This document shows positions 1 through 64,000 of a stretch of 64,000 nucleotides of DNA, piece by piece. The position numbers were made by a program, and so were the translations under genes. The notes beneath the pieces were generated by a model. The model was given only the letters and a program-made list of their open reading frames with translations, made no database searches and was not told the origin of the DNA. The stretch comes from Trypanosoma brucei (taxonomy: Eukaryota), in assembly GCA_000002445.1 (NCBI GenBank), contig CH464491.1, positions 2,176,001 to 2,240,000 on the forward strand, written 5' to 3'. How positions within the stretch are numbered: position 1 is the first letter of the stretch; each line of letters starts with the position of its first letter.

Positions 1-410
1 CCCTGCGTGTTTTCATCTATGCCATCGAACCCGCAAACGTCGCAACTCCAGAGTTCTTCTTCCTCCTGCAACCGTGCCTTCTCCCGCAGACGCTCTAACT
101 CCTCACGACTTGTTCCTTTTCGCTCCACTAATGGCGTTTTTTCTCCACTGTGAGGCAGAAAACAAATGCGGCCAAACGGACAGAAACCGTATTCCTCGAA
201 CACCGGGCACACGACGAGCCGCTCCGGGGGTGGGGCCAGTTGTGGAACCTCTGGTGGAAGTCCCCCCGTTTCAGCGTAGAAAGGGGATGGTCGGGCTAAC
301 ATTACGTGTTTTGATGCCCTCCGCTGGTTTGCATATACCGAAGCAGTGTGGCAGGTGAGCTTACACATAGAACACGAACACAAAGCACCCTCTACGCTGT
401 GCATTGACAT
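1..410 (-). CDS. CCCH-type zinc finger protein, N-terminal part (partial; runs off the window start)
   Basis: Manual minus-strand translation gives an open frame with no stop down to position 1. It contains CPVFEEYGFCPFGRICFLPH, a canonical C-x8-C-x5-C-x3-H finger, followed by ELERLREKARLQEEEELWSCDVCGFDG. It is absent from the ORF track because no stop lies inside the window. Candidate start ATGs are at 408-410, 402-404, 366-368 and 300-302, with a stop upstream at 417-419. Confidence 0.55.
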   Translation of the reverse strand, partial: MSMHSVEGALCSCSMCKLTCHTASVYANQRRASKHVMLARPSPFYAETGGLPPEVPQLAPPPERLVVCPVFEEYGFCPFGRICFLPHSGEKTPLVERKGTSREELERLREKARLQEEEELWSCDVCGFDGIDENTQ

Positions 411-1167
411 ATCCCTCTAAGAATGCAGGTAAAAAGACTAAGTGAGGGGGAAAGAGAGGAGGATACACAAAATCAAGCTGAGTTCACACCGCAGCCGGTA
501 CAATCCCGGCACGCTTGGTAAAGAAAAAAAGAGCGTAGGGAAGAGGCTCAGTGGAGACACGTTATATATAGCATTAAGACACGCTCAAAAAAAGACGACC
601 TGCACCCTAAACACCTCAACAGTGGAAGGAACGCACGTAACATTACTATTCATCACTCCTTTCCTTAGACCCTCTAGCCCATGAGAAAGATTGTGCAGGG
701 AAGAGTTTTACTAAGGTTGAACTTATTCTCTCGTCCTTTCCCACCTATATACCCTCATTAACATGTGTGTGAGAACTTGGCAAAAGTGCCCTGGCTTAGT
801 TTCAGTGAAACACAGATGTATCGGTGGAACGCTGACAAATGACGGACTTCGTACTGAGCAATATTCTCACGCCCCCGGGCCTGTTCGTTACTTTTTCTTA
901 TGTCTTTACGATGCTCTTCTAGCCCATCAACAGCGACTTGACCAGTATTGGTTGAACCCCTTGTACCAGTTAAATGTGCATTCGTTCCCCTTTGTCTACC
1001 TTTATATTGTTCACTTCAATACAAAAATCATCTTCTCGTTCTCCTTTAAAGCGAATAAGAACTTTTTCCCCCTCCGCTTAACCACTGGCAAAAACTGCAG
1101 AAAAACCAAGAGCACTTGCCGCCAACCACCCACACCGAACATCGACGACCGCAGCTCACTTTAGCAT

Positions 1168-1593
1168 CTAAAAGTCATCGCTGAAGCTCTGGTGCTGGCC
1201 ACCTTGTTGGTTATCATTACGTCCCCTGCCTGAGTTACGATCACCACCAAAATCCCTTCCCCCTCGGCCGCCACCGAAGCCGCGACCGCGTCCTGCTCCC
1301 TCTGGTGGCCTCGGCCCTGACGGAAGCTTGGCTCCTCCAGGAGAAGTAACATTCTCGGCACGCGTGCGGCCATCCTGCGAAGCAACCTCGAACTCAACTT
1401 CCTGTCCGACAGTTAGTGCACGAAAGCCCCCCGTTTCCGTTTGAAGAGCTGAGAAATGCACAAAGTGTTGCTTCTTGTCTGCGTCGTCTTCAATGAAACC
1501 AAAACCACGTCCAGACATCCACGATATCACCTTACCCTTGTTGAGAAAGAGGGTGCATGGAGCCATGCGCTTAACTATGGAAGCGCGAATCAT
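1168..1593 (-). CDS. RBP16: Cold-shock domain (Y-box) protein with a C-terminal RG/RGG-rich tail; RBP16-like mitochondrial RNA-binding protein
   Basis: The CSD signature is KGKVISWMSGRGFGFIEDD...HFVHFSAL...GQEVEFEV, and the tail is Gly/Arg-rich (GRGRGFGGGRGGRDFGGDRNSGRGR). The ATG at 1593 was verified. The N-terminal MIRASIVKRMAP is consistent with a mitochondrial presequence, and an alternative ATG lies at 1566. Confidence 0.85.
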   Translation of the reverse strand: MIRASIVKRMAPCTLFLNKGKVISWMSGRGFGFIEDDADKKQHFVHFSALQTETGGFRALTVGQEVEFEVASQDGRTRAENVTSPGGAKLPSGPRPPEGAGRGRGFGGGRGGRDFGGDRNSGRGRNDNQQGGQHQSFSDDF

Positions 1594-1944
1594 CTGTAAG
1601 GTGTTACTTAATAGTTCTTACGTGTGCGTGTATGTGGGTGATGGTGACCTATCGGTCTTCTCTTTTCCTACTAACTTGGAAGGATGAAACGATCCACGTG
1701 GACAAACTGACGTACCCTAAGGAGAAATAGCATTGAAAGACAGAAGGAGAAGTGGTACATTAGGAATAAGCCGTCAAACCAACACGTGGGCTCATGAAAG
1801 AGGTAGACAAGACACTTTGGTCGACATTACACACTGAGAAACAACTCATTAAAAATAACAAAAACGTAGCGCGCCTCGCATAATCATGCTCAAGCGGCCG
1901 TGAGTGTGAGCACGAGTTTTTGTGACCATAAGGATCCTCTTCCA

Positions 1945-2496
1945 TCAAAAATCAACTGGGACCCCACTGAAAGGGTCCGGAAAACTGTCGTCGATAACAT
2001 GCAGTCTGTCTTGGATTCCTTGGTAAAGGTACTTTTGCAAACGCTCTTGCTCTCCCCTGTACTTCAACCACTTTGATCTGCTCATGCATCGGTGAGAAGT
2101 GTCAGAGCACAAGCTACTGCGCACTCTGATTTGTTGGGCCCAGATTTCGGGCCCGAAACTAAGTGGTGTATCCGAACGGTTGAACTTCTCACGTTGCAGC
2201 GTGAAGAAAACCACTTCCCCCAATAAAACCACCGGCACCCATTCACTCTTGGAATTCACCGCAGTGGATAACCGGACCCTCCGATTTCCATCCAACGCAA
2301 CGATGTCATCAACAGAAAAGAAAATCGCATCCGTTGGTTCAAGGGTGGTTACAGTGTCACCTACACGACGGATAACACGTGCAGACGAAAGGTTGTGCTT
2401 GATTACACCGAGTCCCTTGTCAGCGCTAAATTTGGTTATTATCCCTTCAACTACGGCACCCTTCATGTGCAAGCAGGAGAAAAACTCTGCACACAT
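1945..2496 (-). CDS. Divergent cold-shock-domain-like protein (possible CSD paralog next to RBP16)
   Basis: GIITKFSADKGLGVIK resembles the CSD RNP1 region (GxVKWFNaeKGFGFI), and DAIFFSVDDIVALDG resembles the DVFVHFSAI region, with an insertion between them. The track start at 2553 is TTG; the first ATGs are at 2496 and 2466. The RNP1 aromatic residue is degenerate, so the assignment is tentative. Confidence 0.4.
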   Translation of the reverse strand: MCAEFFSCLHMKGAVVEGIITKFSADKGLGVIKHNLSSARVIRRVGDTVTTLEPTDAIFFSVDDIVALDGNRRVRLSTAVNSKSEWVPVVLLGEVVFFTLQREKFNRSDTPLSFGPEIWAQQIRVRSSLCSDTSHRCMSRSKWLKYRGEQERLQKYLYQGIQDRLHVIDDSFPDPFSGVPVDF

Positions 2497-2661
2497 CAGA
2501 TGGAATTTTTTTATTGGTCGGAAGAAGGAAATGTAAATCCTTTTTGCGTTCAACTTAACTGCAATCGCACAGTGTAAAGCACAAGCACTTCAAACGACCC
2601 CAGCCGACCGTAAGACAACTTCTGTTACAGAACTCAGCCGCAACAAAATGGGATAAATCCA

Positions 2662-3906
2662 TCACGGGATAGTATCAGGATGTTCGCCCCTCGTTAGACG
2701 TATTAGCCTCTCCTTGGCACGCAGGACATCGGCTGAATATCCCATCTCCTTTGCTCTGGCCACCGTGTCCCACGCAACCTTGATTACCTCGTTGTTCCTG
2801 TCACCATGGGCACCCGAACCACGGACAGGACACGGTTTAGGCGCCCTGTCCTCCTCACTTCCTTGCCTTCGAACACAATAGAAGGCACCTTCAGCATCAA
2901 AAGTAGAGCGGTTCACATCCTCATGGACCCGGAGTGACCGCCGAAGTCGGCGGTAAACGTTTGGTTTGGGAAACAAAGAATCAGAACCGCCGACCGACTT
3001 TCGAACATTCAAAATTTCTGGAGACGGGACTTCTTCGCTATCCCCTTCCCCCGTGTCACCTCGCAGTTTCGGAGGAGTCGTAAATGTGCGATCGTCATCG
3101 TCGGGAAAATATTTTGCGGTCCAGTCCACGAGAGAAGGGTCAAGTGTTTCCTTATTTTCCAGGGCGCGCTGCCGCAGAAACGGGAACGCAGAGTACGAAG
3201 AGGTTCGTTCCTCTTTGTGTGTCAAGTCCATCATCGCCGGTGTGTTTTCCAGATTTGCCCACTCACCCTGGAGACGCCGTTTCTGGGCGGCATCTTCCTG
3301 TGACGCGACATTAACCCCGCAACGCTCCCCACATTCGCCGGTGTGCCTATCTTCTTCATGAAGCGTCGCCGCGCGCTCGGAGCACACTGTCTCTTGGCAC
3401 CATCTGGATTTTTTGCTCCCTTTATCTGACTCCTTCAAAGCGGTCATGATGTGAGTTCGCAGATGTTTGGGTGAGGAAAATGCTGCAGCAGCAACAAACG
3501 AACGATACTCTGCATCCATCTGTTCACAGAGACGCATATACTTTCTGGCGTTGCGGGTTTCAAGCATGGCAGCCCCAGTGGTATCTTTAAGATAGTCTTG
3601 AAGCAAAGAGGACAACTTTTCCCGCATCGCCCTATCCTTAATATTTTGCCAATTCTCCTTTCGGCCATATAGTCGCTCGGCATCATCCATGTACGTCCGC
3701 CTCCGGTCCTGCAACCACGGGACGGTTGGAAGGGGTCGTAGCTTAGAAAACCGCATGTCTCGGTGGAAATTCCCCTTCTCTCGCACTGTCTGGGGATTAG
3801 AAGACCGGCGCTTGTATGGCCGCTTGGCATCTACTTTCCAGTGCCGCTGCGTGTGGACAAAGGCAGGCTGCCACCTAGGGATGGTTTTAACACATTGCCG
3901 TATCAT
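2662..3906 (-). CDS. Hypothetical protein (413 aa), charged/Arg-rich, no recognisable domain
   Basis: Long ORF with a verified ATG at 3906, in the same orientation as its neighbours in the minus-strand unit. The only motif I could see is a Cys pair (CVRRQGSEEDRAPKPC). Confidence 0.6.
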   Translation of the reverse strand: MIRQCVKTIPRWQPAFVHTQRHWKVDAKRPYKRRSSNPQTVREKGNFHRDMRFSKLRPLPTVPWLQDRRRTYMDDAERLYGRKENWQNIKDRAMREKLSSLLQDYLKDTTGAAMLETRNARKYMRLCEQMDAEYRSFVAAAAFSSPKHLRTHIMTALKESDKGSKKSRWCQETVCSERAATLHEEDRHTGECGERCGVNVASQEDAAQKRRLQGEWANLENTPAMMDLTHKEERTSSYSAFPFLRQRALENKETLDPSLVDWTAKYFPDDDDRTFTTPPKLRGDTGEGDSEEVPSPEILNVRKSVGGSDSLFPKPNVYRRLRRSLRVHEDVNRSTFDAEGAFYCVRRQGSEEDRAPKPCPVRGSGAHGDRNNEVIKVAWDTVARAKEMGYSADVLRAKERLIRLTRGEHPDTIP

Positions 3907-4153
3907 CTAGAGCGAGGCGACATGAAAAAGAAAGATGAAGGAAAGACGTAGCCCGAAGTAGCGAGGCGCTCAAGTAAATGCATGTGAATCCGGCTGCCAC
4001 CGATCAGTGGGAAGGGGGACCTACGTCTTCAGCAATACTTGCCGAAAAGAAAGAGAATAAATACCCACACGTTGCTTTCTTAGCAGTTAATTTCATTTAC
4101 GACAACCAACCAACGGGAAATACGTCCAAGGGTTGACTCGGCTGTTTTCCGCA

Positions 4154-4603
4154 CTAACTTCCGGGGCGTTTCATCAAGATATAGACGTCGCTATTATAAT
4201 GAACGTCTTTAAGACTCTGGGGTTTTCCGACAATCTGCGTTAGCAGTCCGCCGCAACTGATATGAACCGTCACGTCCAAGCTACTTTCGTTAACTTCCAT
4301 GCTGTACACGCGGCCGTGCATGGCATAATCACAATCGTCTAGGCGCGTGGAGCGATGGTATACACTCTGGTCGTAGTGCTTAGAGCCTGCTTGTTCAGAC
4401 AGCTCGATGGAATCTGTCAAAATTATGGTCAACCGGTCGCCGGAGTGAAGTGGAAATTCTCCCGTGTTAACGTCGGATGTAATAATAAGACCTCCTCCCT
4501 CACCTGTACACCGAACTCGTGACACTCGGGAGTAAACCGTACCCTCCTCGTTCACAGCTGCCACCGTGAAGGTGTCTTCCAATATTACTTTCGAGGAAGC
4601 CAT
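4154..4603 (-). CDS. RPB8: DNA-directed RNA polymerases I/II/III shared subunit RPB8 (RPABC3)
   Basis: Aligns along its length to eukaryotic RPB8. [27 protein letters not shown] matches [41 protein letters not shown] matches [26 protein letters not shown] matches VSYGGLLMRLQG, and VYILMKR matches VYLLMKK. The track start at 4627 is GTG; the first ATG is at 4603. Confidence 0.88.
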   Translation of the reverse strand: [149 protein letters not shown]

Positions 4604-4823
4604 CACACTTTGCAACACAAGGGGCACATGTTATACATAAGCGAAGATGAAAAAGAAAGTATGAGGGAATATAGGGGGTCAGCTTCGCCAACACCCATGG
4701 TGCCACGTTGATCATTTACAGTGGTTTGTGGAAGGCAGAGAGGGTTGTCCAAACACGCTGTATACGCCAACTCTACATTACAAAAGGAGAAGAACGACAG
4801 TAAATGCAAAGGTGACAAAAGTT

Positions 4824-5288
4824 TCAGCGAAAAATCTCTGGGGTCATCTTATACACAACATCAGAGAGAATGAAGTTTCCTTCCATATCCATCTCCGACC
4901 GCATCTCCTCAACAAAGGCGTTCATTTCATCCGTACTCAAGCGCTCACCCTGCGTTGTTAAAATGTAGCGAAGGTCATGCTGAGACATGTATCCCTTGCG
5001 TTCAGGGTCTATCCCCTTAAAAGCTTCTTTCAGATCACGCATCGTCCTCATATTTTCAAAAGCCATCTTCATCGCGCAGCAGAAGCCGTCAAACGACACT
5101 GACCCACGACCCTCGTAGTCTGCTTCAGCCTTCAAAGATTCAATGTCCGCTTCAAGTGGTGTACCACCACAGATTCTAACTAGAGATATGAGATCACTCA
5201 AAGGTATACGCCCAATCTTGTCATGATCGAAGGCATCAAAACGACGCTTCAAATACTCACGCGTCAAATCGTCAAATGCGCTGGACAT
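4824..5288 (-). CDS. EF-hand protein, calmodulin-like / myosin-light-chain-like (degenerate Ca-binding loops)
   Basis: 154 aa with a four-helix-loop-helix calmodulin topology. Loops DHDKIGRIPLSDL and DPERKGYMSQHDL are flanked by EAF/EF-type helices. ATG at 5288 verified. Confidence 0.75.
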   Translation of the reverse strand: MSSAFDDLTREYLKRRFDAFDHDKIGRIPLSDLISLVRICGGTPLEADIESLKAEADYEGRGSVSFDGFCCAMKMAFENMRTMRDLKEAFKGIDPERKGYMSQHDLRYILTTQGERLSTDEMNAFVEEMRSEMDMEGNFILSDVVYKMTPEIFR

Positions 5289-6420
5289 CCTTCTACAAAT
5301 AGCAAACTTGAGTCCTAGCCTAAAAGAAACATGGAGTAGCTATAACGAAAGCAGTGCGGGAGGCATCACTGTAACGAAAATCAGCAAATCCGAACTAGTA
5401 GAAAGTAATCATAGACCGCGCAAATCACGGATATGATCATTCGACCCAACTGCGCAGCCCGCTTCACCCCACTCCCCCCTCCCCACCTTGAATCGAACCC
5501 GACCAACATAGATGCGTACGGCGACACACCCTCTTCCATTTTCTTCACTGAAGAAATATAAACGCACATATTTCCATTTAAGCCAAAGCCATTTCAGAAT
5601 CGGAGCACTAAGAATTTCGGATGATTCAAGTGTGTTGTTGAGTCCACGCGCACCCTTTCACTACACAAAGCTTCCAAATCTGATCGGTGCACATGTCGAC
5701 CAGGCAAGTGTAACCCTTTTCCCCCACGAGCCCGGTGTCTGGAAAAGTTTTTAAAAAAATAAACAAATAAGCAGAAGCTATAACTTCCCTTCCCCCCCCC
5801 AATCAATCAAAATAATGATCGTTTCAAGATATAATGCCTTACATCGGCCTAGTCAAAATAAATCAACGACAGCTATCATGCTTGCACGGTCACGATTGCG
5901 AACCAGTGATGGCACAAAAGAAAACAAGTCGCACATTTAGAAAATAAATAATAAAACACCGCACAAGTGTTTGGACAAACTCACAACAGTAAATGTTTCC
6001 CTCACCCCCTCCCCTTGTGTCTCACCCAGACTGCCGAATGTATACCTTTTTTTTACCGGTTGCAATCCAGGGCCTTTGTGAGCGGTGCTATATCCCTCAC
6101 AGCTCGTACCACCAAGTGGGGAGAAGAGCATCAGTAGAGCCTCCTGGACAGGAAAACATTTGTGCCCAACTATAACACATTTTTCAGCGTCGTATCATAA
6201 AGGAAAAAAAGAGCACCAGTGAGCTTCAGTAAATCAAAGTGGATCATACAAATAATATTTATAAGAACCCCTACAACACCGAGGTACGTCATGAGTCTGT
6301 GCGGTTGATTCATCACAGCGAATCTTAAACAACCCTTGGATGCTTCTTTTTTTTTTTAAATGAAGTACTGAAAAATGCACAACAATTGAGTTATGTGAAA
6401 ATGAAGGGACCCTGTCTCTT

Positions 6421-8277
6421 TCATTCACCGGAACAGGAGATGTCACTAGACACTACCACAGCTCCATTATCTATCATTGAGCTCAACTCTTGCAGTATCC
6501 ATGGCAGGAAATCCACAACTTTGCCGTACTGCTCCATATAAACCCTATTAACAAGTTGTATCGAAGTTGCGATCTCCACCCAAGGTGCCTTCTCGTCAGC
6601 GATGGATTTGATTGTACCAATCTCGGCAACATTGAGGTAGGACTCCATCAAATACCGGTCAATTGCGTCGAAGAAGAGGCGAATACCTACGGCTCCACCG
6701 ACAACCTTACGCATCCACAGCAAGGCTATACCTTCATTTGGTTCTTCTGTATAAACAAACTTGTCTATCACAGCCAATAGTGTTGAACCGCCCAGCACCG
6801 CATTAAGCATTTCCAGCTCTACATCATCTTTCAGATGACCCACTTGGGAAACCATGCACGAGAATATATCTACAGCTATAGCACATCCGTCTGCGGTTGC
6901 ATTGCAGGTCAACTCCGAGATTTTATACTCGGATGGGGGAGAAATTCTGCTTGAAGTCACCTGAAGCAAATATAGTCCCTCCTCATTCATAAGCTCCCCG
7001 CTATATCTGAGCTGGACAAATCCTACGGCATAAGGAGCCAAAAATGGTAAAAACGTAAAACTCAACCTCATTCCCTCAGGACACCCTCTAGCAATTTCAT
7101 CCTCGGAGTCTGCCCAATAAGGCACGCCCCTCGGGTTGTTGATCATATGTGTGGTATGCACTGTCTCTAGCAAAGAAGAAAATGCCTTCGCGACATCAGA
7201 GAGGCACTTTCCGGCTCCAGAGCAGCCGATCGCTTTAACCATCTCAAAATAGAAACAATCATCAAAGGGGTCTCCAAATTCCTCAGTAATATCATTAATG
7301 AAATTCGGCATATGCTGGAAAATGCTTTTCACAATATCGGAGACGTTGCTGAAAAATGAAGGAACGTCCACGTATACTTCCTCAACAATGCATTGGTTAA
7401 TATGGGCGGCAATCATCAGTACCGCGGAACCAACGCCGGGGGTGATACTTAACACGGATGATATAACGTACCCAAAATTCTTCCTATCTTCTATGAAGCG
7501 TCTCTCTCGAAGCAGCAACCGAAGCTGCCTCTCAATAAAATGGTTGAGCTCAGTTCCCCCACGTACCTCACTAGCTGCCAGAGTGGCTGAGAGCATGTCC
7601 GATATCCTGTAATAAGCACCCTCCTCCCATCTCATTAGTTGCTTCTGAAAACCTGGGTTAGGACTCACAATCGGCCGGCTTTTTCTCATGATAGAGACAG
7701 ACTCATCCTTGGAATACCTTCCTCGCTTCATCATGTAAGCTGCCACCACAGCAGCTGAGCGACTAACTCCCATCAGGCAGTGCACTACGACTGTGTGCTG
7801 GCGGGCCAATTCAACCTCTGTATCCCTTCTGTGCATCATAACCAGCTCAATAAGCGCACACATTTCAGGGAAATGTCTACTTATGTCGTACGTTGGGCAG
7901 TCTTCAGCAGGAACAGACCGGATGAAAACCTTGCGTTGCAGAGGGTCTTCCGGCACGCTTGTCGAGGCATATTCTTCCAAAAGGGATGCAAACACGTTAA
8001 AAGAACATATTTTCTTGTAAACATATCGTTGGTCCTCCGCCAAATACTCATAAATCCGATAGGGCGCCACGTGTTCTCCACCGTTCAGCGTTAAAATAAG
8101 AGAAATACTTTCCTCTATTGACCTAGCCCGGTTACATACCCTTTCCTCAGAAGTAAGGTAGAGACCCGGTAATATTTCGCTTAACTCGGCATAAGGATTA
8201 GCGCTATCAGTTACCTCTAGCGAATCCTTTGGGAGTAACTTCCTTGGAACGGTCCAGTCGATCTTTTCAAGGGCCAT
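6421..8277 (-). CDS. Dual-specificity protein phosphatase (DUSP catalytic domain plus a long uncharacterised C-terminal region)
   Basis: The active-site signature VVVHCLMGVSRSAAVVAAYMM fits HCxxGxxRS in a DSP fold within the N-terminal third. About 390 further residues have no recognisable motif. ATG at 8277 verified. Confidence 0.85.
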   Translation of the reverse strand: MALEKIDWTVPRKLLPKDSLEVTDSANPYAELSEILPGLYLTSEERVCNRARSIEESISLILTLNGGEHVAPYRIYEYLAEDQRYVYKKICSFNVFASLLEEYASTSVPEDPLQRKVFIRSVPAEDCPTYDISRHFPEMCALIELVMMHRRDTEVELARQHTVVVHCLMGVSRSAAVVAAYMMKRGRYSKDESVSIMRKSRPIVSPNPGFQKQLMRWEEGAYYRISDMLSATLAASEVRGGTELNHFIERQLRLLLRERRFIEDRKNFGYVISSVLSITPGVGSAVLMIAAHINQCIVEEVYVDVPSFFSNVSDIVKSIFQHMPNFINDITEEFGDPFDDCFYFEMVKAIGCSGAGKCLSDVAKAFSSLLETVHTTHMINNPRGVPYWADSEDEIARGCPEGMRLSFTFLPFLAPYAVGFVQLRYSGELMNEEGLYLLQVTSSRISPPSEYKISELTCNATADGCAIAVDIFSCMVSQVGHLKDDVELEMLNAVLGGSTLLAVIDKFVYTEEPNEGIALLWMRKVVGGAVGIRLFFDAIDRYLMESYLNVAEIGTIKSIADEKAPWVEIATSIQLVNRVYMEQYGKVVDFLPWILQELSSMIDNGAVVVSSDISCSGE

Positions 8278-8546
8278 ATCTCATCCTAGATAAAAAATGT
8301 CGCGCACAACAATAAATGAGATATGAAAAGGGGAAAACAAATCAAAGTGCACCACTATAACCAAAATAATTTTAAAAGGGGAACACACATTTCTCCAAAG
8401 TGGCGAAGCGGGGGGAAGTCTTTTTTCTTTTTAATGAAAAGATGGCCCTCGGGCGAGCACCGCCGTCCACCGTTGTCCAAATAAAGCTAAAAACAGCTTT
8501 AAGGCGGCACTAGATACTTTGTCACCCAATGCCACGTCCATATGTA

Positions 8547-10130
8547 CTACTGATGATTGTCGCATTTTATCCAGCCAAGAACATCCTTGGCTACATTCGA
8601 TACGACACGCTGCTCTTCGGTGTGTCTGGCTGCTCGCGCGCCAAACCTCTCCATTGACTTTCGGCGCTCATGAAAGGCCACCTTTTTTAATAGGTGTCGC
8701 GCCTCCAGTTGGTCAGATGAATACGTTGTTGAAGCAATTCCTCTGGAAGCCAATGTTCGACTTCTCCTAACAGGTCGCGGTGGAGACTTTGTGATAATGT
8801 TGACTGTGAAATCGGGGTCACCTCGTTCCTGAAGCAGAGTCGCCAAAGCAGCTGAGTGAGCGCTCCTAACGTATTCTGTAGCTTCGCTGTCAAGATTCCT
8901 CCCAATGTTATCAAGCCCGTAGGGATCCTTTATCGCAAATTCAAAAAATGGTGGTCTACCCGTCTCCGTTCCGGGAGACTTCTCCCAACGCATCGTCTTC
9001 TTTAGAAGGTTGATATTTGTCGTACAAACAACATTTTTCCCATAGTCAAAAACAGCGCCATAGTACTCAAAAAAAGCAGCTGTCAGAAACCCCAGTTCTG
9101 CTAAATCACAGTCCTCACCATCGTGAAGCGGCCGATAATCCGGAAAGGGCGGAAGAAGTTGTGGTTCATCCGCGGATCGAAGCGTTGACACTTTTGGAAT
9201 AACCCCCACTTTGATCAAGAAGTGAGCACACATGACGGTCAGGGCGTAACTCGCCAGAAGACCATCGATAGAATTTATAACTCCGCTCGATCTTCCCCAT
9301 CTCTTAATCAAAAGTAGTAGATGCCTTGAAAAAACATACTTAGAGAGCGCATCGCTCAACAAATACGAATTCCGCAATCCGACAGAAGAAAAACAAAAAT
9401 CGAAGGAAAGTCGGTAGAGCTCCGGTCCATTCCGAGGATCCACTGGAAGACGCAAAGGGATGTCAACACCTTCATGCCGTTTCACCTCCGTTAACGCAGC
9501 AACAAGTGCCGAACTCGAACTGAATTCAACCGTTGAGAACTGCTGATTGTTACTCCACTCTGTGTTCACCGCCCCAAAATTTTCTTCCATCCTCGATTTA
9601 AACGAAGTGCATTCATTGTTATTCATTTGTCGTGTAAACTGAAAAATACCGCACGTGGATAGGTGGTGAAGAGGTGTTCCTGGTAAGGACTTGCTAACCC
9701 TATCCACCTTTATCACTGGAACACGAGCCTTTGGCAGCGCGCTACTTTTCAAACCCAGACGTCTCATTTCCCTCGACAAACGTGAAACAATTTCACCTGC
9801 CTCAGCGACGCCGGGTTCAACATCTGCTACCCCGACGAAATCAGCATCGCCTCCAACTTCTAGTAAACCCATAACCACAATGCCTCCAAACGCAAAGACG
9901 CTCGCATCGTAGCCTGTCGACTGAACAAGCGTTTCTAATTGCTGCCTTGCCGTACTACATTCATCAAACGCAGATCTTCCAGTGTCCGAGGCCAATGCCA
10001 TCCTTACAACAGACTTCCCCAACCCCTCCCACTGGCTGTCGCTTTTAGGTGGAAGGGATGACTTCCAGGGCAACGTGATGCATCTCTTCACTCCCGTATT
10101 CCCTGACCGAAAAGCTGAAAACTTTCTCAT
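8547..10130 (-). CDS. Pol-beta-type nucleotidyltransferase of the TUTase / non-canonical poly(A) polymerase family
   Basis: The NT motif is FAFGGIVVMGLLEVGGDADFV (hG[GS]...DxD, with GG in place of GS). The third catalytic Asp sits in ARVPVIKVDRV. A PAP/OAS1-associated domain is present (LIKRWGRSSGVINSIDGLLASYALTVMCAHFL, FEFAIKDPYGLDNIGRN). ATG at 10130 verified. Confidence 0.85.
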   Translation of the reverse strand: MRKFSAFRSGNTGVKRCITLPWKSSLPPKSDSQWEGLGKSVVRMALASDTGRSAFDECSTARQQLETLVQSTGYDASVFAFGGIVVMGLLEVGGDADFVGVADVEPGVAEAGEIVSRLSREMRRLGLKSSALPKARVPVIKVDRVSKSLPGTPLHHLSTCGIFQFTRQMNNNECTSFKSRMEENFGAVNTEWSNNQQFSTVEFSSSSALVAALTEVKRHEGVDIPLRLPVDPRNGPELYRLSFDFCFSSVGLRNSYLLSDALSKYVFSRHLLLLIKRWGRSSGVINSIDGLLASYALTVMCAHFLIKVGVIPKVSTLRSADEPQLLPPFPDYRPLHDGEDCDLAELGFLTAAFFEYYGAVFDYGKNVVCTTNINLLKKTMRWEKSPGTETGRPPFFEFAIKDPYGLDNIGRNLDSEATEYVRSAHSAALATLLQERGDPDFTVNIITKSPPRPVRRSRTLASRGIASTTYSSDQLEARHLLKKVAFHERRKSMERFGARAARHTEEQRVVSNVAKDVLGWIKCDNHQ

Positions 10131-10332
10131 TTTATCCTATTTATACGCCCCGAAAAAAAAAAAAGAGGAAGAAACGTTTTCCCTCCACATAAAATGAGTA
10201 TAACTGAGTTTTCACAAATATATCAAAAGGTAGCCACGCAGAACAAAACAATGTTTGTATGAAAAATAGGCATTTTTGACCTTTTGCATTGCATTAACAG
10301 TAGAGAGGAATTTAACATCTATCCAGCGGTCT

Positions 10333-11289
10333 TCAGTTTTCCGATATTTGTTCAATGTGCCGAACAAGCTGTCCATACCCTCCACCGTACATAGCAGTCA
10401 GTGGTTGAGAAAAAGTTAGTGGACAAAAAATACCTGAGGCAACTGTAGTGTAAAAGTTGCTAGCAGTCCCCTCTCGCGTTTCACTGGAAAAGATTTTTTC
10501 CAGAAAATCACGTCTTCTCGCTGCTAAAAACGAAGAGTTCACAACTGTTGTTACGTTTTCTGAGGTGACATCATGCAAACCGATAGTTTCCATCAAAGAA
10601 AACTGTATGAAGTCTGTGTTAACCTTTGCCTCAATGGATGAATGCGCTGCCATTACTCTTTTAGCAGGTTCAACAGAAATGGGGTGCTCCATTTGCTCCT
10701 TCAAATCTGAGGTCTGATGTGAGGCTGGCAAAACACCAAAGTGCCCACCAGCCTTAATATAATCCACAAAGGGTGCCGCACCATCCTCAAGGAAAGATAT
10801 CAGCTGCGAGACGTAAAACCGCCTTTTAGATGATGTGGCCCCTCTCTCCCCTATTGATAGGTTCTCCACTTTGCAGTTCTCCAAAATGAATCTCCTAAGC
10901 CTCCGGCAGAAGCCACTCCGCCACCGCATTCGGATCAAGTAACCTCCTACCACAGCTTTAAACTTTTCAAAAAAAATACCCACATCTTCTTCCGTTAGAA
11001 TTTCTTCGACATCATTTCCCGAGGAACCAAAACCACTGTGGAGATCGCAGCCATCGCATTTAGGCAAACTGCTCCGATGTTGTGCCCCATTGCACCCGGT
11101 CGCCGTTACTGAGACTTCGTTGCTGAAATCAACATCTTCTGAGAAGTCAGCATCGCGACACAAGGTTAACGACTCGCTTCGAATGACGCGATCCATGTCC
11201 CTCTCCCTCACCTCTGTAACGCCATCAGCCGAAGATTTTGCATCACAGGCGTGAAATCCAATCTGTTTATAAAACAATCCAGCAAGCAT
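10333..11289 (-). CDS. Hypothetical protein (318 aa); first gene of the minus-strand unit next to the strand-switch region
   Basis: Long ORF with a verified ATG at 11289. No domain recognised. Confidence 0.55.
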   Translation of the reverse strand: MLAGLFYKQIGFHACDAKSSADGVTEVRERDMDRVIRSESLTLCRDADFSEDVDFSNEVSVTATGCNGAQHRSSLPKCDGCDLHSGFGSSGNDVEEILTEEDVGIFFEKFKAVVGGYLIRMRWRSGFCRRLRRFILENCKVENLSIGERGATSSKRRFYVSQLISFLEDGAAPFVDYIKAGGHFGVLPASHQTSDLKEQMEHPISVEPAKRVMAAHSSIEAKVNTDFIQFSLMETIGLHDVTSENVTTVVNSSFLAARRRDFLEKIFSSETREGTASNFYTTVASGIFCPLTFSQPLTAMYGGGYGQLVRHIEQISEN

Positions 11290-11579
11290 ACCCTGAATAC
11301 GAAGTTATAGCACCGTACCGTGTGCAAACCACTCGCTTAAATATTAATAACTTGGTTGTCTCAAAGGTTAGGAAATACAAGGCAACCAAAAAAGGGATGG
11401 TTATGCAAAGGGGATGGCAAGTTAGTTTGCAACGCGCCAACTTTGACATAGAGGTGAGAACAGATGAATATCACCGCAGGAACATGTGGACACACGCCCA
11501 TCCTTGCCTATGTTGCAGAAATGCCCAGTAACCCGGAAGCTCGAGGGGGCAAAAAACTATCGATTGCACCGCCGAATAT

Positions 11580-12300
11580 ATAATCCGTATCGCATCTATA
11601 CCACTTCCGCAAGACAAAGGGCCACCTTCACCACAAACCTTTTAAAAAAATATACACCGTCGTCCAACCAACACAAGACAAAAGCGCCACACACCTCCCA
11701 AGCTCCGGCGTTGGTACTCAATTGCGCAAGTTCGTCGCGAAAACGGAACTGAAAGACCTGCGCTAAACTACAAACACGAACGGGTAATGGAAAAGAACCA
11801 CTGATCGACGTTTCGTGGCGGCTCCGCCTCCTCACCACCCCTCTCTGTTTTTCCTCCTCCATTCAATAGAGGCACTCCACCTCAACAAAATATACGAAAA
11901 AGAAAAAGGTGCAATCAGAGAGTTTGGTTGAAACGTGCTGCTCACGTATCACCCTCCGAAGCGAAAGCATGTCCAGTAGAACTAACATGGACAGGCATTC
12001 ACACATACTCCACTAAAAATAGAAGTCAGAGGGGGCAGTTGCCCACGCACGACGGCCACCACCCACCACAGCAGCGGTAAACAGGGAGACTCTACGAAGG
12101 GCAAATACAGTGCCACATCACCGCCCCCATGGGTGTTCCCCCCGCCCCTGACGAGACGGAAACATCATTTCTGTGACGCCGCCAACCGGCTCGCATAGAA
12201 AGGAACAGAGGAACAAGGCCCTCCTTCGAGCATTGGCACAGCGGTGACACCTGACATCAGACAACCAGAGCAACCAGGTGCGGCAACAGTCGAGCACCAC
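11580..12300 (-). promoter_or_regulatory. AC-rich tract on the plus strand, i.e. GT-rich on the minus strand, at the left edge of the strand-switch region
   Basis: The plus strand reads ccaccttcaccacaaacc...caaccaacacaagacaaaagcgccacacacctccc and ccaccacccaccacagcagcgg...caccgcccccatggg. Read on the minus strand this is GT-rich, oriented toward the minus-strand unit. Confidence 0.35.
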
Positions 12301-14684
12301 AGGAAGGTGCCTACTTTAAGCACTGCCTAATGCCAGCGAAAGTGCACACTTTTATGCTCTGTTGACGGGGTTATCTTGCCCCTCAGCGGGGATACCAAGC
12401 AGAACCCAGTTCCCGCTCCCATCATCGGAGCTTAACGAAACGGAGGGACACCTCTCAGGCGGAAACGTGTGATCCTCCCGGCAATGCTCTGCGAGGGCGC
12501 GCTGGACCTTTCCGTCACGCAGGAGGTGATCGCAAAGATTATGGGAACCGCGCCATTCACCTCCTATGGTTGCAAACACACGGGGCTTGCCCATTTTAGA
12601 GATAAAAGCACCAGGGCGTCAACACACGTTCGTTTTGGAGTGGTGTAGCTACGAGTCTGAGAACAAACACAGATTTGGGAAGCGTCACTGTTGCAATGGT
12701 GCCTGAAAGTAGTGAACAGCATGCTGTGACATATTTCCCTTTCCCCGACAACTCTAACGTGAGCACGGGAAGGTCGGAGTTACTGGGAGAAATAAAGGTC
12801 CACGGCTATTTTGAGCGGATTCGAATTGTCGCCCTGCTGCCGGAACTCGCGCGCCCCAAAGGAAGAGAGTGAGAGAAGCTGATATTAAATTTGGCAACTG
12901 GAGAAGAGTTTAATGGTCACCGGCAGTGAAGACCTAATGTGACACACAACACTGGGAGACAGGCTGTTTCACACAAACGTTACCTATTTCTGGCGTTGTG
13001 AGGTGATCGTTCAGAATGTGGTGCGGAACCGTAACAGCTACCACAGTTGGATCACCTCCAATGTAGCAGTGGGGCGCGATATGAAAAGGATAATGTACTT
13101 CAAAACTCCACAACCTTTTACTTCCTCAGAAAAGGGGGCTGGTTGGCCCAAATTACTGAAAGGAACGCGCAATTAAGCCCCGTAAATAGGGGAAAGGTGG
13201 AGTGGACGGCACTTGAAGACTCCAACGAGGGCATTACATCTGTTGTTCGCCCGTTGACATCAAATACAATCCCTAATAGGGGCGACATGCTGCCACAACA
13301 ATGGGTGCCGGAACAGAGAGTCCGTGAAAGTAAGGCAAATCAACGCAGGAGCCTAGCGAAAAGACTAGCCTTCATTAGGTTGGGAAAAAATGTTTTGAAC
13401 CCTAGCGATGCCGGCCACATCAACGTGGTGTCAGGGTCCAGTACCCCGTATCATCGGGGGAAGCCAAGAGCTAGCAGCGTTCCTCTCATGGGGAACACTG
13501 CTGTGCTCCGGCTACGGCATCATACAGCACAGGGATCAGCAGCGTCTTGCTGGGACACCGTTTTTCATTTGTCGGTCCCTGGGCACGTGGCTAGCGTGCC
13601 ATCAGCAGTATCATCCGCACTAAGATGCTGCTGTCCGGTGATGATGTTTCGAATGATGTATTTTTAGGGTGTCGAGGGGGAATGCTGCCAAATCATCCGT
13701 CACTGAAGGGCGAAACTGGATTTGACCGAGGGTGAGTCCACCGCCTGCTCGTCATCTATCATCGCTCAGGCAAGAAGTGAGTGCACGGTGACGAAAAAAT
13801 GATAGACACAAGTTGTATGTAGATACGTATACGTAGCATTCTACAAAGAATCCAACAATTCCACCAACGAATGTTGCCATCACTGAATACTGTCCGTTTA
13901 AGCCCATTTTCAACGCGGTTACAATAAAGAGTCCCTCGGAGAGGCGTTTGTTGTACTAGAGAAAGGGGGGGATGAAACTTCTAACATAAAGTTAGCCTCC
14001 CTACGTAAAACTGGCAGGGCTTTGATGTCCAAACGGAGATTCCTGTTGTCTCACCGTAGATCCACAATCAGGCGCCTCGTTGAGGTAGAGAAGCTGAGCA
14101 TGCACGCCCACTGGACCAGAATTGAGTCGAGTGGGAAAGGCTACAGCAGCATTCTCCCGCATGTAGCGTAGCAGATGCACTGCCAAACAAATATCATAGG
14201 ATGTCCACAGGTGCGTGCAAGTGCGCCGTTAGGAACATCAACCACATCAAAATGCACAGCAATGCCGGTGTCAAAGTGAGCCCGCATCTAGCCCAGGCAG
14301 CGCCAAGGAAAATACCGATGGGTTTACGAAGCCGAAGCATATTTTATTTGGCAGCACGTTAGCCCAGGGGAAGTGACCTTCCGTTTCCTCAGCCGTGCCA
14401 AGAATTTTCGCCTCGGAGTAAGTCAGTTCCATCTTCTTTCCCGCTCGCCCATTAGGGCTGGTCGTGGCTTTAAGGTGGAAGATGCATCTGTTCTCATTAT
14501 TAAGACTCTGTCTGAGTGGAGGCACGTGGCTCTAGCACTACTAGACACGAAATTGTTTGCACAGCAGTGCGTTCTGTAAGATTCAACAGCCAAGCAGTGA
14601 GTTCCATTTTCCTTCCTTGTGGAAAGAGGGGTTCATTATGGAATGTCCGGCCCATGTCATTGAGACATATTCTTCCGGACGCCT

Positions 14685-14698
14685 GGGGGGGGGGGGGG
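14685..14698. repeat. Poly(G) homopolymer, 14 nt, inside the strand-switch region
   Basis: Counted directly: cctggggggggggggggctcatg. Confidence 0.9.
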
Positions 14699-16559
14699 CT
14701 CATGATTCATTGTTGTCTTCACAATAACTATCCAATCATCAACGCTGAGGAGCATATATTCTTGACGAGTATGACCTAAACGCCGTTTTTTATCGGATGT
14801 AACGTTCCTACAAGACTAAGTGGTTTCGGGCAGAAGTGGACGGCCTACAATCTATAACGAAAGGCAAATGGTATTCCTTGACGAATGCATGGTACTAGGC
14901 AAACTACCAAAACCACTGAAATTACCTCGGTGAGTCCTGTTTTCACGGGTATGCAGTGACTTGGGAAAGATGACCCCCGTCAATGAAAGAGTAAAAGCAA
15001 CCAAAGCGGTTGGGGGGTGGAGAAATATCCACAGCCGTACCGACACACAGTTTTGTGACCATTACTCACTATGAAATGATCGGGGCAGATCATTGGACAG
15101 GAGAATACCGGAGGCCTCTCTCCTGAGACAAAAAATTGGCCGGAACGGAAAATAAGATAAATATCCCCACAAAAAAAAAAAGCAGGCGCAACCACCTTTT
15201 GCTTCAGAAGCGAACGCCCATATCTGACTCTGCTCAATTCCCAGCGGTGTCGAAAGAAAAGCTTCAGCATAGGTACGCCTGATAAGAACGGCCTCAAGAA
15301 TCAGCAGACGAGTTGCGTCTTGCTTAGCGGACTCCTCAGTGCGAGAATCGCACCTCAGGATGGTGGAAAAAAGAATCAATTGCTTTATTACCCCGAAGAT
15401 TTCTGGAGAATCATACTCAGATCTCTCATCACCCCCTCCGCGGGATACTTACCAACTGAAGGGTGACATGGGAGTCAGATTGAGGGAGCACGTGGTGACC
15501 GGTGAGCCGGCGGAAGGCCAAGCAGAATTTGCAACCCTCATATTATTGGTCTCACGGGGGCCACACCTGCTAACTGTGGCAAGTTGTTCCATATGGCGCG
15601 GCGAAACATAACGACCAGCATAGCACTGGCGGCGGTTTTGTGGCTAAATCGAAAAGGGGGTTGATGCTCCTCTTCTGAGCCCCATGCCGTGGCGGCCGGC
15701 TTTCTGGGAGGTACTCCGGCATCAAAGGGGTCCTTTCAGTCAGTGAGGAAGCCGCAGCGCCGTCTTGGATAGCGTTCGTCGCGCGGTCCCAATTGTTCAT
15801 CGGTCCGCAGCCTAGCAGGGCATTTTGGCCAACTCTCCTCCACACCCCTGATTCATTGTCCCGGAGCTTTACCATTCAGAAGTTGAAGGTACGTTTCGTC
15901 CCTACTAAAAGTGCAACCTGGTCCTGCTACGTGGTGGAATCTTGATGCGCTGAAGTGGAAAATGTGGAATCGGAGTGTAATTGCAACGGACCTCCCCCCC
16001 ACATAAATGAGGAAAGAGATAACTTTGTTGGGAGAGGAGGCGGTGCACTTCCTCCTTGAAGTCAAGGAGTTCCACCTTCCTTCTCGCACCAGTACTTTCT
16101 TCGCGTGAACGGTGCGTGCCAACAGAAGCAGTCAGGCTGCTCCTAATGATGCCACCTCTCCGTGTTTGGTGCACCTAAAGAGGGTGAGGAATTCTTTGAC
16201 TTTAGGCTCACCGATCTTGTCGCCACTAACGTTTAGGAGTATTCAAAAGATTGACGATGTGCATTGGGCCCCAAGATTGGCTTGGGGCTAGCGATGTCGC
16301 TTCTATCGCGGGATGTGTTCGACATTGAGGGCGGGCATGTAACCTCACAGTCCCCTCTATTTTAGGGAAGGCTGAGGAAAAAAAATGGGCGTTCTCTTTC
16401 CATAAGAAAAGCAAAGCAACTGCCGCCGTTTGGTGCAACCGAGGTGGACGCGATATGCCCGAGTTGCTTCATGTTTTTTCTGAGGTTAGCACCGCTGCCA
16501 AATGCGGTGCGTCCGCGTCGTTTGCCAAAGGTTCGTTGAGTTTGTGACCTTTTGTAGCG

Positions 16560-17160
16560 GCGTCGTCCCGCCGTTAGCATTGCTTGGATATCCTCTGCCG
16601 GGGAGTGGGTGCCAGAAGACTCACCCAACTGCATTATCCCTGAAAGGCGCCAGGGTGGGAGACGCCGACGCTGGGAACGCTGACACTTGGCTGTCGCGGG
16701 CCATTCCGCGCAATTGGGCGGCTTTCTGTGTAAACCTGCAGGCGCGAGGGGTTGGACTGGTGACGGTGGGCTTGTCGTATGGTTCTCCCAGCGTCGTTGT
16801 TAGACAGGTCCTGGGGTGGGGCTGTGGTGGTAACGAGTTGCGCCTGTATGGCTTTTGTCGCTCCTCAGTGCTTTGCCGGGTGTGGGGAGTGTCTGTCCCC
16901 CTTTCTGCCTTTACGCCGTGTTCCGTGGATGATTCCATTTTTTCGCTTTTGCGCTACCGTATATTTCGTGCGTGCGCGTCACGCTCCACCTGAGGTGCAG
17001 GCTGTGTGTACTGGCTTCGGCTTACCCTTCCCGGGTTTGGGCGTCTCACCTCCGCTTGGGAGTTGGGGGGTACGTCGGCTAGTTTTGGTTTTGCCGGTCC
17101 CACAAACAAGCGAACGGGGACGGCGTGTTTTGGCAGGTTTTCTACTTTTCCGATACTTAT
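16560..17160 (+). promoter_or_regulatory. GT-rich tract upstream of the first plus-strand gene (promoter-like)
   Basis: About 600 bp is dominated by G and T on the plus strand (ggggtggggctgtggtgg...gggtgtggggagtgtctgtcc...ggtttgggcgtctcacctccgcttgggagttggggggtacg). It generates several overlapping compositional ORFs. It lies about 500 bp upstream of the first plus-strand CDS. Confidence 0.4.
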
Positions 17161-17653
17161 AGAAGTGTGCTGCTATCATATCTCCTCCATGTGATGGGAA
17201 AGCATGGGCGAACTACTGGCGATTGTTCAGTTCTACTTGTGACCGGGTGACAGTGGTAACCAAGCATTCATGTCGGAGCGACGGGGTGTCTGGTACTACA
17301 CACCTCCTCAATGTTTTTTCCTTAAAAAAAGAATTGCATTGACCGGTTTGTGTTTCAGTTCTTGCTTCTGTGCCCGGAGGGGTTCAGGCCCATACCCCGA
17401 AGTCGCTGCCGTCTATCGCCTCTGCTGCTAATGTGCGTATTTATCCTTGCGCACGCTACGCAATGCGATGTATTTATTGCAAAGATTTCTAGCACAGCAC
17501 AAAGCGCTTTACTAACGCGTGTGTTTCCCCCTAGGGGTTCTTTATTTTCCCGTCTAATTGTGCCGACCCACGTGTACTGCTGCTAAAAGTTATTTAACAT
17601 GAGCGATATAGTTTTTGTTTTCCATTTTTTTTAAAAATATTTTTGCAGTACTG

Positions 17654-19288
17654 ATGTTCGCTGATAGCCATTTAGGTGGATGTACATCAACAAAAAGAAA
17701 TAGAGGTGATTACGAGACGTTGTGGGGCTCGCAGAGCCGAGCGCAAGTTCGCTTCGTAGAAGAGCTTGTCGAGTCGTACTTCCTTAGACCTTCTAGGATA
17801 GAATCTGAGCAGGCTAAGAGGAAAGGTCTTGGCTCTTGCAATTTGGATGAAGTTTCACCCTCGCTAGCGAAGCAGGTTGGTGCCGTTGTTCATCGCTATC
17901 AGTTGTTGAACAGCAAATACGTACCGTCTTCTTTCGCTCATTCTAATGTTCCTCTGCAGGCCCCGAAACGTCCATTCATAGCTGCCGTATTAGCCATTGT
18001 GGCACGAGCATGTGTGTTTGAGAATAGCGGTGTACACATCTCAGTGACCGCCTTCGATAGATGGTTTGAGGCGAATAGTTGCGGACGATTTTTAATATCA
18101 AAGGTTTGGTTAGACGCGAAGATGTATGTAGCAAGGTGCGTGGCTAGAAGAGACAGGATAGCACTTTTTGGTCAAGAAGTGATAGGATATCAATTTATTC
18201 ATTCTGGAAGGCTGCGCTCTTTAGACGAGAGGATTTTTTGGATGATACATGTTAGCATTGGGTGCGGCGACTTATCGCTGCACGACCATGCTGTGGTCGA
18301 ACATTTTAAGTGGCAAAACATTCCTGAGACAGACTCTTGGTTTAGGATATCAAAAGAATCTCATATATGGAGTATTTGGAGCACGACCGTATTTTCTTTG
18401 GATATTTTTTCCGATACATCGGCGGAAGATAAAACAAAAACTTCAGAGGCACTACTCGGTGAGGGAGTTAAACGCGGTATTCAACTTGTCGCGCTTGTAA
18501 TTGGCTTTCTCCGTTCTGAACGCATTGATAAATGTGATCACTCTTATCGCACTATGCAGGTTCTTTTTTCGGGTACTGCTGGCGAGTTGGCCGCCGTAAG
18601 CGTATTTTTGGGAATGAAGAGAGCCGTCAAAATATACTTTTCAGGCAAACCGTTCAACAAAAAATACATTCTCAAGTCAACGGAGATTATGTCCAGGCTG
18701 TTCCAGCAGCTTGTTTTATATTATACGTTCTTAGTTCCCACTAACCGGCACTATTGTTTATTGGATGCTTGTGAGGCCCTGTGGCAAAACTCCCGCGGCA
18801 GAGGTTTACAGGAAGTTTCCAAGGAATCTGCGGTGTCGGTACGACGCGAAAATTCTTTTAATGTGTTTCAAGAGGATGTGTTCGTTGGTTGCCTAGAGGG
18901 AGCCTGTATTTACCGACCGTTCCGAGATCATACGCTGACCCCACCTATGTCACGTTGTAACTTAAATATAATTGGTTCCTCGAGTGGGTTGGAGTTATTT
19001 TTACGAAGCATTGAATTGCAACGCGGCATAAATAGCGAAAGTACGAGTCAATGTTGTGAAAACGTTTATAAGCGAAATCTGCTGGTTGAGGTATTTAGTA
19101 CACGGACTGTGGACACATCCATTGAAGATATAAATCTGTGCACATCGTGGTGTCTTCTTAACCTTCCACCCGACACAGAAGATGAAACACATTTTGTGAA
19201 TCAGTTTGTTAGAGACACGCCTGATTCTGTGTCGAAGAAGTTGGTTATTGACACTGTAGTTGCATTAACGGAAGAAGATGTAGCTTAG
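17654..19288 (+). CDS. Hypothetical protein (about 544 aa); first gene of the plus-strand unit
   Basis: Long ORF. The track start at 17615 is TTG; the first ATG is at 17654. No domain recognised. Confidence 0.6.
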   Translation: MFADSHLGGCTSTKRNRGDYETLWGSQSRAQVRFVEELVESYFLRPSRIESEQAKRKGLGSCNLDEVSPSLAKQVGAVVHRYQLLNSKYVPSSFAHSNVPLQAPKRPFIAAVLAIVARACVFENSGVHISVTAFDRWFEANSCGRFLISKVWLDAKMYVARCVARRDRIALFGQEVIGYQFIHSGRLRSLDERIFWMIHVSIGCGDLSLHDHAVVEHFKWQNIPETDSWFRISKESHIWSIWSTTVFSLDIFSDTSAEDKTKTSEALLGEGVKRGIQLVALVIGFLRSERIDKCDHSYRTMQVLFSGTAGELAAVSVFLGMKRAVKIYFSGKPFNKKYILKSTEIMSRLFQQLVLYYTFLVPTNRHYCLLDACEALWQNSRGRGLQEVSKESAVSVRRENSFNVFQEDVFVGCLEGACIYRPFRDHTLTPPMSRCNLNIIGSSSGLELFLRSIELQRGINSESTSQCCENVYKRNLLVEVFSTRTVDTSIEDINLCTSWCLLNLPPDTEDETHFVNQFVRDTPDSVSKKLVIDTVVALTEEDVA

Positions 19289-19755
19289 ATAGTTACTCAT
19301 TTGTATTGTTTTGTTCCAGTTTGAGGATGGAAAAACAAGTAGTTTCCCGTGCTCGCGTGATTTCCTATTTTCTTCTATTTATTTATTTTTGGAGGACGGC
19401 TATCTCGGTTTTGTTACATCAGTTGAACTGATGGTCGGCCACTACCCAACAGAGTTGTGTTGTAAGAGTCTGTGGAGCATTTTATTTTTCTTTTTGCTGA
19501 GACACACTGCTGTGCCCATTTTTTTCTTTTTGTGAAAGTGAAAAGGCAGTTACTGATTTTTACGGTGTTATTGGTGCAATGTTTCAGTTTGAGCTGATTT
19601 GGTTTATGGCTTTTGTAGATGTTTGTTACTGATGTATCTGTCAGTCTATCTGTTCAGGACATACACCACCGGAGGAGTGGTTCCCGTGCCTTATGGCATT
19701 CTTCTATTTTTTGTATCTAAAAAAAAAAATAAAAAAATAATGGTTAGTGCCACAG

Positions 19756-22044
19756 ATGTTGTTTTGTCGGCATTTATTGTTCAGAGGAAGCTGTTTATTT
19801 TTGACAGCGAAACAAGGTATAGTATCAACAAATGAACCAGCGACTGTTCAAGGGTTTTATTCATGTATGGAATATGATGACCTTGGTGCTGCAGACGTTC
19901 CAGATTTGCAAGTTTCACTTCTCCCATTTCAGAGGGAAGGTGTATACTGGATGATGCTTCGTGAGCGTCATCATGTGGGTGGTATAATGGCTGATCAACT
20001 TGGAATGGGTAAAACAATTCAGATGATAGGCCTATGTCTTAGTTCTCACCAGTGCAATAAAGTCGTACGTGAACGTCACATTCGGAATATTCAAACAAAG
20101 GCCCAAAATTATCGGTTGTTAACAGTGATTAGACAGATGCAGCGCATCACTGTTGTTGCAAACTGCTCAAGAATTAATCGCCCGGCTACGGATCTTCGTT
20201 CCTTATTGAGTAAAGTTGAATGCTCCGATGCAAATCATTCTGATCAGAATATGTCAGATGTTCGTACGGAGGTGGAAAAGTGGCTTCGGTTCACTGGTAA
20301 GTTCCATCCTACGTATGAGAAACGGGCTTTGGCCTTTTTAGATGACGAACAAAAACGGTCGTTCGATTTAATTGAGTCGAAAGAACTTCGTACTCTCGTA
20401 GTAGTTCCAGCAGCTCTAATGCTCCAATGGAAAAGTGAGATTGAGTCGAAGGTAAAATCATCGCGGGGTTTGAGGGTTTACCTCTATCACGGACAGAGCA
20501 AAGTAATTAGCAATACAGAGCTTGAGTTGTACGATTTTGTCATTACTACATATGACACCTTGGCGAACTCCGCCAGCGGCGCCTTTGCGCCGGCATTTGG
20601 TGACAGTAACATAGTGTTTAACAGGAGAGAAGCTGGCCCACTTTTCCATATCCGATGGAAGCGCATTATTTTGGATGAGGCACATATGGTTAGGCATTCC
20701 CGAACTCAAAGGTGGAGGGCCGTTAAGGAATTACAGGGGGTACATCGGTGGGCCGTCACGGCCACACCTCTTCATAACAATATCGAAGATATTCAAAATC
20801 TTCTCCATTTTGTGGGCCTCCCCAGACTTCCAGTGCTCCCAGGGTCAAATCCAGAGGAAATTCTAAACGATCCAATTCTACAGCGTGGTATAGCGCGCTC
20901 ACTGCAACCTGCGTTCTTGCGTCGGGGTCCAGTAATGATTCGCAATGGTAAAAGAGAGGTGCTAGTGGAGCTCCCACCCAAAACCGAGAAGGTTGTTATG
21001 AAGCGCTTTTCTTCCGAGGAGTCCAAACGGTACAACAGCATACTTGCCCGATCGAGGTCGGCGTTGGAGAGTTCGGAGCGTAAGGAGGCTGCTTTTCACA
21101 TTTTTGCTATGATGACACGCCTTCGTCAGGCGTGTTGTCACCCGTGGATTAGTAGGGATCGTGCGCTTACCGTATCAGTGTGTGGTATATGCAAAAGCGA
21201 AGCTGTCTCTTCAGTCTTAACGAAGTGTGGACATTACTTTTGTTATGAGTGCTTGCTTCTTCGATTCCGTGATGCGGTTGATGGTGACAGCGTTGCCGTT
21301 CGCCTGGAGTGCCCCACCTGCGGGGAAATCATCACAAAAAGTTCTGTGTTTAGGAATCAAACACTTACCTCGGCGGAGCGCATTGCCAAACTGAAAAACG
21401 AGGAAGTGGAAGTAAGTACAAAATTACAGATGATACTGGATTCCATTCAGGCAATGAAGAAGAATTGCCCCGATGATAAAATGATTATATTTTCACATTT
21501 TACTTCATTCATGGACGTTATATCGGTAGCTCTCGACAATTTGGACATAGCTCATTTACGTTTGGACGGAACAATGAGTTTGAGCAGCCGAAACCTCGTG
21601 ATTCGTTGCTTTCAATCGAGTGATGATGTACGGGTTATTCTTGCGAGCAAAACAGCAACAGGTGTTGGATTAAACTTAACGGCGGCTAATCACGTTTTGG
21701 TAGTTGATCCGTGGTGGAATCCGGCCATTGAAGAGCAGGCTGTTCATCGCTGTTATCGCATCGGCCAGCGCAAGCACGTTCACGTGAAGCGCATAATTAT
21801 CGAAGACACAATCGAGCAATACTGCTACGAGATTTGCAGGCGTAAGAAGGAATTTGGTGATGCAATCTTGCGAGCCGCAACGAAAGGAGAGTCCGGAGCA
21901 TCGTTGGCAACATCGAAACTTCGTGAGTTACTTTCTCGCCTGCAGTTTGTCCCAGATAGCAACAAAACGAGCGACAATGTGGGCGATAACTTCACTAAAA
22001 CTGCAAGGGAGGACTGTGCCAGTGGCAGTAAAAGTTCAAGATAA
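19756..22044 (+). CDS. SNF2-family DNA-dependent ATPase with an embedded C3HC4 RING finger (RAD5/RAD16/SHPRH-like DNA repair helicase)
   Basis: Motif I is LGMGKTIQ, motif II is ILDEAHMVRH, and motif III is WAVTATPLHNNIEDIQNLLHFVG. The RING is CGICKSEAVSSVLTKCGHYFCYECL...CPTCGE, inserted before helicase-C (LDGTMSLSSRN...DPWWNPAIEEQAVHRCYRIGQ). The track start at 19747 is GTG; the first ATG at 19756 directly follows a poly-pyrimidine/AG tract, and an alternative ATG lies at 19867. Confidence 0.9.
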   Translation: MLFCRHLLFRGSCLFLTAKQGIVSTNEPATVQGFYSCMEYDDLGAADVPDLQVSLLPFQREGVYWMMLRERHHVGGIMADQLGMGKTIQMIGLCLSSHQCNKVVRERHIRNIQTKAQNYRLLTVIRQMQRITVVANCSRINRPATDLRSLLSKVECSDANHSDQNMSDVRTEVEKWLRFTGKFHPTYEKRALAFLDDEQKRSFDLIESKELRTLVVVPAALMLQWKSEIESKVKSSRGLRVYLYHGQSKVISNTELELYDFVITTYDTLANSASGAFAPAFGDSNIVFNRREAGPLFHIRWKRIILDEAHMVRHSRTQRWRAVKELQGVHRWAVTATPLHNNIEDIQNLLHFVGLPRLPVLPGSNPEEILNDPILQRGIARSLQPAFLRRGPVMIRNGKREVLVELPPKTEKVVMKRFSSEESKRYNSILARSRSALESSERKEAAFHIFAMMTRLRQACCHPWISRDRALTVSVCGICKSEAVSSVLTKCGHYFCYECLLLRFRDAVDGDSVAVRLECPTCGEIITKSSVFRNQTLTSAERIAKLKNEEVEVSTKLQMILDSIQAMKKNCPDDKMIIFSHFTSFMDVISVALDNLDIAHLRLDGTMSLSSRNLVIRCFQSSDDVRVILASKTATGVGLNLTAANHVLVVDPWWNPAIEEQAVHRCYRIGQRKHVHVKRIIIEDTIEQYCYEICRRKKEFGDAILRAATKGESGASLATSKLRELLSRLQFVPDSNKTSDNVGDNFTKTAREDCASGSKSSR

Positions 22045-22365
22045 ACGTATGCGTTGCCGCTGAAAGTATTCATTTTTCGCTTCAGGGCTGTACCATATGG
22101 ACTGCTGCTGTGTTGTTTGTGGAAGTGTTAACGTCAGCTGCCGTCAGGTAAAAACAGTGGTTCTAGTTTTGCGGAGGGGAGGAGGCAGGGGGTGCTCGGC
22201 GTTGAAAACAACTTTTCACCGCTCATGTTACTGTTGCTTGAATCTTTACGGAGTTGTTTTATGCTCCTTCTTGCTCTGTATGTATATTTGTTGTGCTCAC
22301 AGGGTTGTTACAGGTAGGGGCACCAGTGTTAGAAAACCTAATTTTCAGTCTCGCCATACCTTTCG

Positions 22366-22863
22366 ATGGCACTTGAAGGGTCAACACCAGAGGCGTTTTC
22401 GTTGTATGCCTTACCGACGTTTCGAATAACTAACTCGTGGGCGCAGCAGACGCGGACGGGGTTGTTTCAACCTCCGGAACTGTCCACTTCCCCGGCTCGG
22501 TTTGACAGCGGTGATTGTAGCAGCAGTAATGGGGCGAACTCAGCCCCATTTGCCGCATCGCGAAATGAGTGTTACCTAGTGTCTAGATGCAATTTTGGAC
22601 CGGATGGGGAGCTGTTGCTACGTAAAGGGGATCGCTCTCTCGAGAGCATCATGAACATGATTATCAATGAGATCGGTAAGGAGCAGGATGCGTTTGCCAC
22701 TCAGAGGGAAGGTAATCTTGTCTTAGAGCGTGAACTAAGACAGGTTCAACAAGGCCGAAGGGATGCAGAGCTCGAGTTGCATAAGACCGAGGCACTTTTG
22801 TTTTGTGTCAAGTCAATAGTTAAGGAGCAGCAAAACTTGCTGAATGAACTGAGGCACGTGTAG
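22366..22863 (+). CDS. Hypothetical small protein (165 aa) with a C-terminal coiled-coil-like segment
   Basis: ORF with a verified ATG in a 1 kb inter-CDS gap, on the same strand as the unit. No homology recognised; it could be UTR. Confidence 0.3.
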   Translation: MALEGSTPEAFSLYALPTFRITNSWAQQTRTGLFQPPELSTSPARFDSGDCSSSNGANSAPFAASRNECYLVSRCNFGPDGELLLRKGDRSLESIMNMIINEIGKEQDAFATQREGNLVLERELRQVQQGRRDAELELHKTEALLFCVKSIVKEQQNLLNELRHV

Positions 22864-23087
22864 GCGAACAATTAAGTTTGGGGACGCGTAGTTGGTATTG
22901 TTTTCCGAGTATTTTCTTCGTCCTGGAGGTCACACAGCTGTGTTGCATATACGACGCTTTTTTTTTTTTTTGAATACCACATGCGAGTCCGAGCCGCGTT
23001 TGTGCTTCCTCTGCTTCCCAAATAATCTTTGTGATTATTAACCTCTCTCCTATGCTTATCAGTTTAAGAAGTGTTTCGTAAGCAACG

Positions 23088-24341
23088 ATGGAAGAAGGAA
23101 CGTATGCGGGGCAACTGGGGACGCAAAATCTAGATAGTGTCGTAGAGACGGATGAAACTAACTTTCTCCACGAACGGTTATCCTCCAAAATTAGTAATGG
23201 GTTTGCTTCGAGTGCGTACTGGGGTGCCACCGGGGAGTTGCCGCCCCGGGAGCCGGATGACGTGGCTGGGAAGAAGCCACATTGCTTTGAAATGGAACTC
23301 AATCGCAAACTTGTACCCTTCCCTGAGGACAAGACTAGTCTTCCGCGGATATTGGATTACTCACACGTTGGGCTTCATCGACTAAGGGACGGCGCTGAGG
23401 ATCCTCCGAAGCTTAACGAGGCTCAGTTGCGGGCGTTGGAGGCTGGTGGATCGGCCTCAGGGGATAACACGTTAAAGAGAAGGGGGCTGCCTCTTTTGGA
23501 GAGGACAACCACACAAGGGCGTACCATCGGTAAGGGGATCTTAGGTCCTGAAGCACTGAACGCCCTTCGGGAAGGAAATGCCAACATAAGTGCAGCAGAA
23601 GCTAACCGTGAGCAACTAAAGAGCAAGCCCTTCACATCTGCAGACCCCAATGCCTACCGGCCGACTTCGTGGGACTACTGTGACATGACCGGTATTGATC
23701 CATCTTCTTACTGGGTTACCGCGCTTGATCAAGAGAGCGTGGGGATGCCTGCCGTCTACAAGAGTCGATACAATTTGGTCGAGAAAGAGGGGCCCGTGCG
23801 GCGGGAAAGAACTACATTGATGCTGGAACGGGGGAAGACTGTTGATAAAAAGCAATTGAGAGATACCCTGGATGGCATTAATGCTGAAGCAGTACCTCAA
23901 GGCTACAAAACTTGGTCAGCCGGTCACTGGATGAGCACCACTCATGATGCCCATGCCCCGTATGACATTGGAGGAGCTACGGAAATCAATAAGCGGAATG
24001 CGACTGTGCCACTCCCCAGGACGTACCACACGCTCACGCCGGTGCACGAGGAGACCGTCTTGTCGCAGACGCAGCGGCACCTGAACAGGCACAATGGTAA
24101 GTGGGCCACTGAATACTCAGTGTCTTACAAGGACAGTTTTGATGAAGCAGAGGTAAACAAGGCCTATAGCAAGAGAAGTATATTTGATATCAGGGACGGC
24201 GCCTACACCATGCACCCTTACGCTCATCACCCTCGCGACGATACGGCGACTGGGGAAAATTATACGCCTGCACAGATTGTACCGGGCCAATATACTTCCA
24301 TTGCCAGGCAACCACTTCACGCACGTAATGCTATCAAATAA
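23088..24341 (+). CDS. Hypothetical protein (417 aa)
   Basis: Long ORF with a verified ATG, preceded by a T14 poly-pyrimidine tract (22958-22971). No domain recognised. Confidence 0.55.
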   Translation: MEEGTYAGQLGTQNLDSVVETDETNFLHERLSSKISNGFASSAYWGATGELPPREPDDVAGKKPHCFEMELNRKLVPFPEDKTSLPRILDYSHVGLHRLRDGAEDPPKLNEAQLRALEAGGSASGDNTLKRRGLPLLERTTTQGRTIGKGILGPEALNALREGNANISAAEANREQLKSKPFTSADPNAYRPTSWDYCDMTGIDPSSYWVTALDQESVGMPAVYKSRYNLVEKEGPVRRERTTLMLERGKTVDKKQLRDTLDGINAEAVPQGYKTWSAGHWMSTTHDAHAPYDIGGATEINKRNATVPLPRTYHTLTPVHEETVLSQTQRHLNRHNGKWATEYSVSYKDSFDEAEVNKAYSKRSIFDIRDGAYTMHPYAHHPRDDTATGENYTPAQIVPGQYTSIARQPLHARNAIK

Positions 24342-25410
24342 GGTATTAACTCTCACACAGTGCGTGGATGCTTCTCCCTGAGAATGATACTTTGGATGAA
24401 CTGCGGGGAAAGATGCAGACGTGGAATAACTAGACCAACGTGCATCGGGGCCCCCAAATGTAGAAATATGTAGTTGTGTTTATTTGTTTGCCTTTTTCAC
24501 ACGCGGTAGAGAGTCCTGGCGTACATGTTTACAACTCCTCTAATACCACCGAATAACTGTGTCTGTTCACAATATATGTATTTTTGGACTTTTTTTTTGC
24601 GTTTTGGCAGTATGTTTACTTTTTTTTTTTGCTGTTAGGGTAGCTGGAGAGTCGTTTACATATCTGACTTCAACACACGGCACCACGACCTGCGTCCAAA
24701 AGTTGTGGGAAGTTTTGATTTTCGTTAGGAAAACTTTTAAACGACTGGTGTAGCTCTTAGTCTGTAAACGGGACGTACTAAACAGGTATCGTTTCAACCG
24801 AGGGGGCACGCTGGGATTTTTCATCGCGGACCTAATCTGTTTATCGGAGCGAAATAAAATTTAGGATGCGTTTCACTTTCGTGTAGTTGCCAACAGGAGG
24901 GTTTGAAGGCCTACTTCCCCCCTCCCCATTGGCAGCCTGTGTTGTTACGTTTGTGAAATGTCCTGGGGGATGCAGTTGCTCGCAAATATTGTCCTCTGGT
25001 GTTTCCGTATTTGCTGAGATGGTGTCGGCGGGAGGGGCTGATGCTTGCTATCTGTGTTAGTGTGTGGAGTACAAGGCGAACATTTTCTTGATGGTTTGAT
25101 TACTCCATTAGTATTGCCGTTGCATGCAGCTATCTCTTTGAGGTATTGTGCATTTTGATTCCAATGGTGCTATCAGTCAAGAGGGCCACGAGCAGGGCAT
25201 TTTGAAGGTCTACCCGGAGATGATTACTTAGCGACTAGTCTCTGTAAGTGAAAATGGTTTAATGGTACGGTAGCGGGGTAAGTGGTTTTTTTTTTCACTG
25301 TCTTATGGTTGCTTATTTTTGTCCAATCCCTTTTCACTCAATTTCCCTGCTATGCCTTCCTTCAGGTTTGCAGTAGCAGAGACTAAATAGCGTAGTCGGC
25401 AGTTAAATAT

Positions 25411-25968
25411 ATGTTGAATCCGACATTTTCTCTGTACAGGAAGACGTTGCAGTCCTATCCTGTACCACCGAAGATTCGCCACTACGATCGGCGATGGAGT
25501 GGAAGTCGCACAAACCCATACAATCGTCAATATTGGCGCGTGATTATGAACGAGAACTACTCCCGTCCATCCTTTTGGGTTTCAGACTTCCGTCACCGTT
25601 ACTTGATGCGTACAGGAACGGATTATCAAGGGCAGGTGCCTTCTTCACCACAACCCGGCCTCTACCAGGGGTTCAGTGACGTACATAAATTGTTAGCCAA
25701 CCACCCCAAACCACAGAGGGAATCCCGCCATTTACCAGTGTTGCCGATGACCCCACGGGTTGTCTTTGAACACGCCAATGAAAAGCGCATAGATACGGCG
25801 AAGAAGATGCGCAGGGACAGACGCAGGATAGAGGAATTGAAAACATTGGAATTTTGGGGGTGGTATATGAAGCTGCAGCGCGTCCGGGGCCGCTGGTGCC
25901 GGGAACAGGGCGTTTCGAGCCGTGGCGTTTATGGACCGGCAGTGGACGCAGCGGAGTTATGGGGTTAG
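25411..25968 (+). CDS. Hypothetical basic protein (185 aa)
   Basis: ORF with a verified ATG. Arg/Lys-rich. No recognised domain. Confidence 0.4.
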   Translation: MLNPTFSLYRKTLQSYPVPPKIRHYDRRWSGSRTNPYNRQYWRVIMNENYSRPSFWVSDFRHRYLMRTGTDYQGQVPSSPQPGLYQGFSDVHKLLANHPKPQRESRHLPVLPMTPRVVFEHANEKRIDTAKKMRRDRRRIEELKTLEFWGWYMKLQRVRGRWCREQGVSSRGVYGPAVDAAELWG

Positions 25969-26205
25969 TGTTTCAACGTGGAATGTGTCTGTGTTAGGAA
26001 GGAGGAGGTCCGTTTGTTGAATCCCCTATATCTTTACGCACACTTACTCTTAACACATCCTTTACTGGCTGTCACGTTTCCACCTTGCTTACGTTGCGTT
26101 AAGTTTCTCTTTCCCATTTTATTTACGTAGAGGCATTAGAAACCGAGTGCACTTGGGTAGGCCGATTGTCCGTCCTCCACTACCACCGCACCCCCAGTAA
26201 AAGCC

Positions 26206-27777
26206 ATGATGAAGGGCAAACGCCTGAGCAAACGCCTCAGACGTAAGGAGGAACAAGAAGAGATAATCGAAGACCTCGACCTCGACGTGGAGGACTACGA
26301 GATTGAGGAGGATGACGTCGTCCACAATCGACGTAGTAAAGTGAAGGACAAGGGTGACGGAGTGAATGGTGTGCTCCCGGTGGACGCTCACAAGCTGGAA
26401 GGCTTTGACGATGACGATGAGGAAAAGGGTGCTCATCTAGAGGAAGAGAGACTCGCTCTTGAAGTAAACAAGACTATGCGAAAAAATACGGTTGATTCTG
26501 ATTTTGATGTTGGTGGTATCTCCGCGGGAACGAAGCGTAAGAGGACACCCGAATTTAACGTAACCCAAAGTGTTGCACCCGTTATTGAGGCCGTGGAGCG
26601 CGACTACGCCGCATTAACTTCTTCGGAGCGGCTGTCAATTGTGCAGAAAGAGTCTCCTGAGATGATCAAGATGCTTGAGGAAATGAAGCGGTACCTTGCC
26701 GAGGTGAGGGAACTGGGCGATCCTCTTCACGAACTGCTCTTCCGGCGGCGACTGTCAAGCGCCGATCGGAGCCTCGTTCAGTTCCTGGAAACAAAGGTGC
26801 AGCTAATGCTCAGTTATTGTATGCACGTGACATTCTATTTACTTATGAAAACGGAAGGCAAAAAGATTGCCGGCCACCCAGTCATAGACAATCTGGTGGA
26901 GATACGTGTTTACCTTGAGAAGTTGTTCCATATGGAGGAGAAGCTGCAGTACTCGTTGAATCGCCTACTAAGCGGCAAGACAACAGCTGTTGCACACCTT
27001 GATACTCTACGCCCTCTTCAGTGTAATGAGCGCGTCTCCATGACAACCAACAAAGATGCAAAGAAGAGTCGCAAGCAACTTGAAGCGATGAAAGAAGCGG
27101 AAGAAATTGAGAAGGAGGAAATGGCAACAATGAACCGCATTCGCACTAAGAAGTCAGGTAGCCTTGACGAGGTAACACCTGTTGATAGCAAGGCAGCCGC
27201 TTCAGTACTGGGCTACCACGAGGATGAAGACCAGTTTTTTGCAAAGCTAGCGGCAACCGAGAGTGACGAAGATGGAGAGGAGGGCCTTTCCTTAGTTGAG
27301 CGCTTAAAGAAGCGTCAACGAGCACTCGCAAAGGGTAGCGACGACGCTGACGACGAAGGCAATCGCAACGGAAACGTGATCGTGGATGATGATGATGATG
27401 GTAGTTATGACCAAGAGGAGTGTGAAGACGAGCTTCTCAGTGAGGGTGTGAACGAAGAGGGCGAGTACGAGACGCTCTTGGAGGAGGAGCGGGATCGCCA
27501 GAAGAGAAGGGTTGCGACTCTGCAACCCAAGCGGGAGTTAATCGAACCTGCAGTGGATCGTCGCAAGACGACCAAGAAGATTGAAACGCACCGGGGGCTG
27601 ACCAAATCTCGCCCGAAGGACCGGAAAACTCCCCGGACAGCTCAACGACGCAAGTATGAGAAAGGTTTGCGCATCCATAAGACACAGACACGCACTGTTC
27701 AACCGGAGCCGGAGGGTGGCTTTGTGGGTGTGCCGCTGCTCAAGTCTCGCGTTACGCAAAGCGTTCGGTTTCAGTAG
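26206..27777 (+). CDS. SAS10/UTP3-family protein (U3 snoRNP / SSU-processome component-like)
   Basis: The N-terminus is acidic. A Sas10/Utp3/C1D-type domain is present (LVQFLETKVQLMLSYCMHVTFYLLMKTEGKKIAGHPVIDNLVEIRVYLEKL). Acidic stretches appear mid-protein. The basic C-terminus with RRKYEKGLRIHK resembles the Sas10 C-terminal domain. Confidence 0.7.
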   Translation: MMKGKRLSKRLRRKEEQEEIIEDLDLDVEDYEIEEDDVVHNRRSKVKDKGDGVNGVLPVDAHKLEGFDDDDEEKGAHLEEERLALEVNKTMRKNTVDSDFDVGGISAGTKRKRTPEFNVTQSVAPVIEAVERDYAALTSSERLSIVQKESPEMIKMLEEMKRYLAEVRELGDPLHELLFRRRLSSADRSLVQFLETKVQLMLSYCMHVTFYLLMKTEGKKIAGHPVIDNLVEIRVYLEKLFHMEEKLQYSLNRLLSGKTTAVAHLDTLRPLQCNERVSMTTNKDAKKSRKQLEAMKEAEEIEKEEMATMNRIRTKKSGSLDEVTPVDSKAAASVLGYHEDEDQFFAKLAATESDEDGEEGLSLVERLKKRQRALAKGSDDADDEGNRNGNVIVDDDDDGSYDQEECEDELLSEGVNEEGEYETLLEEERDRQKRRVATLQPKRELIEPAVDRRKTTKKIETHRGLTKSRPKDRKTPRTAQRRKYEKGLRIHKTQTRTVQPEPEGGFVGVPLLKSRVTQSVRFQ

Positions 27778-28205
27778 TGGTTGAAGAAGGAGTTCTGTCT
27801 AAGTGCGTTGTTTCGTACGGTGGCTTGGTACGGTACAAGCGTTGTGATCTTTGGGACGCACGGGAACTTCCGTGGTCTGCCCGGCGCTAATGTGCTGTTC
27901 AGCGGTTACGTTTGGTTAAAAAAAATAATTATGCTGTGAATACCGGAGGACAATAAGAAAAAACAAACCAAATCAGTAAGCAATAAACCCAAGTAAAATT
28001 AATTAAGACCGCGTCACCTGTGGGCATTATTACTACTGCTTGTTTATTGAGCTGCAGCTTGCCAATGGGATATTTGTCACTCCCGGTGTGGCGAGTGCAG
28101 CTTTTGGCTGAACATGTTCGTCGGTGGTGACTTGTTGCTTTTTATCAATTTTGCTCTTTACTCTTGCCAAACATAGAATAATTAGACTCGGAGTAAACAC
28201 GACTC

Positions 28206-29927
28206 ATGCAACCTATAGAACGTGCTGAGGAGCTACTGGCCCATGAGCGAGAGAAAATTGGTTTGTTCCGGATGCCGTTTCGCACACTTCAACTTTCATG
28301 TGCCTATTGCGTGAAGACTGTCACCAGCTACGTTGTCAAGTGTATCAAGTCATCCGCCTTTATGTTTGTGCTACCGGTTATCCTTCTGGTGGTTGGAGTT
28401 TCGACTTTTTTGATCGATTCCCCCGCTGGTCGTGCATTCAGGTTCCTAGACGCTGATGGCGATGGCTATGTGTCAGTTGCAGAGGTGGAGGGTTATTTTA
28501 GAGACAAATTGAACAGGAAACTGGGTGCTGGACGAGGGGCAAATTCTATTTTCCCTTCCGGAACTGCCCGTTTAGACAAGTCGAAGTTCACGTCATGGTG
28601 GGTGGAAGGCTACGGTGATGCTGTTAGACAGAACGCTTTCTTCAACCAAGGACCCTGGAGGGAGGCTGAGTACATGCTCGCTGATGCGCTGTGGTGGCTC
28701 GGCCTGGGAATCCTTTCTTCAATTGGTTTGGGCACAGGGATGCACTCTGGGTTGTTGTTCTTGTTTCCCTATATTTACCAGCTTTGCGCTGCAGTAGACT
28801 CATGCGGTAACACTAACTTTTGGACGTACCCGGTGAACCCCATTTACGGGCCGCGGGATCGTGTGTTTGCCTGCCTTAACCCTCAAAAGAAGGATGTCCC
28901 GACGTCGGTACTTACACGTGTGCTGATGCTGCTCCCTGCATGCTTCATTTGGGGGGTGGGCACAGCAATCGGCGAGATTCCGCCGTACCTGTTGAGTTAC
29001 ACGGCGGCCCGGCAGGGAAAGCGCAACTCGGAGTTGGATGAGGCTTCAAGGTACGACATCCTTAATAAAATGAAGGCATGGATGCTGGAGAAAATACAAC
29101 GTTATGGCTTCGTAGCAGTTCTCCTACTCGCCGCTTGGCCTAACATGGCTTTTGATCTCTGTGGTATGGCCTGCGGACAGTTTCTGATGCCCTTCTGGAC
29201 CTTCTTTGGTGCAACACTCATTGGTAAGGCATTTTGCAAGATTACACTGCAGGCTGTTTTCTTTGTTCATCTATTCTCCGGTGACAACGTGGAGCGCTTG
29301 ATCCATCGTGTAGGTGACGTCATAGCAGCTGTTGTTGTTATCCCCTCCTCAGTTTATTCGGGTGGGACTCAGGGCCTTGTCAAAAAGGCCGTAGAGGCTG
29401 TTGTGCGCGCCCGCCAAAGTATCGCCCTAAGGGCACGCGGTGAAGCAACTGTCGGCGAGGGAATGCAGTCTGCATCCCTCTTAGCGACTATCTTCGGTTG
29501 GGTAGTCGTTGCAGCAATCGCTTTTTTCGCTAAATCCGTCGTGGAAACGTTTGCTCAGAACGAGCAACAACAATACGACAAGATTGTACTAGAATATATT
29601 GGGAAGGCATTGGCACGAGGTCGGTCGAAAAAGAGCGTCACCGACGAAGAATTGCTTCAACTAATTGAGGAGTCGCAACGCTTATGCGTGGAACCAGAGC
29701 ACCTGATGAGTTTTAACCATGAGACGCTCGTAACCTATGTTTGCGTGGTTGTCGCTGGTTTCGTGATGGTTCACTATTCCGCAGTTGCCGGTCTCTCGCT
29801 CCTATTCCACATGTTTGTGTGTATGGTACATAACAACGAGTCTCTCCACCCAGTGACACTGTGGTTGCTGCGACTGTTGTTTGCGTCAGCGGCCCTTTAC
29901 ACGTTGTGTGGCCTGGAAACGCTGTAG
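28206..29927 (+). CDS. VMP1: Vacuole membrane protein 1 (VMP1/EPG-3 family; DedA-superfamily ER scramblase-like)
   Basis: Strong matches to metazoan VMP1. [26 protein letters not shown] matches [39 protein letters not shown] matches WGIGTAIGELPPY, and [17 protein letters not shown] matches [17 protein letters not shown]. Multiple TM helices are present. Confidence 0.88.
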   Translation: [573 protein letters not shown]

Positions 29928-30609
29928 TATAGGGGACCGCTTAGCTAGAAATCTCGTTTCTTTGCTAGTGATGCATAAGAATGACCATTTGTATGTGTGG
30001 CTGGGGTGTAGGCAATTATACTTCAGTGAATTCGTTGGTGATGCATAACCAAGGCTACACATCCACAAGTATTTACTCTAAACCAAATTTGTGGCGCCTT
30101 TGTGCCGACGAGGTCCATGGTGCTGACCGTAGAACAACAACAACACTGGAAATGACATAATTAGAATGGCGGGAGCGATGTGCATTGCTGTGGGTAAGTG
30201 TCTGCAGCAGACGCCGCGAGTCGACGGCGCTGGGATAAAGGTGGCACAGCGAAAGGACAAATACTGTTCTGTCACTTGCTCTTTTCGGCCGTCAAGGTGG
30301 CAGTCGTGAGCAGGGGTGGGGGGTGGGAGATTGAACTAGACAAAGCAATGAGTGACATGATGCTTCAAGTTTGTTATTGTTGATGTATTTGCGTGTCCCC
30401 TAATCATTTGTGCAATATCCCCAGTTGTGATAATGATTCGTTCATTATGTCCATAAATGCGCCTTACTGGCTCCATCTATTTCCTCTGAGGTTGTTTGTA
30501 TGCCGAATTCTACAATTAGGTAATAGCGACAAGCGGTTCAACCGAGCCAAACCGTGCTATCGTTTTGGTATCCCACGTATTTCGGGGGTAGGAGGTTCTT
30601 TTTCGAGAT

Positions 30610-31218
30610 ATGGATTTCCAGGGCTTACTACAACAAGAGGCATCCACGCGTGGACTCACAATGGTTCCGCTTTCTAGTGTGGTTGCAATGCCGTCGTCAC
30701 GGAAGGTGGCCTGTTGCGGTGGGTTTGTAGAGAAGGTTGTCGCGGAGTCAGAGCGGGACTGCACGGTTCTTCTTAGAGACGCGACGGGCGGCGTACACTG
30801 TGCCATTCACGGTGCGGTTTCCGACCGTTACCCCGATGTTCTCGCGACTGGTGCGGTCCTCCTTCTCCAAGACGTTACTGCGTTGATTGTTCCATCTTTG
30901 TTACCACCGATCATTGTGGTTTGCCTCGAGCATCTGGTGGCACTACTTCTTCCAGAGGGACCTCCGTTAAGCAATGCTGAATACACACTGGATTCGACGG
31001 CTCCGGGTGAAGAGTCACCAACCTTGGGGCACTTTACCAGCACTAATGACGTTGTGCAAACACCTGGTCGTTTAAGTGGTGCTGCAGAGGGAGCGTCACC
31101 GCAGGTCGCGCCCCCAAACATATCTGGTCTACCAACCAAAGTCGAGGAGGCAGCAGACGTTGTTTCCGTTGACCATGCAAGTGATGATGATAGCCTACAA
31201 CTTGCCGATGATTTATAA
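30610..31218 (+). CDS. Hypothetical protein with a possible HROB/MCM8IP-type OB-fold (DUF4539-like)
   Basis: The segment KVACCGGFVEKVVAESERDCTVLLRDATGGVHCAIHGAVSDRYPDVLATGAVLLLQDVTALIVPS follows the DUF4539 pattern as I recall it (...VLLKDPTGEM.GT.H..L....L.PGSVLLL.QVGVF.PS). ATG at 30610 verified. An antisense ORF overlaps. Confidence 0.5.
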   Translation: MDFQGLLQQEASTRGLTMVPLSSVVAMPSSRKVACCGGFVEKVVAESERDCTVLLRDATGGVHCAIHGAVSDRYPDVLATGAVLLLQDVTALIVPSLLPPIIVVCLEHLVALLLPEGPPLSNAEYTLDSTAPGEESPTLGHFTSTNDVVQTPGRLSGAAEGASPQVAPPNISGLPTKVEEAADVVSVDHASDDDSLQLADDL

Positions 31219-31566
31219 TAGATACCCATTCTGTGTACCCTCAGGGAACGAACAGACCGCGGGACGCACATTTCTACTCCCTGTTTATTCTTAATTTATA
31301 TACATCGTATTCCTCCTGTTTCAGTGCTTATTCTTTCGCTGAAAGGCGATATGTGTAATATGCACTCGTGCTTTCCTCTCGGTGGGAGCCTGATTTCCTA
31401 TGTCATTCGAAAACAACTTTGATACACGAGGAGGACTCATAACTGCTGGCAAAACTGCGTGTCGTTGGTAAAACCACCGCAGGCGAGGGCAATTGAATCC
31501 CTTTTCTTCCCACTCCTTCTACGCGCGCAAACTTATTGGTGTCTCACGTACTCTCGAGTGCAGCCA

Positions 31567-32481
31567 ATGAGAGAGAGAAAACCCATTAGGAAGATGAAGA
31601 GGAGCCGCGTCAGCGACCAAATCATTCGCGTCGAAGAGCCGGATGCAGAAGAGGGCGAGGCTTCCCCTGCAAAAGCCACCCCGGTTCCACATTTTAGCGA
31701 TAGGCGCATTTGCATCAATGTCGGAGGGGAATACATCACAACGCTGGCCAGCACACTGTGCTCTGAGCCCTCCAAGTTTTCGGAGTGGGTGGAAAACAAC
31801 TTTCAAGGACTCCCGCGCGACTCTATGGGCAACCCCTTTATAGACAGGGATCCAGAGAACTTTCGACAGATAATCAGTTACTTGCGCGGCTACGAGCTGC
31901 CGACTGCAACTGAAAAAATTGTTTTTTTGGCCGAAGACGCGGAGTACTATCACATTGATAGGTTGCTAGCTCTGATCAACCCCCCAGCGGAGTGGCGTTT
32001 CGTAAGCGGCCCTGGTGTTTCTTCAAGTCGAAAAGAGTTCAGCACAGAAAACATTCTCGCTACGTGTGGTAATGAACCGCTTCCACAGGTAGGGAAGTCT
32101 GTTTTCTTGCTTCGCATCGATAAATGTGAGCTGGTTTCCATCGGGCTTGTCGGCACGGAATCACCCGACCACGACGAACCACTAGAAAGGCAAACGAATG
32201 CGATTGCTTATAGGAGTACCGGTGAATTGATTAGGTCCTTGAACAGCTCCAGTACTTTTTTTTCGGGCAATGGCTACAAAGGTCGCGATACCGTTATGGT
32301 ACAGGTTTTGTTCAAGCCTGAAGGTGCTGCGCAGATTGAATTTTTCTGCAACGACGTGAAGACACATGAGACAGAGTGGCTTTCCCCAGTTCCACCACTG
32401 CGATTTGCGGTGAGTTTGCACGGCGTCTCGGCTGTCGTAATTGAGAGATGTGTCGCAGGTGTTAAAGACGAGGATATGTAG
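31567..32481 (+). CDS. BTB/POZ (T1/KCTD-type tetramerisation domain) protein
   Basis: RICINVGGEYITTLASTL...PFIDRDPENFRQIISYLRGYELP is a classic K-channel-tetramerisation BTB fold. The track start at 31459 is GTG; the first ATG is at 31567. Confidence 0.8.
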   Translation: MRERKPIRKMKRSRVSDQIIRVEEPDAEEGEASPAKATPVPHFSDRRICINVGGEYITTLASTLCSEPSKFSEWVENNFQGLPRDSMGNPFIDRDPENFRQIISYLRGYELPTATEKIVFLAEDAEYYHIDRLLALINPPAEWRFVSGPGVSSSRKEFSTENILATCGNEPLPQVGKSVFLLRIDKCELVSIGLVGTESPDHDEPLERQTNAIAYRSTGELIRSLNSSSTFFSGNGYKGRDTVMVQVLFKPEGAAQIEFFCNDVKTHETEWLSPVPPLRFAVSLHGVSAVVIERCVAGVKDEDM

Positions 32482-33694
32482 TTTCTAAACGCACATTGGT
32501 GTTGTATGCGACCGGGGGTGTTTTACCCTTCTGTGTGGTGACCACGCTGCTGCAGAGTGGAGTTTGTTCGCAACTAAGTTCCTGGAACGGGCGTTTCGCA
32601 GATATGGAGTTTTAATCCTTTTCCATAGGGCAGACGCACCACGTTTGTCGCACTCTGCATCATTTTCTTTTGGTCACCTTTTTTTCTTTTCCAGGTTGTT
32701 CGTTGCACATGTCGATCCCGACACATTATCAATCCGCTCTTGGTGTCTTTCATCGTGGTGGTTGACTCGGTTTCGCACGTGCTCTTTTCCCCTTTTTTGT
32801 CTCGCATTCTTATTCTCTGGCAGCGTCGTCAACCGTTGTGACTCCTGGAGGGTGGAGCGAGAGGCATGAGTGTGGTAGGTGACGATATTACATTTCTTGT
32901 TTTTTTTTTTGGTCATCATATCTGTCCGCAACTGCCCTGCGGTGTGCGCGTGGCCAATGGAAGTGCGGGAGATTAAATGCTGTATATCCATGAGTTACTT
33001 CTTTTCTGCACTCCTAAGCGTTGGGTCTGCAAGTCTCTTGTATCAGACCCCTAATTTCTCCTTCTTGCTATCGTCGAATCATGTTCATCCCACCCTCTTC
33101 TACATGCCTGTGTATTGACCCCCGTTTACAATGATTATTGAACTGTTCTTCGTCATATATGTTTGCAAACGGGAGAGCAAGAGTGCAATCACAAAACAAA
33201 CCAATCAACTTTTAGGTTAGAGGGGTTGTCTAATTACACAAGGCTAACCAGGAGGCCCAACCCGCGGTAAGAAAGAAGTGAGAAAAGGGGCATATTAGCA
33301 AGGGGCGAGGGAAAGAAAGATCCAAACTGCTAGGTGTGTAGGCTTGTCGCTGCATTGAGGGTTGCAGGGGGGAAAAAAGGAGGGGAGAGTAGAAAAGAAC
33401 TCTCGGTGAGGAGTGTTAGGGGACCAGAGGAAGGTGAAGGGTTCCTTCGCTTCGGAGTAAATACATTTGTAACAGGGTGATAACCGTCGCGGTAAGCTGA
33501 AACAACGGAGGCGGACGAACGAGAAGCAAATTGGATAGGTTTAAGTAGTTGTTGTACCGAAAGACGGCGGGTTCAAAAACAAAATAGCAAGTCAAGGAAG
33601 AAGGGAGGCCGAATAGAACGAGAGGGAGGGAGGCGAAGAACGCGCATACATATACAAGTTCCTATATATAAACCTTTGGCGCTCCCGGAGCATA

Positions 33695-34606
33695 ATGTCT
33701 GTAGATGTCGATGCCATTATCGACAAGCTTCTCGAAGTTCGTCTGTCAAAGCCAGGAAAGCAGGTGAGCCTGTCTGAAAACGATGTTAAAAACCTTGTCA
33801 TGCGAAGTCGTGAGATCCTTCTTTCACAACCAGCATTGCTCGAACTTGAAGCCCCTATTAAAATATGTGGGGACATCCACGGGCAGTACTACGATTTGAT
33901 TCGTCTATTTGACAACGGTGGTTTTCCACCTTCCGCCAACTATCTTTTCCTCGGGGATTACGTAGACCGTGGCAAGCAGGGACTGGAGACGATTTGTCTT
34001 GTCCTCGCGTTTAAGGTGAAGTTCCCCGAGAACTTTTTTATATTACGTGGTAATCACGAATGCGCCAGCATCAACCGCATCTACGGTTTTTTTGACGAAT
34101 GCAAGAGGCGCTACAACATTCGGCTGTGGAAGGTGTTCACCGACACTTTCAACTGCCTTCCCGTTGCGTGCATTATTGACGATAAGATTTTCTGCTGTCA
34201 CGGCGGGCTTTCCCCTGACCTGCAGTCAATGGAGCAAATTAAAAAGATTGAACGCCCATGCGACGTTGCTGACACGGGACTCATATGCGATTTACTCTGG
34301 TCGGATCCGGAGGAGGGTCTCTCAGGCTGGGGCGAGAACGATCGTGGTGTGTCCTACACGTTTGGCCAAGATATCGTAGCGAAGTTTCTTAGCAGGCACG
34401 ACTTTGATTTGATCGTGCGTGCGCATCAGGTAGTGGAAGATGGCTATCAGTTTTTCGCTACGCGGCAGCTGATAACAATATTCTCGGCGCCCAACTATTG
34501 CAACGAGTTTGACAACAGCGGTGCAGTAATGTCTGTAGATGCGGACCTTCTGTGCTCCTTCCAAATCCTTAAGCCATCCGTAAAGAAGCCCAAGTACTTT
34601 CAGTAG
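33695..34606 (+). CDS. PP1: Serine/threonine protein phosphatase 1 catalytic subunit (PPP family)
   Basis: Near-complete PP1 signature set: [63 protein letters not shown]. Confidence 0.97.
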
Positions 34607-35360
34607 ATTGGAAGGAGCAGGATGCTACGCCCTCACTGCGTGTCACGAAGCCTCTGTTGGCAGCGGTAAGGATGAGGAGATGCTATTGCAACTGGCTACT
34701 GCAAAGCGCATAACTGGTGTGGTTGCCGGGGTGGGTGCATGTTAAAGCAACAGCAAAACAACAACAACAAGGTGGTGAGAGGATCGCATGCCCTTCTTTA
34801 TGTGACAGCGGTAACAGAGGAGAGATTATAAGGAGTGGCTGCAGGCACGAATGTGCCGCGTCACGACGCTTGACGAGTGCTTGGAAGGGTGCAGTGCGGA
34901 TCAAGAAGAGGCATGTGGCCATCATCTTCTGTTAGTTAGTGGCTGCGAAAAAAAAAAGACACTGGTGAATAAGATCAAGGTAAATGCAGAAAATATGTAA
35001 TCGAGTGGGTTCACATTTACATGGAGGCAGAAAATAATGGGTGGTGTTGGTCATGAGAGCAGCGAGAAGCACCTCAAAGGATCTTTACGGAAAGTCTGAG
35101 GGAGAAGCAAAGTTGACGTCGGTTACCGTTTGTATTCTACAGTTTCTTGAGACAACCCCGTCTGCGAACGGAGTCTCTTGACCCTTTCAGCCACTTCCCA
35201 ACCAGCCCTCTTCTCCCCTTTCACGTTATTTATTCTCGGCGGGGTCGGGGCGCGTGTTCCGGTACACAGCACCCCATGAGTACGCACAACTTCCATTCTG
35301 CGCTACAGTTGTATGTACTCCGCCGTCGACTCACCGTCTCCCCTTTTTTGTTTGGTGCTC

Positions 35361-35395
35361 TGTTTGTGTATGTGTGTGCCCGTGTGTGTGGTGGA
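35361..35395. repeat. Imperfect (TG)n/(GT)n microsatellite
   Basis: Reads gtttgtgtatgtgtgtgcccgtgtgtgtggtgg. It lies inside the 3 kb ORF-poor interval downstream of PP1. Confidence 0.8.
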
Positions 35396-37624
35396 ATTTG
35401 CGTGGAGGAGCGGTTTTCGGTGGCTCCTCACAAGGAGTAGGAAATGAATGTATAAGGCCGATGACTCCCCAATAGAACCTCTGGCACTTTGTTTAGTTAA
35501 ATATTCCCTGTCAATATTATAATTATTGCCACTTCCTTGTGTGTTTGCGCGTGTTTTTTTTCAACCTTTTTTTCTTGAGTACCACGTCGGGGCGATGGAA
35601 GCGCTACGTGGTTGCGAAAATGACATGCCTCAGTCTGCGTGCGCTTGGGGGGGAGGGGGCGTGTCACCTTGTTTCGCTGTGCCTGCCGTTTAACTATATT
35701 TCCATGTACTTTTCCGGAAGTGACGTCAGTTGTTAAGGTTTTTTTTTGGAGTTGTTGTTGCGGCGGTAGTTAGGGTGCGAAAACTTTTTTTGCTGTCTTT
35801 TAGTTCCATTTTCGCTGACTTCTTGTAGGCCTTTGACGTGGTCGGTCGTCGTGTGCGGTGCTGTGGGGAGGCTGAGAGGGATATACTTTTGCGTTTGAAC
35901 GCCTAGCCCTTTCCTTTCTTTTTGTGCGGTGGCGCATATAGGGGTTGCGCATCCTGCTTGAGAGTCAACTGAAGAGTGCACTTGAATGAAGAAGCAAAAC
36001 CTCTGCAACGAAGAAAGGGTGAAAGTTATAAGTGTAGGAAAGAAGCGGGAAGCAACCATTGCGGTGTTACCCTCTGCGAGAGGAGGGCATATATACGTGT
36101 GCACATTAGGGGATCGGGGTGCATTACTGTTCACCACTGCAACCTATACTTTGAGTGTAGGTATTACACTTCCTAAGGTTGTTTTCCATCCCGTGGACAC
36201 TGTGAGAACGGGGCGTAGAATTAGTGATATGACCTTGCGAATTACAACTCAGGCACTCACGCACTTTTGCTTGTGTCTGTATACGTTTGGATGGCGAGGA
36301 GGACCTGCCCGTCTCTTTCATTCCGTTTGTAGTGGCACTGGGTTTTACTGATATTTGTTCACACCTTTTTTTATATATTTTCACAACCCCTCGGCCCTTT
36401 CCTTTTCCCTTGCCCCCCTTGGTCTAACTTCCGCTTTTCGGTTTGCTTGAGGTGCTGGATGGTTCAGATCAGGCAATGATGTGAGAATTACATTCGATAA
36501 AGGAGAAAGTGGGTACTCAGCTGTGAAAGAGTTGGCGGACGTAAGGGAAATTCTGTTAAGCAATAAAAAAGTAAGAAGGAGAACAAAGTTTAAGATGACG
36601 GTAAAGGGGGCAGGTGGGTGTATATTCTTTTCAGGTTCTCCCCCGCTCCAAAGGTGATGAGAAGATGCGATGGTGGGAAAGTGGACAGGATGATTGGCAG
36701 GGGAGGAAAGAGGATGGACTGACAGCAAGTGGGTGACAAGTGGGAAGCGTAGACATGGTTGGTGTATAGGTGTACTCTAAGAGCGGTTAAGGGGAATTTT
36801 CTTTTTTTTTTTTTACAAGAGAGTATGGGGTGGTGATTGTGGTTAACGAGGCCTCTGGTGATGCACCGGTGTGCCCTCCGGGTAACTTGTGCCCCAGTGG
36901 TAAATCCTTGTTTATGCATTTTTCTGCCGTATATCTCTAGTTTTTTCAGGTGTCACCTTTCCTTTACCCATATGTTTGCCGTACCTGTTGTTTTGCAACC
37001 TCCAACGCTTCCCACCGTGCATTCGTTGATTTGCTTTTTGTTTTTCTTTCAATTTAAATATGATCGAACACTTAACTGCCCATATCCCCGATGTGACGAC
37101 AGCATATTTTCAAGGGTTGTTCACGCTGGTTAGTCGTGTGTTGCCACGATTTTTTGAGTGCGTTTGTGATATTTATGGTGATACTGTGTTAGCCCTTGTT
37201 ACTTTTACAGTTCCACTTGTTTTTGAACGATTTGTGCAAATGACTGTTCGTTGGTGCGCTCATACACACTTAAGTAAGTGGCCGAGGTTGCGTACGGCCA
37301 GCCTCCTATGCCATCACGTGTTTAGTGGCTTTGCGTGTTCACGGATCTTTCCATTTGTTTGATATGAAAATAGAGCTTAGGTGGGCTGTGGAATGTCTCG
37401 TTGCAGTTCCTCGAGAAGGAAGGCAGCAATGTAAGGTTCGTGTCTATGTCTGTTGTATCCAACTTCCCTGTTCTTTCTGCTCACGTTGACTATGCCATGG
37501 AAAGTTAGATTTTCTGTTGATCTTTCCTTTTACCCCCTTGTCTTCCTTCTACAATCGCTTTTTCCTCCGCACACATGTATGTTCGGGTGGAAAGACAGCT
37601 GTTGAGTCGCCAAAGGTGATTTAG

Positions 37625-38251
37625 ATGGCAGATGATGAACCCGAATACCGTGAGGCAGCGAATCCGATAGAGGCTTTCATTGACTGCGCACGTTACGACG
37701 AGCCTGGGGATGCCGAGGCGCTACGCACACTTTTATCAAATTCTCCGTCGTTCCTCAACTCTCAGGACGAGCAGGGACGAACCGCCCTACACGTAGCTGC
37801 GGCAAATGGTCGTTTGAAAGTACTCGAAACGCTCTTAGGATATAATCCAACACCTGATGTACCGAACAATGAAGGCAACACCGCTTTGCATTTCGCGGCG
37901 CTTAACAATCAGACGGCTGCTGCTCGATTGCTTTTAAGGCACGGATGGCGCGCGTCTGCAAGAAACGCTTTCAATAAAACCCCAATTCAACTCATTTACG
38001 GTAAGCAGTTCGAGGATATGGAGCTACTGCTTCTAGGCCACGACGACGAGTTGGAACAATTCAGTGGTCAGGCGAGTCAGGCAGCGCGCGGCCCAGCGGT
38101 GGTAAATGAGGCAACTGTGCAGCAGCAACCTGCTGTAGAAGCGGAGCGTGCTACAAATGCGGAGCAGCCTCGTGTAAATCCTGTTCAGAAGGAACAGGAA
38201 AGTGATCCCACGACGCTACTGGGCTCCGTGGGTGTTGATGAAATCGAATGA
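37625..38251 (+). CDS. Ankyrin-repeat protein
   Basis: At least three ANK repeats (GRTALHVAAANGRLKVLETLL, GNTALHFAALNNQTAAARLLLRHG). ATG verified. Confidence 0.85.
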   Translation: MADDEPEYREAANPIEAFIDCARYDEPGDAEALRTLLSNSPSFLNSQDEQGRTALHVAAANGRLKVLETLLGYNPTPDVPNNEGNTALHFAALNNQTAAARLLLRHGWRASARNAFNKTPIQLIYGKQFEDMELLLLGHDDELEQFSGQASQAARGPAVVNEATVQQQPAVEAERATNAEQPRVNPVQKEQESDPTTLLGSVGVDEIE

Positions 38252-38479
38252 TGGTCCGCTTTGGTTTACTGTTTTCTTCGTCGTTTGAGTATATGCCGGG
38301 TATAAATAACGGACACTAATAAGTACAGTCCGACGGTACGTTCAATCTTATGGAAGGCGACGCGTGTATCTTTGGGTATAAAAATCTTTGGCTGATGCTC
38401 TGCCCACCTTACGGTTACCTAAACTTCCTTTTTTGACGCTACCTTTTTTGTTCTATTTTTTAACCGCGGCAGTAATGTT

Positions 38480-39496
38480 ATGGAGCCAAGGCGTTGGCGC
38501 CCACGGTTCTTCAACCCCTTTACCGAAAGAAGACGGCGGAGCTCACACCTCCCTGTTTATCGTGGGTTCTTTCGTGTGATGCCGCTGCATCGATGGAGCC
38601 TCAACAACATACAAGCTGTTCTTGGTTACGCGGCGGCAAACCCCTCGCTTTTTGGTTTTCCTGAGCAGCCCACTTGCATTGTGAACACAGCGTATTTTCT
38701 TCCCTCTCACCGTAGTCGACAACGCGGTATTTGGGTTTTTGGGACAGAGAGGGGTTGTAAAAGCATTGTTGTTCCCTCGTCATGCAACGGAGGACAATTT
38801 GACGCAATGGACGCGAAACTGATGGAGCCGCTCTTCCGCTGGAATCCCGGTGTGGAATACATTTATCTTTCGCAAAATTGCCAAGCAATGGCATCACAGT
38901 TGGTACCTTATTTGCAACGCTGCACGCAGCTAAGGACCCTCACATTGGAAGGGTGGAACGATGCTGTGGCCATTCACCGGGTTGTAATTGCCTGCAAACA
39001 CGTTGACACTCTAGACGCCTTTTCATTTGACGATCCCGTACGTCAGTGGAAGAATGAGCTATCTGTACAGGCCCTCAACACTCTCATCGAAATGCATCCA
39101 AAACTTATTTGTGTGAAGGCGACGCGGGTTTACCTTACCGATTGGTACGAGGCCACCCAATTCTCTCGCTGTAAGCACAACATTGCGCTCGTCCCCTTCA
39201 CATGTGATTTTGTGCTGCTGCACTATGGTTTTTTTTTACTTCTTGTGTCAGTTGTCGCGTACGCGGTGTACAGAGAAACGTGGTGGTTGCTGCGGGACAC
39301 GTGCAGCCGGGCATACCTACCTTTCTGGTCTGCTCTTGCTGCCGTCGGCACATTTACAGTAATTGTAGCTCTCGACGTGGCTGGATGGAGGAGCTATGGT
39401 CGGGCGTGGGTTCACATGCACAAATACGTCATCATTGCACGCCGCCGGTGGGATATGATACGGGGACGTCATCACAAGTCGCTCATGTTGGTTTGA
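38480..39496 (+). CDS. Hypothetical protein with C-terminal transmembrane helices
   Basis: 338-aa ORF with a verified ATG. The C-terminus is hydrophobic (FVLLHYGFFLLLVSVVAYAVY, ALAAVGTFTVIVALDVAGW). A 10-nt G-run follows the stop. Confidence 0.5.
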   Translation: MEPRRWRPRFFNPFTERRRRSSHLPVYRGFFRVMPLHRWSLNNIQAVLGYAAANPSLFGFPEQPTCIVNTAYFLPSHRSRQRGIWVFGTERGCKSIVVPSSCNGGQFDAMDAKLMEPLFRWNPGVEYIYLSQNCQAMASQLVPYLQRCTQLRTLTLEGWNDAVAIHRVVIACKHVDTLDAFSFDDPVRQWKNELSVQALNTLIEMHPKLICVKATRVYLTDWYEATQFSRCKHNIALVPFTCDFVLLHYGFFLLLVSVVAYAVYRETWWLLRDTCSRAYLPFWSALAAVGTFTVIVALDVAGWRSYGRAWVHMHKYVIIARRRWDMIRGRHHKSLMLV

Positions 39497-39916
39497 TTCT
39501 TTTCTCACATGTGGAAAATGTCTTCCCTACCTGGGGGGGGGGTTTGGTGGTGGCAGGGAAGAGTTGTGATGAGCTGCATTCTTTGTTGTTGGAATGGTTG
39601 TTTGGCAGCGGAGCCAGGACGGCGTCCCGTTTCTGCTGCTTTACTGTGAAACTGGAGCGACCGCAGTTGTGTTTGAGAGTTTTGTTCTTATGCGTTTCCT
39701 TGTCCTTTACTTTACCTGCATGATTTGAAGACGAGATATTTCTCAAGTTGCTAAATCGATTGATGAATTTGTGCCTCTTCAGAAGAACCCTTCTTGTTAA
39801 TCTTTCTCTTATAAACATACACTTGCACGCGTGCGTGCACGAACAATGGTGTCTCTGTGCGGAGGGATAGTGGCGACAGTTATTTGATACTTTGAGGCCG
39901 GGAACGGTGTAGTGCG

Positions 39917-40900
39917 ATGTCTAATGTTGCTTTTGACTCGGGGCACTCTGCCAACATTACTGATGCTGCGGTAGATACGTCGGGAAAGTTGGTGGCATCC
40001 TCTGGAGAGGATGGAACCATTCGCATTTTTGCCGTTCAGTCCGCCCCCCATGACGAAGGGAGCGAGAACGTTGACAGTGACTGGAAACTACTCACTGTTC
40101 TCGCTGGTCATACGGGAAGTGTGGTGTGCGTGGCATGGGCGCCTCCGCAGCACTACATCTCAGCCCTTCTTTCTTGTGGGGAGGATGGCCAGGTGATTTT
40201 GTGGAGTGATGTTGGGAACGACTCGCGGGAATGGACAAAAGTATACACGGCCGCACTCCCATCGCCCATATGGTGCGCTGCTTGGGCCCCGCCAGCTTAC
40301 GGTAAGATGTTCGCTGTTGGATGCAAAAATGGAGCTGTTGTTATCTTTACTGGTGAACTGCAACGGTGGGAACGCAGTGAGTTTAGTGCCCATCGCAGTG
40401 GTTGTTTTTGCCTTTCGTGGGGCCCGTCCATGCCACCAGGGGCGTTGTTTACATTGCCTCTGGAGGAAGACCCGCAAGCACTGCGATCACAAGATCAACA
40501 ACCGGGCCTGCCGATCGCTCCACCGCGTATTACAACGTGCGGAGGGGAGCGCGTCGTGACGGTGTGGACTCGAACTGCGGATGGCTGGCAGCCATTGGAG
40601 TTGCCCGTAGGGGTTGAGGCATCATGGAGAGAAGTAGCGTGGGCACCCGGGCTTGGGACTCCTTATACGTACATCGCTGCTGGTTCTGAAGAGGGTTTCG
40701 TGGCGGTGTGGTCGCATGACGGCACACCTGTGGGAGAGTGGGTCCGCGTGTTATTATGTCAGCAAGAGGATAGTATAACGAAACTTTCTTGGTCGCCTGT
40801 GGGCACCTTTTTGCTAGTGTCTTGTGCGAACGGAACCGCAAGCATGTGGCAGGAGTCAGCAGGGGGACAGGAGTGGGAACGTTCGTGTAAGCTACCTTAA
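39917..40900 (+). CDS. Sec13/Seh1-family WD40 protein (COPII / nuclear pore scaffold type)
   Basis: WD repeats carry the recurrent AWAP motif (VAWAPPQHY, AAWAPPAYG, VAWAPGLGTP) typical of Sec13. The N-terminal DTSGKLVASSGEDGTIRIF matches the Sec13 DYYGTRLATCSSDRSVKIF region. Confidence 0.82.
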   Translation: MSNVAFDSGHSANITDAAVDTSGKLVASSGEDGTIRIFAVQSAPHDEGSENVDSDWKLLTVLAGHTGSVVCVAWAPPQHYISALLSCGEDGQVILWSDVGNDSREWTKVYTAALPSPIWCAAWAPPAYGKMFAVGCKNGAVVIFTGELQRWERSEFSAHRSGCFCLSWGPSMPPGALFTLPLEEDPQALRSQDQQPGLPIAPPRITTCGGERVVTVWTRTADGWQPLELPVGVEASWREVAWAPGLGTPYTYIAAGSEEGFVAVWSHDGTPVGEWVRVLLCQQEDSITKLSWSPVGTFLLVSCANGTASMWQESAGGQEWERSCKLP

Positions 40901-41376
40901 TTGTTGTGCACATGTGTGTTGCCTCCGCGGAGAAAGGAAGGGGGACATGAGAACTGAGGTAATACCGTCTGCTTGTAGGGTCGGTTGAGCGTCGCTTCCT
41001 GAACGGAGGTATTAAAGGGAGTCGCTTTTCGCTGTCCCTTCTTGGTTTGGCATCCCTCAGATGCCCTTTTCCTTTTACACTACGTGCCATTACCGCCCTT
41101 TTGCTTCCTATGGAAATGTTGTGGTGGAGGGTGGTTTAGAGCCAGCAGTGCCACGGACCGGGTTTTCACTATTTTTAAAAAAAGAAATAGCGAGGAAACA
41201 GGGAACAATAAGTGACATTTTTTTTCCAGTTTAGAGTGCGCGTATGCGTGGAGCCCCTAGTGTTGAAAAATCCTTGTCTTATGTTTCCAATACCCGTATA
41301 CGTCTCCACCCTCGAATCATCTCTTGCTCTATCTTTTCCACGCTAGTGTGTTGCTTATTAAGCAGTAAAGCCGACA

Positions 41377-41583
41377 ATGGACTTTTTATTCGGCACCATG
41401 TTTTTCGCCGCCACCGGAGCATTGGGCGTGTTCTTTACTCCTTTTCTTACGAGGGACCTGGTAGGCCTTGTGCGTATACTCTGCGTCACAGCAGCCTTCT
41501 GCTGCTGGCTTTCATGGGCGCTTATTTACCTGTCGCAGGTACATCCCCTATTGATACCAACACGAAACATCAAAAAAGAATAG
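41377..41583 (+). CDS. V-type H+-ATPase subunit e (Vma9/ATP6V0E-like), 68 aa
   Basis: Two TM helices with spacing and residues matching V0 subunit e. FFAATGALGVFFTPFLTRDLVGLVRILCVTAAFCCWLSWALIYLSQVHPLLIP matches [51 protein letters not shown]. The longer overlapping ORF 41244..41693 is in another frame and is judged spurious. Confidence 0.7.
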   Translation: MDFLFGTMFFAATGALGVFFTPFLTRDLVGLVRILCVTAAFCCWLSWALIYLSQVHPLLIPTRNIKKE

Positions 41584-42644
41584 TGCCACCACTGCGAAGT
41601 TGTTTGGTGGTATTAACAACGGGTAGGGGTGTGGTGTGGGGTTGCGACAAAGGAGAGATTTTGATGGGAAAGCGAAGGAATTTGCTTCAATAGAAACATT
41701 CGCAACCCCCAGAGAAGTGTTGTGTGTTGAATGCAGATATGCTGGGAAGTGTAACGCGGGCTTTCACTAGATGACAGGAGGGGGTGCTGGAAAATATGTG
41801 TCGGCTGTCGGTGCTTGCAGAGCAGAGAAGGTGAAAATAATTTGCCATGTGGGGTGGAAATGAGGGATAGAAAGGGGTTTAAGACCTGCGGTTTTTTAAA
41901 AATTATCCCGTCTGACCCCCAAAAAAGTTGTTTTGCTTTTCTTTTTTTTACTATACTGTGTGGCGAAGGGACGTGGGGAGTGTCGTTGTATGCAATGCTG
42001 AAGAGGAAGATCGAAGTACCAAAGCGGATCTAACTGCCTACTGCCGGTGAACTGCCGTTCGACTCCATGTGGTGCTTTGATGGTGAAGGGTGAAGGTGAA
42101 GGGGAGAAAGGAGGGAAAGAAGGGATATGTTGAAGCACTTTTGTGGATGCCTTCTTAATGTGCTTCATACGACTGCTGTCAAGCCAAAGAGAGTTGCTTA
42201 TATACAATATGCCTTCCTCTTTTTACGGCAATTACTATATCACTAACTCCCGTTGGCGTTGTATCTCTTGTCTTGTCCCTTTTTTGTTTCTTTCCTCCCG
42301 TTTGGGTTTGCTTGTGCCCAATGATATCTGTACGTGTGTTTCACTCTGTGCTCAATGTCGGCGTTTTTGTCATGCAGACCAGCTATAGCTGTAAAAAAAA
42401 AACAGTATGCGGTACAACTTCTTCTGAATATCATTTTTTTTTTTTTGACGGGGGCGCTGGTTATTGATCGTTACGACTGAAGTTCAAAAGGACTATCACT
42501 TGGCGAAGGCTATTTGAAATTAGTAGCATACACGGAGACATAAACACAAACACAGAAGAGTCAGGAGGGAAAACATTAGTGAAGCGAGTAGAGGACCCCA
42601 ACTGGAGCGTTTTGTAACGAAGTTGCATACCATCATCCGTTACC

Positions 42645-43304
42645 ATGATGTACATTCGTACCTTCGGTGACATGCTTCACCTCCTGGCTATTTTTATTCT
42701 ACTAGGAAAGATGCTGCGGGGGCGTTCTGCTGCGGGTCTTTCTCTTAAAACGCAATTTCTTTTTGCTCTTGTCTTCACGACGCGGTACCTTGACCTGTTT
42801 TTGTCCTTTATTTCTGTGTACAACACCATGATGAAGATATTTTTTCTCGCAACCTCGTGGCATATTTGTTACCTAATGCGTTGTAAAAGCCCGTGGAAGA
42901 CAACCTATGACCACGAGAACGACACCTTCCGCATCCGTTACCTGATCATTCCCTCGTTTGTTCTCGCCCTTCTTTTCAACGGTCACCAGCATGGCATGTG
43001 GGTGATGGACGTGTTATGGGCATTTTCGCAGTACCTGGAGTCTGTGGCTATTCTACCACAAATCTTCTTACTGGAATATACAGAACGCTACGAAGCACTC
43101 ACATCGCATTACCTCGCCGCCATGGGTGCCTACCGCCTCTTTTACCTTATACATTGGATTGCTCGCTATTTCGTGCACGGAAGCGTTAATGCTGTCTCTG
43201 TGTGCGCTGGCGTGCTTCAGACAGTGTTGTACGTTGACTTCTTTTACCACTACATCAGCCAGGTTGTGTGGCGCGCTAAGCAGCGATATGATTTGGCGCG
43301 ATGA
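42645..43304 (+). CDS. ERD2: ER lumen protein-retaining receptor (KDEL receptor, ERD2)
   Basis: Matches KDELR along its length. FGDMLHLLAIFILLGKM matches LGDLSHLLAIILLLLKI, ALVFTTRYLDLF matches AVVFTARYLDLF, and YLESVAILPQIFLL, SHYLAAMGAYRLFYLIHWI and LQTVLYVDFFYHYI all have KDELR counterparts. Confidence 0.95.
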   Translation: MMYIRTFGDMLHLLAIFILLGKMLRGRSAAGLSLKTQFLFALVFTTRYLDLFLSFISVYNTMMKIFFLATSWHICYLMRCKSPWKTTYDHENDTFRIRYLIIPSFVLALLFNGHQHGMWVMDVLWAFSQYLESVAILPQIFLLEYTERYEALTSHYLAAMGAYRLFYLIHWIARYFVHGSVNAVSVCAGVLQTVLYVDFFYHYISQVVWRAKQRYDLAR

Positions 43305-44676
43305 AATGGGTATCGTTATGAGCACGGCATGATTTGTTTCGACTTTGTTGTACATGCACTTGGATATCCACGTGAATATGTATGTTCGTAATGGAGACAA
43401 GCAGAGGAGAATCAGGCAACGGCGGGAAGAAGGTGTTGTATTATTGCTGCGACTCGGGAAACGAGGTAAGAAGGGGCTGGAGGTGAAGGCGAGGTGAAGA
43501 GGGAAAGTGATGGAGGAGTTAGCGTGGAAGCTGGAATTGTCGCGCCATGTGGTGCATTAGAGTGAAGGAGGGTGGCCGCTTGTAAGGGACTGGAGAGATA
43601 CGGAACATGAACACTGTGAGTAGAATAGAGATATTGTGGGAATCATGAATGAGGAGTGTGCATACGAGTTGGCGTGTGTGATTAGGGGTTTGTCCTTATT
43701 ATAAAGAGGAGGGGCCGGTGCTGCAATCACCATTCAGGGATCTTCTTGCATCCTACTGAAAATACAGAGCGGATTTGTTAACGAAGTTTTGCGTTCAAGC
43801 CATTTAAGTTAGATCCCTCACCGTACGCCCTGTAGTCATAGGGAAAGTCGAGCAGATTGCAGCGGAAGATGTTTTATTGAGCACATTCCTTCGTTTGCTT
43901 TCACTCAAGCACTGATGGCTGTGGGAGCGAGGGGGATTAAGAACATGCCGCACGCGGGGGGGGGGACTGTTTTTTTTTTTTCACACCAAATGTCGGTCAC
44001 GTTCCGAAACGGATGGACCACCTTTCAGTTTTGTGTTTGGTTTTGGCACACCGGGCGTTGGTTTGGATCTGCATTATGGTAATGTACTGAGTGCTACCAA
44101 ATGCGCCTTGTGTCCTGCTGTCTTCTCATTTATGTCGTTTGCTGCTTCGTTTAAGTTTTTTTTTGTTAACGAATGCATACTTGCGAGCCCGCCTCCCTTT
44201 TGTACAAGCATGTCCTTCGACCCCAGCTTGACGCGGTACTAATAGGCTTTCCTTATCTGACTCTTTCTGTCCTATTGAGACATTTTCAGTCGTCCTGCTT
44301 CAAATGTGACGTGCCCGTACGTTACTCGTAGATATGACCCCCTTCCCCTTTTCATATTGCCAACTTAAAAGTTTTCGGGATAGAAAGAGACTGTGGAGAA
44401 TGGTACTGTTGCGGGATGGGGTCAGTTCTTCTGTACGTGGGGCCTTCACATCAACTGTGTAGTTTCAATGCACACGACTGCTGTTGCAAAACTTGGACCA
44501 GAATTGCCACTGTTATCTTTGTTGCTTTATCACGGTTTCTGTCTCACTATTTCCACTTCTCTTTCGCTCCCCCTCTTCTCGTTTTTTAGTCGGTTGTGTT
44601 GTCTTTCTCAGCTTCAGGGGGAGAAAGGAGAACGGTAGCATCAACCGCCACCTTGGGTGTGCGGACCTTTTCAGTT

Positions 44677-47600
44677 ATGAACAATTATCATATTTACGAC
44701 GAAATTGGAAAGGGCCGCCACAGTCGTGTCTATAAGGGGCGACAGAGAAAGTCGATAGAGTACTATGCGATATCGTCCATAGAGAAATCGCAGCGGCAGC
44801 ATGTGCTCACAAACGTAAAATTCCTTCGGTCCTCAAATCACCCCCGTATCATCAAGTTTCACAACTGGTACGAAACAAACAATCACCTGTGGGTTATTAC
44901 CGAACTTTGCACAGGGGGAGACATGCGGCAGGTGTTACATCCAGAAAGTCGCCTGTCAGAGGCAGCTGTCCGCTTGTATGGTGGGGACATTGCGGAGGGT
45001 CTCATGTACATCCACTCACGTGGAGTTGTGTACCGTGATTTAAAGCCGTCTAATGTCCTTATGGACTCCACCATGGCAATGCGGTTCTATGATTTCGGAC
45101 TTTCGTGTAACTTTCCCGTAAACTGTGGAGGTGGCACGATAGGGACTGCGATGTACATGGCCCCGGAACTCTTCATGAAGGAGGGCGTGCCGTCCATTGC
45201 ATCCGACTTGTGGTCTTTTGGATGCGTGCTGCTGGAGATGAGAACTGGAAAACCCCCGTTTGATGCCGATAACTTGGAAGAACTAATTACACAAATTCTC
45301 ACGGAACCATATCATCCCCACGAGGAGCTTTCTGATGAGCTGAATGAGCTACTCGGGAAGTTGCTAGTGAAGAACCCTCTAGAACGGGCAACGTGGGAAG
45401 ATGTTGTATTGAGCCCTTTTTGGCAGGGTCGACTGCATATGCCTGCCGCCCCTCACCCACCCCAACCTGCTTTTGAGAGTTTAAAACAGAAACGGCTCGC
45501 TTCTGATGGGGGAAAGGGTGACTTTGTGATGACACTAGAGGAAGCCAAGAAGGCGGTAGAATGGACTGTAGAGGTTGCGAAGCGCAACTTTATTCTCACG
45601 CAACCCGACTCTGATGGATCCGCGCTGATATGTCTGGGTGTGTACGATCGCATTGACACAAGAGACCTCACTGGAGAAGGTGAGGGTGTTCGCGACCCTA
45701 CGTCAGGTTCACTGATAGGGGATGGAAATTCGTGTGCCTCCCCCTCGTCTTGTGTAGCCCGGGTGGGCTGTGACAGCAACGCGGGGCGGCAAGGTGACGG
45801 CGCAGCACAACGGGAAGGCGATCACAACAGGGAGATGGTGAGCGATATTGGTACAGCCGTTGGTGGTAACGCCGCAAAAAATAGCAACGTGAAACAGTTG
45901 GTAGGCGGAGGTAAATTCAGTACTGCTCTTATCGATAGCCTGTTGAGCCATGTATCAGACGCGCACGTTAGGCCGCTGGTTATGAATAATCACATCGAGC
46001 GGTTTGTTGAACAAAAGTATGATGCCAAAGCTCTAGGCTTCGAGCCGCTGACGAAGAGTCAGTTGAAAGCTTACGATGAAGAACAAAAGGCTCGCTTTGT
46101 GACGAAAGTGTACCAGAGACTATCGTCATCCTCTTTGTCTTGCGAAGACAAGCTGAATGTACTCTGTTACTTTGAATCTATATGCTCGGAAAGTTCTACC
46201 GCCAATTTTGTTGTGAGCAGCTCGATCATGACGTTGTGTCTCAATATGGCCGGCCATCGCAAAGCTTCTTCTAGCTTCCGTGCCACGGCAGCGTCCATCA
46301 TGGGCATTCTTGTCCGGCATGCCACATTTATACACCCGGATCTCGCCAAGGTTAATATCCTTGCTTCAATAGTGAAAATGTACGCTGAGGAGGAGAGTTC
46401 TCGAGTACGGCGTAAGTTGGTTGCATGCTACGGCGAGTTTCTCATCTATATAGCAGTGCAGCAAGAGCGGGAGCGTGCCGTGTGGGGCGTTGACGTTCCC
46501 GCCACCTTCAATCTATACAGGAGCCTTTTGAACGACCCGGACGATGTGCAGAAGCACTACGCCATCAAAACCATCGAAAATCTGGCATCGGTGGGTAACC
46601 GCCAAATCGCACTTGACGCCTTCGTGAATGCGGAAACGATTTCCCTGTTGCTCTCTATACACGCGTTACCTCCAACGCCAACTTGTGGTGAATATATGCG
46701 AGCTGCCGCAGCGTGCACGGCTCTGAAACTTGCGATGCTCCGGGAGGAACTCATACCTGCTGTGCTGGAGTCCCCATACCTAAAGCTTGAAGCGTATGGT
46801 GGTGTACTTGCTGCACCTAGTCCAAAATTGGCACAAGCGTTGTTGACGTTTGTAAACATGACGTTAGTTAAGGGGATGGTGGGGTTACGGCACGCAAACA
46901 TTACAAAGCTTGGGAAACCAGATGCAACAAGCCCTTTCGCCTCTTCGCGGCTTACGGGAGACAAGGCGAAGGGGGTGCTGACCGCACTTAGTGGGGTCGC
47001 TGAGGCAGTTGTGCGCGGGCTTCGTAACGGCAGTGAACACGCTACAACAGCGATGAAGGGAAAAACGTTGGTGTTGTTTATTCTCTTAGGATGCATGGAC
47101 GAGCAGCTACTGGTAAGGTTCTTCACTTCATCCCGGTGTGTTGCGTACGCCGATGGTATAGCGAAGGACAAGGACAGCTACGTGCAACGTTGCACACAGG
47201 GCTTTGCTGTGTACCTGAGTTATTTCTTCGGTTCACAGTTGGAAGGATTGACTCACGGGGCACCGTCCTTCATGATGAACAACGTCCCCAGTGCTCTGTG
47301 TAACCTATTAGGTACTAGGCACTTGTCCTCTATGTTGCAGCTAAATGATAAAGTCTTTTCCAGTATTGGGAAGTGTCTTGTGATGGTGTCCTCGTCGTCA
47401 CGCTATGCTGCTGCTGGAACGAATCTCCATGAATTGGTAGAGCTACTAGCGCAGAATCGCGAGTTAGTGTTGCGCCACCGTCTTGTTATTTCGAGTGATA
47501 TTTTTCCACCATATTTGAGCATGCTGGCCGAATCTGAGAGTGAGCGCCGTTTCCTATCGTTGCGAATCCTTAGAGCGTTGATTGTCCCTTTTGGCTCAGA

Positions 47601-48438
47601 GTCATCTCGTCAGAATGAGGAAGCACAGAAAGAGGGTGCGATGTTGGACCGTGTGATGCAGGTGGTAGCTGGTATGCTGGGTGATTTGCTGAAGGAGGTT
47701 GAGCCCATCCCTGTTCATGGTATCGGATTGTTGGCAACGTGCGGCGAGAGGCGACCCAAGACGCTTGCCAACCTTGCGACTGTGGAGCTCATAGGCGAAC
47801 TGGTTCGGTACATGATGCGATCGAGGCAGAGCGGTGTTTCCAGTCCACTACAACTGGTCATGCTAGCACTACAGACGGAGCGCGGTGGCGTTCTGATGGA
47901 TTACCTTGCAGAGCAGAACTTTCCTGTGGAGGTGCTGCTGAACATTTTGGTGATGGCTGTGGAGAAGGAGGTGGATAATCTGCTGGAACCGTGCTGTGAA
48001 CTCTTTGAACATTTCCTAAAGCAGGCGGTAGCTAATCCCAACGCTGCTGCATTACGCCAGTCAGTTATGTCCGTCGCACCACGGGCCCTGGAGACGCTGT
48101 GGCTCCCTCTGTGCACTTCTCCTGTTGGTACCACTGCAAAGAGTGCCGCGGCGTGTGTGTTGTATTTTACGCAGCTTTCTCCAGAAGTGGGGCAGGAATT
48201 GCTCTCTGATGGTAACGTCCAATACATACGTGAGGTTTTGGACAAGTGTCGAAGTCCTGGAGCGGTTGTGTGTGTTATACGTACCCTACGTCTCATTCTT
48301 GAACGAGGTACGAAGCACGACGCGCAAAAGCTCATGCCCTGGCTGCTTGGCTCACTGGAGGCTGCTGAGCAAGACCAAAAATGCGGTGGCATTGTTGCTT
48401 TGGAAATTAGGGGTATTAAAGAACTTTTACGTCCCTAG
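44677..48438 (+). CDS. ULK4: ULK4 orthologue: N-terminal kinase-like domain followed by about 950 aa of ARM/HEAT-like repeats
   Basis: The N-terminus matches human ULK4. YDEIGKGRHSRVYKGRQRKSIEYYAI matches [26 protein letters not shown], and FHNWYETNNHLWVITELCTGG matches [21 protein letters not shown]. The overall length is similar and the C-terminus is a helical repeat region. The beta3 Lys is absent (YAIS) but YRDLKPSN and DFG are retained. The track start at 44596 is GTG; the first ATG is at 44677. Confidence 0.88.
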   Translation: MNNYHIYDEIGKGRHSRVYKGRQRKSIEYYAISSIEKSQRQHVLTNVKFLRSSNHPRIIKFHNWYETNNHLWVITELCTGGDMRQVLHPESRLSEAAVRLYGGDIAEGLMYIHSRGVVYRDLKPSNVLMDSTMAMRFYDFGLSCNFPVNCGGGTIGTAMYMAPELFMKEGVPSIASDLWSFGCVLLEMRTGKPPFDADNLEELITQILTEPYHPHEELSDELNELLGKLLVKNPLERATWEDVVLSPFWQGRLHMPAAPHPPQPAFESLKQKRLASDGGKGDFVMTLEEAKKAVEWTVEVAKRNFILTQPDSDGSALICLGVYDRIDTRDLTGEGEGVRDPTSGSLIGDGNSCASPSSCVARVGCDSNAGRQGDGAAQREGDHNREMVSDIGTAVGGNAAKNSNVKQLVGGGKFSTALIDSLLSHVSDAHVRPLVMNNHIERFVEQKYDAKALGFEPLTKSQLKAYDEEQKARFVTKVYQRLSSSSLSCEDKLNVLCYFESICSESSTANFVVSSSIMTLCLNMAGHRKASSSFRATAASIMGILVRHATFIHPDLAKVNILASIVKMYAEEESSRVRRKLVACYGEFLIYIAVQQERERAVWGVDVPATFNLYRSLLNDPDDVQKHYAIKTIENLASVGNRQIALDAFVNAETISLLLSIHALPPTPTCGEYMRAAAACTALKLAMLREELIPAVLESPYLKLEAYGGVLAAPSPKLAQALLTFVNMTLVKGMVGLRHANITKLGKPDATSPFASSRLTGDKAKGVLTALSGVAEAVVRGLRNGSEHATTAMKGKTLVLFILLGCMDEQLLVRFFTSSRCVAYADGIAKDKDSYVQRCTQGFAVYLSYFFGSQLEGLTHGAPSFMMNNVPSALCNLLGTRHLSSMLQLNDKVFSSIGKCLVMVSSSSRYAAAGTNLHELVELLAQNRELVLRHRLVISSDIFPPYLSMLAESESERRFLSLRILRALIVPFGSESSRQNEEAQKEGAMLDRVMQVVAGMLGDLLKEVEPIPVHGIGLLATCGERRPKTLANLATVELIGELVRYMMRSRQSGVSSPLQLVMLALQTERGGVLMDYLAEQNFPVEVLLNILVMAVEKEVDNLLEPCCELFEHFLKQAVANPNAAALRQSVMSVAPRALETLWLPLCTSPVGTTAKSAAACVLYFTQLSPEVGQELLSDGNVQYIREVLDKCRSPGAVVCVIRTLRLILERGTKHDAQKLMPWLLGSLEAAEQDQKCGGIVALEIRGIKELLRP

Positions 48439-49206
48439 ACGCGTTACACGTGTTGCTGGGTGCGAGAGGATGATTGGTAGTGGGGGCGAGTGTATCTGGC
48501 AGCACATAGTGCAGTATTACCTCACTCTCTTTCCGGAGTTGCTTACTCTGGAATACATACGCGGGCCCTGGTAGGGTGTAATTTTTTTCGTAGCCCTTCG
48601 CAATACATTTTACTGTTTTCCTACCTACCGAGGAACATGGTTTGGAGAGAGACTGGTTCCTTTGATCATCTGCACGGAGGGAGGGGGTGAGTAGAAGCTA
48701 GTGTGCTTCTCATCTGGAAAAGTTTGGGTGCGTACGTCGCTGGCTACCTAAGCCTAGCGGATGCCAAAAGATAAAGAGCCCCACAATAGGGTGCCTCATT
48801 CATTGGGTTGTGGTTCCTTCTGCACACAGCCGTGAAACTGATTTTTTCTTTTCCACAGGACTCTCTCCGTTTTTCTTTTCCTATTGACAGTACACTTTGC
48901 GTTAGTGCGTCTTCTCACGTGCTTTCCCCCCGTTCCCTTTGTCTACCCACCAGCACTCTCTTCCCCTCACTAATGTTTGTGATATGTGTTTGTTTATCTT
49001 AAACACAGCGTTTCTCGTCGCCGTCGTTGTTACTGAACCTGTTGTTTCTCTGTAGTGGTTCTCTTTTCCCGTTTTTTCTTTACTTCTTCTGTTATCTTTT
49101 GGGTGCAGAACCACCTTTATTGTGGGACCGTTATACTTAGAGGGGGACATTTGTACCCAAGCACTGACACACGCAAAGCTTCCCATCGGTTAACTTTAGC
49201 TTGCCG

Positions 49207-52200
49207 ATGCTTCAACACTTTCTCCGTCCTGAGGTGTTGGGAACCACCGGGAAGGACGAAGAAAATGGAACGAAGGACCACCAACCCGGCCAGCAAAGGC
49301 CGACGACTTCCAGGCTTGACTCACAGTCGCTAACAGCCACCGACACTGTAAGTGAGAGACCCAAGACAGCGGAACCACTGGACCTTGTTTCAATTAGTGC
49401 CACCTACAAGGAGACGGCTGTTCTCTTTCCTGATGCCCACCAGGCGGCATTCGAACCAAAGGTGCAAGTGCCTTTTGAGTTCCAGCGGGGGCGTATCCCA
49501 CGTGAGATTGAAATAGAGCGCCGCCGCCGACTATACGAATCGAAAGATGTAAGCCGCCTTGTTCAGGTTGCAGGGTTAACGCTGAAACTTTTAGCCCACA
49601 AAAGTAGCCAGGAGCTACCCCTGCAGGTATTCGACGATACGTCGTACGATAGTAGAATCCCAGCCGAGTGGATGGAAATTGCAGCGCAGAATGAGAACCC
49701 CGCTGGTCGCTACCTTCCCGCCGAAGGAATATACGAATTCATGAACTCCGATTTCCGCATGCGGCCCTGCCGTGTTATCGGTTGGGACGTTGCCAGGAAT
49801 GAGGTGAAGTTACTCTGGGGCGCCAAACCTGTACCGGACGAAACGCCCGTTGTTGTGCCACGTTTCCACGTGCGCCTACTGGCGGAGGACCCCGTTGTGT
49901 ATGTGGAACGCCTCGTGAATGCCCAAAAGCAGCGTGTGAAGGCTATGGCTTGGATTCGCTACCGTTTGTGCTGTGACGCGATGCCTACGGATGGTCTACC
50001 CGGGCTAGATTCCAATCTCAGTGATCGGCTTCTACGTCTTGGCACTGGAATTCCAAACTTAAACAAAGCTGTTTTCCCTGATGTCGATGAGCGTGCCCAG
50101 CGCCTCATAGCCGAGTTAACACTGGAATGGCAGCGCAGTCACAATCGTATCCTCCTACAGGATCTGATGCAGCGTGACGAGTCAACATTGCGTATGGTGG
50201 CTAATACAACACAAATGAGCCTGCAGGAGTTGGTGCGAGGACCAAATGTAGAGATCCGACGGACTATCAAGTCAGACCCAAGTTCTGTAATCCCCATTGG
50301 TGACTTTGACTTCGCAGAAAGAGAAAGGTCCTTTACTTTTTCAACCTATTACACTCAACCAGAAGTGGTGACAGCGCTGACCGGGGTCCGAAGCGAGTGT
50401 ATGAAGGTTTTGGAGGGGAGTTTGTTTAACCTTCCGAAGGCCCGCCAGATGCAGCTGTCAGAGTTTCAAAAGCTGCAGAGGGACCACATGGCAGCAGTTG
50501 AAAAATATCTTAAAGGAGAATGGACGGAAAACATATGTAACGTGATTAGGAACAGCTTTGTTTCCGCGGGAAAGGGGTGGCTGAACGTGCACGAGTCAAA
50601 GCAGGAAATATATGAGATATCGAAGTTGAAGAAGTTTTTTACGACTGTGAAGTTCATGATGGAAGACACGTTGTTTGACCTCGTTTACACTTCGTTGCAG
50701 GATTTTACTGTCTTTTTTGAGGAGGTATCAGAGTTTACAGTTAATGTGATAGACATGAACAACGTGGAGAACAAGTGGCCTGGAAGTGATGCCGATGACT
50801 GTGTGGAGAAGCAACCGCTGTTTACCATTAGGCTTGCCGAACAGGACGGGTCGTTTACCTACAGCATTTCCTTCAAGGACTTTGAGGAAGCAATCATTGA
50901 CCTCTTTTTTAGTGCCATTCAGTGTACAGATGCCATTCCACAGGTGGAAAAGTTTGTGATGTCGCAGTATTTCTGGCGACGTGAAGGTGAAGGGCCGTTT
51001 TTAGACTCCGTGAAACAACAGGAAGAGCGAGTTTGTTTGTTACGAGACCGCGTGCGCCATGCGCTGCAGAATTCGATGAAACCACTGAGGGACTACCTGC
51101 AGACTTATGATGATCTGCTACCATTGGTTCGTCTCGATAAAAAGGTGTTCATCACAGAGTATGCTGCGCAGGAGCACACCATGGAGGAGATGAAGGAGGA
51201 GATTCGCGCCCATTTGAAGGCGAAGAAAGTAGTGGCACAGAAGCTCCCTGCCTTTATTACAGTGGGCAATTATGTTGTGGACTGCCAGTCATTCGGCCAG
51301 ATTATGGCTAGCAAGGAGCATGAACTCGCGAAGCTTGTGATGAATCTCATATGTAAGATTGCCAAGACCAAGACATCGTACATCCGCGAGGAGTTCACCA
51401 AAATTGTGCGAGTAGTGGAGAAACAACCCCAGACCCCTGAGAAGCTGTACGAGCTGAAAGCTATAATTGTCAACACACCTGAGCGCATCTCCGAACTCTC
51501 TGCTGAAATCGAGGAGATGCGGCAGTACTATAATGTGCTTGATGGTTTTCAGTATGAGCTTAGTGACGAGGAATCGCGGCAGAAGTGGGAGGCCATCAGT
51601 TGGCCACGACAGCTGACACTGCGCATACAAGAAACCAACAAGCAGCTAGAGAAAGTGGAGGAAGAACTCCATGCCCGTCTCCAGAAAGAAGCCGAAGAGT
51701 TCAGCAAGAAGGTGGATGCTCTGCAACGTGTTGTGGCGACATTCTCCAAGTATACCGACGCTACAGAGGCAGAGAAGGTTGCGGCAGAGGTGAAGGTGAA
51801 CAGTATTGAGATCCGTAAGTGCATTGAACAGGCCCGCTCGATTAACAGTGATCAGCGCCTCTTTGGCGATAAGCTCACGGACTACCGTAGTGTGTTTGAG
51901 CTAGAAAAGGAGTTTAAGCCGTACAGTGATTTGTGGCTAACCACTTACCAATGGCAAGACTGTTATCGCCGCTGGCACGCTGACCCATTTGATTCTCTGG
52001 ACCATGAAGAAATTGATACAGTGGTGACAAACGCCTTTAAGACGATGACACAATTGTCCAAGACGTTCAAGGATAAGAATGCAACGCTAAAGATCGTGTC
52101 GGAGATTCGGGGTAAGGTGGAAGCGTTTAAAAAATGGGTCCCGATTGTAACCTCTCTGCGCCAACCTGGCATGAAGGAGCGCCACTGGAAGGGCCTTTCA

Positions 52201-55200
52201 GAAAAACTAAACTTGCCTCTCGTCCCAGGTGAAACGATTTTGCTCATGGAGGACCTTGAGCCTCTGCTTGGTTTTAAGGACGTTATTGTTCCTCATTGCG
52301 AGGTGGCGGCGAAGGAAGCACAAATTGAGAAGGCGCTTAAGGACATGCGGGCCAAATGGGAGAGCAGGGTATTTATAATTGAACCGTACAAGGAAAGCAA
52401 TACTTACATAATCAAAGATTCGTCTGAGATTGTTGAGTTGCTGGATGAGCACCTCAACTTGACACAGCAACTGCAGTTTTCTCCCTTCAAGGCATACTAT
52501 GCAGAGGCCATCACCGATTGGGAGCGCTCACTCAACCTTATTTCCGATATCATTGAGCAGTGGTTGGAGTGTCAGAGAGCTTGGCGTTACCTTGAGCCGA
52601 TCTTCAATGCCAAGGATATTGCACTTCAATTACCCCGTCTTACAAAGCTGTTCGATCGCGTTGACAAGACATGGCGTCGCGTCATGGGAACTGTCCATCA
52701 TCAACCCAACGTTCTGGATTTCTGTATCGGAACAAGCAAGTTACTGGAAAGTTTGCGAGAGTCTAATCGCATTCTTGAGGAGGTGCAGCGTGGGCTCAAC
52801 GATTACCTCGCAGAGAAGCGCCAGTCGTTCCCCCGCTTTTACTTCCTTTCGGATGAAGAACTGCTGGAGATCCTTTCGCAGTCCAAAGAGGTTCGACGCA
52901 TTGACGCTCACATTAGTAAACTATTTGAGTTCATACAGCGCCTCTCGTGGACGGAAAACAACGAGATCAATGGGTTTTTCAGTGGTGAAGGAGAGCATGT
53001 ACCAAGCGTTAACGTGGTGTACCCCGAGGGTAACGTGGAGATGTGGCTAGGTTCGGTTGAAACTATGATGAAGGAAGCTGTGGCTGAGCAACTACGTCAA
53101 TCCTTCTATGCGTATAGCAATACCCCGCGTGCAAAGTGGGTTCTTGAATGGGCGGCTCAGTGCGTCATCGCCGTGTCACAAATCTTCTGGACGAATGGTT
53201 GTGAGGAGGGCTTGGTGGCTGAGAAAAGTGTGGAAAACTATTTTCGGGTGCTTGAACATCAACTATTTGAGCTAGTTGATGTTGTACAATCACCCCTCAA
53301 TGCGCGGGAGCGCATCAACATGGGTGCCCTCATCACCGTTGAGGTTCATGCAAAAGACACAGTTGAGGCCATGACGCGGCACAAGGTTGACTCGATACAG
53401 TCCTTCGAGTGGATCAAACAGTTACGCTTTTATTTTGACACTGACGATCGGATGTGCCACATCAAACAGGTAGACGCCCACTTTGTGTATGGCGGTGAGT
53501 ACCTTGGCAACACTGGACGGTTGGTTGTAACCCCACTCACTGACCGTATCTACCTAACACTTACAGGAGCCTTGGCTCTGTGCCTTGGCGGTGCACCTGC
53601 AGGACCTGCGGGTACAGGTAAAACAGAAACGACCAAGGACTTAGCCAAGGCACTTGCTAAACAATGTGTTGTGTTCAACTGTCAAGAAGGTATGACCTGT
53701 CTGTCTATGGCCAAATTCTTCAAGGGACTTGCGTGGGCCGGTGCTTGGGCGTGCTTTGATGAGTTTAACCGTATTGACGTTGAGGTGCTTTCCGTTGTGG
53801 CCCAGCAGGTGACGGACCTGCAGCAGGCCTGCGTGACGAAACAGTACCGCATCGTCTTTGAGGGGAGTGAAGTAGTTGTTGACCCCACTCACGCAGTGTT
53901 CATCACCATGAACCCCGGTTACGCTGGCCGTACCGAGCTCCCAGATAACTTGAAGGTGCTATTCCGTCCCGTTGCTTGCATGGTTCCCGACTACGCCATG
54001 ATTGGTGAGATAAGGCTCTTTTCGTATGGGTACAAGAAGGCTCGTAGTTTGGCGCAGAAAATGGTTATGACATTCAAACTGAGTTCTGAGCAGCTGTCGT
54101 CTCAGGATCACTATGACTTTGGTATGCGTGCGGTGAACACTGTCATTTCGGCTGCAGGTCTAAACAAGCGGGAGAATCCCAACGAAGATGAAGATTTGTT
54201 ATTGCTTCGTGCACTGCGTGATTCCAATGCGCCCAAATTCCTCAGAGATGACATTATATTGTTTGAGGGTATTATCAGTGATCTGTTCCCAGGCACGAAG
54301 CTCTCCCCCACTGAGTACGGCGTCGTTGTTGACTCCCTTCGTCAGGTTGTTACAAGCAGTCAACTTCAACCGGTCCCAGGCTTCATAGAGAAATGCCTGC
54401 AGTTATACGATGTCACAACCCTTCGGCATGGTCTGATGCTTGTGGGCCCTGCAGGTAGTGGCAAAACCATGGCGTACACCTCGTTGCAAAAAGCTCTTTC
54501 AGGGTGCTCTGTAATGCAGAGTAAGGGGCAGGATGTAGGTGCTCGTGATTACATGAAGGTGTTCACGCACATTTGCAATCCAAAGGCTGTCACTATGGAT
54601 CAGCTATACGGTGCCTACGACGAAAATGGTGAATGGAAAGACGGTGTGCTCTGTGTTCTCTTCCGTCGGGCAGCCAAGTACGGTGATGAAGGTAATCAAA
54701 TAGGGAAACACTGGGTTATGTTTGACGGTCCTGTGGATGCTCTGTGGATTGAGTCCATGAATACTGTCCTGGATGAGAACAAGAAACTTTGTTTGGTATC
54801 GGGTGAGATCATTCAAATGAGTCGCGACATGACGATGATGTTTGAGGTGGAGGATCTTGCCGTTGCGTCGCCTGCCACGGTTTCTCGTTGTGGTATGATT
54901 TACATGGAGCCAACAGCCTGCGTACCAACTCAAGCTCTCACGAAGTCGTGGAAGGAGAGACTCCCCAAATATGTGGCTCCGCAAGCGGATTACCTCGAGC
55001 AACTTGTCGAATTGTACGTTGATGAGCTCATCGAGTATGTGCGTGCCAACCTTAGGGAGTACGTTCCGTCGACAAATGTTATTCTTGTGCATTCATTCTT
55101 TCGTATGATGGATGGCTATATAGAGTCATTTGGCGGTTTACCGGGGCAGCGCGGGCCACCAACCCTCAGTCCGGAGCGACTGGAGATTATGGCAAAGTGC

Positions 55201-58200
55201 ATCACGCCCCTGTTTTTCATGGCGATCACTTGGAGTATCGGAGCAACCTGTGATGAGGTGGGACGTGAGAAGTTTGCCGATATGCTTCGCGAAATGGCAA
55301 CGCGTAATAATCACGCCGACTCCCTGCCGGAATCAGGAAGTGTGTACGACTACTGCTTTGTGTACTACCCGTCGCCAGATGATGATGAAGAGGCCCGATG
55401 GACACACTGGGATGAACTGCGTGCGACGTGTGATATTGCTCGCACGACAAAGTTCGAAGACGTATTGGTACCGACGATTGATAACACCCGCCAGAAGTAT
55501 GTGCTGACACATCTGTTGGAACGGAAGGTCAACGTGGTCGCTGTGGGCCCCACAGGCACGGGTAAGAGTGTGGCGGCTGGCGGTTTGGTAATGAACGGTA
55601 TATCCGATCGCTTGCTTGGCCTTGCCTTCTCTTTCACACCACAGACAAAAGCGGGCGTGTTGCAGGACTCTCTCATGTCAAAGTTTGATAAACGCCGTTC
55701 GCATGTCTATGGTGCTCCGGTTGGCAAACACTTCCTTGTGTTTATTGATGACGCTAATCTTCCACAAAAGGAGCGCTATGGTGCTCAACCACCACTGGAA
55801 TTACTTCGACAACTCCTTGGTCATGGAGGTTTGTACTCATTTGTTGGTGGTATCAAGTGGAACTTGGTTATCGACACCTCTTTTGTTATGGCCATGGGGC
55901 CACCCGGAGGAAGTCGCACACAGGTGTCTAACCGTCTCATGAGGTACTTCAACTATGTTTCATTTCCCGAGATGTCGGAGGCATCCAAACGTACCATCCT
56001 TAATACAATTCTTAAGGGGGGTTTGCACCAACGAGGTGTCAAAGAGGAGGTTGTTGATTTCATAACAAACCTTGTTGATGGGACTCTGAATGTTTTCAAA
56101 CGCTGCCGCAAAGCTTTTGTTCCAACTCCATCGCACGTACATTACTCGTTCAACATGCGGGACGTCATGCGTGTGTTTCCCATGATTTACATCAACGACA
56201 CTAACAGTCTTCCAAACAGAGACGTTCTCCTGAAGCAGTGGGTGCACGAAATGCAGCGCGTCTTTTGCGACAGACTCATATGTAACGAGGATAGAGAGGA
56301 GTTCCTTTCTTTCATTGATGATGAGATAATACAGATTGGTTATGAAGGTGGTTACAAGTCGTTGCTACCTGACGGCAGGCTTATTTTCGGTGACTTCATG
56401 TCCACGGGGGAACGTAGTTATCAGCAGATTACGGACATGGATGCACTAGCGGCTTTTTTTAATGAACAGCTCCTGGCTTACAACAATGCGAATGAAAATC
56501 CTATGGGCTTGGTGCTGTTCCTTGATGCCATTGAGCACGTTTGTCGTATTACACGTGTTTTGAGCATGCCAAATGGTCACTGCCTTTTACTAGGAATTGG
56601 TGGGTCAGGTCGAAAGTCTCTAACCCGCTTGGCGTGCTTCCTCATTCCTGAGATGGACGTTTTCACTATTGAGTTCACAAAGAACTTTGGTGTGAAGGAA
56701 TGGCGGGAGGCGTTAGCTCGTTTACTGTTGGATTGCGGAAAGGACGGAAAGAAGCGCACGTTCCTATTCTCTGACACGCAAATCATTAACCAGACTCTCA
56801 TGGAGGACGTTGCGGCGCTGCTGACCGCTGGCGATGTACCCAACCTTTTTGAGGACCAAGACATAGAAATAATCAATGAAAGGTTCAAAGGAGTATGTAT
56901 GAGCGAGAATCTGCCCACGACGAAGGTTTCTATGTACGCACGGTTCATCAAAGAAGTGCGTTCTAACCTCCATATAGTCTTAGCGTTCTCACCTATCGGT
57001 GAAGTCTTTCGAACACGACTGCGTATGTTTCCCGCGCTCATTACTTGTTGTACTATTGATTGGTTTGCTGAATGGCCTGGTGAGGCCCTGCTTTCCGTGG
57101 CAAGAGCGCAACTGCAAAGCGCAAAGGGGGATTTGGGTGATGATGAGGGGGACAGACTCTCCAGGTGCTTTAAATCGCTGCATTTATCTGCTGCGGAAAC
57201 AACGGAGAGGTTCTTTGTTGAAACCCATCGACGTTCTTACATTACGCCCACGTCTTACCTGTCTCTGCTGAACACGTATATTTCCCTCGTGGAATCCAAA
57301 CGTAAGTTCGGGCGTGAGCAGGCCAGCCGTCTCGAAAACGGATTGGAAAAGTTGTATGATACCGAGGTTCGCGTCGTCGAGCTTGAGGGGCAGTTGAAGG
57401 CGCAACAGCCAGTGTTGGAGATGAAGAAGTTGGAGATCAGAGGCATCATGGAGAAGCTCCGCGTAGACCGCAAAGATGCAGCAGAAAAGGAGGCCTCAGC
57501 ACGTACAGAGGAGGTGGCCGCGACGACAAAGGCAGAGGAATGCGCTAGAATGCGCCGTGAGTGCGCTAGCCGCCTCGCTGAAGCTGAACCCGCACTTCAA
57601 GAGGCTGTTAAAGTTCTGTCAAAGATCAAGGCCGCGGAAATATCTGAATTGAACAAGTACCAGAACCCACCGAAGGGTGTGCAGTATGTTATGGAGGCCG
57701 TTGCACTCCTGCTAACGTTTGGCAACTGCCCCAAGGAATTCTATAGCGGCCCTCCCGGGGGGAAGAAAACGCCAGATTGGTGGTTGTGTGCCAAGTCGTA
57801 CATGAAGAACGCCAACCAACTTCTTGATACACTGGTACAACCCCCTGGTAAGGGAGGGTTTGACCGAGAGGCGATGGACATGCCTCTCATTGAAAAGGTG
57901 CGTACATACTATGAAAATGATGAGTTTCAACCAGAGAAGGTGAAGAGTGTTTCTGTACCTTGTATGGCTATGTGTCAGTGGGTGCGTGCAATGTACAAAT
58001 GGTTTTTTGTAAACCGTGAGATTCAACCACTGCGCGAACGACTTGCGGATGCCGAGAGGGAATTGAAGCGTGTCAATCGAGCCCTCGCCGAAACCCGTAG
58101 GAAACTTGATGCTGTCGTAGAAGCGGTCGCAAAACTTGAGAAGGAATTTGAGGATGCCATGGCCACCCAAACGGCATTGGAAAATGAGGTTGAGCAGACA

Positions 58201-61200
58201 AGTGAGAAACTACAGCGTGCTGCCCGCCTTATTGCCGGACTTGGGGGTGAGAAAGTCCGATGGAAAGAGCTTGTGGAACAGTATAAAGTGAAAGACACTT
58301 GTGTTTCGGGAGATATGGTGATAGCTGCTGCATCGATCGCCTACTTCGGCCCCCTTACTGGTCCGTACCGCAAACATCTTCTGCAAACATGGTCTGCCTC
58401 GCTTGCGGAGTTGGGTATCAAAACTAGCGAGAACAGCGATTTGTTATCAACCACAGGTGACGCAGTTCAAATACACGATTGGCAGCTTTGTGGCCTGCCA
58501 AAGGACCCACTGTCGACAGAGAATGCGATCATTTTGTCAAATGCGCGGACGTGGCCACTACTGATTGACCCTCAAGGACAGGCAAACTCGTGGATCCGGA
58601 ACTTGCACAAGGATGACAATTTGCAAGTATGCAAGGCATCGGACGACAAATTCATGAAGACGGTGGAGGGCGCTATCCGGCTAGGTCTTCCATGCCTGTT
58701 GGAGAATGTTGGTGAGTCTCTTGACCCAGCATTGGAGCCAGTTCTTCACCGCAACGTGTTTCTTATCGGTTGCACTCCGCACATACGTGTCGGCGATTCG
58801 GCTATTCCATACAACGAGAAATTCAGGTTATACATGACAACGAAGCTGCCTAATCCATCATACACTCCGGAAACCATCGTCATCGTGTCTCTTCTGAACT
58901 TCTTCATTACGCGAAGTGGACTGGAGGATCAGATATTGGCAAGAACAGTGGAGAAAGAGCGGAACGATTTGGAGCAGGAGAAGCAAAGGTTAACCCGAGA
59001 TTGTGCGGAGAAAAACAGAGAGCTAAAAGAGTTGCAGGAGAACATTCTACGCATGCTAGAGGAGGCGGAGGGAGATATTCTTGATCAGGAAGAGCTTATC
59101 GACGCTCTCGAAAAGAGTAAGCTAAAATCCACTGAAATTAGCGAAGATCTTGTACGTGCCAGAGCGACGGAGGTCACCATTGATGAGACGCGTAATAAGT
59201 ACCGTCCACACGCCTACCGGGGTGCACTGCTCTTCTTCTGTGTCTCAGAACTTTCCACTGTGGACCCGATGTATCAGTTCTCGCTCCAGTGGTACATAAA
59301 CTTAGTCTTACTCGCAATTGAGAACACAGAGGCGGCGGTAGATATTGAAGAGCGCGTTGAAAAACTCATTGAGTTCTTCACGTACTCTTTCTACACAAAT
59401 GTCTGCCGTTCCCTGTTTGAACGCCACAAGCTTACCTTTTCTTTTTTTCTGTGTACCTCAATTCTGCAGCAGCAGGACGAACTTGACGGCAACGAATATC
59501 ATTATTTGCTGACTGGTCCAACCGGAAGCGGCGGGGAGGAACCGAATCCTGCTCCAGATTGGTTAACAGAGAATTCATGGAATGAAATACAGTTCGTTTC
59601 GTCAAATCTCCCCAACTTTGCAGGTTTCGCTGAACACGTAACCCAATGTATTAACTACTACAAGGAACTCTTTGACAGCCTTAATGCCCACACGTACCCG
59701 CTTGCGGCGGAGTGGCAGGGACGGGAGACTCCCTTGCAGCGTCTTGTTGTCGTCCGATGCTTCCGAAGGGACAAGGTGGCGTCTGCTATTCAGGAATTCG
59801 TTAAGCACTATATGGGTGAGCGATTTATTATTGTCCCACAGTTTGACCTCATGGATGCATACAAGGATAGTACGTGTCTTACACCACTTATCTTTATTAT
59901 CTCACCAGGTTCTGATCCTATGAATGATCTTTTGCGCTTTGCTGAGCATATGCGCATGTCGAAGAAGTTGGACAAGGTGTCCCTTGGTCAGGGTCAGGGG
60001 AGGAAGGCGGAGGAGTTGCTCAGCAATGGTCGAGAGCGTGGTCAGTGGGTGCTGCTTCAGAACTGCCACTTGGCAACGTCGTGGATGCCGACGCTGGAGG
60101 CTATTGTGGAGAGTTTTACTTTGGAAACTGTGCGAAAGGAGTTTCGGTTGTGGCTCACTTCAATGCCCTCTGATTCTTTCCCCGTAGCTGTGCTGCAGAT
60201 ATCTGTCAAGATGACGAATGAACCACCCATGGGTCTTCGTGCTAACGTGACACGGTCGTACTATGGGCTAACTGATGATGATCTTGAACACCCAACGAAA
60301 CCCAACCAGTTTAAGAAGATGGTTTTTGCATTCTGCCTATTCCATGCCGTCATTCAGGAGCGTCGCAAGTTTGGTTCTTTGGGATTTAACATAGCTTACG
60401 AGTTCAACGACTCTGATCGTAATGTGTGTCTTCTCCAGCTGCGTAAATTCATATCGCTCTATGAGGATGTGCCTTTCGATGTCCTCACTTTCCTTACTGG
60501 TGAGATTAATTACGGAGGGCGTGTCACGGATGATTGGGATAGACGCTGCATGATGGCTCTTATTAAGGACTTCATTACTCCAGGAGTTTTAGAAGAAGGT
60601 TATTCTTTCTCTCCATCCGGTACATATCACACGGTAGAGGCGTGCTCTCGGGCCTTCTATCTCGATTACCTCGGCACGTGGCCGCTTAATCCCGAACCCG
60701 AGGTGTTTGGACTAAGTGACAATGCGGATATTACATGTGCCCAAAGCGAGAGTGCGAGCATATTGGCTACCATTCTCTCACTTGTCTCGCGTGAAAGCTC
60801 GGGATCGTCACATCAGAGCCGCGAAGAGATGCTGATTAAAACGGCTCAGCACATCATGGAGAAGCTGCCTCCGACGTTTAACGTGCAGGAATTCCACGCT
60901 AAGTATCCTACAAAGTACGAAGAATCGATGAACACAGTCCTTGTGCAAGAAGCCGTGCGATACAATCGCCTCCTTCGCTTTGTTCAGAAGTCTCTTTCAG
61001 AGTTTTCTAAGGCTGTTCGTGGTGAGGTAGACATGTCAGCCGAGTTGGAAGCTGTTGGTTCAAGTTTCTTCATTAACGCCGTTCCTGCATCGTGGGCTGC
61101 GCTGGCGTATCCTTCTTTGAAGCCTCTTTCGAGTTGGGTTGAGGACCTTCTGAGGCGCGTGCAATTCGTGCAGTCATGGTACGATAAGGGTATGCCGAAT

Positions 61201-61665
61201 GCCCTATGGATGGGTGGGTTCTTCTTCCCTCAAGCATTCCTCACTGGAACCCTCCAAAACTATGCGCGGCGCAAGGATGTCGCAATCGACTCTGTTTCTT
61301 TCAACTTTTCCTTCTTGCAAGACGAGACACCGACGACTGTTGCGGCACCAGAGCAGGGCGCCATTGTGTACGGTTTGTACCTGGAGGGCGCTCGGTGGGA
61401 CGGGGCAGGGCGCACACTCGCGGAGTCCCGACCGAAGGAACTTTATGTAGACGTCCCGCTGCTGCATTTAGATCCCGTGGTAGATCGCGTTGCTGATCCA
61501 AACGATTACATTTGTCCAGTGTACAAAACTCTCACCCGCGCGGGAACGCTTAGCACAACGGGTCACTCGACAAACTTTGTGTTGTCTATTACTATCCCAA
61601 CTGTTGCGCCCCCCGAGCACTGGATTAAGCGTGGTGTGGCTTGTGTGATTTCCCTCAATTTTTAA
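49207..61665 (+). CDS. Dynein heavy chain, axonemal type (4152 aa; probably a single-headed inner-arm class)
   Basis: AAA1 P-loop GPAGTGKTET, AAA2 GPAGSGKT, AAA3 GPTGTGKS and AAA4 GIGGSGRKS are all present. Long coiled-coil stalk segments are present. The C-terminal CPVYKTLTRAGTLSTTGHSTNFVLSITIP motif is typical of axonemal heavy chains. The length argues against cytoplasmic dynein-1. The track start at 49201 is TTG; the ATG is at 49207. Confidence 0.97.
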   Translation: MLQHFLRPEVLGTTGKDEENGTKDHQPGQQRPTTSRLDSQSLTATDTVSERPKTAEPLDLVSISATYKETAVLFPDAHQAAFEPKVQVPFEFQRGRIPREIEIERRRRLYESKDVSRLVQVAGLTLKLLAHKSSQELPLQVFDDTSYDSRIPAEWMEIAAQNENPAGRYLPAEGIYEFMNSDFRMRPCRVIGWDVARNEVKLLWGAKPVPDETPVVVPRFHVRLLAEDPVVYVERLVNAQKQRVKAMAWIRYRLCCDAMPTDGLPGLDSNLSDRLLRLGTGIPNLNKAVFPDVDERAQRLIAELTLEWQRSHNRILLQDLMQRDESTLRMVANTTQMSLQELVRGPNVEIRRTIKSDPSSVIPIGDFDFAERERSFTFSTYYTQPEVVTALTGVRSECMKVLEGSLFNLPKARQMQLSEFQKLQRDHMAAVEKYLKGEWTENICNVIRNSFVSAGKGWLNVHESKQEIYEISKLKKFFTTVKFMMEDTLFDLVYTSLQDFTVFFEEVSEFTVNVIDMNNVENKWPGSDADDCVEKQPLFTIRLAEQDGSFTYSISFKDFEEAIIDLFFSAIQCTDAIPQVEKFVMSQYFWRREGEGPFLDSVKQQEERVCLLRDRVRHALQNSMKPLRDYLQTYDDLLPLVRLDKKVFITEYAAQEHTMEEMKEEIRAHLKAKKVVAQKLPAFITVGNYVVDCQSFGQIMASKEHELAKLVMNLICKIAKTKTSYIREEFTKIVRVVEKQPQTPEKLYELKAIIVNTPERISELSAEIEEMRQYYNVLDGFQYELSDEESRQKWEAISWPRQLTLRIQETNKQLEKVEEELHARLQKEAEEFSKKVDALQRVVATFSKYTDATEAEKVAAEVKVNSIEIRKCIEQARSINSDQRLFGDKLTDYRSVFELEKEFKPYSDLWLTTYQWQDCYRRWHADPFDSLDHEEIDTVVTNAFKTMTQLSKTFKDKNATLKIVSEIRGKVEAFKKWVPIVTSLRQPGMKERHWKGLSEKLNLPLVPGETILLMEDLEPLLGFKDVIVPHCEVAAKEAQIEKALKDMRAKWESRVFIIEPYKESNTYIIKDSSEIVELLDEHLNLTQQLQFSPFKAYYAEAITDWERSLNLISDIIEQWLECQRAWRYLEPIFNAKDIALQLPRLTKLFDRVDKTWRRVMGTVHHQPNVLDFCIGTSKLLESLRESNRILEEVQRGLNDYLAEKRQSFPRFYFLSDEELLEILSQSKEVRRIDAHISKLFEFIQRLSWTENNEINGFFSGEGEHVPSVNVVYPEGNVEMWLGSVETMMKEAVAEQLRQSFYAYSNTPRAKWVLEWAAQCVIAVSQIFWTNGCEEGLVAEKSVENYFRVLEHQLFELVDVVQSPLNARERINMGALITVEVHAKDTVEAMTRHKVDSIQSFEWIKQLRFYFDTDDRMCHIKQVDAHFVYGGEYLGNTGRLVVTPLTDRIYLTLTGALALCLGGAPAGPAGTGKTETTKDLAKALAKQCVVFNCQEGMTCLSMAKFFKGLAWAGAWACFDEFNRIDVEVLSVVAQQVTDLQQACVTKQYRIVFEGSEVVVDPTHAVFITMNPGYAGRTELPDNLKVLFRPVACMVPDYAMIGEIRLFSYGYKKARSLAQKMVMTFKLSSEQLSSQDHYDFGMRAVNTVISAAGLNKRENPNEDEDLLLLRALRDSNAPKFLRDDIILFEGIISDLFPGTKLSPTEYGVVVDSLRQVVTSSQLQPVPGFIEKCLQLYDVTTLRHGLMLVGPAGSGKTMAYTSLQKALSGCSVMQSKGQDVGARDYMKVFTHICNPKAVTMDQLYGAYDENGEWKDGVLCVLFRRAAKYGDEGNQIGKHWVMFDGPVDALWIESMNTVLDENKKLCLVSGEIIQMSRDMTMMFEVEDLAVASPATVSRCGMIYMEPTACVPTQALTKSWKERLPKYVAPQADYLEQLVELYVDELIEYVRANLREYVPSTNVILVHSFFRMMDGYIESFGGLPGQRGPPTLSPERLEIMAKCITPLFFMAITWSIGATCDEVGREKFADMLREMATRNNHADSLPESGSVYDYCFVYYPSPDDDEEARWTHWDELRATCDIARTTKFEDVLVPTIDNTRQKYVLTHLLERKVNVVAVGPTGTGKSVAAGGLVMNGISDRLLGLAFSFTPQTKAGVLQDSLMSKFDKRRSHVYGAPVGKHFLVFIDDANLPQKERYGAQPPLELLRQLLGHGGLYSFVGGIKWNLVIDTSFVMAMGPPGGSRTQVSNRLMRYFNYVSFPEMSEASKRTILNTILKGGLHQRGVKEEVVDFITNLVDGTLNVFKRCRKAFVPTPSHVHYSFNMRDVMRVFPMIYINDTNSLPNRDVLLKQWVHEMQRVFCDRLICNEDREEFLSFIDDEIIQIGYEGGYKSLLPDGRLIFGDFMSTGERSYQQITDMDALAAFFNEQLLAYNNANENPMGLVLFLDAIEHVCRITRVLSMPNGHCLLLGIGGSGRKSLTRLACFLIPEMDVFTIEFTKNFGVKEWREALARLLLDCGKDGKKRTFLFSDTQIINQTLMEDVAALLTAGDVPNLFEDQDIEIINERFKGVCMSENLPTTKVSMYARFIKEVRSNLHIVLAFSPIGEVFRTRLRMFPALITCCTIDWFAEWPGEALLSVARAQLQSAKGDLGDDEGDRLSRCFKSLHLSAAETTERFFVETHRRSYITPTSYLSLLNTYISLVESKRKFGREQASRLENGLEKLYDTEVRVVELEGQLKAQQPVLEMKKLEIRGIMEKLRVDRKDAAEKEASARTEEVAATTKAEECARMRRECASRLAEAEPALQEAVKVLSKIKAAEISELNKYQNPPKGVQYVMEAVALLLTFGNCPKEFYSGPPGGKKTPDWWLCAKSYMKNANQLLDTLVQPPGKGGFDREAMDMPLIEKVRTYYENDEFQPEKVKSVSVPCMAMCQWVRAMYKWFFVNREIQPLRERLADAERELKRVNRALAETRRKLDAVVEAVAKLEKEFEDAMATQTALENEVEQTSEKLQRAARLIAGLGGEKVRWKELVEQYKVKDTCVSGDMVIAAASIAYFGPLTGPYRKHLLQTWSASLAELGIKTSENSDLLSTTGDAVQIHDWQLCGLPKDPLSTENAIILSNARTWPLLIDPQGQANSWIRNLHKDDNLQVCKASDDKFMKTVEGAIRLGLPCLLENVGESLDPALEPVLHRNVFLIGCTPHIRVGDSAIPYNEKFRLYMTTKLPNPSYTPETIVIVSLLNFFITRSGLEDQILARTVEKERNDLEQEKQRLTRDCAEKNRELKELQENILRMLEEAEGDILDQEELIDALEKSKLKSTEISEDLVRARATEVTIDETRNKYRPHAYRGALLFFCVSELSTVDPMYQFSLQWYINLVLLAIENTEAAVDIEERVEKLIEFFTYSFYTNVCRSLFERHKLTFSFFLCTSILQQQDELDGNEYHYLLTGPTGSGGEEPNPAPDWLTENSWNEIQFVSSNLPNFAGFAEHVTQCINYYKELFDSLNAHTYPLAAEWQGRETPLQRLVVVRCFRRDKVASAIQEFVKHYMGERFIIVPQFDLMDAYKDSTCLTPLIFIISPGSDPMNDLLRFAEHMRMSKKLDKVSLGQGQGRKAEELLSNGRERGQWVLLQNCHLATSWMPTLEAIVESFTLETVRKEFRLWLTSMPSDSFPVAVLQISVKMTNEPPMGLRANVTRSYYGLTDDDLEHPTKPNQFKKMVFAFCLFHAVIQERRKFGSLGFNIAYEFNDSDRNVCLLQLRKFISLYEDVPFDVLTFLTGEINYGGRVTDDWDRRCMMALIKDFITPGVLEEGYSFSPSGTYHTVEACSRAFYLDYLGTWPLNPEPEVFGLSDNADITCAQSESASILATILSLVSRESSGSSHQSREEMLIKTAQHIMEKLPPTFNVQEFHAKYPTKYEESMNTVLVQEAVRYNRLLRFVQKSLSEFSKAVRGEVDMSAELEAVGSSFFINAVPASWAALAYPSLKPLSSWVEDLLRRVQFVQSWYDKGMPNALWMGGFFFPQAFLTGTLQNYARRKDVAIDSVSFNFSFLQDETPTTVAAPEQGAIVYGLYLEGARWDGAGRTLAESRPKELYVDVPLLHLDPVVDRVADPNDYICPVYKTLTRAGTLSTTGHSTNFVLSITIPTVAPPEHWIKRGVACVISLNF

Positions 61666-62304
61666 AGGGAGGGCTTCCGCTGAGTGTTTGGTTTTATTTT
61701 TGCCTGTGCGTCTGTATTTGTCTGTACTTGTAGAAATTCCCCTTCCGATGGAGGTGGCTCTCGGAGGGGCGGGTAACCGAAATATTACGTGAAGTTAAAA
61801 CGAGGACCCGAGTCCCCTTTCTGTTGCCGAACGGGCCTAAGGCGTTTATAGAGAGAACAACGCAGGATAGTTGAGCAGGTGTTGGAGAAGACGAGGCAAA
61901 AAGTTGGAAGTGTGTGAGGGCTGAGATAGAAAGAAGGAAGGGAATTGTTCGCACCGTGAGACTGTATATATTTACATGCGTATTTGACTAGATATGCTCA
62001 GGCTTTTCTATTCCTGTAATGTAAATAGTCATAGAGATGGTGTAGCTAGCTTAAGGGGCCATCTTTCCCTTTACTACTGGGAACTATGTAGTTTTCTGTC
62101 TAACCGTACTCGATGTTGTTGTGTTCTTTTTATCCCACAAATCCGTCGTCGATTCGCTGCACAGGCCCTTGTGTCTGTGTGACGCGTGTCTTATTTTTTC
62201 CTTAATTCTCACTATTTCTTTAATCAAGCTGCTGTGACGCCGACAAGAGAAGCGAATACATTAGTAGCACAGCGCTGTACCGTAACTCGAAGTAGAGGAG
62301 AGCG

Positions 62305-62601
62305 ATGTCGCAAAAAGGTTTGAAGGGTAAAACTCGCGGGAAGAGCGAAGGTGCCTTGCGCAAGTACGTGGGTGAGGCCAAGAAGAAAACAGTCTTCAAC
62401 AAAGGGCGTAAGACATTACAAACCAAAGCGAGGGCAAACTACATATCGGCTGTAGAGTCACATATGGCTTCCCGTGTTCCATCTGATCAGCGTGATCGAC
62501 TCAGAGTTGTGAAGGCAACTGGAGGATTGCAGCCGAAAAAGAAGCATATGAAGAAGCCACTGACTAGAGGGCGTAAGCGTAAGGGCGACAAGAAGGGATG
62601 A
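62305..62601 (+). CDS. Hypothetical small Lys/Arg-rich protein (98 aa)
   Basis: ORF with a verified ATG between dynein and the downstream kinase, on the unit strand. It is extremely basic (KKKHMKKPLTRGRKRKGDKKG). No homology recognised. Confidence 0.3.
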   Translation: MSQKGLKGKTRGKSEGALRKYVGEAKKKTVFNKGRKTLQTKARANYISAVESHMASRVPSDQRDRLRVVKATGGLQPKKKHMKKPLTRGRKRKGDKKG

Positions 62602-62967
62602 ATTGTATTCCTTGGTTATGTGGCTGTCGGGTGGTCTCCACTTGTTGGACTCATCCCCTCGTGGCTCTCCTCACTCCAATCACCTCTTCTGGGAAAAAAG
62701 GATGTGGGGAGAGGTGACTGTCATTATTGGTGGGTTTGAAATGTATGGTACGGCCGTGTCGAGTAAGCAAGTGCTCTTCGACGCGTTGTGAAGCTTGCGT
62801 TACACTCCCTTTTTAAATGTTCATGCATCACGGTTACGTGGCGTCTCTTTGCTAGTTCTACTGCTTTCCTCCTTGTGTTTACTTTTCGACATGTACAATA
62901 GGGTGAGTGCTTCGACCGGGCTGTGTGGTGCCGAGTCAGAAGCACACGTAAACCGGCTCTCGTACTG

Positions 62968-64000
62968 ATGGAAGACTACGAAACCGTGGCCGCCGTCGGT
63001 GAGGGGACGTATGGCATTGTCTACAAATGCCGATGTAAAAAGAGCGGTCGAGTTGTAGCAATCAAATGTTTTAAGAGAAAGAGGGATTGTGTGTTTTCTC
63101 GCCGCGTTATACTACGGGAGCTTCGGGCACTGAAACTGCTGGTAGGACAGCCGGGTGTTGTGCAACTTCTGCGAGATTTTCATACCGGTGGGCAGCTATG
63201 CCTTGTTATGGAGTATTATGAGCACAACTTGTTGGATATCATCCGGCGCAATCCGCATGGGGTCCCACGCCCACAACTTAAGCAGATTCTCTTCACACTC
63301 CTTGTTGGTGTGCGTTCGTGCCATCACCACGGAGTTGTACACAGGGACTTGAAGCCGGAGAACATACTTGTGTACCAAGGAAGGGTATCATTTGTGTGTG
63401 ATTTGGGGTCCTCAAGAATTCTGCGTCAGCCAGGAACCTTAGTTAAAACAACAAGTGGGGGGCTTCTCCGTACTCCTACGGATCAACCAGGGCCACTAAC
63501 GGGGAACGTCGCTACACGCTGGTATTGCAGCCCAGAGATGCTTATTGGATTGCCACATTATAACTTCACCTCAGACATGTGGGCCGTGGGTGCTGTCATG
63601 GCCGAATTAGCTCGCGGGATGCCCCTTCTTCCGGGTAAATCGCGTTTCGATCAGCTCAGCCTCATAAATCAGCGTGTAGGGGACTTAGCAGAACTGGGGG
63701 AGTATTCAAAGTTTTCTCCCTTTATTGCAACCGCAGTTAAGGGCCGCGAAAGCAATAGCATCGCAGGTGACTTTCTGACGCGGGTGTACCGGAGCGTGTT
63801 GGGTGTTGACGGTATGAATCTCCTGCGGGAACTGTTGTCAGTTGACTACAGGAAGCGCTTGACTGTAGACAAGGCCCTCGCTCACCCTTTCTTCAAGATG
63901 TATGTGGTACCCGGTGTATCGTTGCCACTCAGCTTTTATGGTACGTCAACACTCCGCCGGTCAAAGACTGTGGAGGAACTAAGTGGGCTAGCCGTCGACA
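62968..64000 (+). CDS. MAPK/CDK-like (CMGC-group) serine/threonine kinase, N-terminal about 344 aa (partial; runs off the window end)
   Basis: Manual translation gives GEGTYGIVYKCR (Gly loop), VAIKCF (beta3 Lys), HRDLKPENIL and VATRWYCSPE (MAPK-like P+1 region). The DFG is atypical (DLG) and the activation lip lacks TxY. No stop lies within the window, so the ORF is absent from the track. Confidence 0.88.
   Translation, partial: MEDYETVAAVGEGTYGIVYKCRCKKSGRVVAIKCFKRKRDCVFSRRVILRELRALKLLVGQPGVVQLLRDFHTGGQLCLVMEYYEHNLLDIIRRNPHGVPRPQLKQILFTLLVGVRSCHHHGVVHRDLKPENILVYQGRVSFVCDLGSSRILRQPGTLVKTTSGGLLRTPTDQPGPLTGNVATRWYCSPEMLIGLPHYNFTSDMWAVGAVMAELARGMPLLPGKSRFDQLSLINQRVGDLAELGEYSKFSPFIATAVKGRESNSIAGDFLTRVYRSVLGVDGMNLLRELLSVDYRKRLTVDKALAHPFFKMYVVPGVSLPLSFYGTSTLRRSKTVEELSGLAVD

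What the first reader, a model, noticed from the sequence alone, without database searches (positions are those of the whole stretch)
28206..29927. VMP1 orthologue carrying an inserted canonical EF-hand Ca-binding loop
The protein is clearly VMP1 from several near-identical blocks. Between the first hydrophobic segment and the conserved LGLGILSS block it has an insertion of about 90 residues not present in metazoan VMP1. The insertion contains [14 protein letters not shown], which satisfies the 12-residue EF-hand loop consensus (D1, D3, D5, G6, hydrophobic 8, E12). VMP1 is linked to ER Ca handling (SERCA regulation) and lipid scrambling. A built-in Ca-binding loop would be an unusual lineage-specific regulatory feature. 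Only one loop is evident, whereas EF-hands normally pair.
Basis: seen in the sequence. Interest (0 to 1): 0.5.

Follow-up and report, generated by a model that had tools for sequence, protein, structure and literature searches.

The report
Trypanosome VMP1 with built-in EF-hand
The Trypanosoma brucei version of the ER lipid scramblase VMP1 carries a small, conserved calcium-binding (EF-hand) domain in a loop that probably faces the ER lumen; databases flag the motif, but I found no study of it, and it ties VMP1 physically to calcium.

Summary
ORF 28206-29927 (+) encodes a 573-aa T. brucei protein, almost certainly Tb927.11.8060. It is a VMP1 orthologue: its VTT domain scores above the Pfam cut-off and it is 38-42% identical to named VMP1s.

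The loop between TM1 and the LGLGILSS block is 92 aa, against 19 aa in a crustacean VMP1, a net insertion of about 73 aa rather than 90. It starts with [13 protein letters not shown], which matches PROSITE PS00018. That pattern arises in 0.05% of shuffles of the protein and occurs nowhere else in the window.

- **Conservation:** the loop is conserved in 47 of 58 strict matches among long homologues (D1 in 57 of 58) and absent from all 62 ordinary VMP1s examined.
- **Structure:** AlphaFold2 predicts helix-loop-helix at pLDDT 94-97. A degenerate second hand bridges to it by a short beta-strand pair, so the "missing partner" exists.

Charge bias, TMEM41B topology and lumenal TurboID labelling place the domain in the ER lumen, but this is inferred. 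Calcium binding and any regulatory role are untested.

UniProt and TriTrypDB already flag the EF-hand automatically; no paper I could search discusses it. I rate it a new variant of a known kind, of moderate interest.

The parts
28206..29927 (+). Complete ORF of 573 aa plus stop: T. brucei VMP1 orthologue, inferred to be Tb927.11.8060
   Evidence: ORF listed. It is 99% identical to the T. b. equiperdum 'SNARE associated Golgi protein' and 38-42% identical over the core to named VMP1s. The VTT domain is above the Pfam cut-off. The ULK4 kinase (Tb927.11.8150) and the inner-arm dynein (Tb927.11.8160) lie downstream in the window.
28353..28412 (+). TM1 (aa 50-69), the first membrane-spanning helix
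   Evidence: Kyte-Doolittle peak of 2.74. AlphaFold2 helix at 50-69. The N-terminal flank has net charge +1.7 and the C-terminal flank -2.4, with this direction of bias in 57 of 58 homologues.
28416..28649 (+). Inserted EF-hand-pair-like domain (aa 71-148) between TM1 and TM2; predicted to face the ER lumen
   Evidence: Present in all 58 long homologues and absent from ordinary VMP1s. A profile of the domain retrieves only EF-hand proteins, with E-values down to 3.5e-14. Foldseek returns calmodulin lobes, CaBP1 and the ATP-Mg/Pi carrier regulatory domain, with rmsd 2.2-3.3 A over 59-70 aligned columns.
28422..28505 (+). Canonical EF-hand (aa 73-100): helix 73-81, loop 82-93, helix 91-100
   Evidence: AlphaFold2 gives H73-81, E88-90 and H91-100 at pLDDT 94-97. 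Pfam EF-hand_6, _1, _5 and _7 hit aa 75-99.
28449..28484 (+). 12-residue calcium-coordinating loop [12 protein letters not shown] (D1, D3, D5, G6, V8, S9, E12)
   Evidence: Matches PS00018. Column conservation among 58 homologues: D1 in 57, D/N3 in 54, D/N5 in 54, G6 in 52, V/I/L8 in 56, and position 12 as E in 45 and D in 11.
28539..28607 (+). Degenerate second hand (aa 112-134): strand 122-124 and helix 125-134, with conserved F116, L123, F128, W131 and W132; no calcium ligands
   Evidence: AlphaFold2 places strand 122-124 opposite strand 88-90, at pLDDT 97 for aa 121-130. Conservation is F128 in 54 of 58, W131 in 55 and W132 in 50. Loop position 1 is F/L and position 12 is K/Q/E/A.
28650..28805 (+). 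Helical hairpin aa 149-200 (WREAEY...[26 protein letters not shown]), the most conserved VMP1 block; probably re-entrant loop 1 of the DedA domain
   Evidence: Invariant residues are W164, L167, G168, S171, S172, G174, G176, G178, H180, G182, F185 and P188. AlphaFold2 gives H149-173 and H179-200. Assigning it to re-entrant loop 1 is my inference from Okawa et al..
28935..29231 (+). VTT / SNARE_assoc domain (aa 244-342), including the invariant D317 in PNMAFDLCG
   Evidence: Pfam PF09335, E = 1.1e-10. D317 is invariant. It corresponds to mouse D272 in NPLFDLA, which is required for ER calcium release.
29625..29924 (+). C-terminal extension (aa 474-573) with three predicted TM helices; it replaces the Lys-rich tail of other VMP1s
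   Evidence: The crustacean VMP1 ends opposite about aa 473. Predicted helices are 505-520, 525-541 and 549-572, at pLDDT 65-81 over aa 491-570 and 58 for the last three residues. Most long homologues and Papus share the tail.

Best explanation
The gene encodes the T. brucei orthologue of the ER scramblase VMP1. In kinetoplastids this protein has acquired a compact EF-hand-pair domain of about 75 aa, inserted in the loop between TM1 and the first conserved helical hairpin.

The domain has one canonical calcium site (DxDxDG...E) and one degenerate partner hand. The partner only supplies the beta-bridge and the hydrophobic core. The domain most likely projects into the lumen of the ER and nuclear envelope, directly against the membrane. 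It starts 3 residues after TM1 and runs straight into TM2.

Proposed mechanism (inferred): calcium occupancy of the single site stiffens or re-orients the TM1-TM2 connection. This would couple ER-lumenal calcium to VMP1 activity, meaning lipid scrambling and/or VMP1's effect on ER calcium release and SERCA. The closest working analogies are the lumenal EF-hands of SEPN1 and STIM.

What is shown: orthology, the insertion, loop conservation, and the predicted EF-hand fold. What is inferred: lumenal orientation. What is untested: calcium binding, affinity and any regulatory effect.
For: **Orthology**
- The VTT domain is above the Pfam cut-off.
- Hits named VMP1 share 38-42% identity over the core.
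- There are 41 invariant columns, including the LGLG...GMHSG block and D317. D317 equals mouse D272, which is essential for VMP1-dependent ER calcium release.

**EF-hand**
- The PS00018 match arises by chance in only 0.05% of shuffles.
- It is present at the aligned position in 47 of 58 long homologues and in 0 of 62 ordinary VMP1s.
- Every ligand position is at least 90% conserved.
- 35 of 41 domain sequences hit Pfam EF-hand_6.
- A profile of the domain finds only EF-hand proteins, down to E = 3.5e-14 in 5.8 billion sequences.

**Fold**
- AlphaFold2 full-length model: pLDDT 85.4 overall and 94-97 on aa 71-100. Helix-loop-helix plus a strand pair 88-90/122-124.
- Foldseek hits are all EF-hand lobes.

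**Clade restriction**
- EF-bearing VMP1s form one clade.
- Only 14 clusters among 1.84 billion representatives match across TM1, the EF-hand and TM2.

**Lumenal side**
- The charge bias across TM1 favours it in 57 of 58 homologues.
- The equivalent segment of TMEM41B (S79) is lumenal by cysteine accessibility.
- Liu et al. place the same loop (E67) on the lumen side in their putative topology.
- Tb927.11.8060 localises to the ER and nuclear envelope and is strongly labelled by lumenal BiP- and BiPN-TurboID in both life stages.

**Link to calcium**
- VMP1 controls SERCA and ER calcium release in animals.
Against: - No calcium-binding measurement exists.
- The T. brucei protein scores just below every Pfam EF-hand cut-off (21-24.4 bits against 25).
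- A DxDxDG loop with Glu at position 12 usually binds calcium at micromolar affinity. It could therefore be permanently saturated in the lumen and act as a structural site rather than a sensor.
- The loop has degenerated in Phytomonas and a few environmental lineages while the rest of the domain is kept. The domain therefore has some calcium-independent role.
- The topology is not measured. TurboID labelling does not say which loop is lumenal.
- The identification with Tb927.11.8060 rests on synteny and annotation, not on a sequence match.
- The isolated-domain model is only moderately confident (pLDDT 65.7).
Confidence: 0.55

Rival explanations
1. The domain is a structural or constitutive module. 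It is a folded lumenal spacer or protein-interaction surface. Its calcium site is either always occupied at ER calcium levels or unimportant, so it does not sense calcium changes.
For: Loops of the DxDxDG...E type are typically high-affinity (general EF-hand knowledge), and ER calcium is about 0.1-1 mM. Phytomonas (DIEHRGQITEEDL, DTEHHGQITGENL), P0034 and P0023 have lost ligand residues but keep F128, W131, W132 and the WRE.EY motif.
Against: All five ligand or geometry positions are at least 90% conserved across very divergent kinetoplastids. This argues for selection on metal binding itself. Single canonical hands paired with a non-binding hand (STIM, SEPN1) do have affinities of 100-600 uM and do act as lumenal sensors. 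A constitutive structural calcium ion is still calcium binding, so this rival overlaps the main explanation.
Confidence: 0.25
2. The EF-hand faces the cytosol and makes VMP1 responsive to cytosolic calcium transients. This would be a calcium-activated scramblase in the functional sense of TMEM16.
For: Canonical high-affinity loops are typical of cytosolic sensors. No direct topology data exist for any VMP1, and the published VMP1 topologies are putative.
Against: The positive-inside bias puts the N-terminus in the cytosol and the loop outside in 57 of 58 homologues. TMEM41B has the equivalent segment in the lumen. The protein is labelled by lumenal TurboID baits. The Lys-rich C-terminus of animal VMP1 binds COPI, which fixes the overall orientation as cytosolic termini.
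Confidence: 0.12
3. The motif is a chance resemblance or a decayed relic with no metal binding.
For: The single-sequence Pfam scores are below the gathering thresholds. PS00018 is known to give false positives.
Against: The chance rate is 0.05% per shuffle. The motif is conserved at the same aligned position in 47 of 58 homologues, and 4 more fail only at pattern position 13. The flanking helices and the F(-4) residue are also conserved (57 of 58). Profile-level hits to EF-hand proteins reach E = 1e-14. The predicted EF-hand fold is confident.
Confidence: 0.03

Closest known systems
VMP1 / EPG-3 / TMEM49 (animals, Dictyostelium, oomycetes, alveolates), a member of the DedA superfamily
   Same: The VTT/DedA core and the LGLG...GTGMHSG hairpin. 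The GEIPPY and PNxxFDLCG motifs, including the Asp equivalent to mouse D272. ER and nuclear-envelope localisation. Identity of 38-42% over the core.
   Different: A net insertion of about 73 aa forming an EF-hand domain in the TM1-TM2 loop. A 100-aa C-terminal extension with three predicted TM helices in place of the Lys-rich COPI-binding tail.
Selenoprotein N (SEPN1)
   Same: An ER membrane protein with a single canonical EF-hand immediately on the lumenal side of a TM helix. It senses lumenal calcium at about 100-300 uM and acts on SERCA. This is the closest working analogy.
   Different: There is no sequence relationship outside the EF-hand. SEPN1 is a single-pass type II reductase. Here the EF-hand is an internal loop of a multi-pass scramblase.
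STIM1/2 EF-SAM
   Same: A lumenal canonical EF-hand paired with a non-binding 'hidden' hand. The C. elegans STIM EF-SAM structure is among the structural matches (6pw7, rmsd 2.3 A over 66 columns).
   Different: No SAM domain and no cytosolic coiled-coil or Orai-activating region. By published survey, STIM is restricted to the animal lineage while kinetoplastids have ORAI-like channels.
Transporters with EF-hand regulatory domains, such as the ATP-Mg/Pi carrier SCaMC/APC
   Same: A membrane transporter fused to an EF-hand module. The APC regulatory domain (4zcv) is a top structural match.
   Different: APC has an N-terminal domain with four EF-hands facing the intermembrane space, on a mitochondrial carrier fold. 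Here there is one active hand, inserted inside the protein.
TMEM16 / anoctamin calcium-activated scramblases
   Same: The concept of calcium control over a lipid scramblase.
   Different: The fold is unrelated. In TMEM16 the calcium site is formed by acidic residues of TM helices and senses cytosolic calcium. There is no EF-hand.

Membership tests
VMP1 (DedA superfamily) | VTT/SNARE_assoc (PF09335) domain above the curated threshold | tested here: met
   42.5 bits against a cut-off of 33.9, at aa 244-342.
VMP1 (DedA superfamily) | Closest relatives are VMP1s rather than TMEM41 or TVP38 paralogues, with the VMP1-specific conserved blocks present | tested here: met
   Hits named VMP1 (Plasmopara, Vitrella, JGI, KEGG K21248) reach E = 1e-62 to 1e-72. 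There are 41 invariant columns, including W164...P188, GEIPPY and FDLCG.
VMP1 (DedA superfamily) | ER membrane localisation | not testable with these tools
   Taken from the literature: Tb927.11.8060 is placed at the nuclear envelope and ER by TrypTag and at the ER by LOPIT. The gene identity is inferred from synteny.
VMP1 (DedA superfamily) | Phospholipid scramblase activity and a role in autophagy or ER contact sites | not testable with these tools
   No functional paper on a trypanosomatid VMP1 was found.
Canonical EF-hand | 12-residue loop with ligands at positions 1, 3, 5 and 12, Gly at 6 and a hydrophobic residue at 8 (PROSITE PS00018) | tested here: met
   [13 protein letters not shown] matches. 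Only 24 of 50,000 shuffles match.
Canonical EF-hand | Pfam EF-hand model at or above the gathering score | tested here: inconclusive
   The T. brucei protein scores 21.0 bits in full and 24.4 bits as the isolated domain, against a cut-off of 25. However, 35 of 41 family members match at E <= 0.01, and the domain profile hits EF-hand proteins at E = 1e-14.
Canonical EF-hand | Helix-loop-helix geometry, paired with a second hand through a short antiparallel beta-bridge | tested here: met
   This is predicted structure only. The model shows H73-81, E88-90 and H91-100 paired with E122-124 and H125-134. It superposes on calmodulin and CaBP1 lobes. The second hand lacks ligands.
Canonical EF-hand | Binds calcium | not testable with these tools
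   Needs ITC, a 45Ca overlay or a fluorescence assay.
STIM-type lumenal calcium sensor | EF-hand located in the ER lumen | tested here: inconclusive
   Charge bias, TMEM41B topology and lumenal TurboID labelling all point to the lumen. None of them maps this loop directly.
STIM-type lumenal calcium sensor | SAM domain packed on the EF-hand pair, plus a cytosolic effector region | tested here: not met
   No SAM or other extra domain appears in Pfam. The EF domain is flanked directly by TM helices.

The most novel reading that the evidence does not exclude
Kinetoplastid VMP1 is a self-contained sensor of ER-lumenal calcium. Store content, read by the single low-affinity EF-hand, would gate VMP1's scramblase and/or calcium-release activity. 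This would give a lineage that has ORAI-like channels but no STIM its own store-sensing device. The natural fusion would also be independent evolutionary evidence that VMP1's primary job is tied to ER calcium, which is currently debated in mammals.
Probability: 0.2. Interest if true: 0.75.

Novelty: new variant of a known kind. Interest (0 to 1): 0.5.

Why it matters
Whether mammalian VMP1 acts mainly as a lipid scramblase, as a SERCA regulator or as an ER calcium-release factor is unsettled. A lineage in which VMP1 has kept a canonical calcium-binding domain welded into its first lumenal loop is a "Rosetta-stone" hint that calcium and VMP1 function are directly coupled.

It also gives a tractable test system. 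T. brucei genetics can be combined with point mutants of one loop. In addition, the insertion and the C-terminal extension are parasite-specific features of a protein that is essential in mice and is probably important in trypanosomes too.

Tried and rejected
1. I searched 5.8 billion proteins with a profile of the insertion domain, hoping to map its taxonomic spread. It returned only generic multi-EF-hand proteins. This is useful as proof of EF-hand homology but not for distribution.
2. The look-up of encoding contigs on two environmental homologues gave no taxon. It showed only intron-less, same-strand neighbouring genes.
3. The listing of cluster members named the outgroups (amoebozoans, opisthokonts and others) but no euglenid or diplonemid VMP1. 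The insertion can therefore be dated only relative to Papus.
4. The afdb50 fold library was unavailable.
5. Foldseek of the full model against the PDB finds no solved relative of the membrane core. The PDB sequence search likewise finds only calmodulin-type hits.
6. Literature searches for VMP1 with Trypanosoma, VMP1 with EF-hand, and the gene ID found no study of this protein.
7. I considered and rejected a gene-model artefact. The ORF is continuous, the N-terminus is conserved, and the insertion is in frame in every homologue.
8. I considered and rejected a second functional calcium site. Loop 2 has F/L at position 1 and K/Q/A at position 12.
9. The tRNA and Rfam scans of the window were empty.
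Full report
**What is at the coordinates**

The window carries a single uninterrupted ORF at 28206..29927 on the + strand, 573 aa from an ATG start. Its best database match is 99% identical over the full length to a Trypanosoma brucei equiperdum protein named "SNARE associated Golgi protein".

Downstream in the window lie a ULK4-type kinase (44596-48438) and a 4154-aa dynein heavy chain (49201-61665). Published T. brucei gene IDs for these two are Tb927.11.8150 and Tb927.11.8160. The window is therefore T. brucei chromosome 11.

The ORF sits nine gene-number steps upstream, which fits Tb927.11.8060. That gene is annotated "SNARE associated Golgi protein, putative", with 9 TM domains and computed GO:0005509 calcium ion binding. 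This identification rests on synteny and annotation, not on a sequence match.

**Is it VMP1?**

Pfam finds the VTT/SNARE_assoc domain above its curated cut-off, at 42.5 against 33.9 bits. Beyond the kinetoplastids, the next-best relatives are proteins of about 400 aa named VMP1 in oomycetes and alveolates, in JGI annotation and in KEGG (K21248). They share 38-42% identity over about 53% of the query.

An alignment of 73 sequences has 41 invariant columns. These include the [17 protein letters not shown] block, GEIPPY and PNxxFDLCG. The invariant D317 sits in the motif NPLFDLA. That motif is encoded by the guide RNA used to make the mouse D272N allele, which abolishes VMP1-dependent ER calcium release. 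Orthology is well supported.

**The insertion**

Against a crustacean VMP1 (P0095), the segment between TM1 and the WW-LGLG block is 92 aa in T. brucei and 19 aa in the animal.

All 58 long homologues (530-660 aa) share the insertion, and ordinary VMP1s do not. An exhaustive HMMER scan of 1.84 billion representative proteins with aa 45-200 found only 14 clusters that match across TM1, the EF-hand and TM2. Of the remaining 136 listed hits, nearly all are ordinary VMP1s matching only the TM2 hairpin; two are giant multi-EF-hand proteins matching only the EF-hand stretch.

**The EF-hand motif**

[13 protein letters not shown] (aa 82-94) matches PROSITE PS00018. Only 24 of 50,000 shuffles of this protein give any match. 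It is also the only match in the six-frame translation of the entire 64-kb window.

The pattern is found at the aligned position in 47 of 58 long homologues and in none of 62 ordinary VMP1s. Four more fail only at pattern position 13. Conservation among the 58 homologues is as follows:

| Position | Conserved residues | Count out of 58 |
|---|---|---|
| F at -4 | F | 57 |
| Loop 1 | D | 57 |
| Loop 3 | D or N | 54 |
| Loop 5 | D or N | 54 |
| Loop 6 | G | 52 |
| Loop 8 | V, I or L | 56 |
| Loop 9 | T, S or D | 55 |
| Loop 12 | E (45) or D (11) | 56 |

Single-sequence Pfam scores are just below threshold, at 21.0 and 24.4 bits against 25. However, 35 of 41 domain sequences hit EF-hand_6 at E <= 0.01. 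A profile of the domain also retrieves exclusively bona fide EF-hand proteins, with E-values from 3.5e-14 to 1e-7 in a 5.8-billion-sequence database. Chance can be excluded.

**Structure, and the "missing" partner hand**

AlphaFold2 on the 73-sequence alignment gives mean pLDDT 85.4 and pTM 0.81. Around the motif it predicts:
- helix 73-81, strand 88-90 and helix 91-100, at pLDDT 94-97;
- a 20-residue coil;
- strand 122-124 and helix 125-134, at pLDDT 97 for aa 121-130;
- TM2 from residue 149.

The isolated domain folds the same way but with lower confidence, at pLDDT 65.7.

Foldseek of the domain against the PDB returns only EF-hand lobes: calmodulin, CaBP1 and the ATP-Mg/Pi carrier regulatory domain. 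They align over 59-70 columns at rmsd 2.2-3.3 A, with probability about 1.0 but modest E-values of 3e-3 to 2e-2. In the full-length model, the only high-probability PDB matches are again EF-hand pairs, including the C. elegans STIM EF-SAM domain.

The insertion is therefore a two-hand lobe. The second hand keeps the structural residues: F116, L123, F128 (54 of 58), W131 (55) and W132 (50). It has F/L at loop position 1 and K/Q/E/A at position 12, so it cannot bind calcium.

**Which side of the membrane**

This is an inference, supported by four lines of evidence:
1. The 20 residues before TM1 carry net charge +1.7 and the 20 after it -2.4, with this direction of bias in 57 of 58 homologues. 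By the positive-inside rule the N-terminus is cytosolic and the domain is not.
2. In the paralogue TMEM41B, cysteine-accessibility mapping put the N-terminus in the cytosol. It put the segment between the N-terminal TM helix and re-entrant loop 1 (S79) in the lumen. The EF domain occupies the equivalent place.
3. Liu et al. draw E67, which lies in the same loop of mouse VMP1, on the lumenal side. They also show that the C-terminal di-lysine motif binds COPI, which makes that end cytosolic.
4. Tb927.11.8060 localises to the nuclear envelope and ER by TrypTag and to the ER by LOPIT. It is significantly enriched by the lumenal baits BiP-TurboID and BiPN-TurboID in both procyclic and bloodstream forms, with differences of 6.2-9.9.

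None of these maps the loop itself.

**Distribution and history**

In a neighbour-joining tree of the conserved core, the EF-bearing VMP1s form a single clade. The named trypanosomatids are nested inside a broad set of unnamed environmental sequences. The named genera are Trypanosoma, Leishmania, Leptomonas, Angomonas, Strigomonas, Novymonas, Porcisia and Phytomonas.

The sister sequence is from Papus ankaliazontas, a prokinetoplastid. It lacks the insertion but has a similar hydrophobic C-terminal tail. On this thin evidence, the EF domain was gained within Kinetoplastea after the tail. A divergent EF-bearing sequence without the tail (P0250) shows that the order of events is not settled. I could not identify euglenid or diplonemid orthologues.

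The loop has degenerated in Phytomonas and a few other lineages while the rest of the domain persists.

**Mechanism**

What is shown is a VMP1 core with an inserted lobe of one active and one pseudo EF-hand, under purifying selection on the metal ligands. It sits flush against the membrane between TM1 and the most conserved hairpin of the protein.

What I infer is that it binds lumenal calcium. Occupancy would then set the geometry of the TM1-TM2 connection and so modulate VMP1's activities. In animals VMP1 affects SERCA and ER calcium release.

The nearest working precedent is SEPN1. This ER membrane protein has a single lumenal EF-hand next to its TM helix, senses 100-300 uM calcium and feeds back on SERCA2. 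STIM is a second precedent, with a canonical hand paired with a hidden one.

The main rival is that the site is constitutively occupied and merely structural. The cytosolic-facing alternative is less likely. A chance motif is excluded.

**Novelty**

The EF-hand is already detected automatically. UniRef names several orthologues "EF-hand domain-containing protein", and the T. brucei gene carries GO:0005509. The product name hides its VMP1 identity.

Full-text searches found no paper on VMP1 in trypanosomes, none on VMP1 with an EF-hand, and only one proteomics table mentioning the gene. A dedicated survey of ER calcium-system evolution does not mention VMP1. It notes that kinetoplastids have ORAI-like channels but that STIM arose near animals.

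I therefore rate this a new variant of a known kind, of moderate interest. It is a natural fusion that bears on the open question of how VMP1 and ER calcium are linked, and it can be tested directly in a tractable organism.

Noticed in passing
window 29625-29924 (aa 474-573): A C-terminal extension of about 100 aa with three predicted TM helices (505-520, 525-541, 549-572; pLDDT 65-81 over aa 491-570). Animal, oomycete and alveolate VMP1s lack it and end instead in a Lys-rich COPI-binding tail. Most EF-bearing homologues share it, and so does the prokinetoplastid Papus, which lacks the EF-hand.
   Followed up: partly
window 29154-29156 (D317, in PNMAFDLCG): This invariant Asp corresponds to mouse VMP1 D272 (NPLFDLA). 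The D272N mutation of that residue abolishes ER calcium release and all VMP1 function in T cells.
   Followed up: partly
homologues P0025 and P0039 (Phytomonas), P0034, P0023: The calcium-ligand positions of the loop have degenerated (for example DIEHRGQITEEDL), while the rest of the inserted domain is retained (F128, W131, W132, WRE.EY). The domain is kept even where calcium binding is probably lost.
   Followed up: partly
homologue P0250 (513 aa): A divergent sequence rich in Asn, Ile and Lys. It has the insertion and a near-canonical loop (DTNTDSLLSIHEY), but a Lys-rich tail and no C-terminal extension. Its taxon is unknown. It complicates the order in which the two lineage-specific features were gained.
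   Followed up: no
window 28803-28805 and 28872-28874 (C200, C223): Two invariant cysteines lie at the start of, and within, the beta-hairpin loop 201-234, which is on the same predicted (lumenal) side as the EF domain. A conserved disulfide is possible.
   Followed up: no
window ~11300-13050: A divergent strand-switch region. All long ORFs before 11289 are on the - strand and all from 13047 onward are on the + strand. GC skew changes sign at the same place.
   Followed up: no
window 26206-27777, 30610-31218, 44596-48438 and 49201-61665: The neighbouring genes are a Sas10/Utp3 homologue, a 202-aa protein with an HROB homologous-recombination OB-fold domain, the ULK4-type pseudokinase (FCP5, Tb927.11.8150) and the DNAH1-type inner-arm dynein heavy chain (Tb927.11.8160).
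   Followed up: partly
homologue P0049 (EukProt 'Colponema vietnamica'): This EF-bearing, kinetoplastid-type VMP1 is filed under an alveolate predator's transcriptome. It groups inside the kinetoplastid clade. From my own recollection that this species is grown on bodonid prey, it is probably prey contamination.
   Followed up: no

What the first reader, a model, noticed from the sequence alone, without database searches (positions are those of the whole stretch)
30610..31218. Candidate HROB/MCM8IP-like OB-fold (DUF4539-like) protein in a kinetoplastid
The 202-aa ORF contains a segment (CTVLLRDATGGVHCAIHGAVSDRYPDVLATGAVLLLQDVTALIVPS) whose spacing and residues resemble the conserved core of the DUF4539 OB-fold of HROB/MCM8IP. 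HROB recruits or activates MCM8-MCM9 in homologous recombination. If this is a true orthologue it would point to an MCM8/9-HROB axis in trypanosomes and be a candidate recombination or antigenic-variation factor. The similarity is judged from memory of the motif and needs a profile search.
Basis: inference. Interest (0 to 1): 0.6.

Follow-up and report, generated by a model that had tools for sequence, protein, structure and literature searches.

The report
Minimal HROB-family OB-fold protein, Trypanosoma brucei

Summary

The label is not new: UniRef and some NCBI records already call the protein or its orthologues HROB OB-fold/DUF4539. T. brucei MCM8 and MCM9 are also already known. No paper in the searchable library links HROB to kinetoplastids.

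What is new is the architecture. The protein starts about 30 residues before the OB-fold. It lacks the FPGPAG(L/I)L MCM8-binding motif found in the 13 long opisthokont homologues inspected (12 animal, 1 fungal). It lacks the N-terminal acidic RPA1-binding region, and trypanosomatid RPA1 lacks the 70N receptor domain. It is very acidic (pI 4.27). It ends in an invariant DDxxLQLADDL motif shared by about 30 short homologues.

Two of three key human MCM9-contact positions keep their character. The most likely function is a minimal MCM9-docking cofactor of TbMCM8/9; this is inferred, not shown.

The parts
30610..31218 (+). Complete CDS (202 aa plus stop) of the T. brucei HROB-family protein, identical to XP_828881.1/EAN79769.1
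   Evidence: orthologues; synteny
30610..30696 (+). N-terminal block, aa 1-29: conserved M-D-x-Q-x-L-L helix (model H3-13, H21-25). It aligns with the GAWQxM/LL helix immediately upstream of the OB-fold in long animal HROBs.
30697..30966 (+). OB-fold domain, aa 30-119 (Pfam PF15072 match covers aa 31-116). Order is beta1-beta2-beta3, helix, beta4-beta5. Net charge is -4 with only 2 aromatic residues.
30760..30897 (+).
30808..30810 (+). His67, which aligns with human HROB H528 (an MCM9 contact). It is at least 90% conserved in the 35-sequence A2 alignment and is His in 11 of 13 members of the mapping alignment.
30883..30885 (+). Leu92, which aligns with human HROB F553 (inserts into the MCM9 hydrophobic pocket). 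The position is hydrophobic in all 13 members aligned.
30910..30912 (+). Ile101, which aligns with human HROB Y561. The position is Tyr or Phe in four of five opisthokonts and one kinetoplastid-type clade, and non-aromatic (M, L, V, I or C) in the other short forms, so the Tyr hydroxyl contact is not conserved.
30967..31176 (+). Variable acidic linker, aa 120-189. It is poorly conserved, ranges from about 30 to about 300 residues among homologues, and is predicted disordered.
31177..31215 (+). C-terminal acidic motif ASDDDSLQLADDL (aa 190-202). D192, L196, L198, A199, D200 and D201 are invariant in Trypanosoma. The motif [DE]n-[CS]-L-[EQ]-[LFM]-[AV]-D lies 0-3 residues from the C-terminus in about 30 short homologues.

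Best explanation
The gene encodes a minimal member of the HROB (MCM8IP/C17orf53, Pfam PF15072) family. It consists of a short N-terminal helix and the HROB-type OB-fold, followed by a disordered acidic linker and an invariant acidic C-terminal motif (DDxSLQLADDL).

Shown here: family membership of the domain, the OB-fold, the conserved architecture in Trypanosoma, Phytomonas, Strigomonas and unnamed relatives, and the absence of the animal/fungal MCM8-binding FPGPAG motif and of the N-terminal acidic RPA1-binding region.

Inferred: the OB-fold works as in human HROB. That is, it acts not as a DNA binder but as a protein module that docks on the N-terminal domain of MCM9, using His67 and the hydrophobic Leu92/Ile101 surface, and so helps activate or position the T. 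brucei MCM8-MCM9 helicase during homologous-recombination-associated DNA synthesis and repair of replication-blocking damage.

More speculative: the invariant C-terminal motif, tethered by the flexible linker, supplies the second contact that the FPGPAG motif (MCM8 C-terminal domain) or the RPA-binding motifs provide in animals. It would either bridge to MCM8 or recruit the complex to damage through a partner other than RPA70N.
For: Domain homology: PF15072 at E=1.4e-21, 76.6 bits against a 30.8 cut-off, full profile, and the only Pfam hit. A Trypanosoma-only profile retrieves FPGPAG-bearing arthropod HROBs at E 9e-7 to 9e-4.

Real, constrained gene: there are orthologues in all Trypanosoma species sampled, plus Phytomonas, Strigomonas and many environmental relatives, with conserved blocks separated by a free-drifting linker. 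Synteny with T. cruzi is conserved.

Not a DNA binder: pI 4.27, net charge -18; the OB domain is net -4 with 2 aromatics. This matches the human finding that deleting the HROB OB-fold leaves ssDNA binding intact but abolishes MCM8-9 stimulation, and that the OB-fold binds the MCM9 NTD (PMC11055865; cryo-EM preprint PMC13142438).

Interface: H528 aligns with conserved His67 and F553 aligns with the always-hydrophobic Leu92.

Partners exist: T. brucei encodes MCM8 and MCM9 (PMC2667178; PMC3581582). MCM8 RNAi gave the strongest MMS sensitivity among replication genes, ratio 0.289 (PMC5542689). HROB, MCM8 and MCM9 co-occur across eukaryotes (PMC7290032).

Tail under selection: the C-terminal motif is invariant despite the variable linker.
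Against: The motif that is sufficient for MCM8-9 binding in human cells (residues 396-413; F398 and L405; FPGPAGLL) is absent from every short kinetoplastid-type homologue, and nothing in the 64 kb window encodes it. The Tyr equivalent to Y561, whose mutation abolishes binding in human HROB, is Ile in T. brucei. In the MMS RNAi screen MCM9 showed no sensitivity (ratio 1.204), so how far the trypanosome pathway resembles the human one is unknown. TbMCM8 co-purified with MCM-BP and MCM4-7 but not with MCM9. No interaction, localisation or phenotype data for this gene were found. The residue mapping was transferred through a mollusc homologue that reproduces the human spacings, because no vertebrate sequence could be retrieved. 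No complex modelling was possible.
Confidence: 0.58

Rival explanations
1. It is a genuine HROB-family OB-fold protein that has been rewired in kinetoplastids. The OB-fold and the C-terminal acidic motif would bind partners other than MCM8/9, for example another MCM-related complex such as MCM-BP/MCM4-8, or a lineage-specific repair or replication factor. On this reading it shares ancestry with HROB but not HROB's mechanism.
For: The MCM8-binding FPGPAG motif is absent. The critical Tyr (Y561) is replaced by an aliphatic residue. The N-terminal RPA-binding region is absent. There is a lineage-specific invariant C-terminal motif. TbMCM8 has an unusual association with MCM-BP and MCM4-7 without MCM9. 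MCM9 RNAi gave no MMS phenotype while MCM8 RNAi did.
Against: The OB-fold is the part of human HROB that is indispensable for helicase stimulation, and it contacts MCM9. It is also the best-conserved part here, including the His and hydrophobic contact positions. HROB co-occurs with MCM8/9 across eukaryotes, and both are present in T. brucei. No alternative partner is indicated by any data.
Confidence: 0.28
2. It is a generic single-stranded-DNA-binding OB-fold protein (a small RPA/SSB/Ten1-like subunit) that protects or marks ssDNA directly. On this reading the Pfam HROB hit only reflects general OB-fold similarity.
For: The closest solved structures are DNA-binding OB-folds: HIN domains, RPA70 DBDs, Teb1 and POT1. 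A weak sub-threshold profile hit to the AsnRS anticodon-binding OB-fold was seen (E=0.14).
Against: The Pfam hit is specific (only PF15072 is reported even at E<=10), full-length and 46 bits above the cut-off. The protein is strongly acidic (pI 4.27, net -18; OB net -4) with only two aromatic residues in the OB domain, which is the opposite of a nucleic-acid-binding surface. Sequence identity to the structural hits is only 8-19%. No solved HROB structure was in the library, so generic OB-folds are simply the nearest available.
Confidence: 0.05
3. It is a spurious or non-functional ORF.
For: It is annotated only as 'hypothetical protein, conserved' in T. brucei TREU927. Antisense ORFs of 96 and 147 aa overlap it.
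Against: Length, start codon, domain blocks and C-terminal motif are conserved across Trypanosoma, Phytomonas, Strigomonas and many environmental relatives. Syntenic position is conserved. The fold model is high-confidence.
Confidence: 0.01

Closest known systems
Human/vertebrate HROB (MCM8IP, C17orf53; Pfam PF15072/DUF4539), cofactor of the MCM8-MCM9 helicase
   Same: It has the same Pfam domain at full length and the same OB-fold with a preceding helix. His67 aligns with H528, and a hydrophobic residue (L92) sits at the F553 position. The domain is acidic and not DNA-binding in character, consistent with the human OB-fold being a MCM9-binding module. It is encoded in a genome that also encodes MCM8 and MCM9.
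   Different: It is 202 aa against 647 aa, and the OB-fold is at the N-terminus rather than near the C-terminus. It has no FPGPAG(L/I)L MCM8-CTD-binding motif, no N-terminal acidic RPA1-binding motifs and no PRR18-like proline-rich region. The Y561 position is Ile. It has an invariant extreme C-terminal DDxSLQLADDL motif. Its function has not been tested.
Long invertebrate and fungal HROB homologues recovered here (insects, crustaceans such as Macrobrachium P0048, chiton P0071, beetle P0055, fungus Dipsacomyces P0072)
   Same: They share the OB core and the preceding [W/F/Y]-Q-x-x-L helix. They also end in an acidic-hydrophobic C-terminal tail (for example DDELLSQLDVD, DLLDSIDVDSLFGDF, DLDSFLDILDPSD) that resembles the kinetoplastid tail in type.
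   Different: They are 270-850 aa, and the full-length ones (about 500-850 aa) begin with an acidic N-terminus (MFExDDxxFDEDFL); the shortest (beetle, 274 aa) does not. They carry [FL]PGPAG[LI] about 110-120 residues upstream of the OB landmark. All of that is missing from the T. brucei protein.
RPA-type and HIN-type OB-fold domains (RPA70 DBD-A/B, Teb1, IFI16/AIM2/p205 HIN)
   Different: Sequence identity is only 9-16%, and there is no significant sequence-profile match. Those domains bind nucleic acid through basic and aromatic surfaces, whereas this one is acidic.

Membership tests
HROB/MCM8IP family (Pfam PF15072, DUF4539) | Significant match to the PF15072 profile above the curated gathering score | tested here: met
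   E=1.4e-21, 76.6 bits against 30.8. Residues 31-116 cover profile positions 1-85/85. It is the only family reported at E<=10. All Trypanosoma orthologues carry precomputed PF15072.
HROB/MCM8IP family (Pfam PF15072, DUF4539) | The domain adopts an OB-fold | tested here: met
HROB/MCM8IP family (Pfam PF15072, DUF4539) | Reciprocal profile link to bona fide long HROBs | tested here: met
   A profile of 10 Trypanosoma sequences retrieves eight FPGPAG-bearing arthropod-type proteins (one confirmed as the crustacean Macrobrachium) at E 9.2e-7 to 9.1e-4 in a 1.84-billion-protein library.
HROB as functional MCM8/9 cofactor (human-type mechanism) | MCM8-binding motif upstream of the OB-fold (human 396-413; F398-G403 and L405; FPGPAG[LI]L) | tested here: not met
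   The regex FPGP[AS]G is absent from the T. brucei protein and from all short homologues. It is present in all 8 long arthropod-type hits and in the crustacean, fig-wasp, mollusc and beetle sequences; the fungus has LPGPAGL. The protein begins only about 30 residues before the OB-fold. No FPGPAG-coding DNA is in the window.
HROB as functional MCM8/9 cofactor (human-type mechanism) | Acidic N-terminal RPA1-binding motifs (human 1-54 and 153-168) | tested here: not met
   There is no sequence upstream of the OB-adjacent helix. The receptor domain RPA70N is itself absent from trypanosomatid RPA-1 (PMC5662062).
HROB as functional MCM8/9 cofactor (human-type mechanism) | MCM9-contact residues of the OB-fold (human H528, F553, Y561) | tested here: inconclusive
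   H528 aligns with His67 (conserved), F553 with Leu92 (hydrophobic in all members aligned), and Y561 with Ile101 (aromatic lost). The mapping was transferred via a mollusc homologue with the same H-25-x-8-Y spacing, because no vertebrate sequence could be retrieved.
HROB as functional MCM8/9 cofactor (human-type mechanism) | Co-occurrence with MCM8 and MCM9 in the same genome | tested here: met
   This rests on the literature only. T. brucei is scored + for both in PMC2667178. The genes are Tb927.10.10410 (MCM8) and Tb927.9.9600 (MCM9). Neither gene lies in this window.
HROB as functional MCM8/9 cofactor (human-type mechanism) | Physical binding to MCM8/9 and stimulation of its helicase; HR or crosslink-repair phenotype | not testable with these tools
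   No multimer modelling or experimental data were available, and no publication on this gene was found.
HROB as functional MCM8/9 cofactor (human-type mechanism) | PRR18-like proline-rich central region | tested here: not met
   There is no Pfam hit other than PF15072 at E<=10. The protein has no region N-terminal to the OB-fold.
ssDNA-binding OB-fold proteins (RPA/SSB/Ten1-like) | Profile match to an RPA/SSB/tRNA_anti family and a basic/aromatic nucleic-acid-binding surface | tested here: not met
   No such Pfam hit was found. pI is 4.27 and net charge -18; the OB domain is net -4 with 2 aromatics. Only fold-level similarity exists.

The most novel reading that the evidence does not exclude
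Kinetoplastids, and probably a wider set of Euglenozoa-like protists seen only in environmental data, use a 'mini-HROB' that keeps only the MCM9-docking OB core. In it, the animal/fungal MCM8 anchor (FPGPAG) and RPA70N-binding motifs are replaced by a single invariant C-terminal acidic motif ([DE]n-C/S-L-E/Q-L-A/V-D-D-L). This motif may be homologous to the uncharacterised acidic-hydrophobic tail that also ends arthropod, mollusc and fungal HROBs. If so, it would be an ancestral, so far unstudied third interaction motif of HROB, and in trypanosomes the sole recruitment or bridging element, co-evolved with the loss of RPA70N. If it also feeds MCM8/9 into the long-tract gene conversion that drives VSG switching, it would be a compact handle on antigenic variation.
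Probability: 0.25. Interest if true: 0.6.

Novelty: new variant of a known kind. Interest (0 to 1): 0.4.

Why it matters
MCM8-MCM9-HROB promotes recombination-associated DNA synthesis and long-tract gene conversion in vertebrates. T. brucei depends on recombination, largely gene conversion, for VSG switching (established knowledge, not tested here). TbMCM8 was the strongest replication-class hit for MMS sensitivity in a genome-wide RNAi screen, yet the pathway has not been studied in kinetoplastids.

A natural minimal HROB that keeps only the OB core has two uses. First, it is evidence that the OB-fold contact with MCM9 is the conserved heart of the system. Second, it gives a small, tractable 202-aa protein with which to test how the helicase is recruited in an organism whose RPA1 lacks the usual protein-docking domain.

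The conserved C-terminal motif is a concrete, mutable element for such tests. The practical limit is that everything beyond domain membership and fold is inference.

Tried and rejected
1. AF2 on the full-length protein with only 10 closely related Trypanosoma sequences gave pLDDT 39.8. I discarded it as uninformative. Re-running residues 1-128 with 35 diverse family members gave pLDDT 92.7.

2. I looked for a solved HROB chain to get human numbering and a direct structural comparison. Four PDB sequence searches found none: the single protein, the A1 profile, the A2 profile and the crustacean HROB. None appeared among the PDB fold hits listed. The 2026 cryo-EM structures are evidently not in the copy.

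3. The AFDB library (afdb50), which would contain the human HROB model, was not available.

4. Two further word-indexed homologue searches (family alignment A2, crustacean P0048) did not reach any vertebrate HROB. Residue mapping was therefore transferred through the mollusc P0071, whose H-25-I-8-Y spacing equals human 528/553/561.

5. I considered that the C-terminal acidic motif is a canonical RPA70N-binding motif like the acidic motifs of human HROB. [quoted passage not shown] A different receptor is required.

6. I considered that the MCM8-binding motif might be encoded nearby as a separate ORF. No FPGPAG-coding DNA is in the window, and the rest of the genome could not be searched.

7. 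I considered that neighbouring genes might give functional context. They are unrelated housekeeping genes, as expected for trypanosome polycistrons.

8. Literature searches for HROB, MCM8IP or DUF4539 together with trypanosome, Leishmania or kinetoplastid found nothing relevant. The MMS RNAi supplement could not be queried for this gene because its TriTrypDB identifier could not be obtained.

Full report
**Observation.** The + strand ORF at 30610..31218 encodes 202 residues from the first ATG after an in-frame stop. The sequence is identical to T. brucei brucei TREU927 XP_828881.1/EAN79769.1 ('hypothetical protein, conserved') and to a T. equiperdum protein named 'protein of unknown function (DUF4539), putative'. 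UniRef calls it 'Homologous recombination OB-fold protein OB-fold domain-containing protein'. So the window is T. brucei DNA; the carrying contig is 5.26 Mb, which I take to be chromosome 11. The organism guess was right.

**Is the resemblance real?** Yes.
- hmmscan against Pfam-A returns PF15072 (HROB) at E=1.4e-21 and 76.6 bits, against a curated cut-off of 30.8.
- Residues 31-116 cover profile positions 1-85 of 85, and no other family is reported even at E<=10.
- Orthologues of 201-212 aa, all with PF15072, exist in T. congolense, T. vivax, T. cruzi, T. rangeli, T. grayi, T. conorhini, T. theileri and T. melophagium at 49-57% identity.
- An exhaustive HMMER search with the Trypanosoma-only profile against 1.84 billion representatives gave 42 hits at E<=1e-3.
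- Those hits include short proteins from Phytomonas and Strigomonas, many unnamed assemblies, and long arthropod-type proteins at E 9e-7 to 9e-4.
- Gene order is conserved between the window and T. cruzi: Sas10/Utp3, VTT-domain protein, HROB, BTB_2 protein, PP1-like phosphatase. A fused gene model from another relative (P0023) joins the HROB-like and BTB proteins.

**Fold.**
- A first AlphaFold2 run with only ten close orthologues was uninformative (pLDDT 39.8).
- With a 35-sequence alignment spanning the whole family (A2), residues 1-128 modelled at pLDDT 92.7 and pTM 0.83.
- The model has an N-terminal helix (3-13), a short helix (21-25), then strands 31-46, 50-56 and 61-67, a helix at 68-78, and strands 83-92 and 101-113. 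This is the classic OB-fold order.
- Foldseek against the PDB gave 14 hits at E<=1e-3, all OB-folds: IFI16 HIN, Teb1, TPP1, ExoVII, PolD DP1 and class IIb aminoacyl-tRNA synthetase anticodon-binding domains.

**Anatomy beyond the domain.** The Trypanosoma alignment shows four parts:
- a conserved N-terminal block (M-D-x-Q-x-L-L-Q-x-E-A);
- the OB core (residues 30-119);
- a poorly conserved acidic linker (residues 120-189);
- an almost invariant extreme C-terminus, D-[DE]-[DN]-[CS]-L-Q-L-A-D-D-L, in which D192, L196, L198, A199, D200 and D201 are invariant.

Across about 30 short homologues the tail motif [DE]n-[CS]-L-[EQ]-[LFM]-[AV]-D sits 0-3 residues from the C-terminus, even though the linker varies from about 30 to about 300 residues. 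That pattern is typical of a functional short linear motif. The N-terminal block aligns with the 'G-A-W-Q-x-M/L-L' helix that immediately precedes the OB-fold in long animal homologues. The trypanosome protein therefore starts exactly at the structured core.

**What is missing.** Three features of human HROB are relevant.
- Residues 396-413 are sufficient for MCM8-9 binding (PMC7290032).
- L405 contacts MCM8 (PMC11055865).
- In the cryo-EM preprint, residues 398-403 insert into an MCM8 C-terminal-domain pocket with F398 buried (PMC13142438).

The long homologues recovered here carry K/R-F-P-G-P-A-G-L/I-L about 110-120 residues upstream of the OB landmark. The numbering F398-G403/L405 fits that motif; this is my inference. 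It is present in all 13 long opisthokont homologues inspected:
- the eight arthropod-type hits;
- two further crustaceans, a fig wasp, a mollusc and a beetle;
- the fungus, as LPGPAGL.

It is absent from every short kinetoplastid-type protein, and nothing in the window encodes it.

The two acidic RPA1-binding regions of human HROB (1-54 and 153-168) also have no counterpart. Most full-length animal forms begin with an acidic 'MFExDDxxFDEDFL' N-terminus. [quoted passage not shown] Loss of the ligand motifs is therefore consistent with loss of the receptor.

**What is retained.** The human OB-fold is dispensable for ssDNA binding but essential for stimulating MCM8-9. It docks on the MCM9 N-terminal domain through F553, Y561 and H528; F553E and Y561E abolish binding. 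No vertebrate sequence could be retrieved. However, the chiton HROB (P0071) reproduces the human spacings exactly (His, then Ile 25 residues later, then Tyr 8 residues after that), which allowed the positions to be transferred:

| Human residue | T. brucei residue | Conservation among the 13 diverse members aligned |
|---|---|---|
| H528 | His67 | His in 11 of 13; at least 90% conserved in A2 |
| F553 | Leu92 | hydrophobic in all 13 |
| Y561 | Ile101 | Tyr or Phe in four of five opisthokonts and in one kinetoplastid-type clade; non-aromatic (M, L, V, I or C) in the other seven short forms, including T. brucei |

The protein is strongly acidic (pI 4.27, net charge -18; the OB domain is net -4 with two aromatics), as are all the short forms. 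That argues against direct DNA binding and for a protein-docking role.

**Pathway context.**
- T. brucei encodes MCM8 (Tb927.10.10410) and MCM9 (Tb927.9.9600).
- MCM8 was the most prominent replication-class hit for MMS sensitivity in a genome-wide RNAi screen (ratio 0.289). MCM9 was not a hit (ratio 1.204).
- TbMCM8 co-purifies with MCM-BP and MCM4-7 but not with MCM9.
- HROB, MCM8 and MCM9 co-occur among multicellular eukaryotes.
- No paper in the searchable library mentions HROB, MCM8IP or DUF4539 together with trypanosomes, Leishmania or kinetoplastids.

**Most likely mechanism.**
- Shown: the protein is a minimal HROB-family member with the family's OB-fold.
- Inferred: the OB-fold docks on the MCM9 N-terminal domain and thereby helps activate or position TbMCM8/9 in recombination-associated DNA synthesis.
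- Speculative: the tethered, invariant C-terminal acidic motif provides the second contact, either with MCM8 (functionally replacing FPGPAG) or with a recruitment factor other than RPA70N.

I put about 0.97 on family membership and about 0.58 on the MCM8/9-cofactor function. The main rival (0.28) is that the fold has been rewired to a different partner, given the missing MBM, the lost Tyr and the odd behaviour of TbMCM8 and TbMCM9 in published screens. A generic ssDNA-binding OB protein (0.05) is disfavoured by the specific profile hit and the acidic surface. A spurious ORF (0.01) is excluded by conservation.

**Comparison and novelty.** The domain call itself is already in UniRef, InterPro-type and NCBI annotation, and MCM8/9 in T. 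brucei are known. I found no description of the following points in the papers I could search:
- the minimal architecture;
- the demonstrated absence of the MCM8- and RPA-binding motifs;
- the coincidence with RPA70N loss;
- the invariant C-terminal motif.

The acidic-hydrophobic tails that end arthropod, mollusc and fungal HROBs may or may not be homologous to that motif. I therefore class this as a new variant of a known kind, of moderate interest (0.4). It is a compact, testable entry point to an unstudied recombination helicase pathway in a parasite that relies on recombination for antigenic variation, but there is no functional evidence yet.

**Limits.**
- No vertebrate HROB sequence, no AFDB comparison and no multimer modelling were available.
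- The taxonomic identity of most short homologues is unknown (Logan/JGI assemblies without names).
- The TriTrypDB gene identifier could not be obtained, so published genome-wide phenotype and localisation data for this gene could not be consulted.

Noticed in passing
window 11290-17615: There is a divergent strand-switch region. All ORFs of at least 180 aa up to 11289 are on the minus strand and all but two from 13047 onward are on the plus strand (the exceptions, 40530..41090 and 46557..47171, overlap longer plus-strand ORFs). The GC-skew sign flips at about 12 kb. In trypanosomes such regions are Pol II transcription start regions; I did not examine it further.
   Followed up: no
window 23088-61665: The other genes of the same plus-strand polycistron are functionally unrelated: Sas10/Utp3 (26206..27777), VTT-domain membrane protein with a sub-threshold EF-hand (28206..29927), BTB_2 protein (31459..32481), PP1-like phosphatase (33695..34606), ankyrin-repeat protein (37625..38251), WD40 protein (39917..40900), KDEL receptor (42645..43304), ULK4-like kinase with HEAT repeats (44596..48438) and a 4154-aa dynein heavy chain (49201..61665). 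Three ORFs (23088..24341, 25411..25968, 38480..39496) have no Pfam hit at E<=1e-5.
   Followed up: partly
P0023 (1437-aa protein from the representative library; no window coordinates): This is a fused gene model from an unnamed relative. It runs from the HROB-like protein (ending ...DVDCLELQ, where the normal C-terminus would be) straight into the BTB_2 neighbour, and ends with an ankyrin-repeat-like region. It is either a mis-prediction or comes from an organism with reassigned stop codons. It incidentally shows that HROB-BTB synteny is conserved.
   Followed up: no
C-termini of P0037, P0043, P0044, P0047, P0050, P0048, P0055, P0059, P0060, P0064, P0066, P0071, P0072: Animal and fungal HROB homologues all end in an acidic-hydrophobic motif. 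Examples are insect DSDDE[LV]LSQLD[VL]D[SA]I, crustacean DLLD[SG][IV]DxDSLFGDF-end, chiton DEFLTDLTADDFP-end and fungus DLDSFLDILDPSD-end. The HROB papers I read do not discuss a C-terminal motif. It may be an uncharacterised conserved interaction motif related to the kinetoplastid tail.
   Followed up: partly
window 30516-30806 (-) and 30828-31271 (-): Antisense ORFs of 96 and 147 aa overlap the HROB-like CDS. They are most likely mechanical artefacts of a GC-balanced coding region. No conservation test was done on them.
   Followed up: no
window 31459-32481: The mechanical ORF for the BTB_2 neighbour starts at a GTG and is 340 aa, while the T. cruzi orthologue is called at 346 aa. The true start codon in T. 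brucei was not determined.
   Followed up: no
P0036, P0038, P0040, P0042, P0049 (short environmental homologues): A more divergent set of 149-280-aa proteins shares the N-helix plus OB core (E 9e-7 to 8e-4) but has different, still acidic C-termini (...DDDIEL...TDEEL...LEIADDGDY). Their taxonomic origin is unknown (JGI/Logan/ENA metagenome assemblies). This suggests the minimal HROB architecture extends beyond trypanosomatids.
   Followed up: partly
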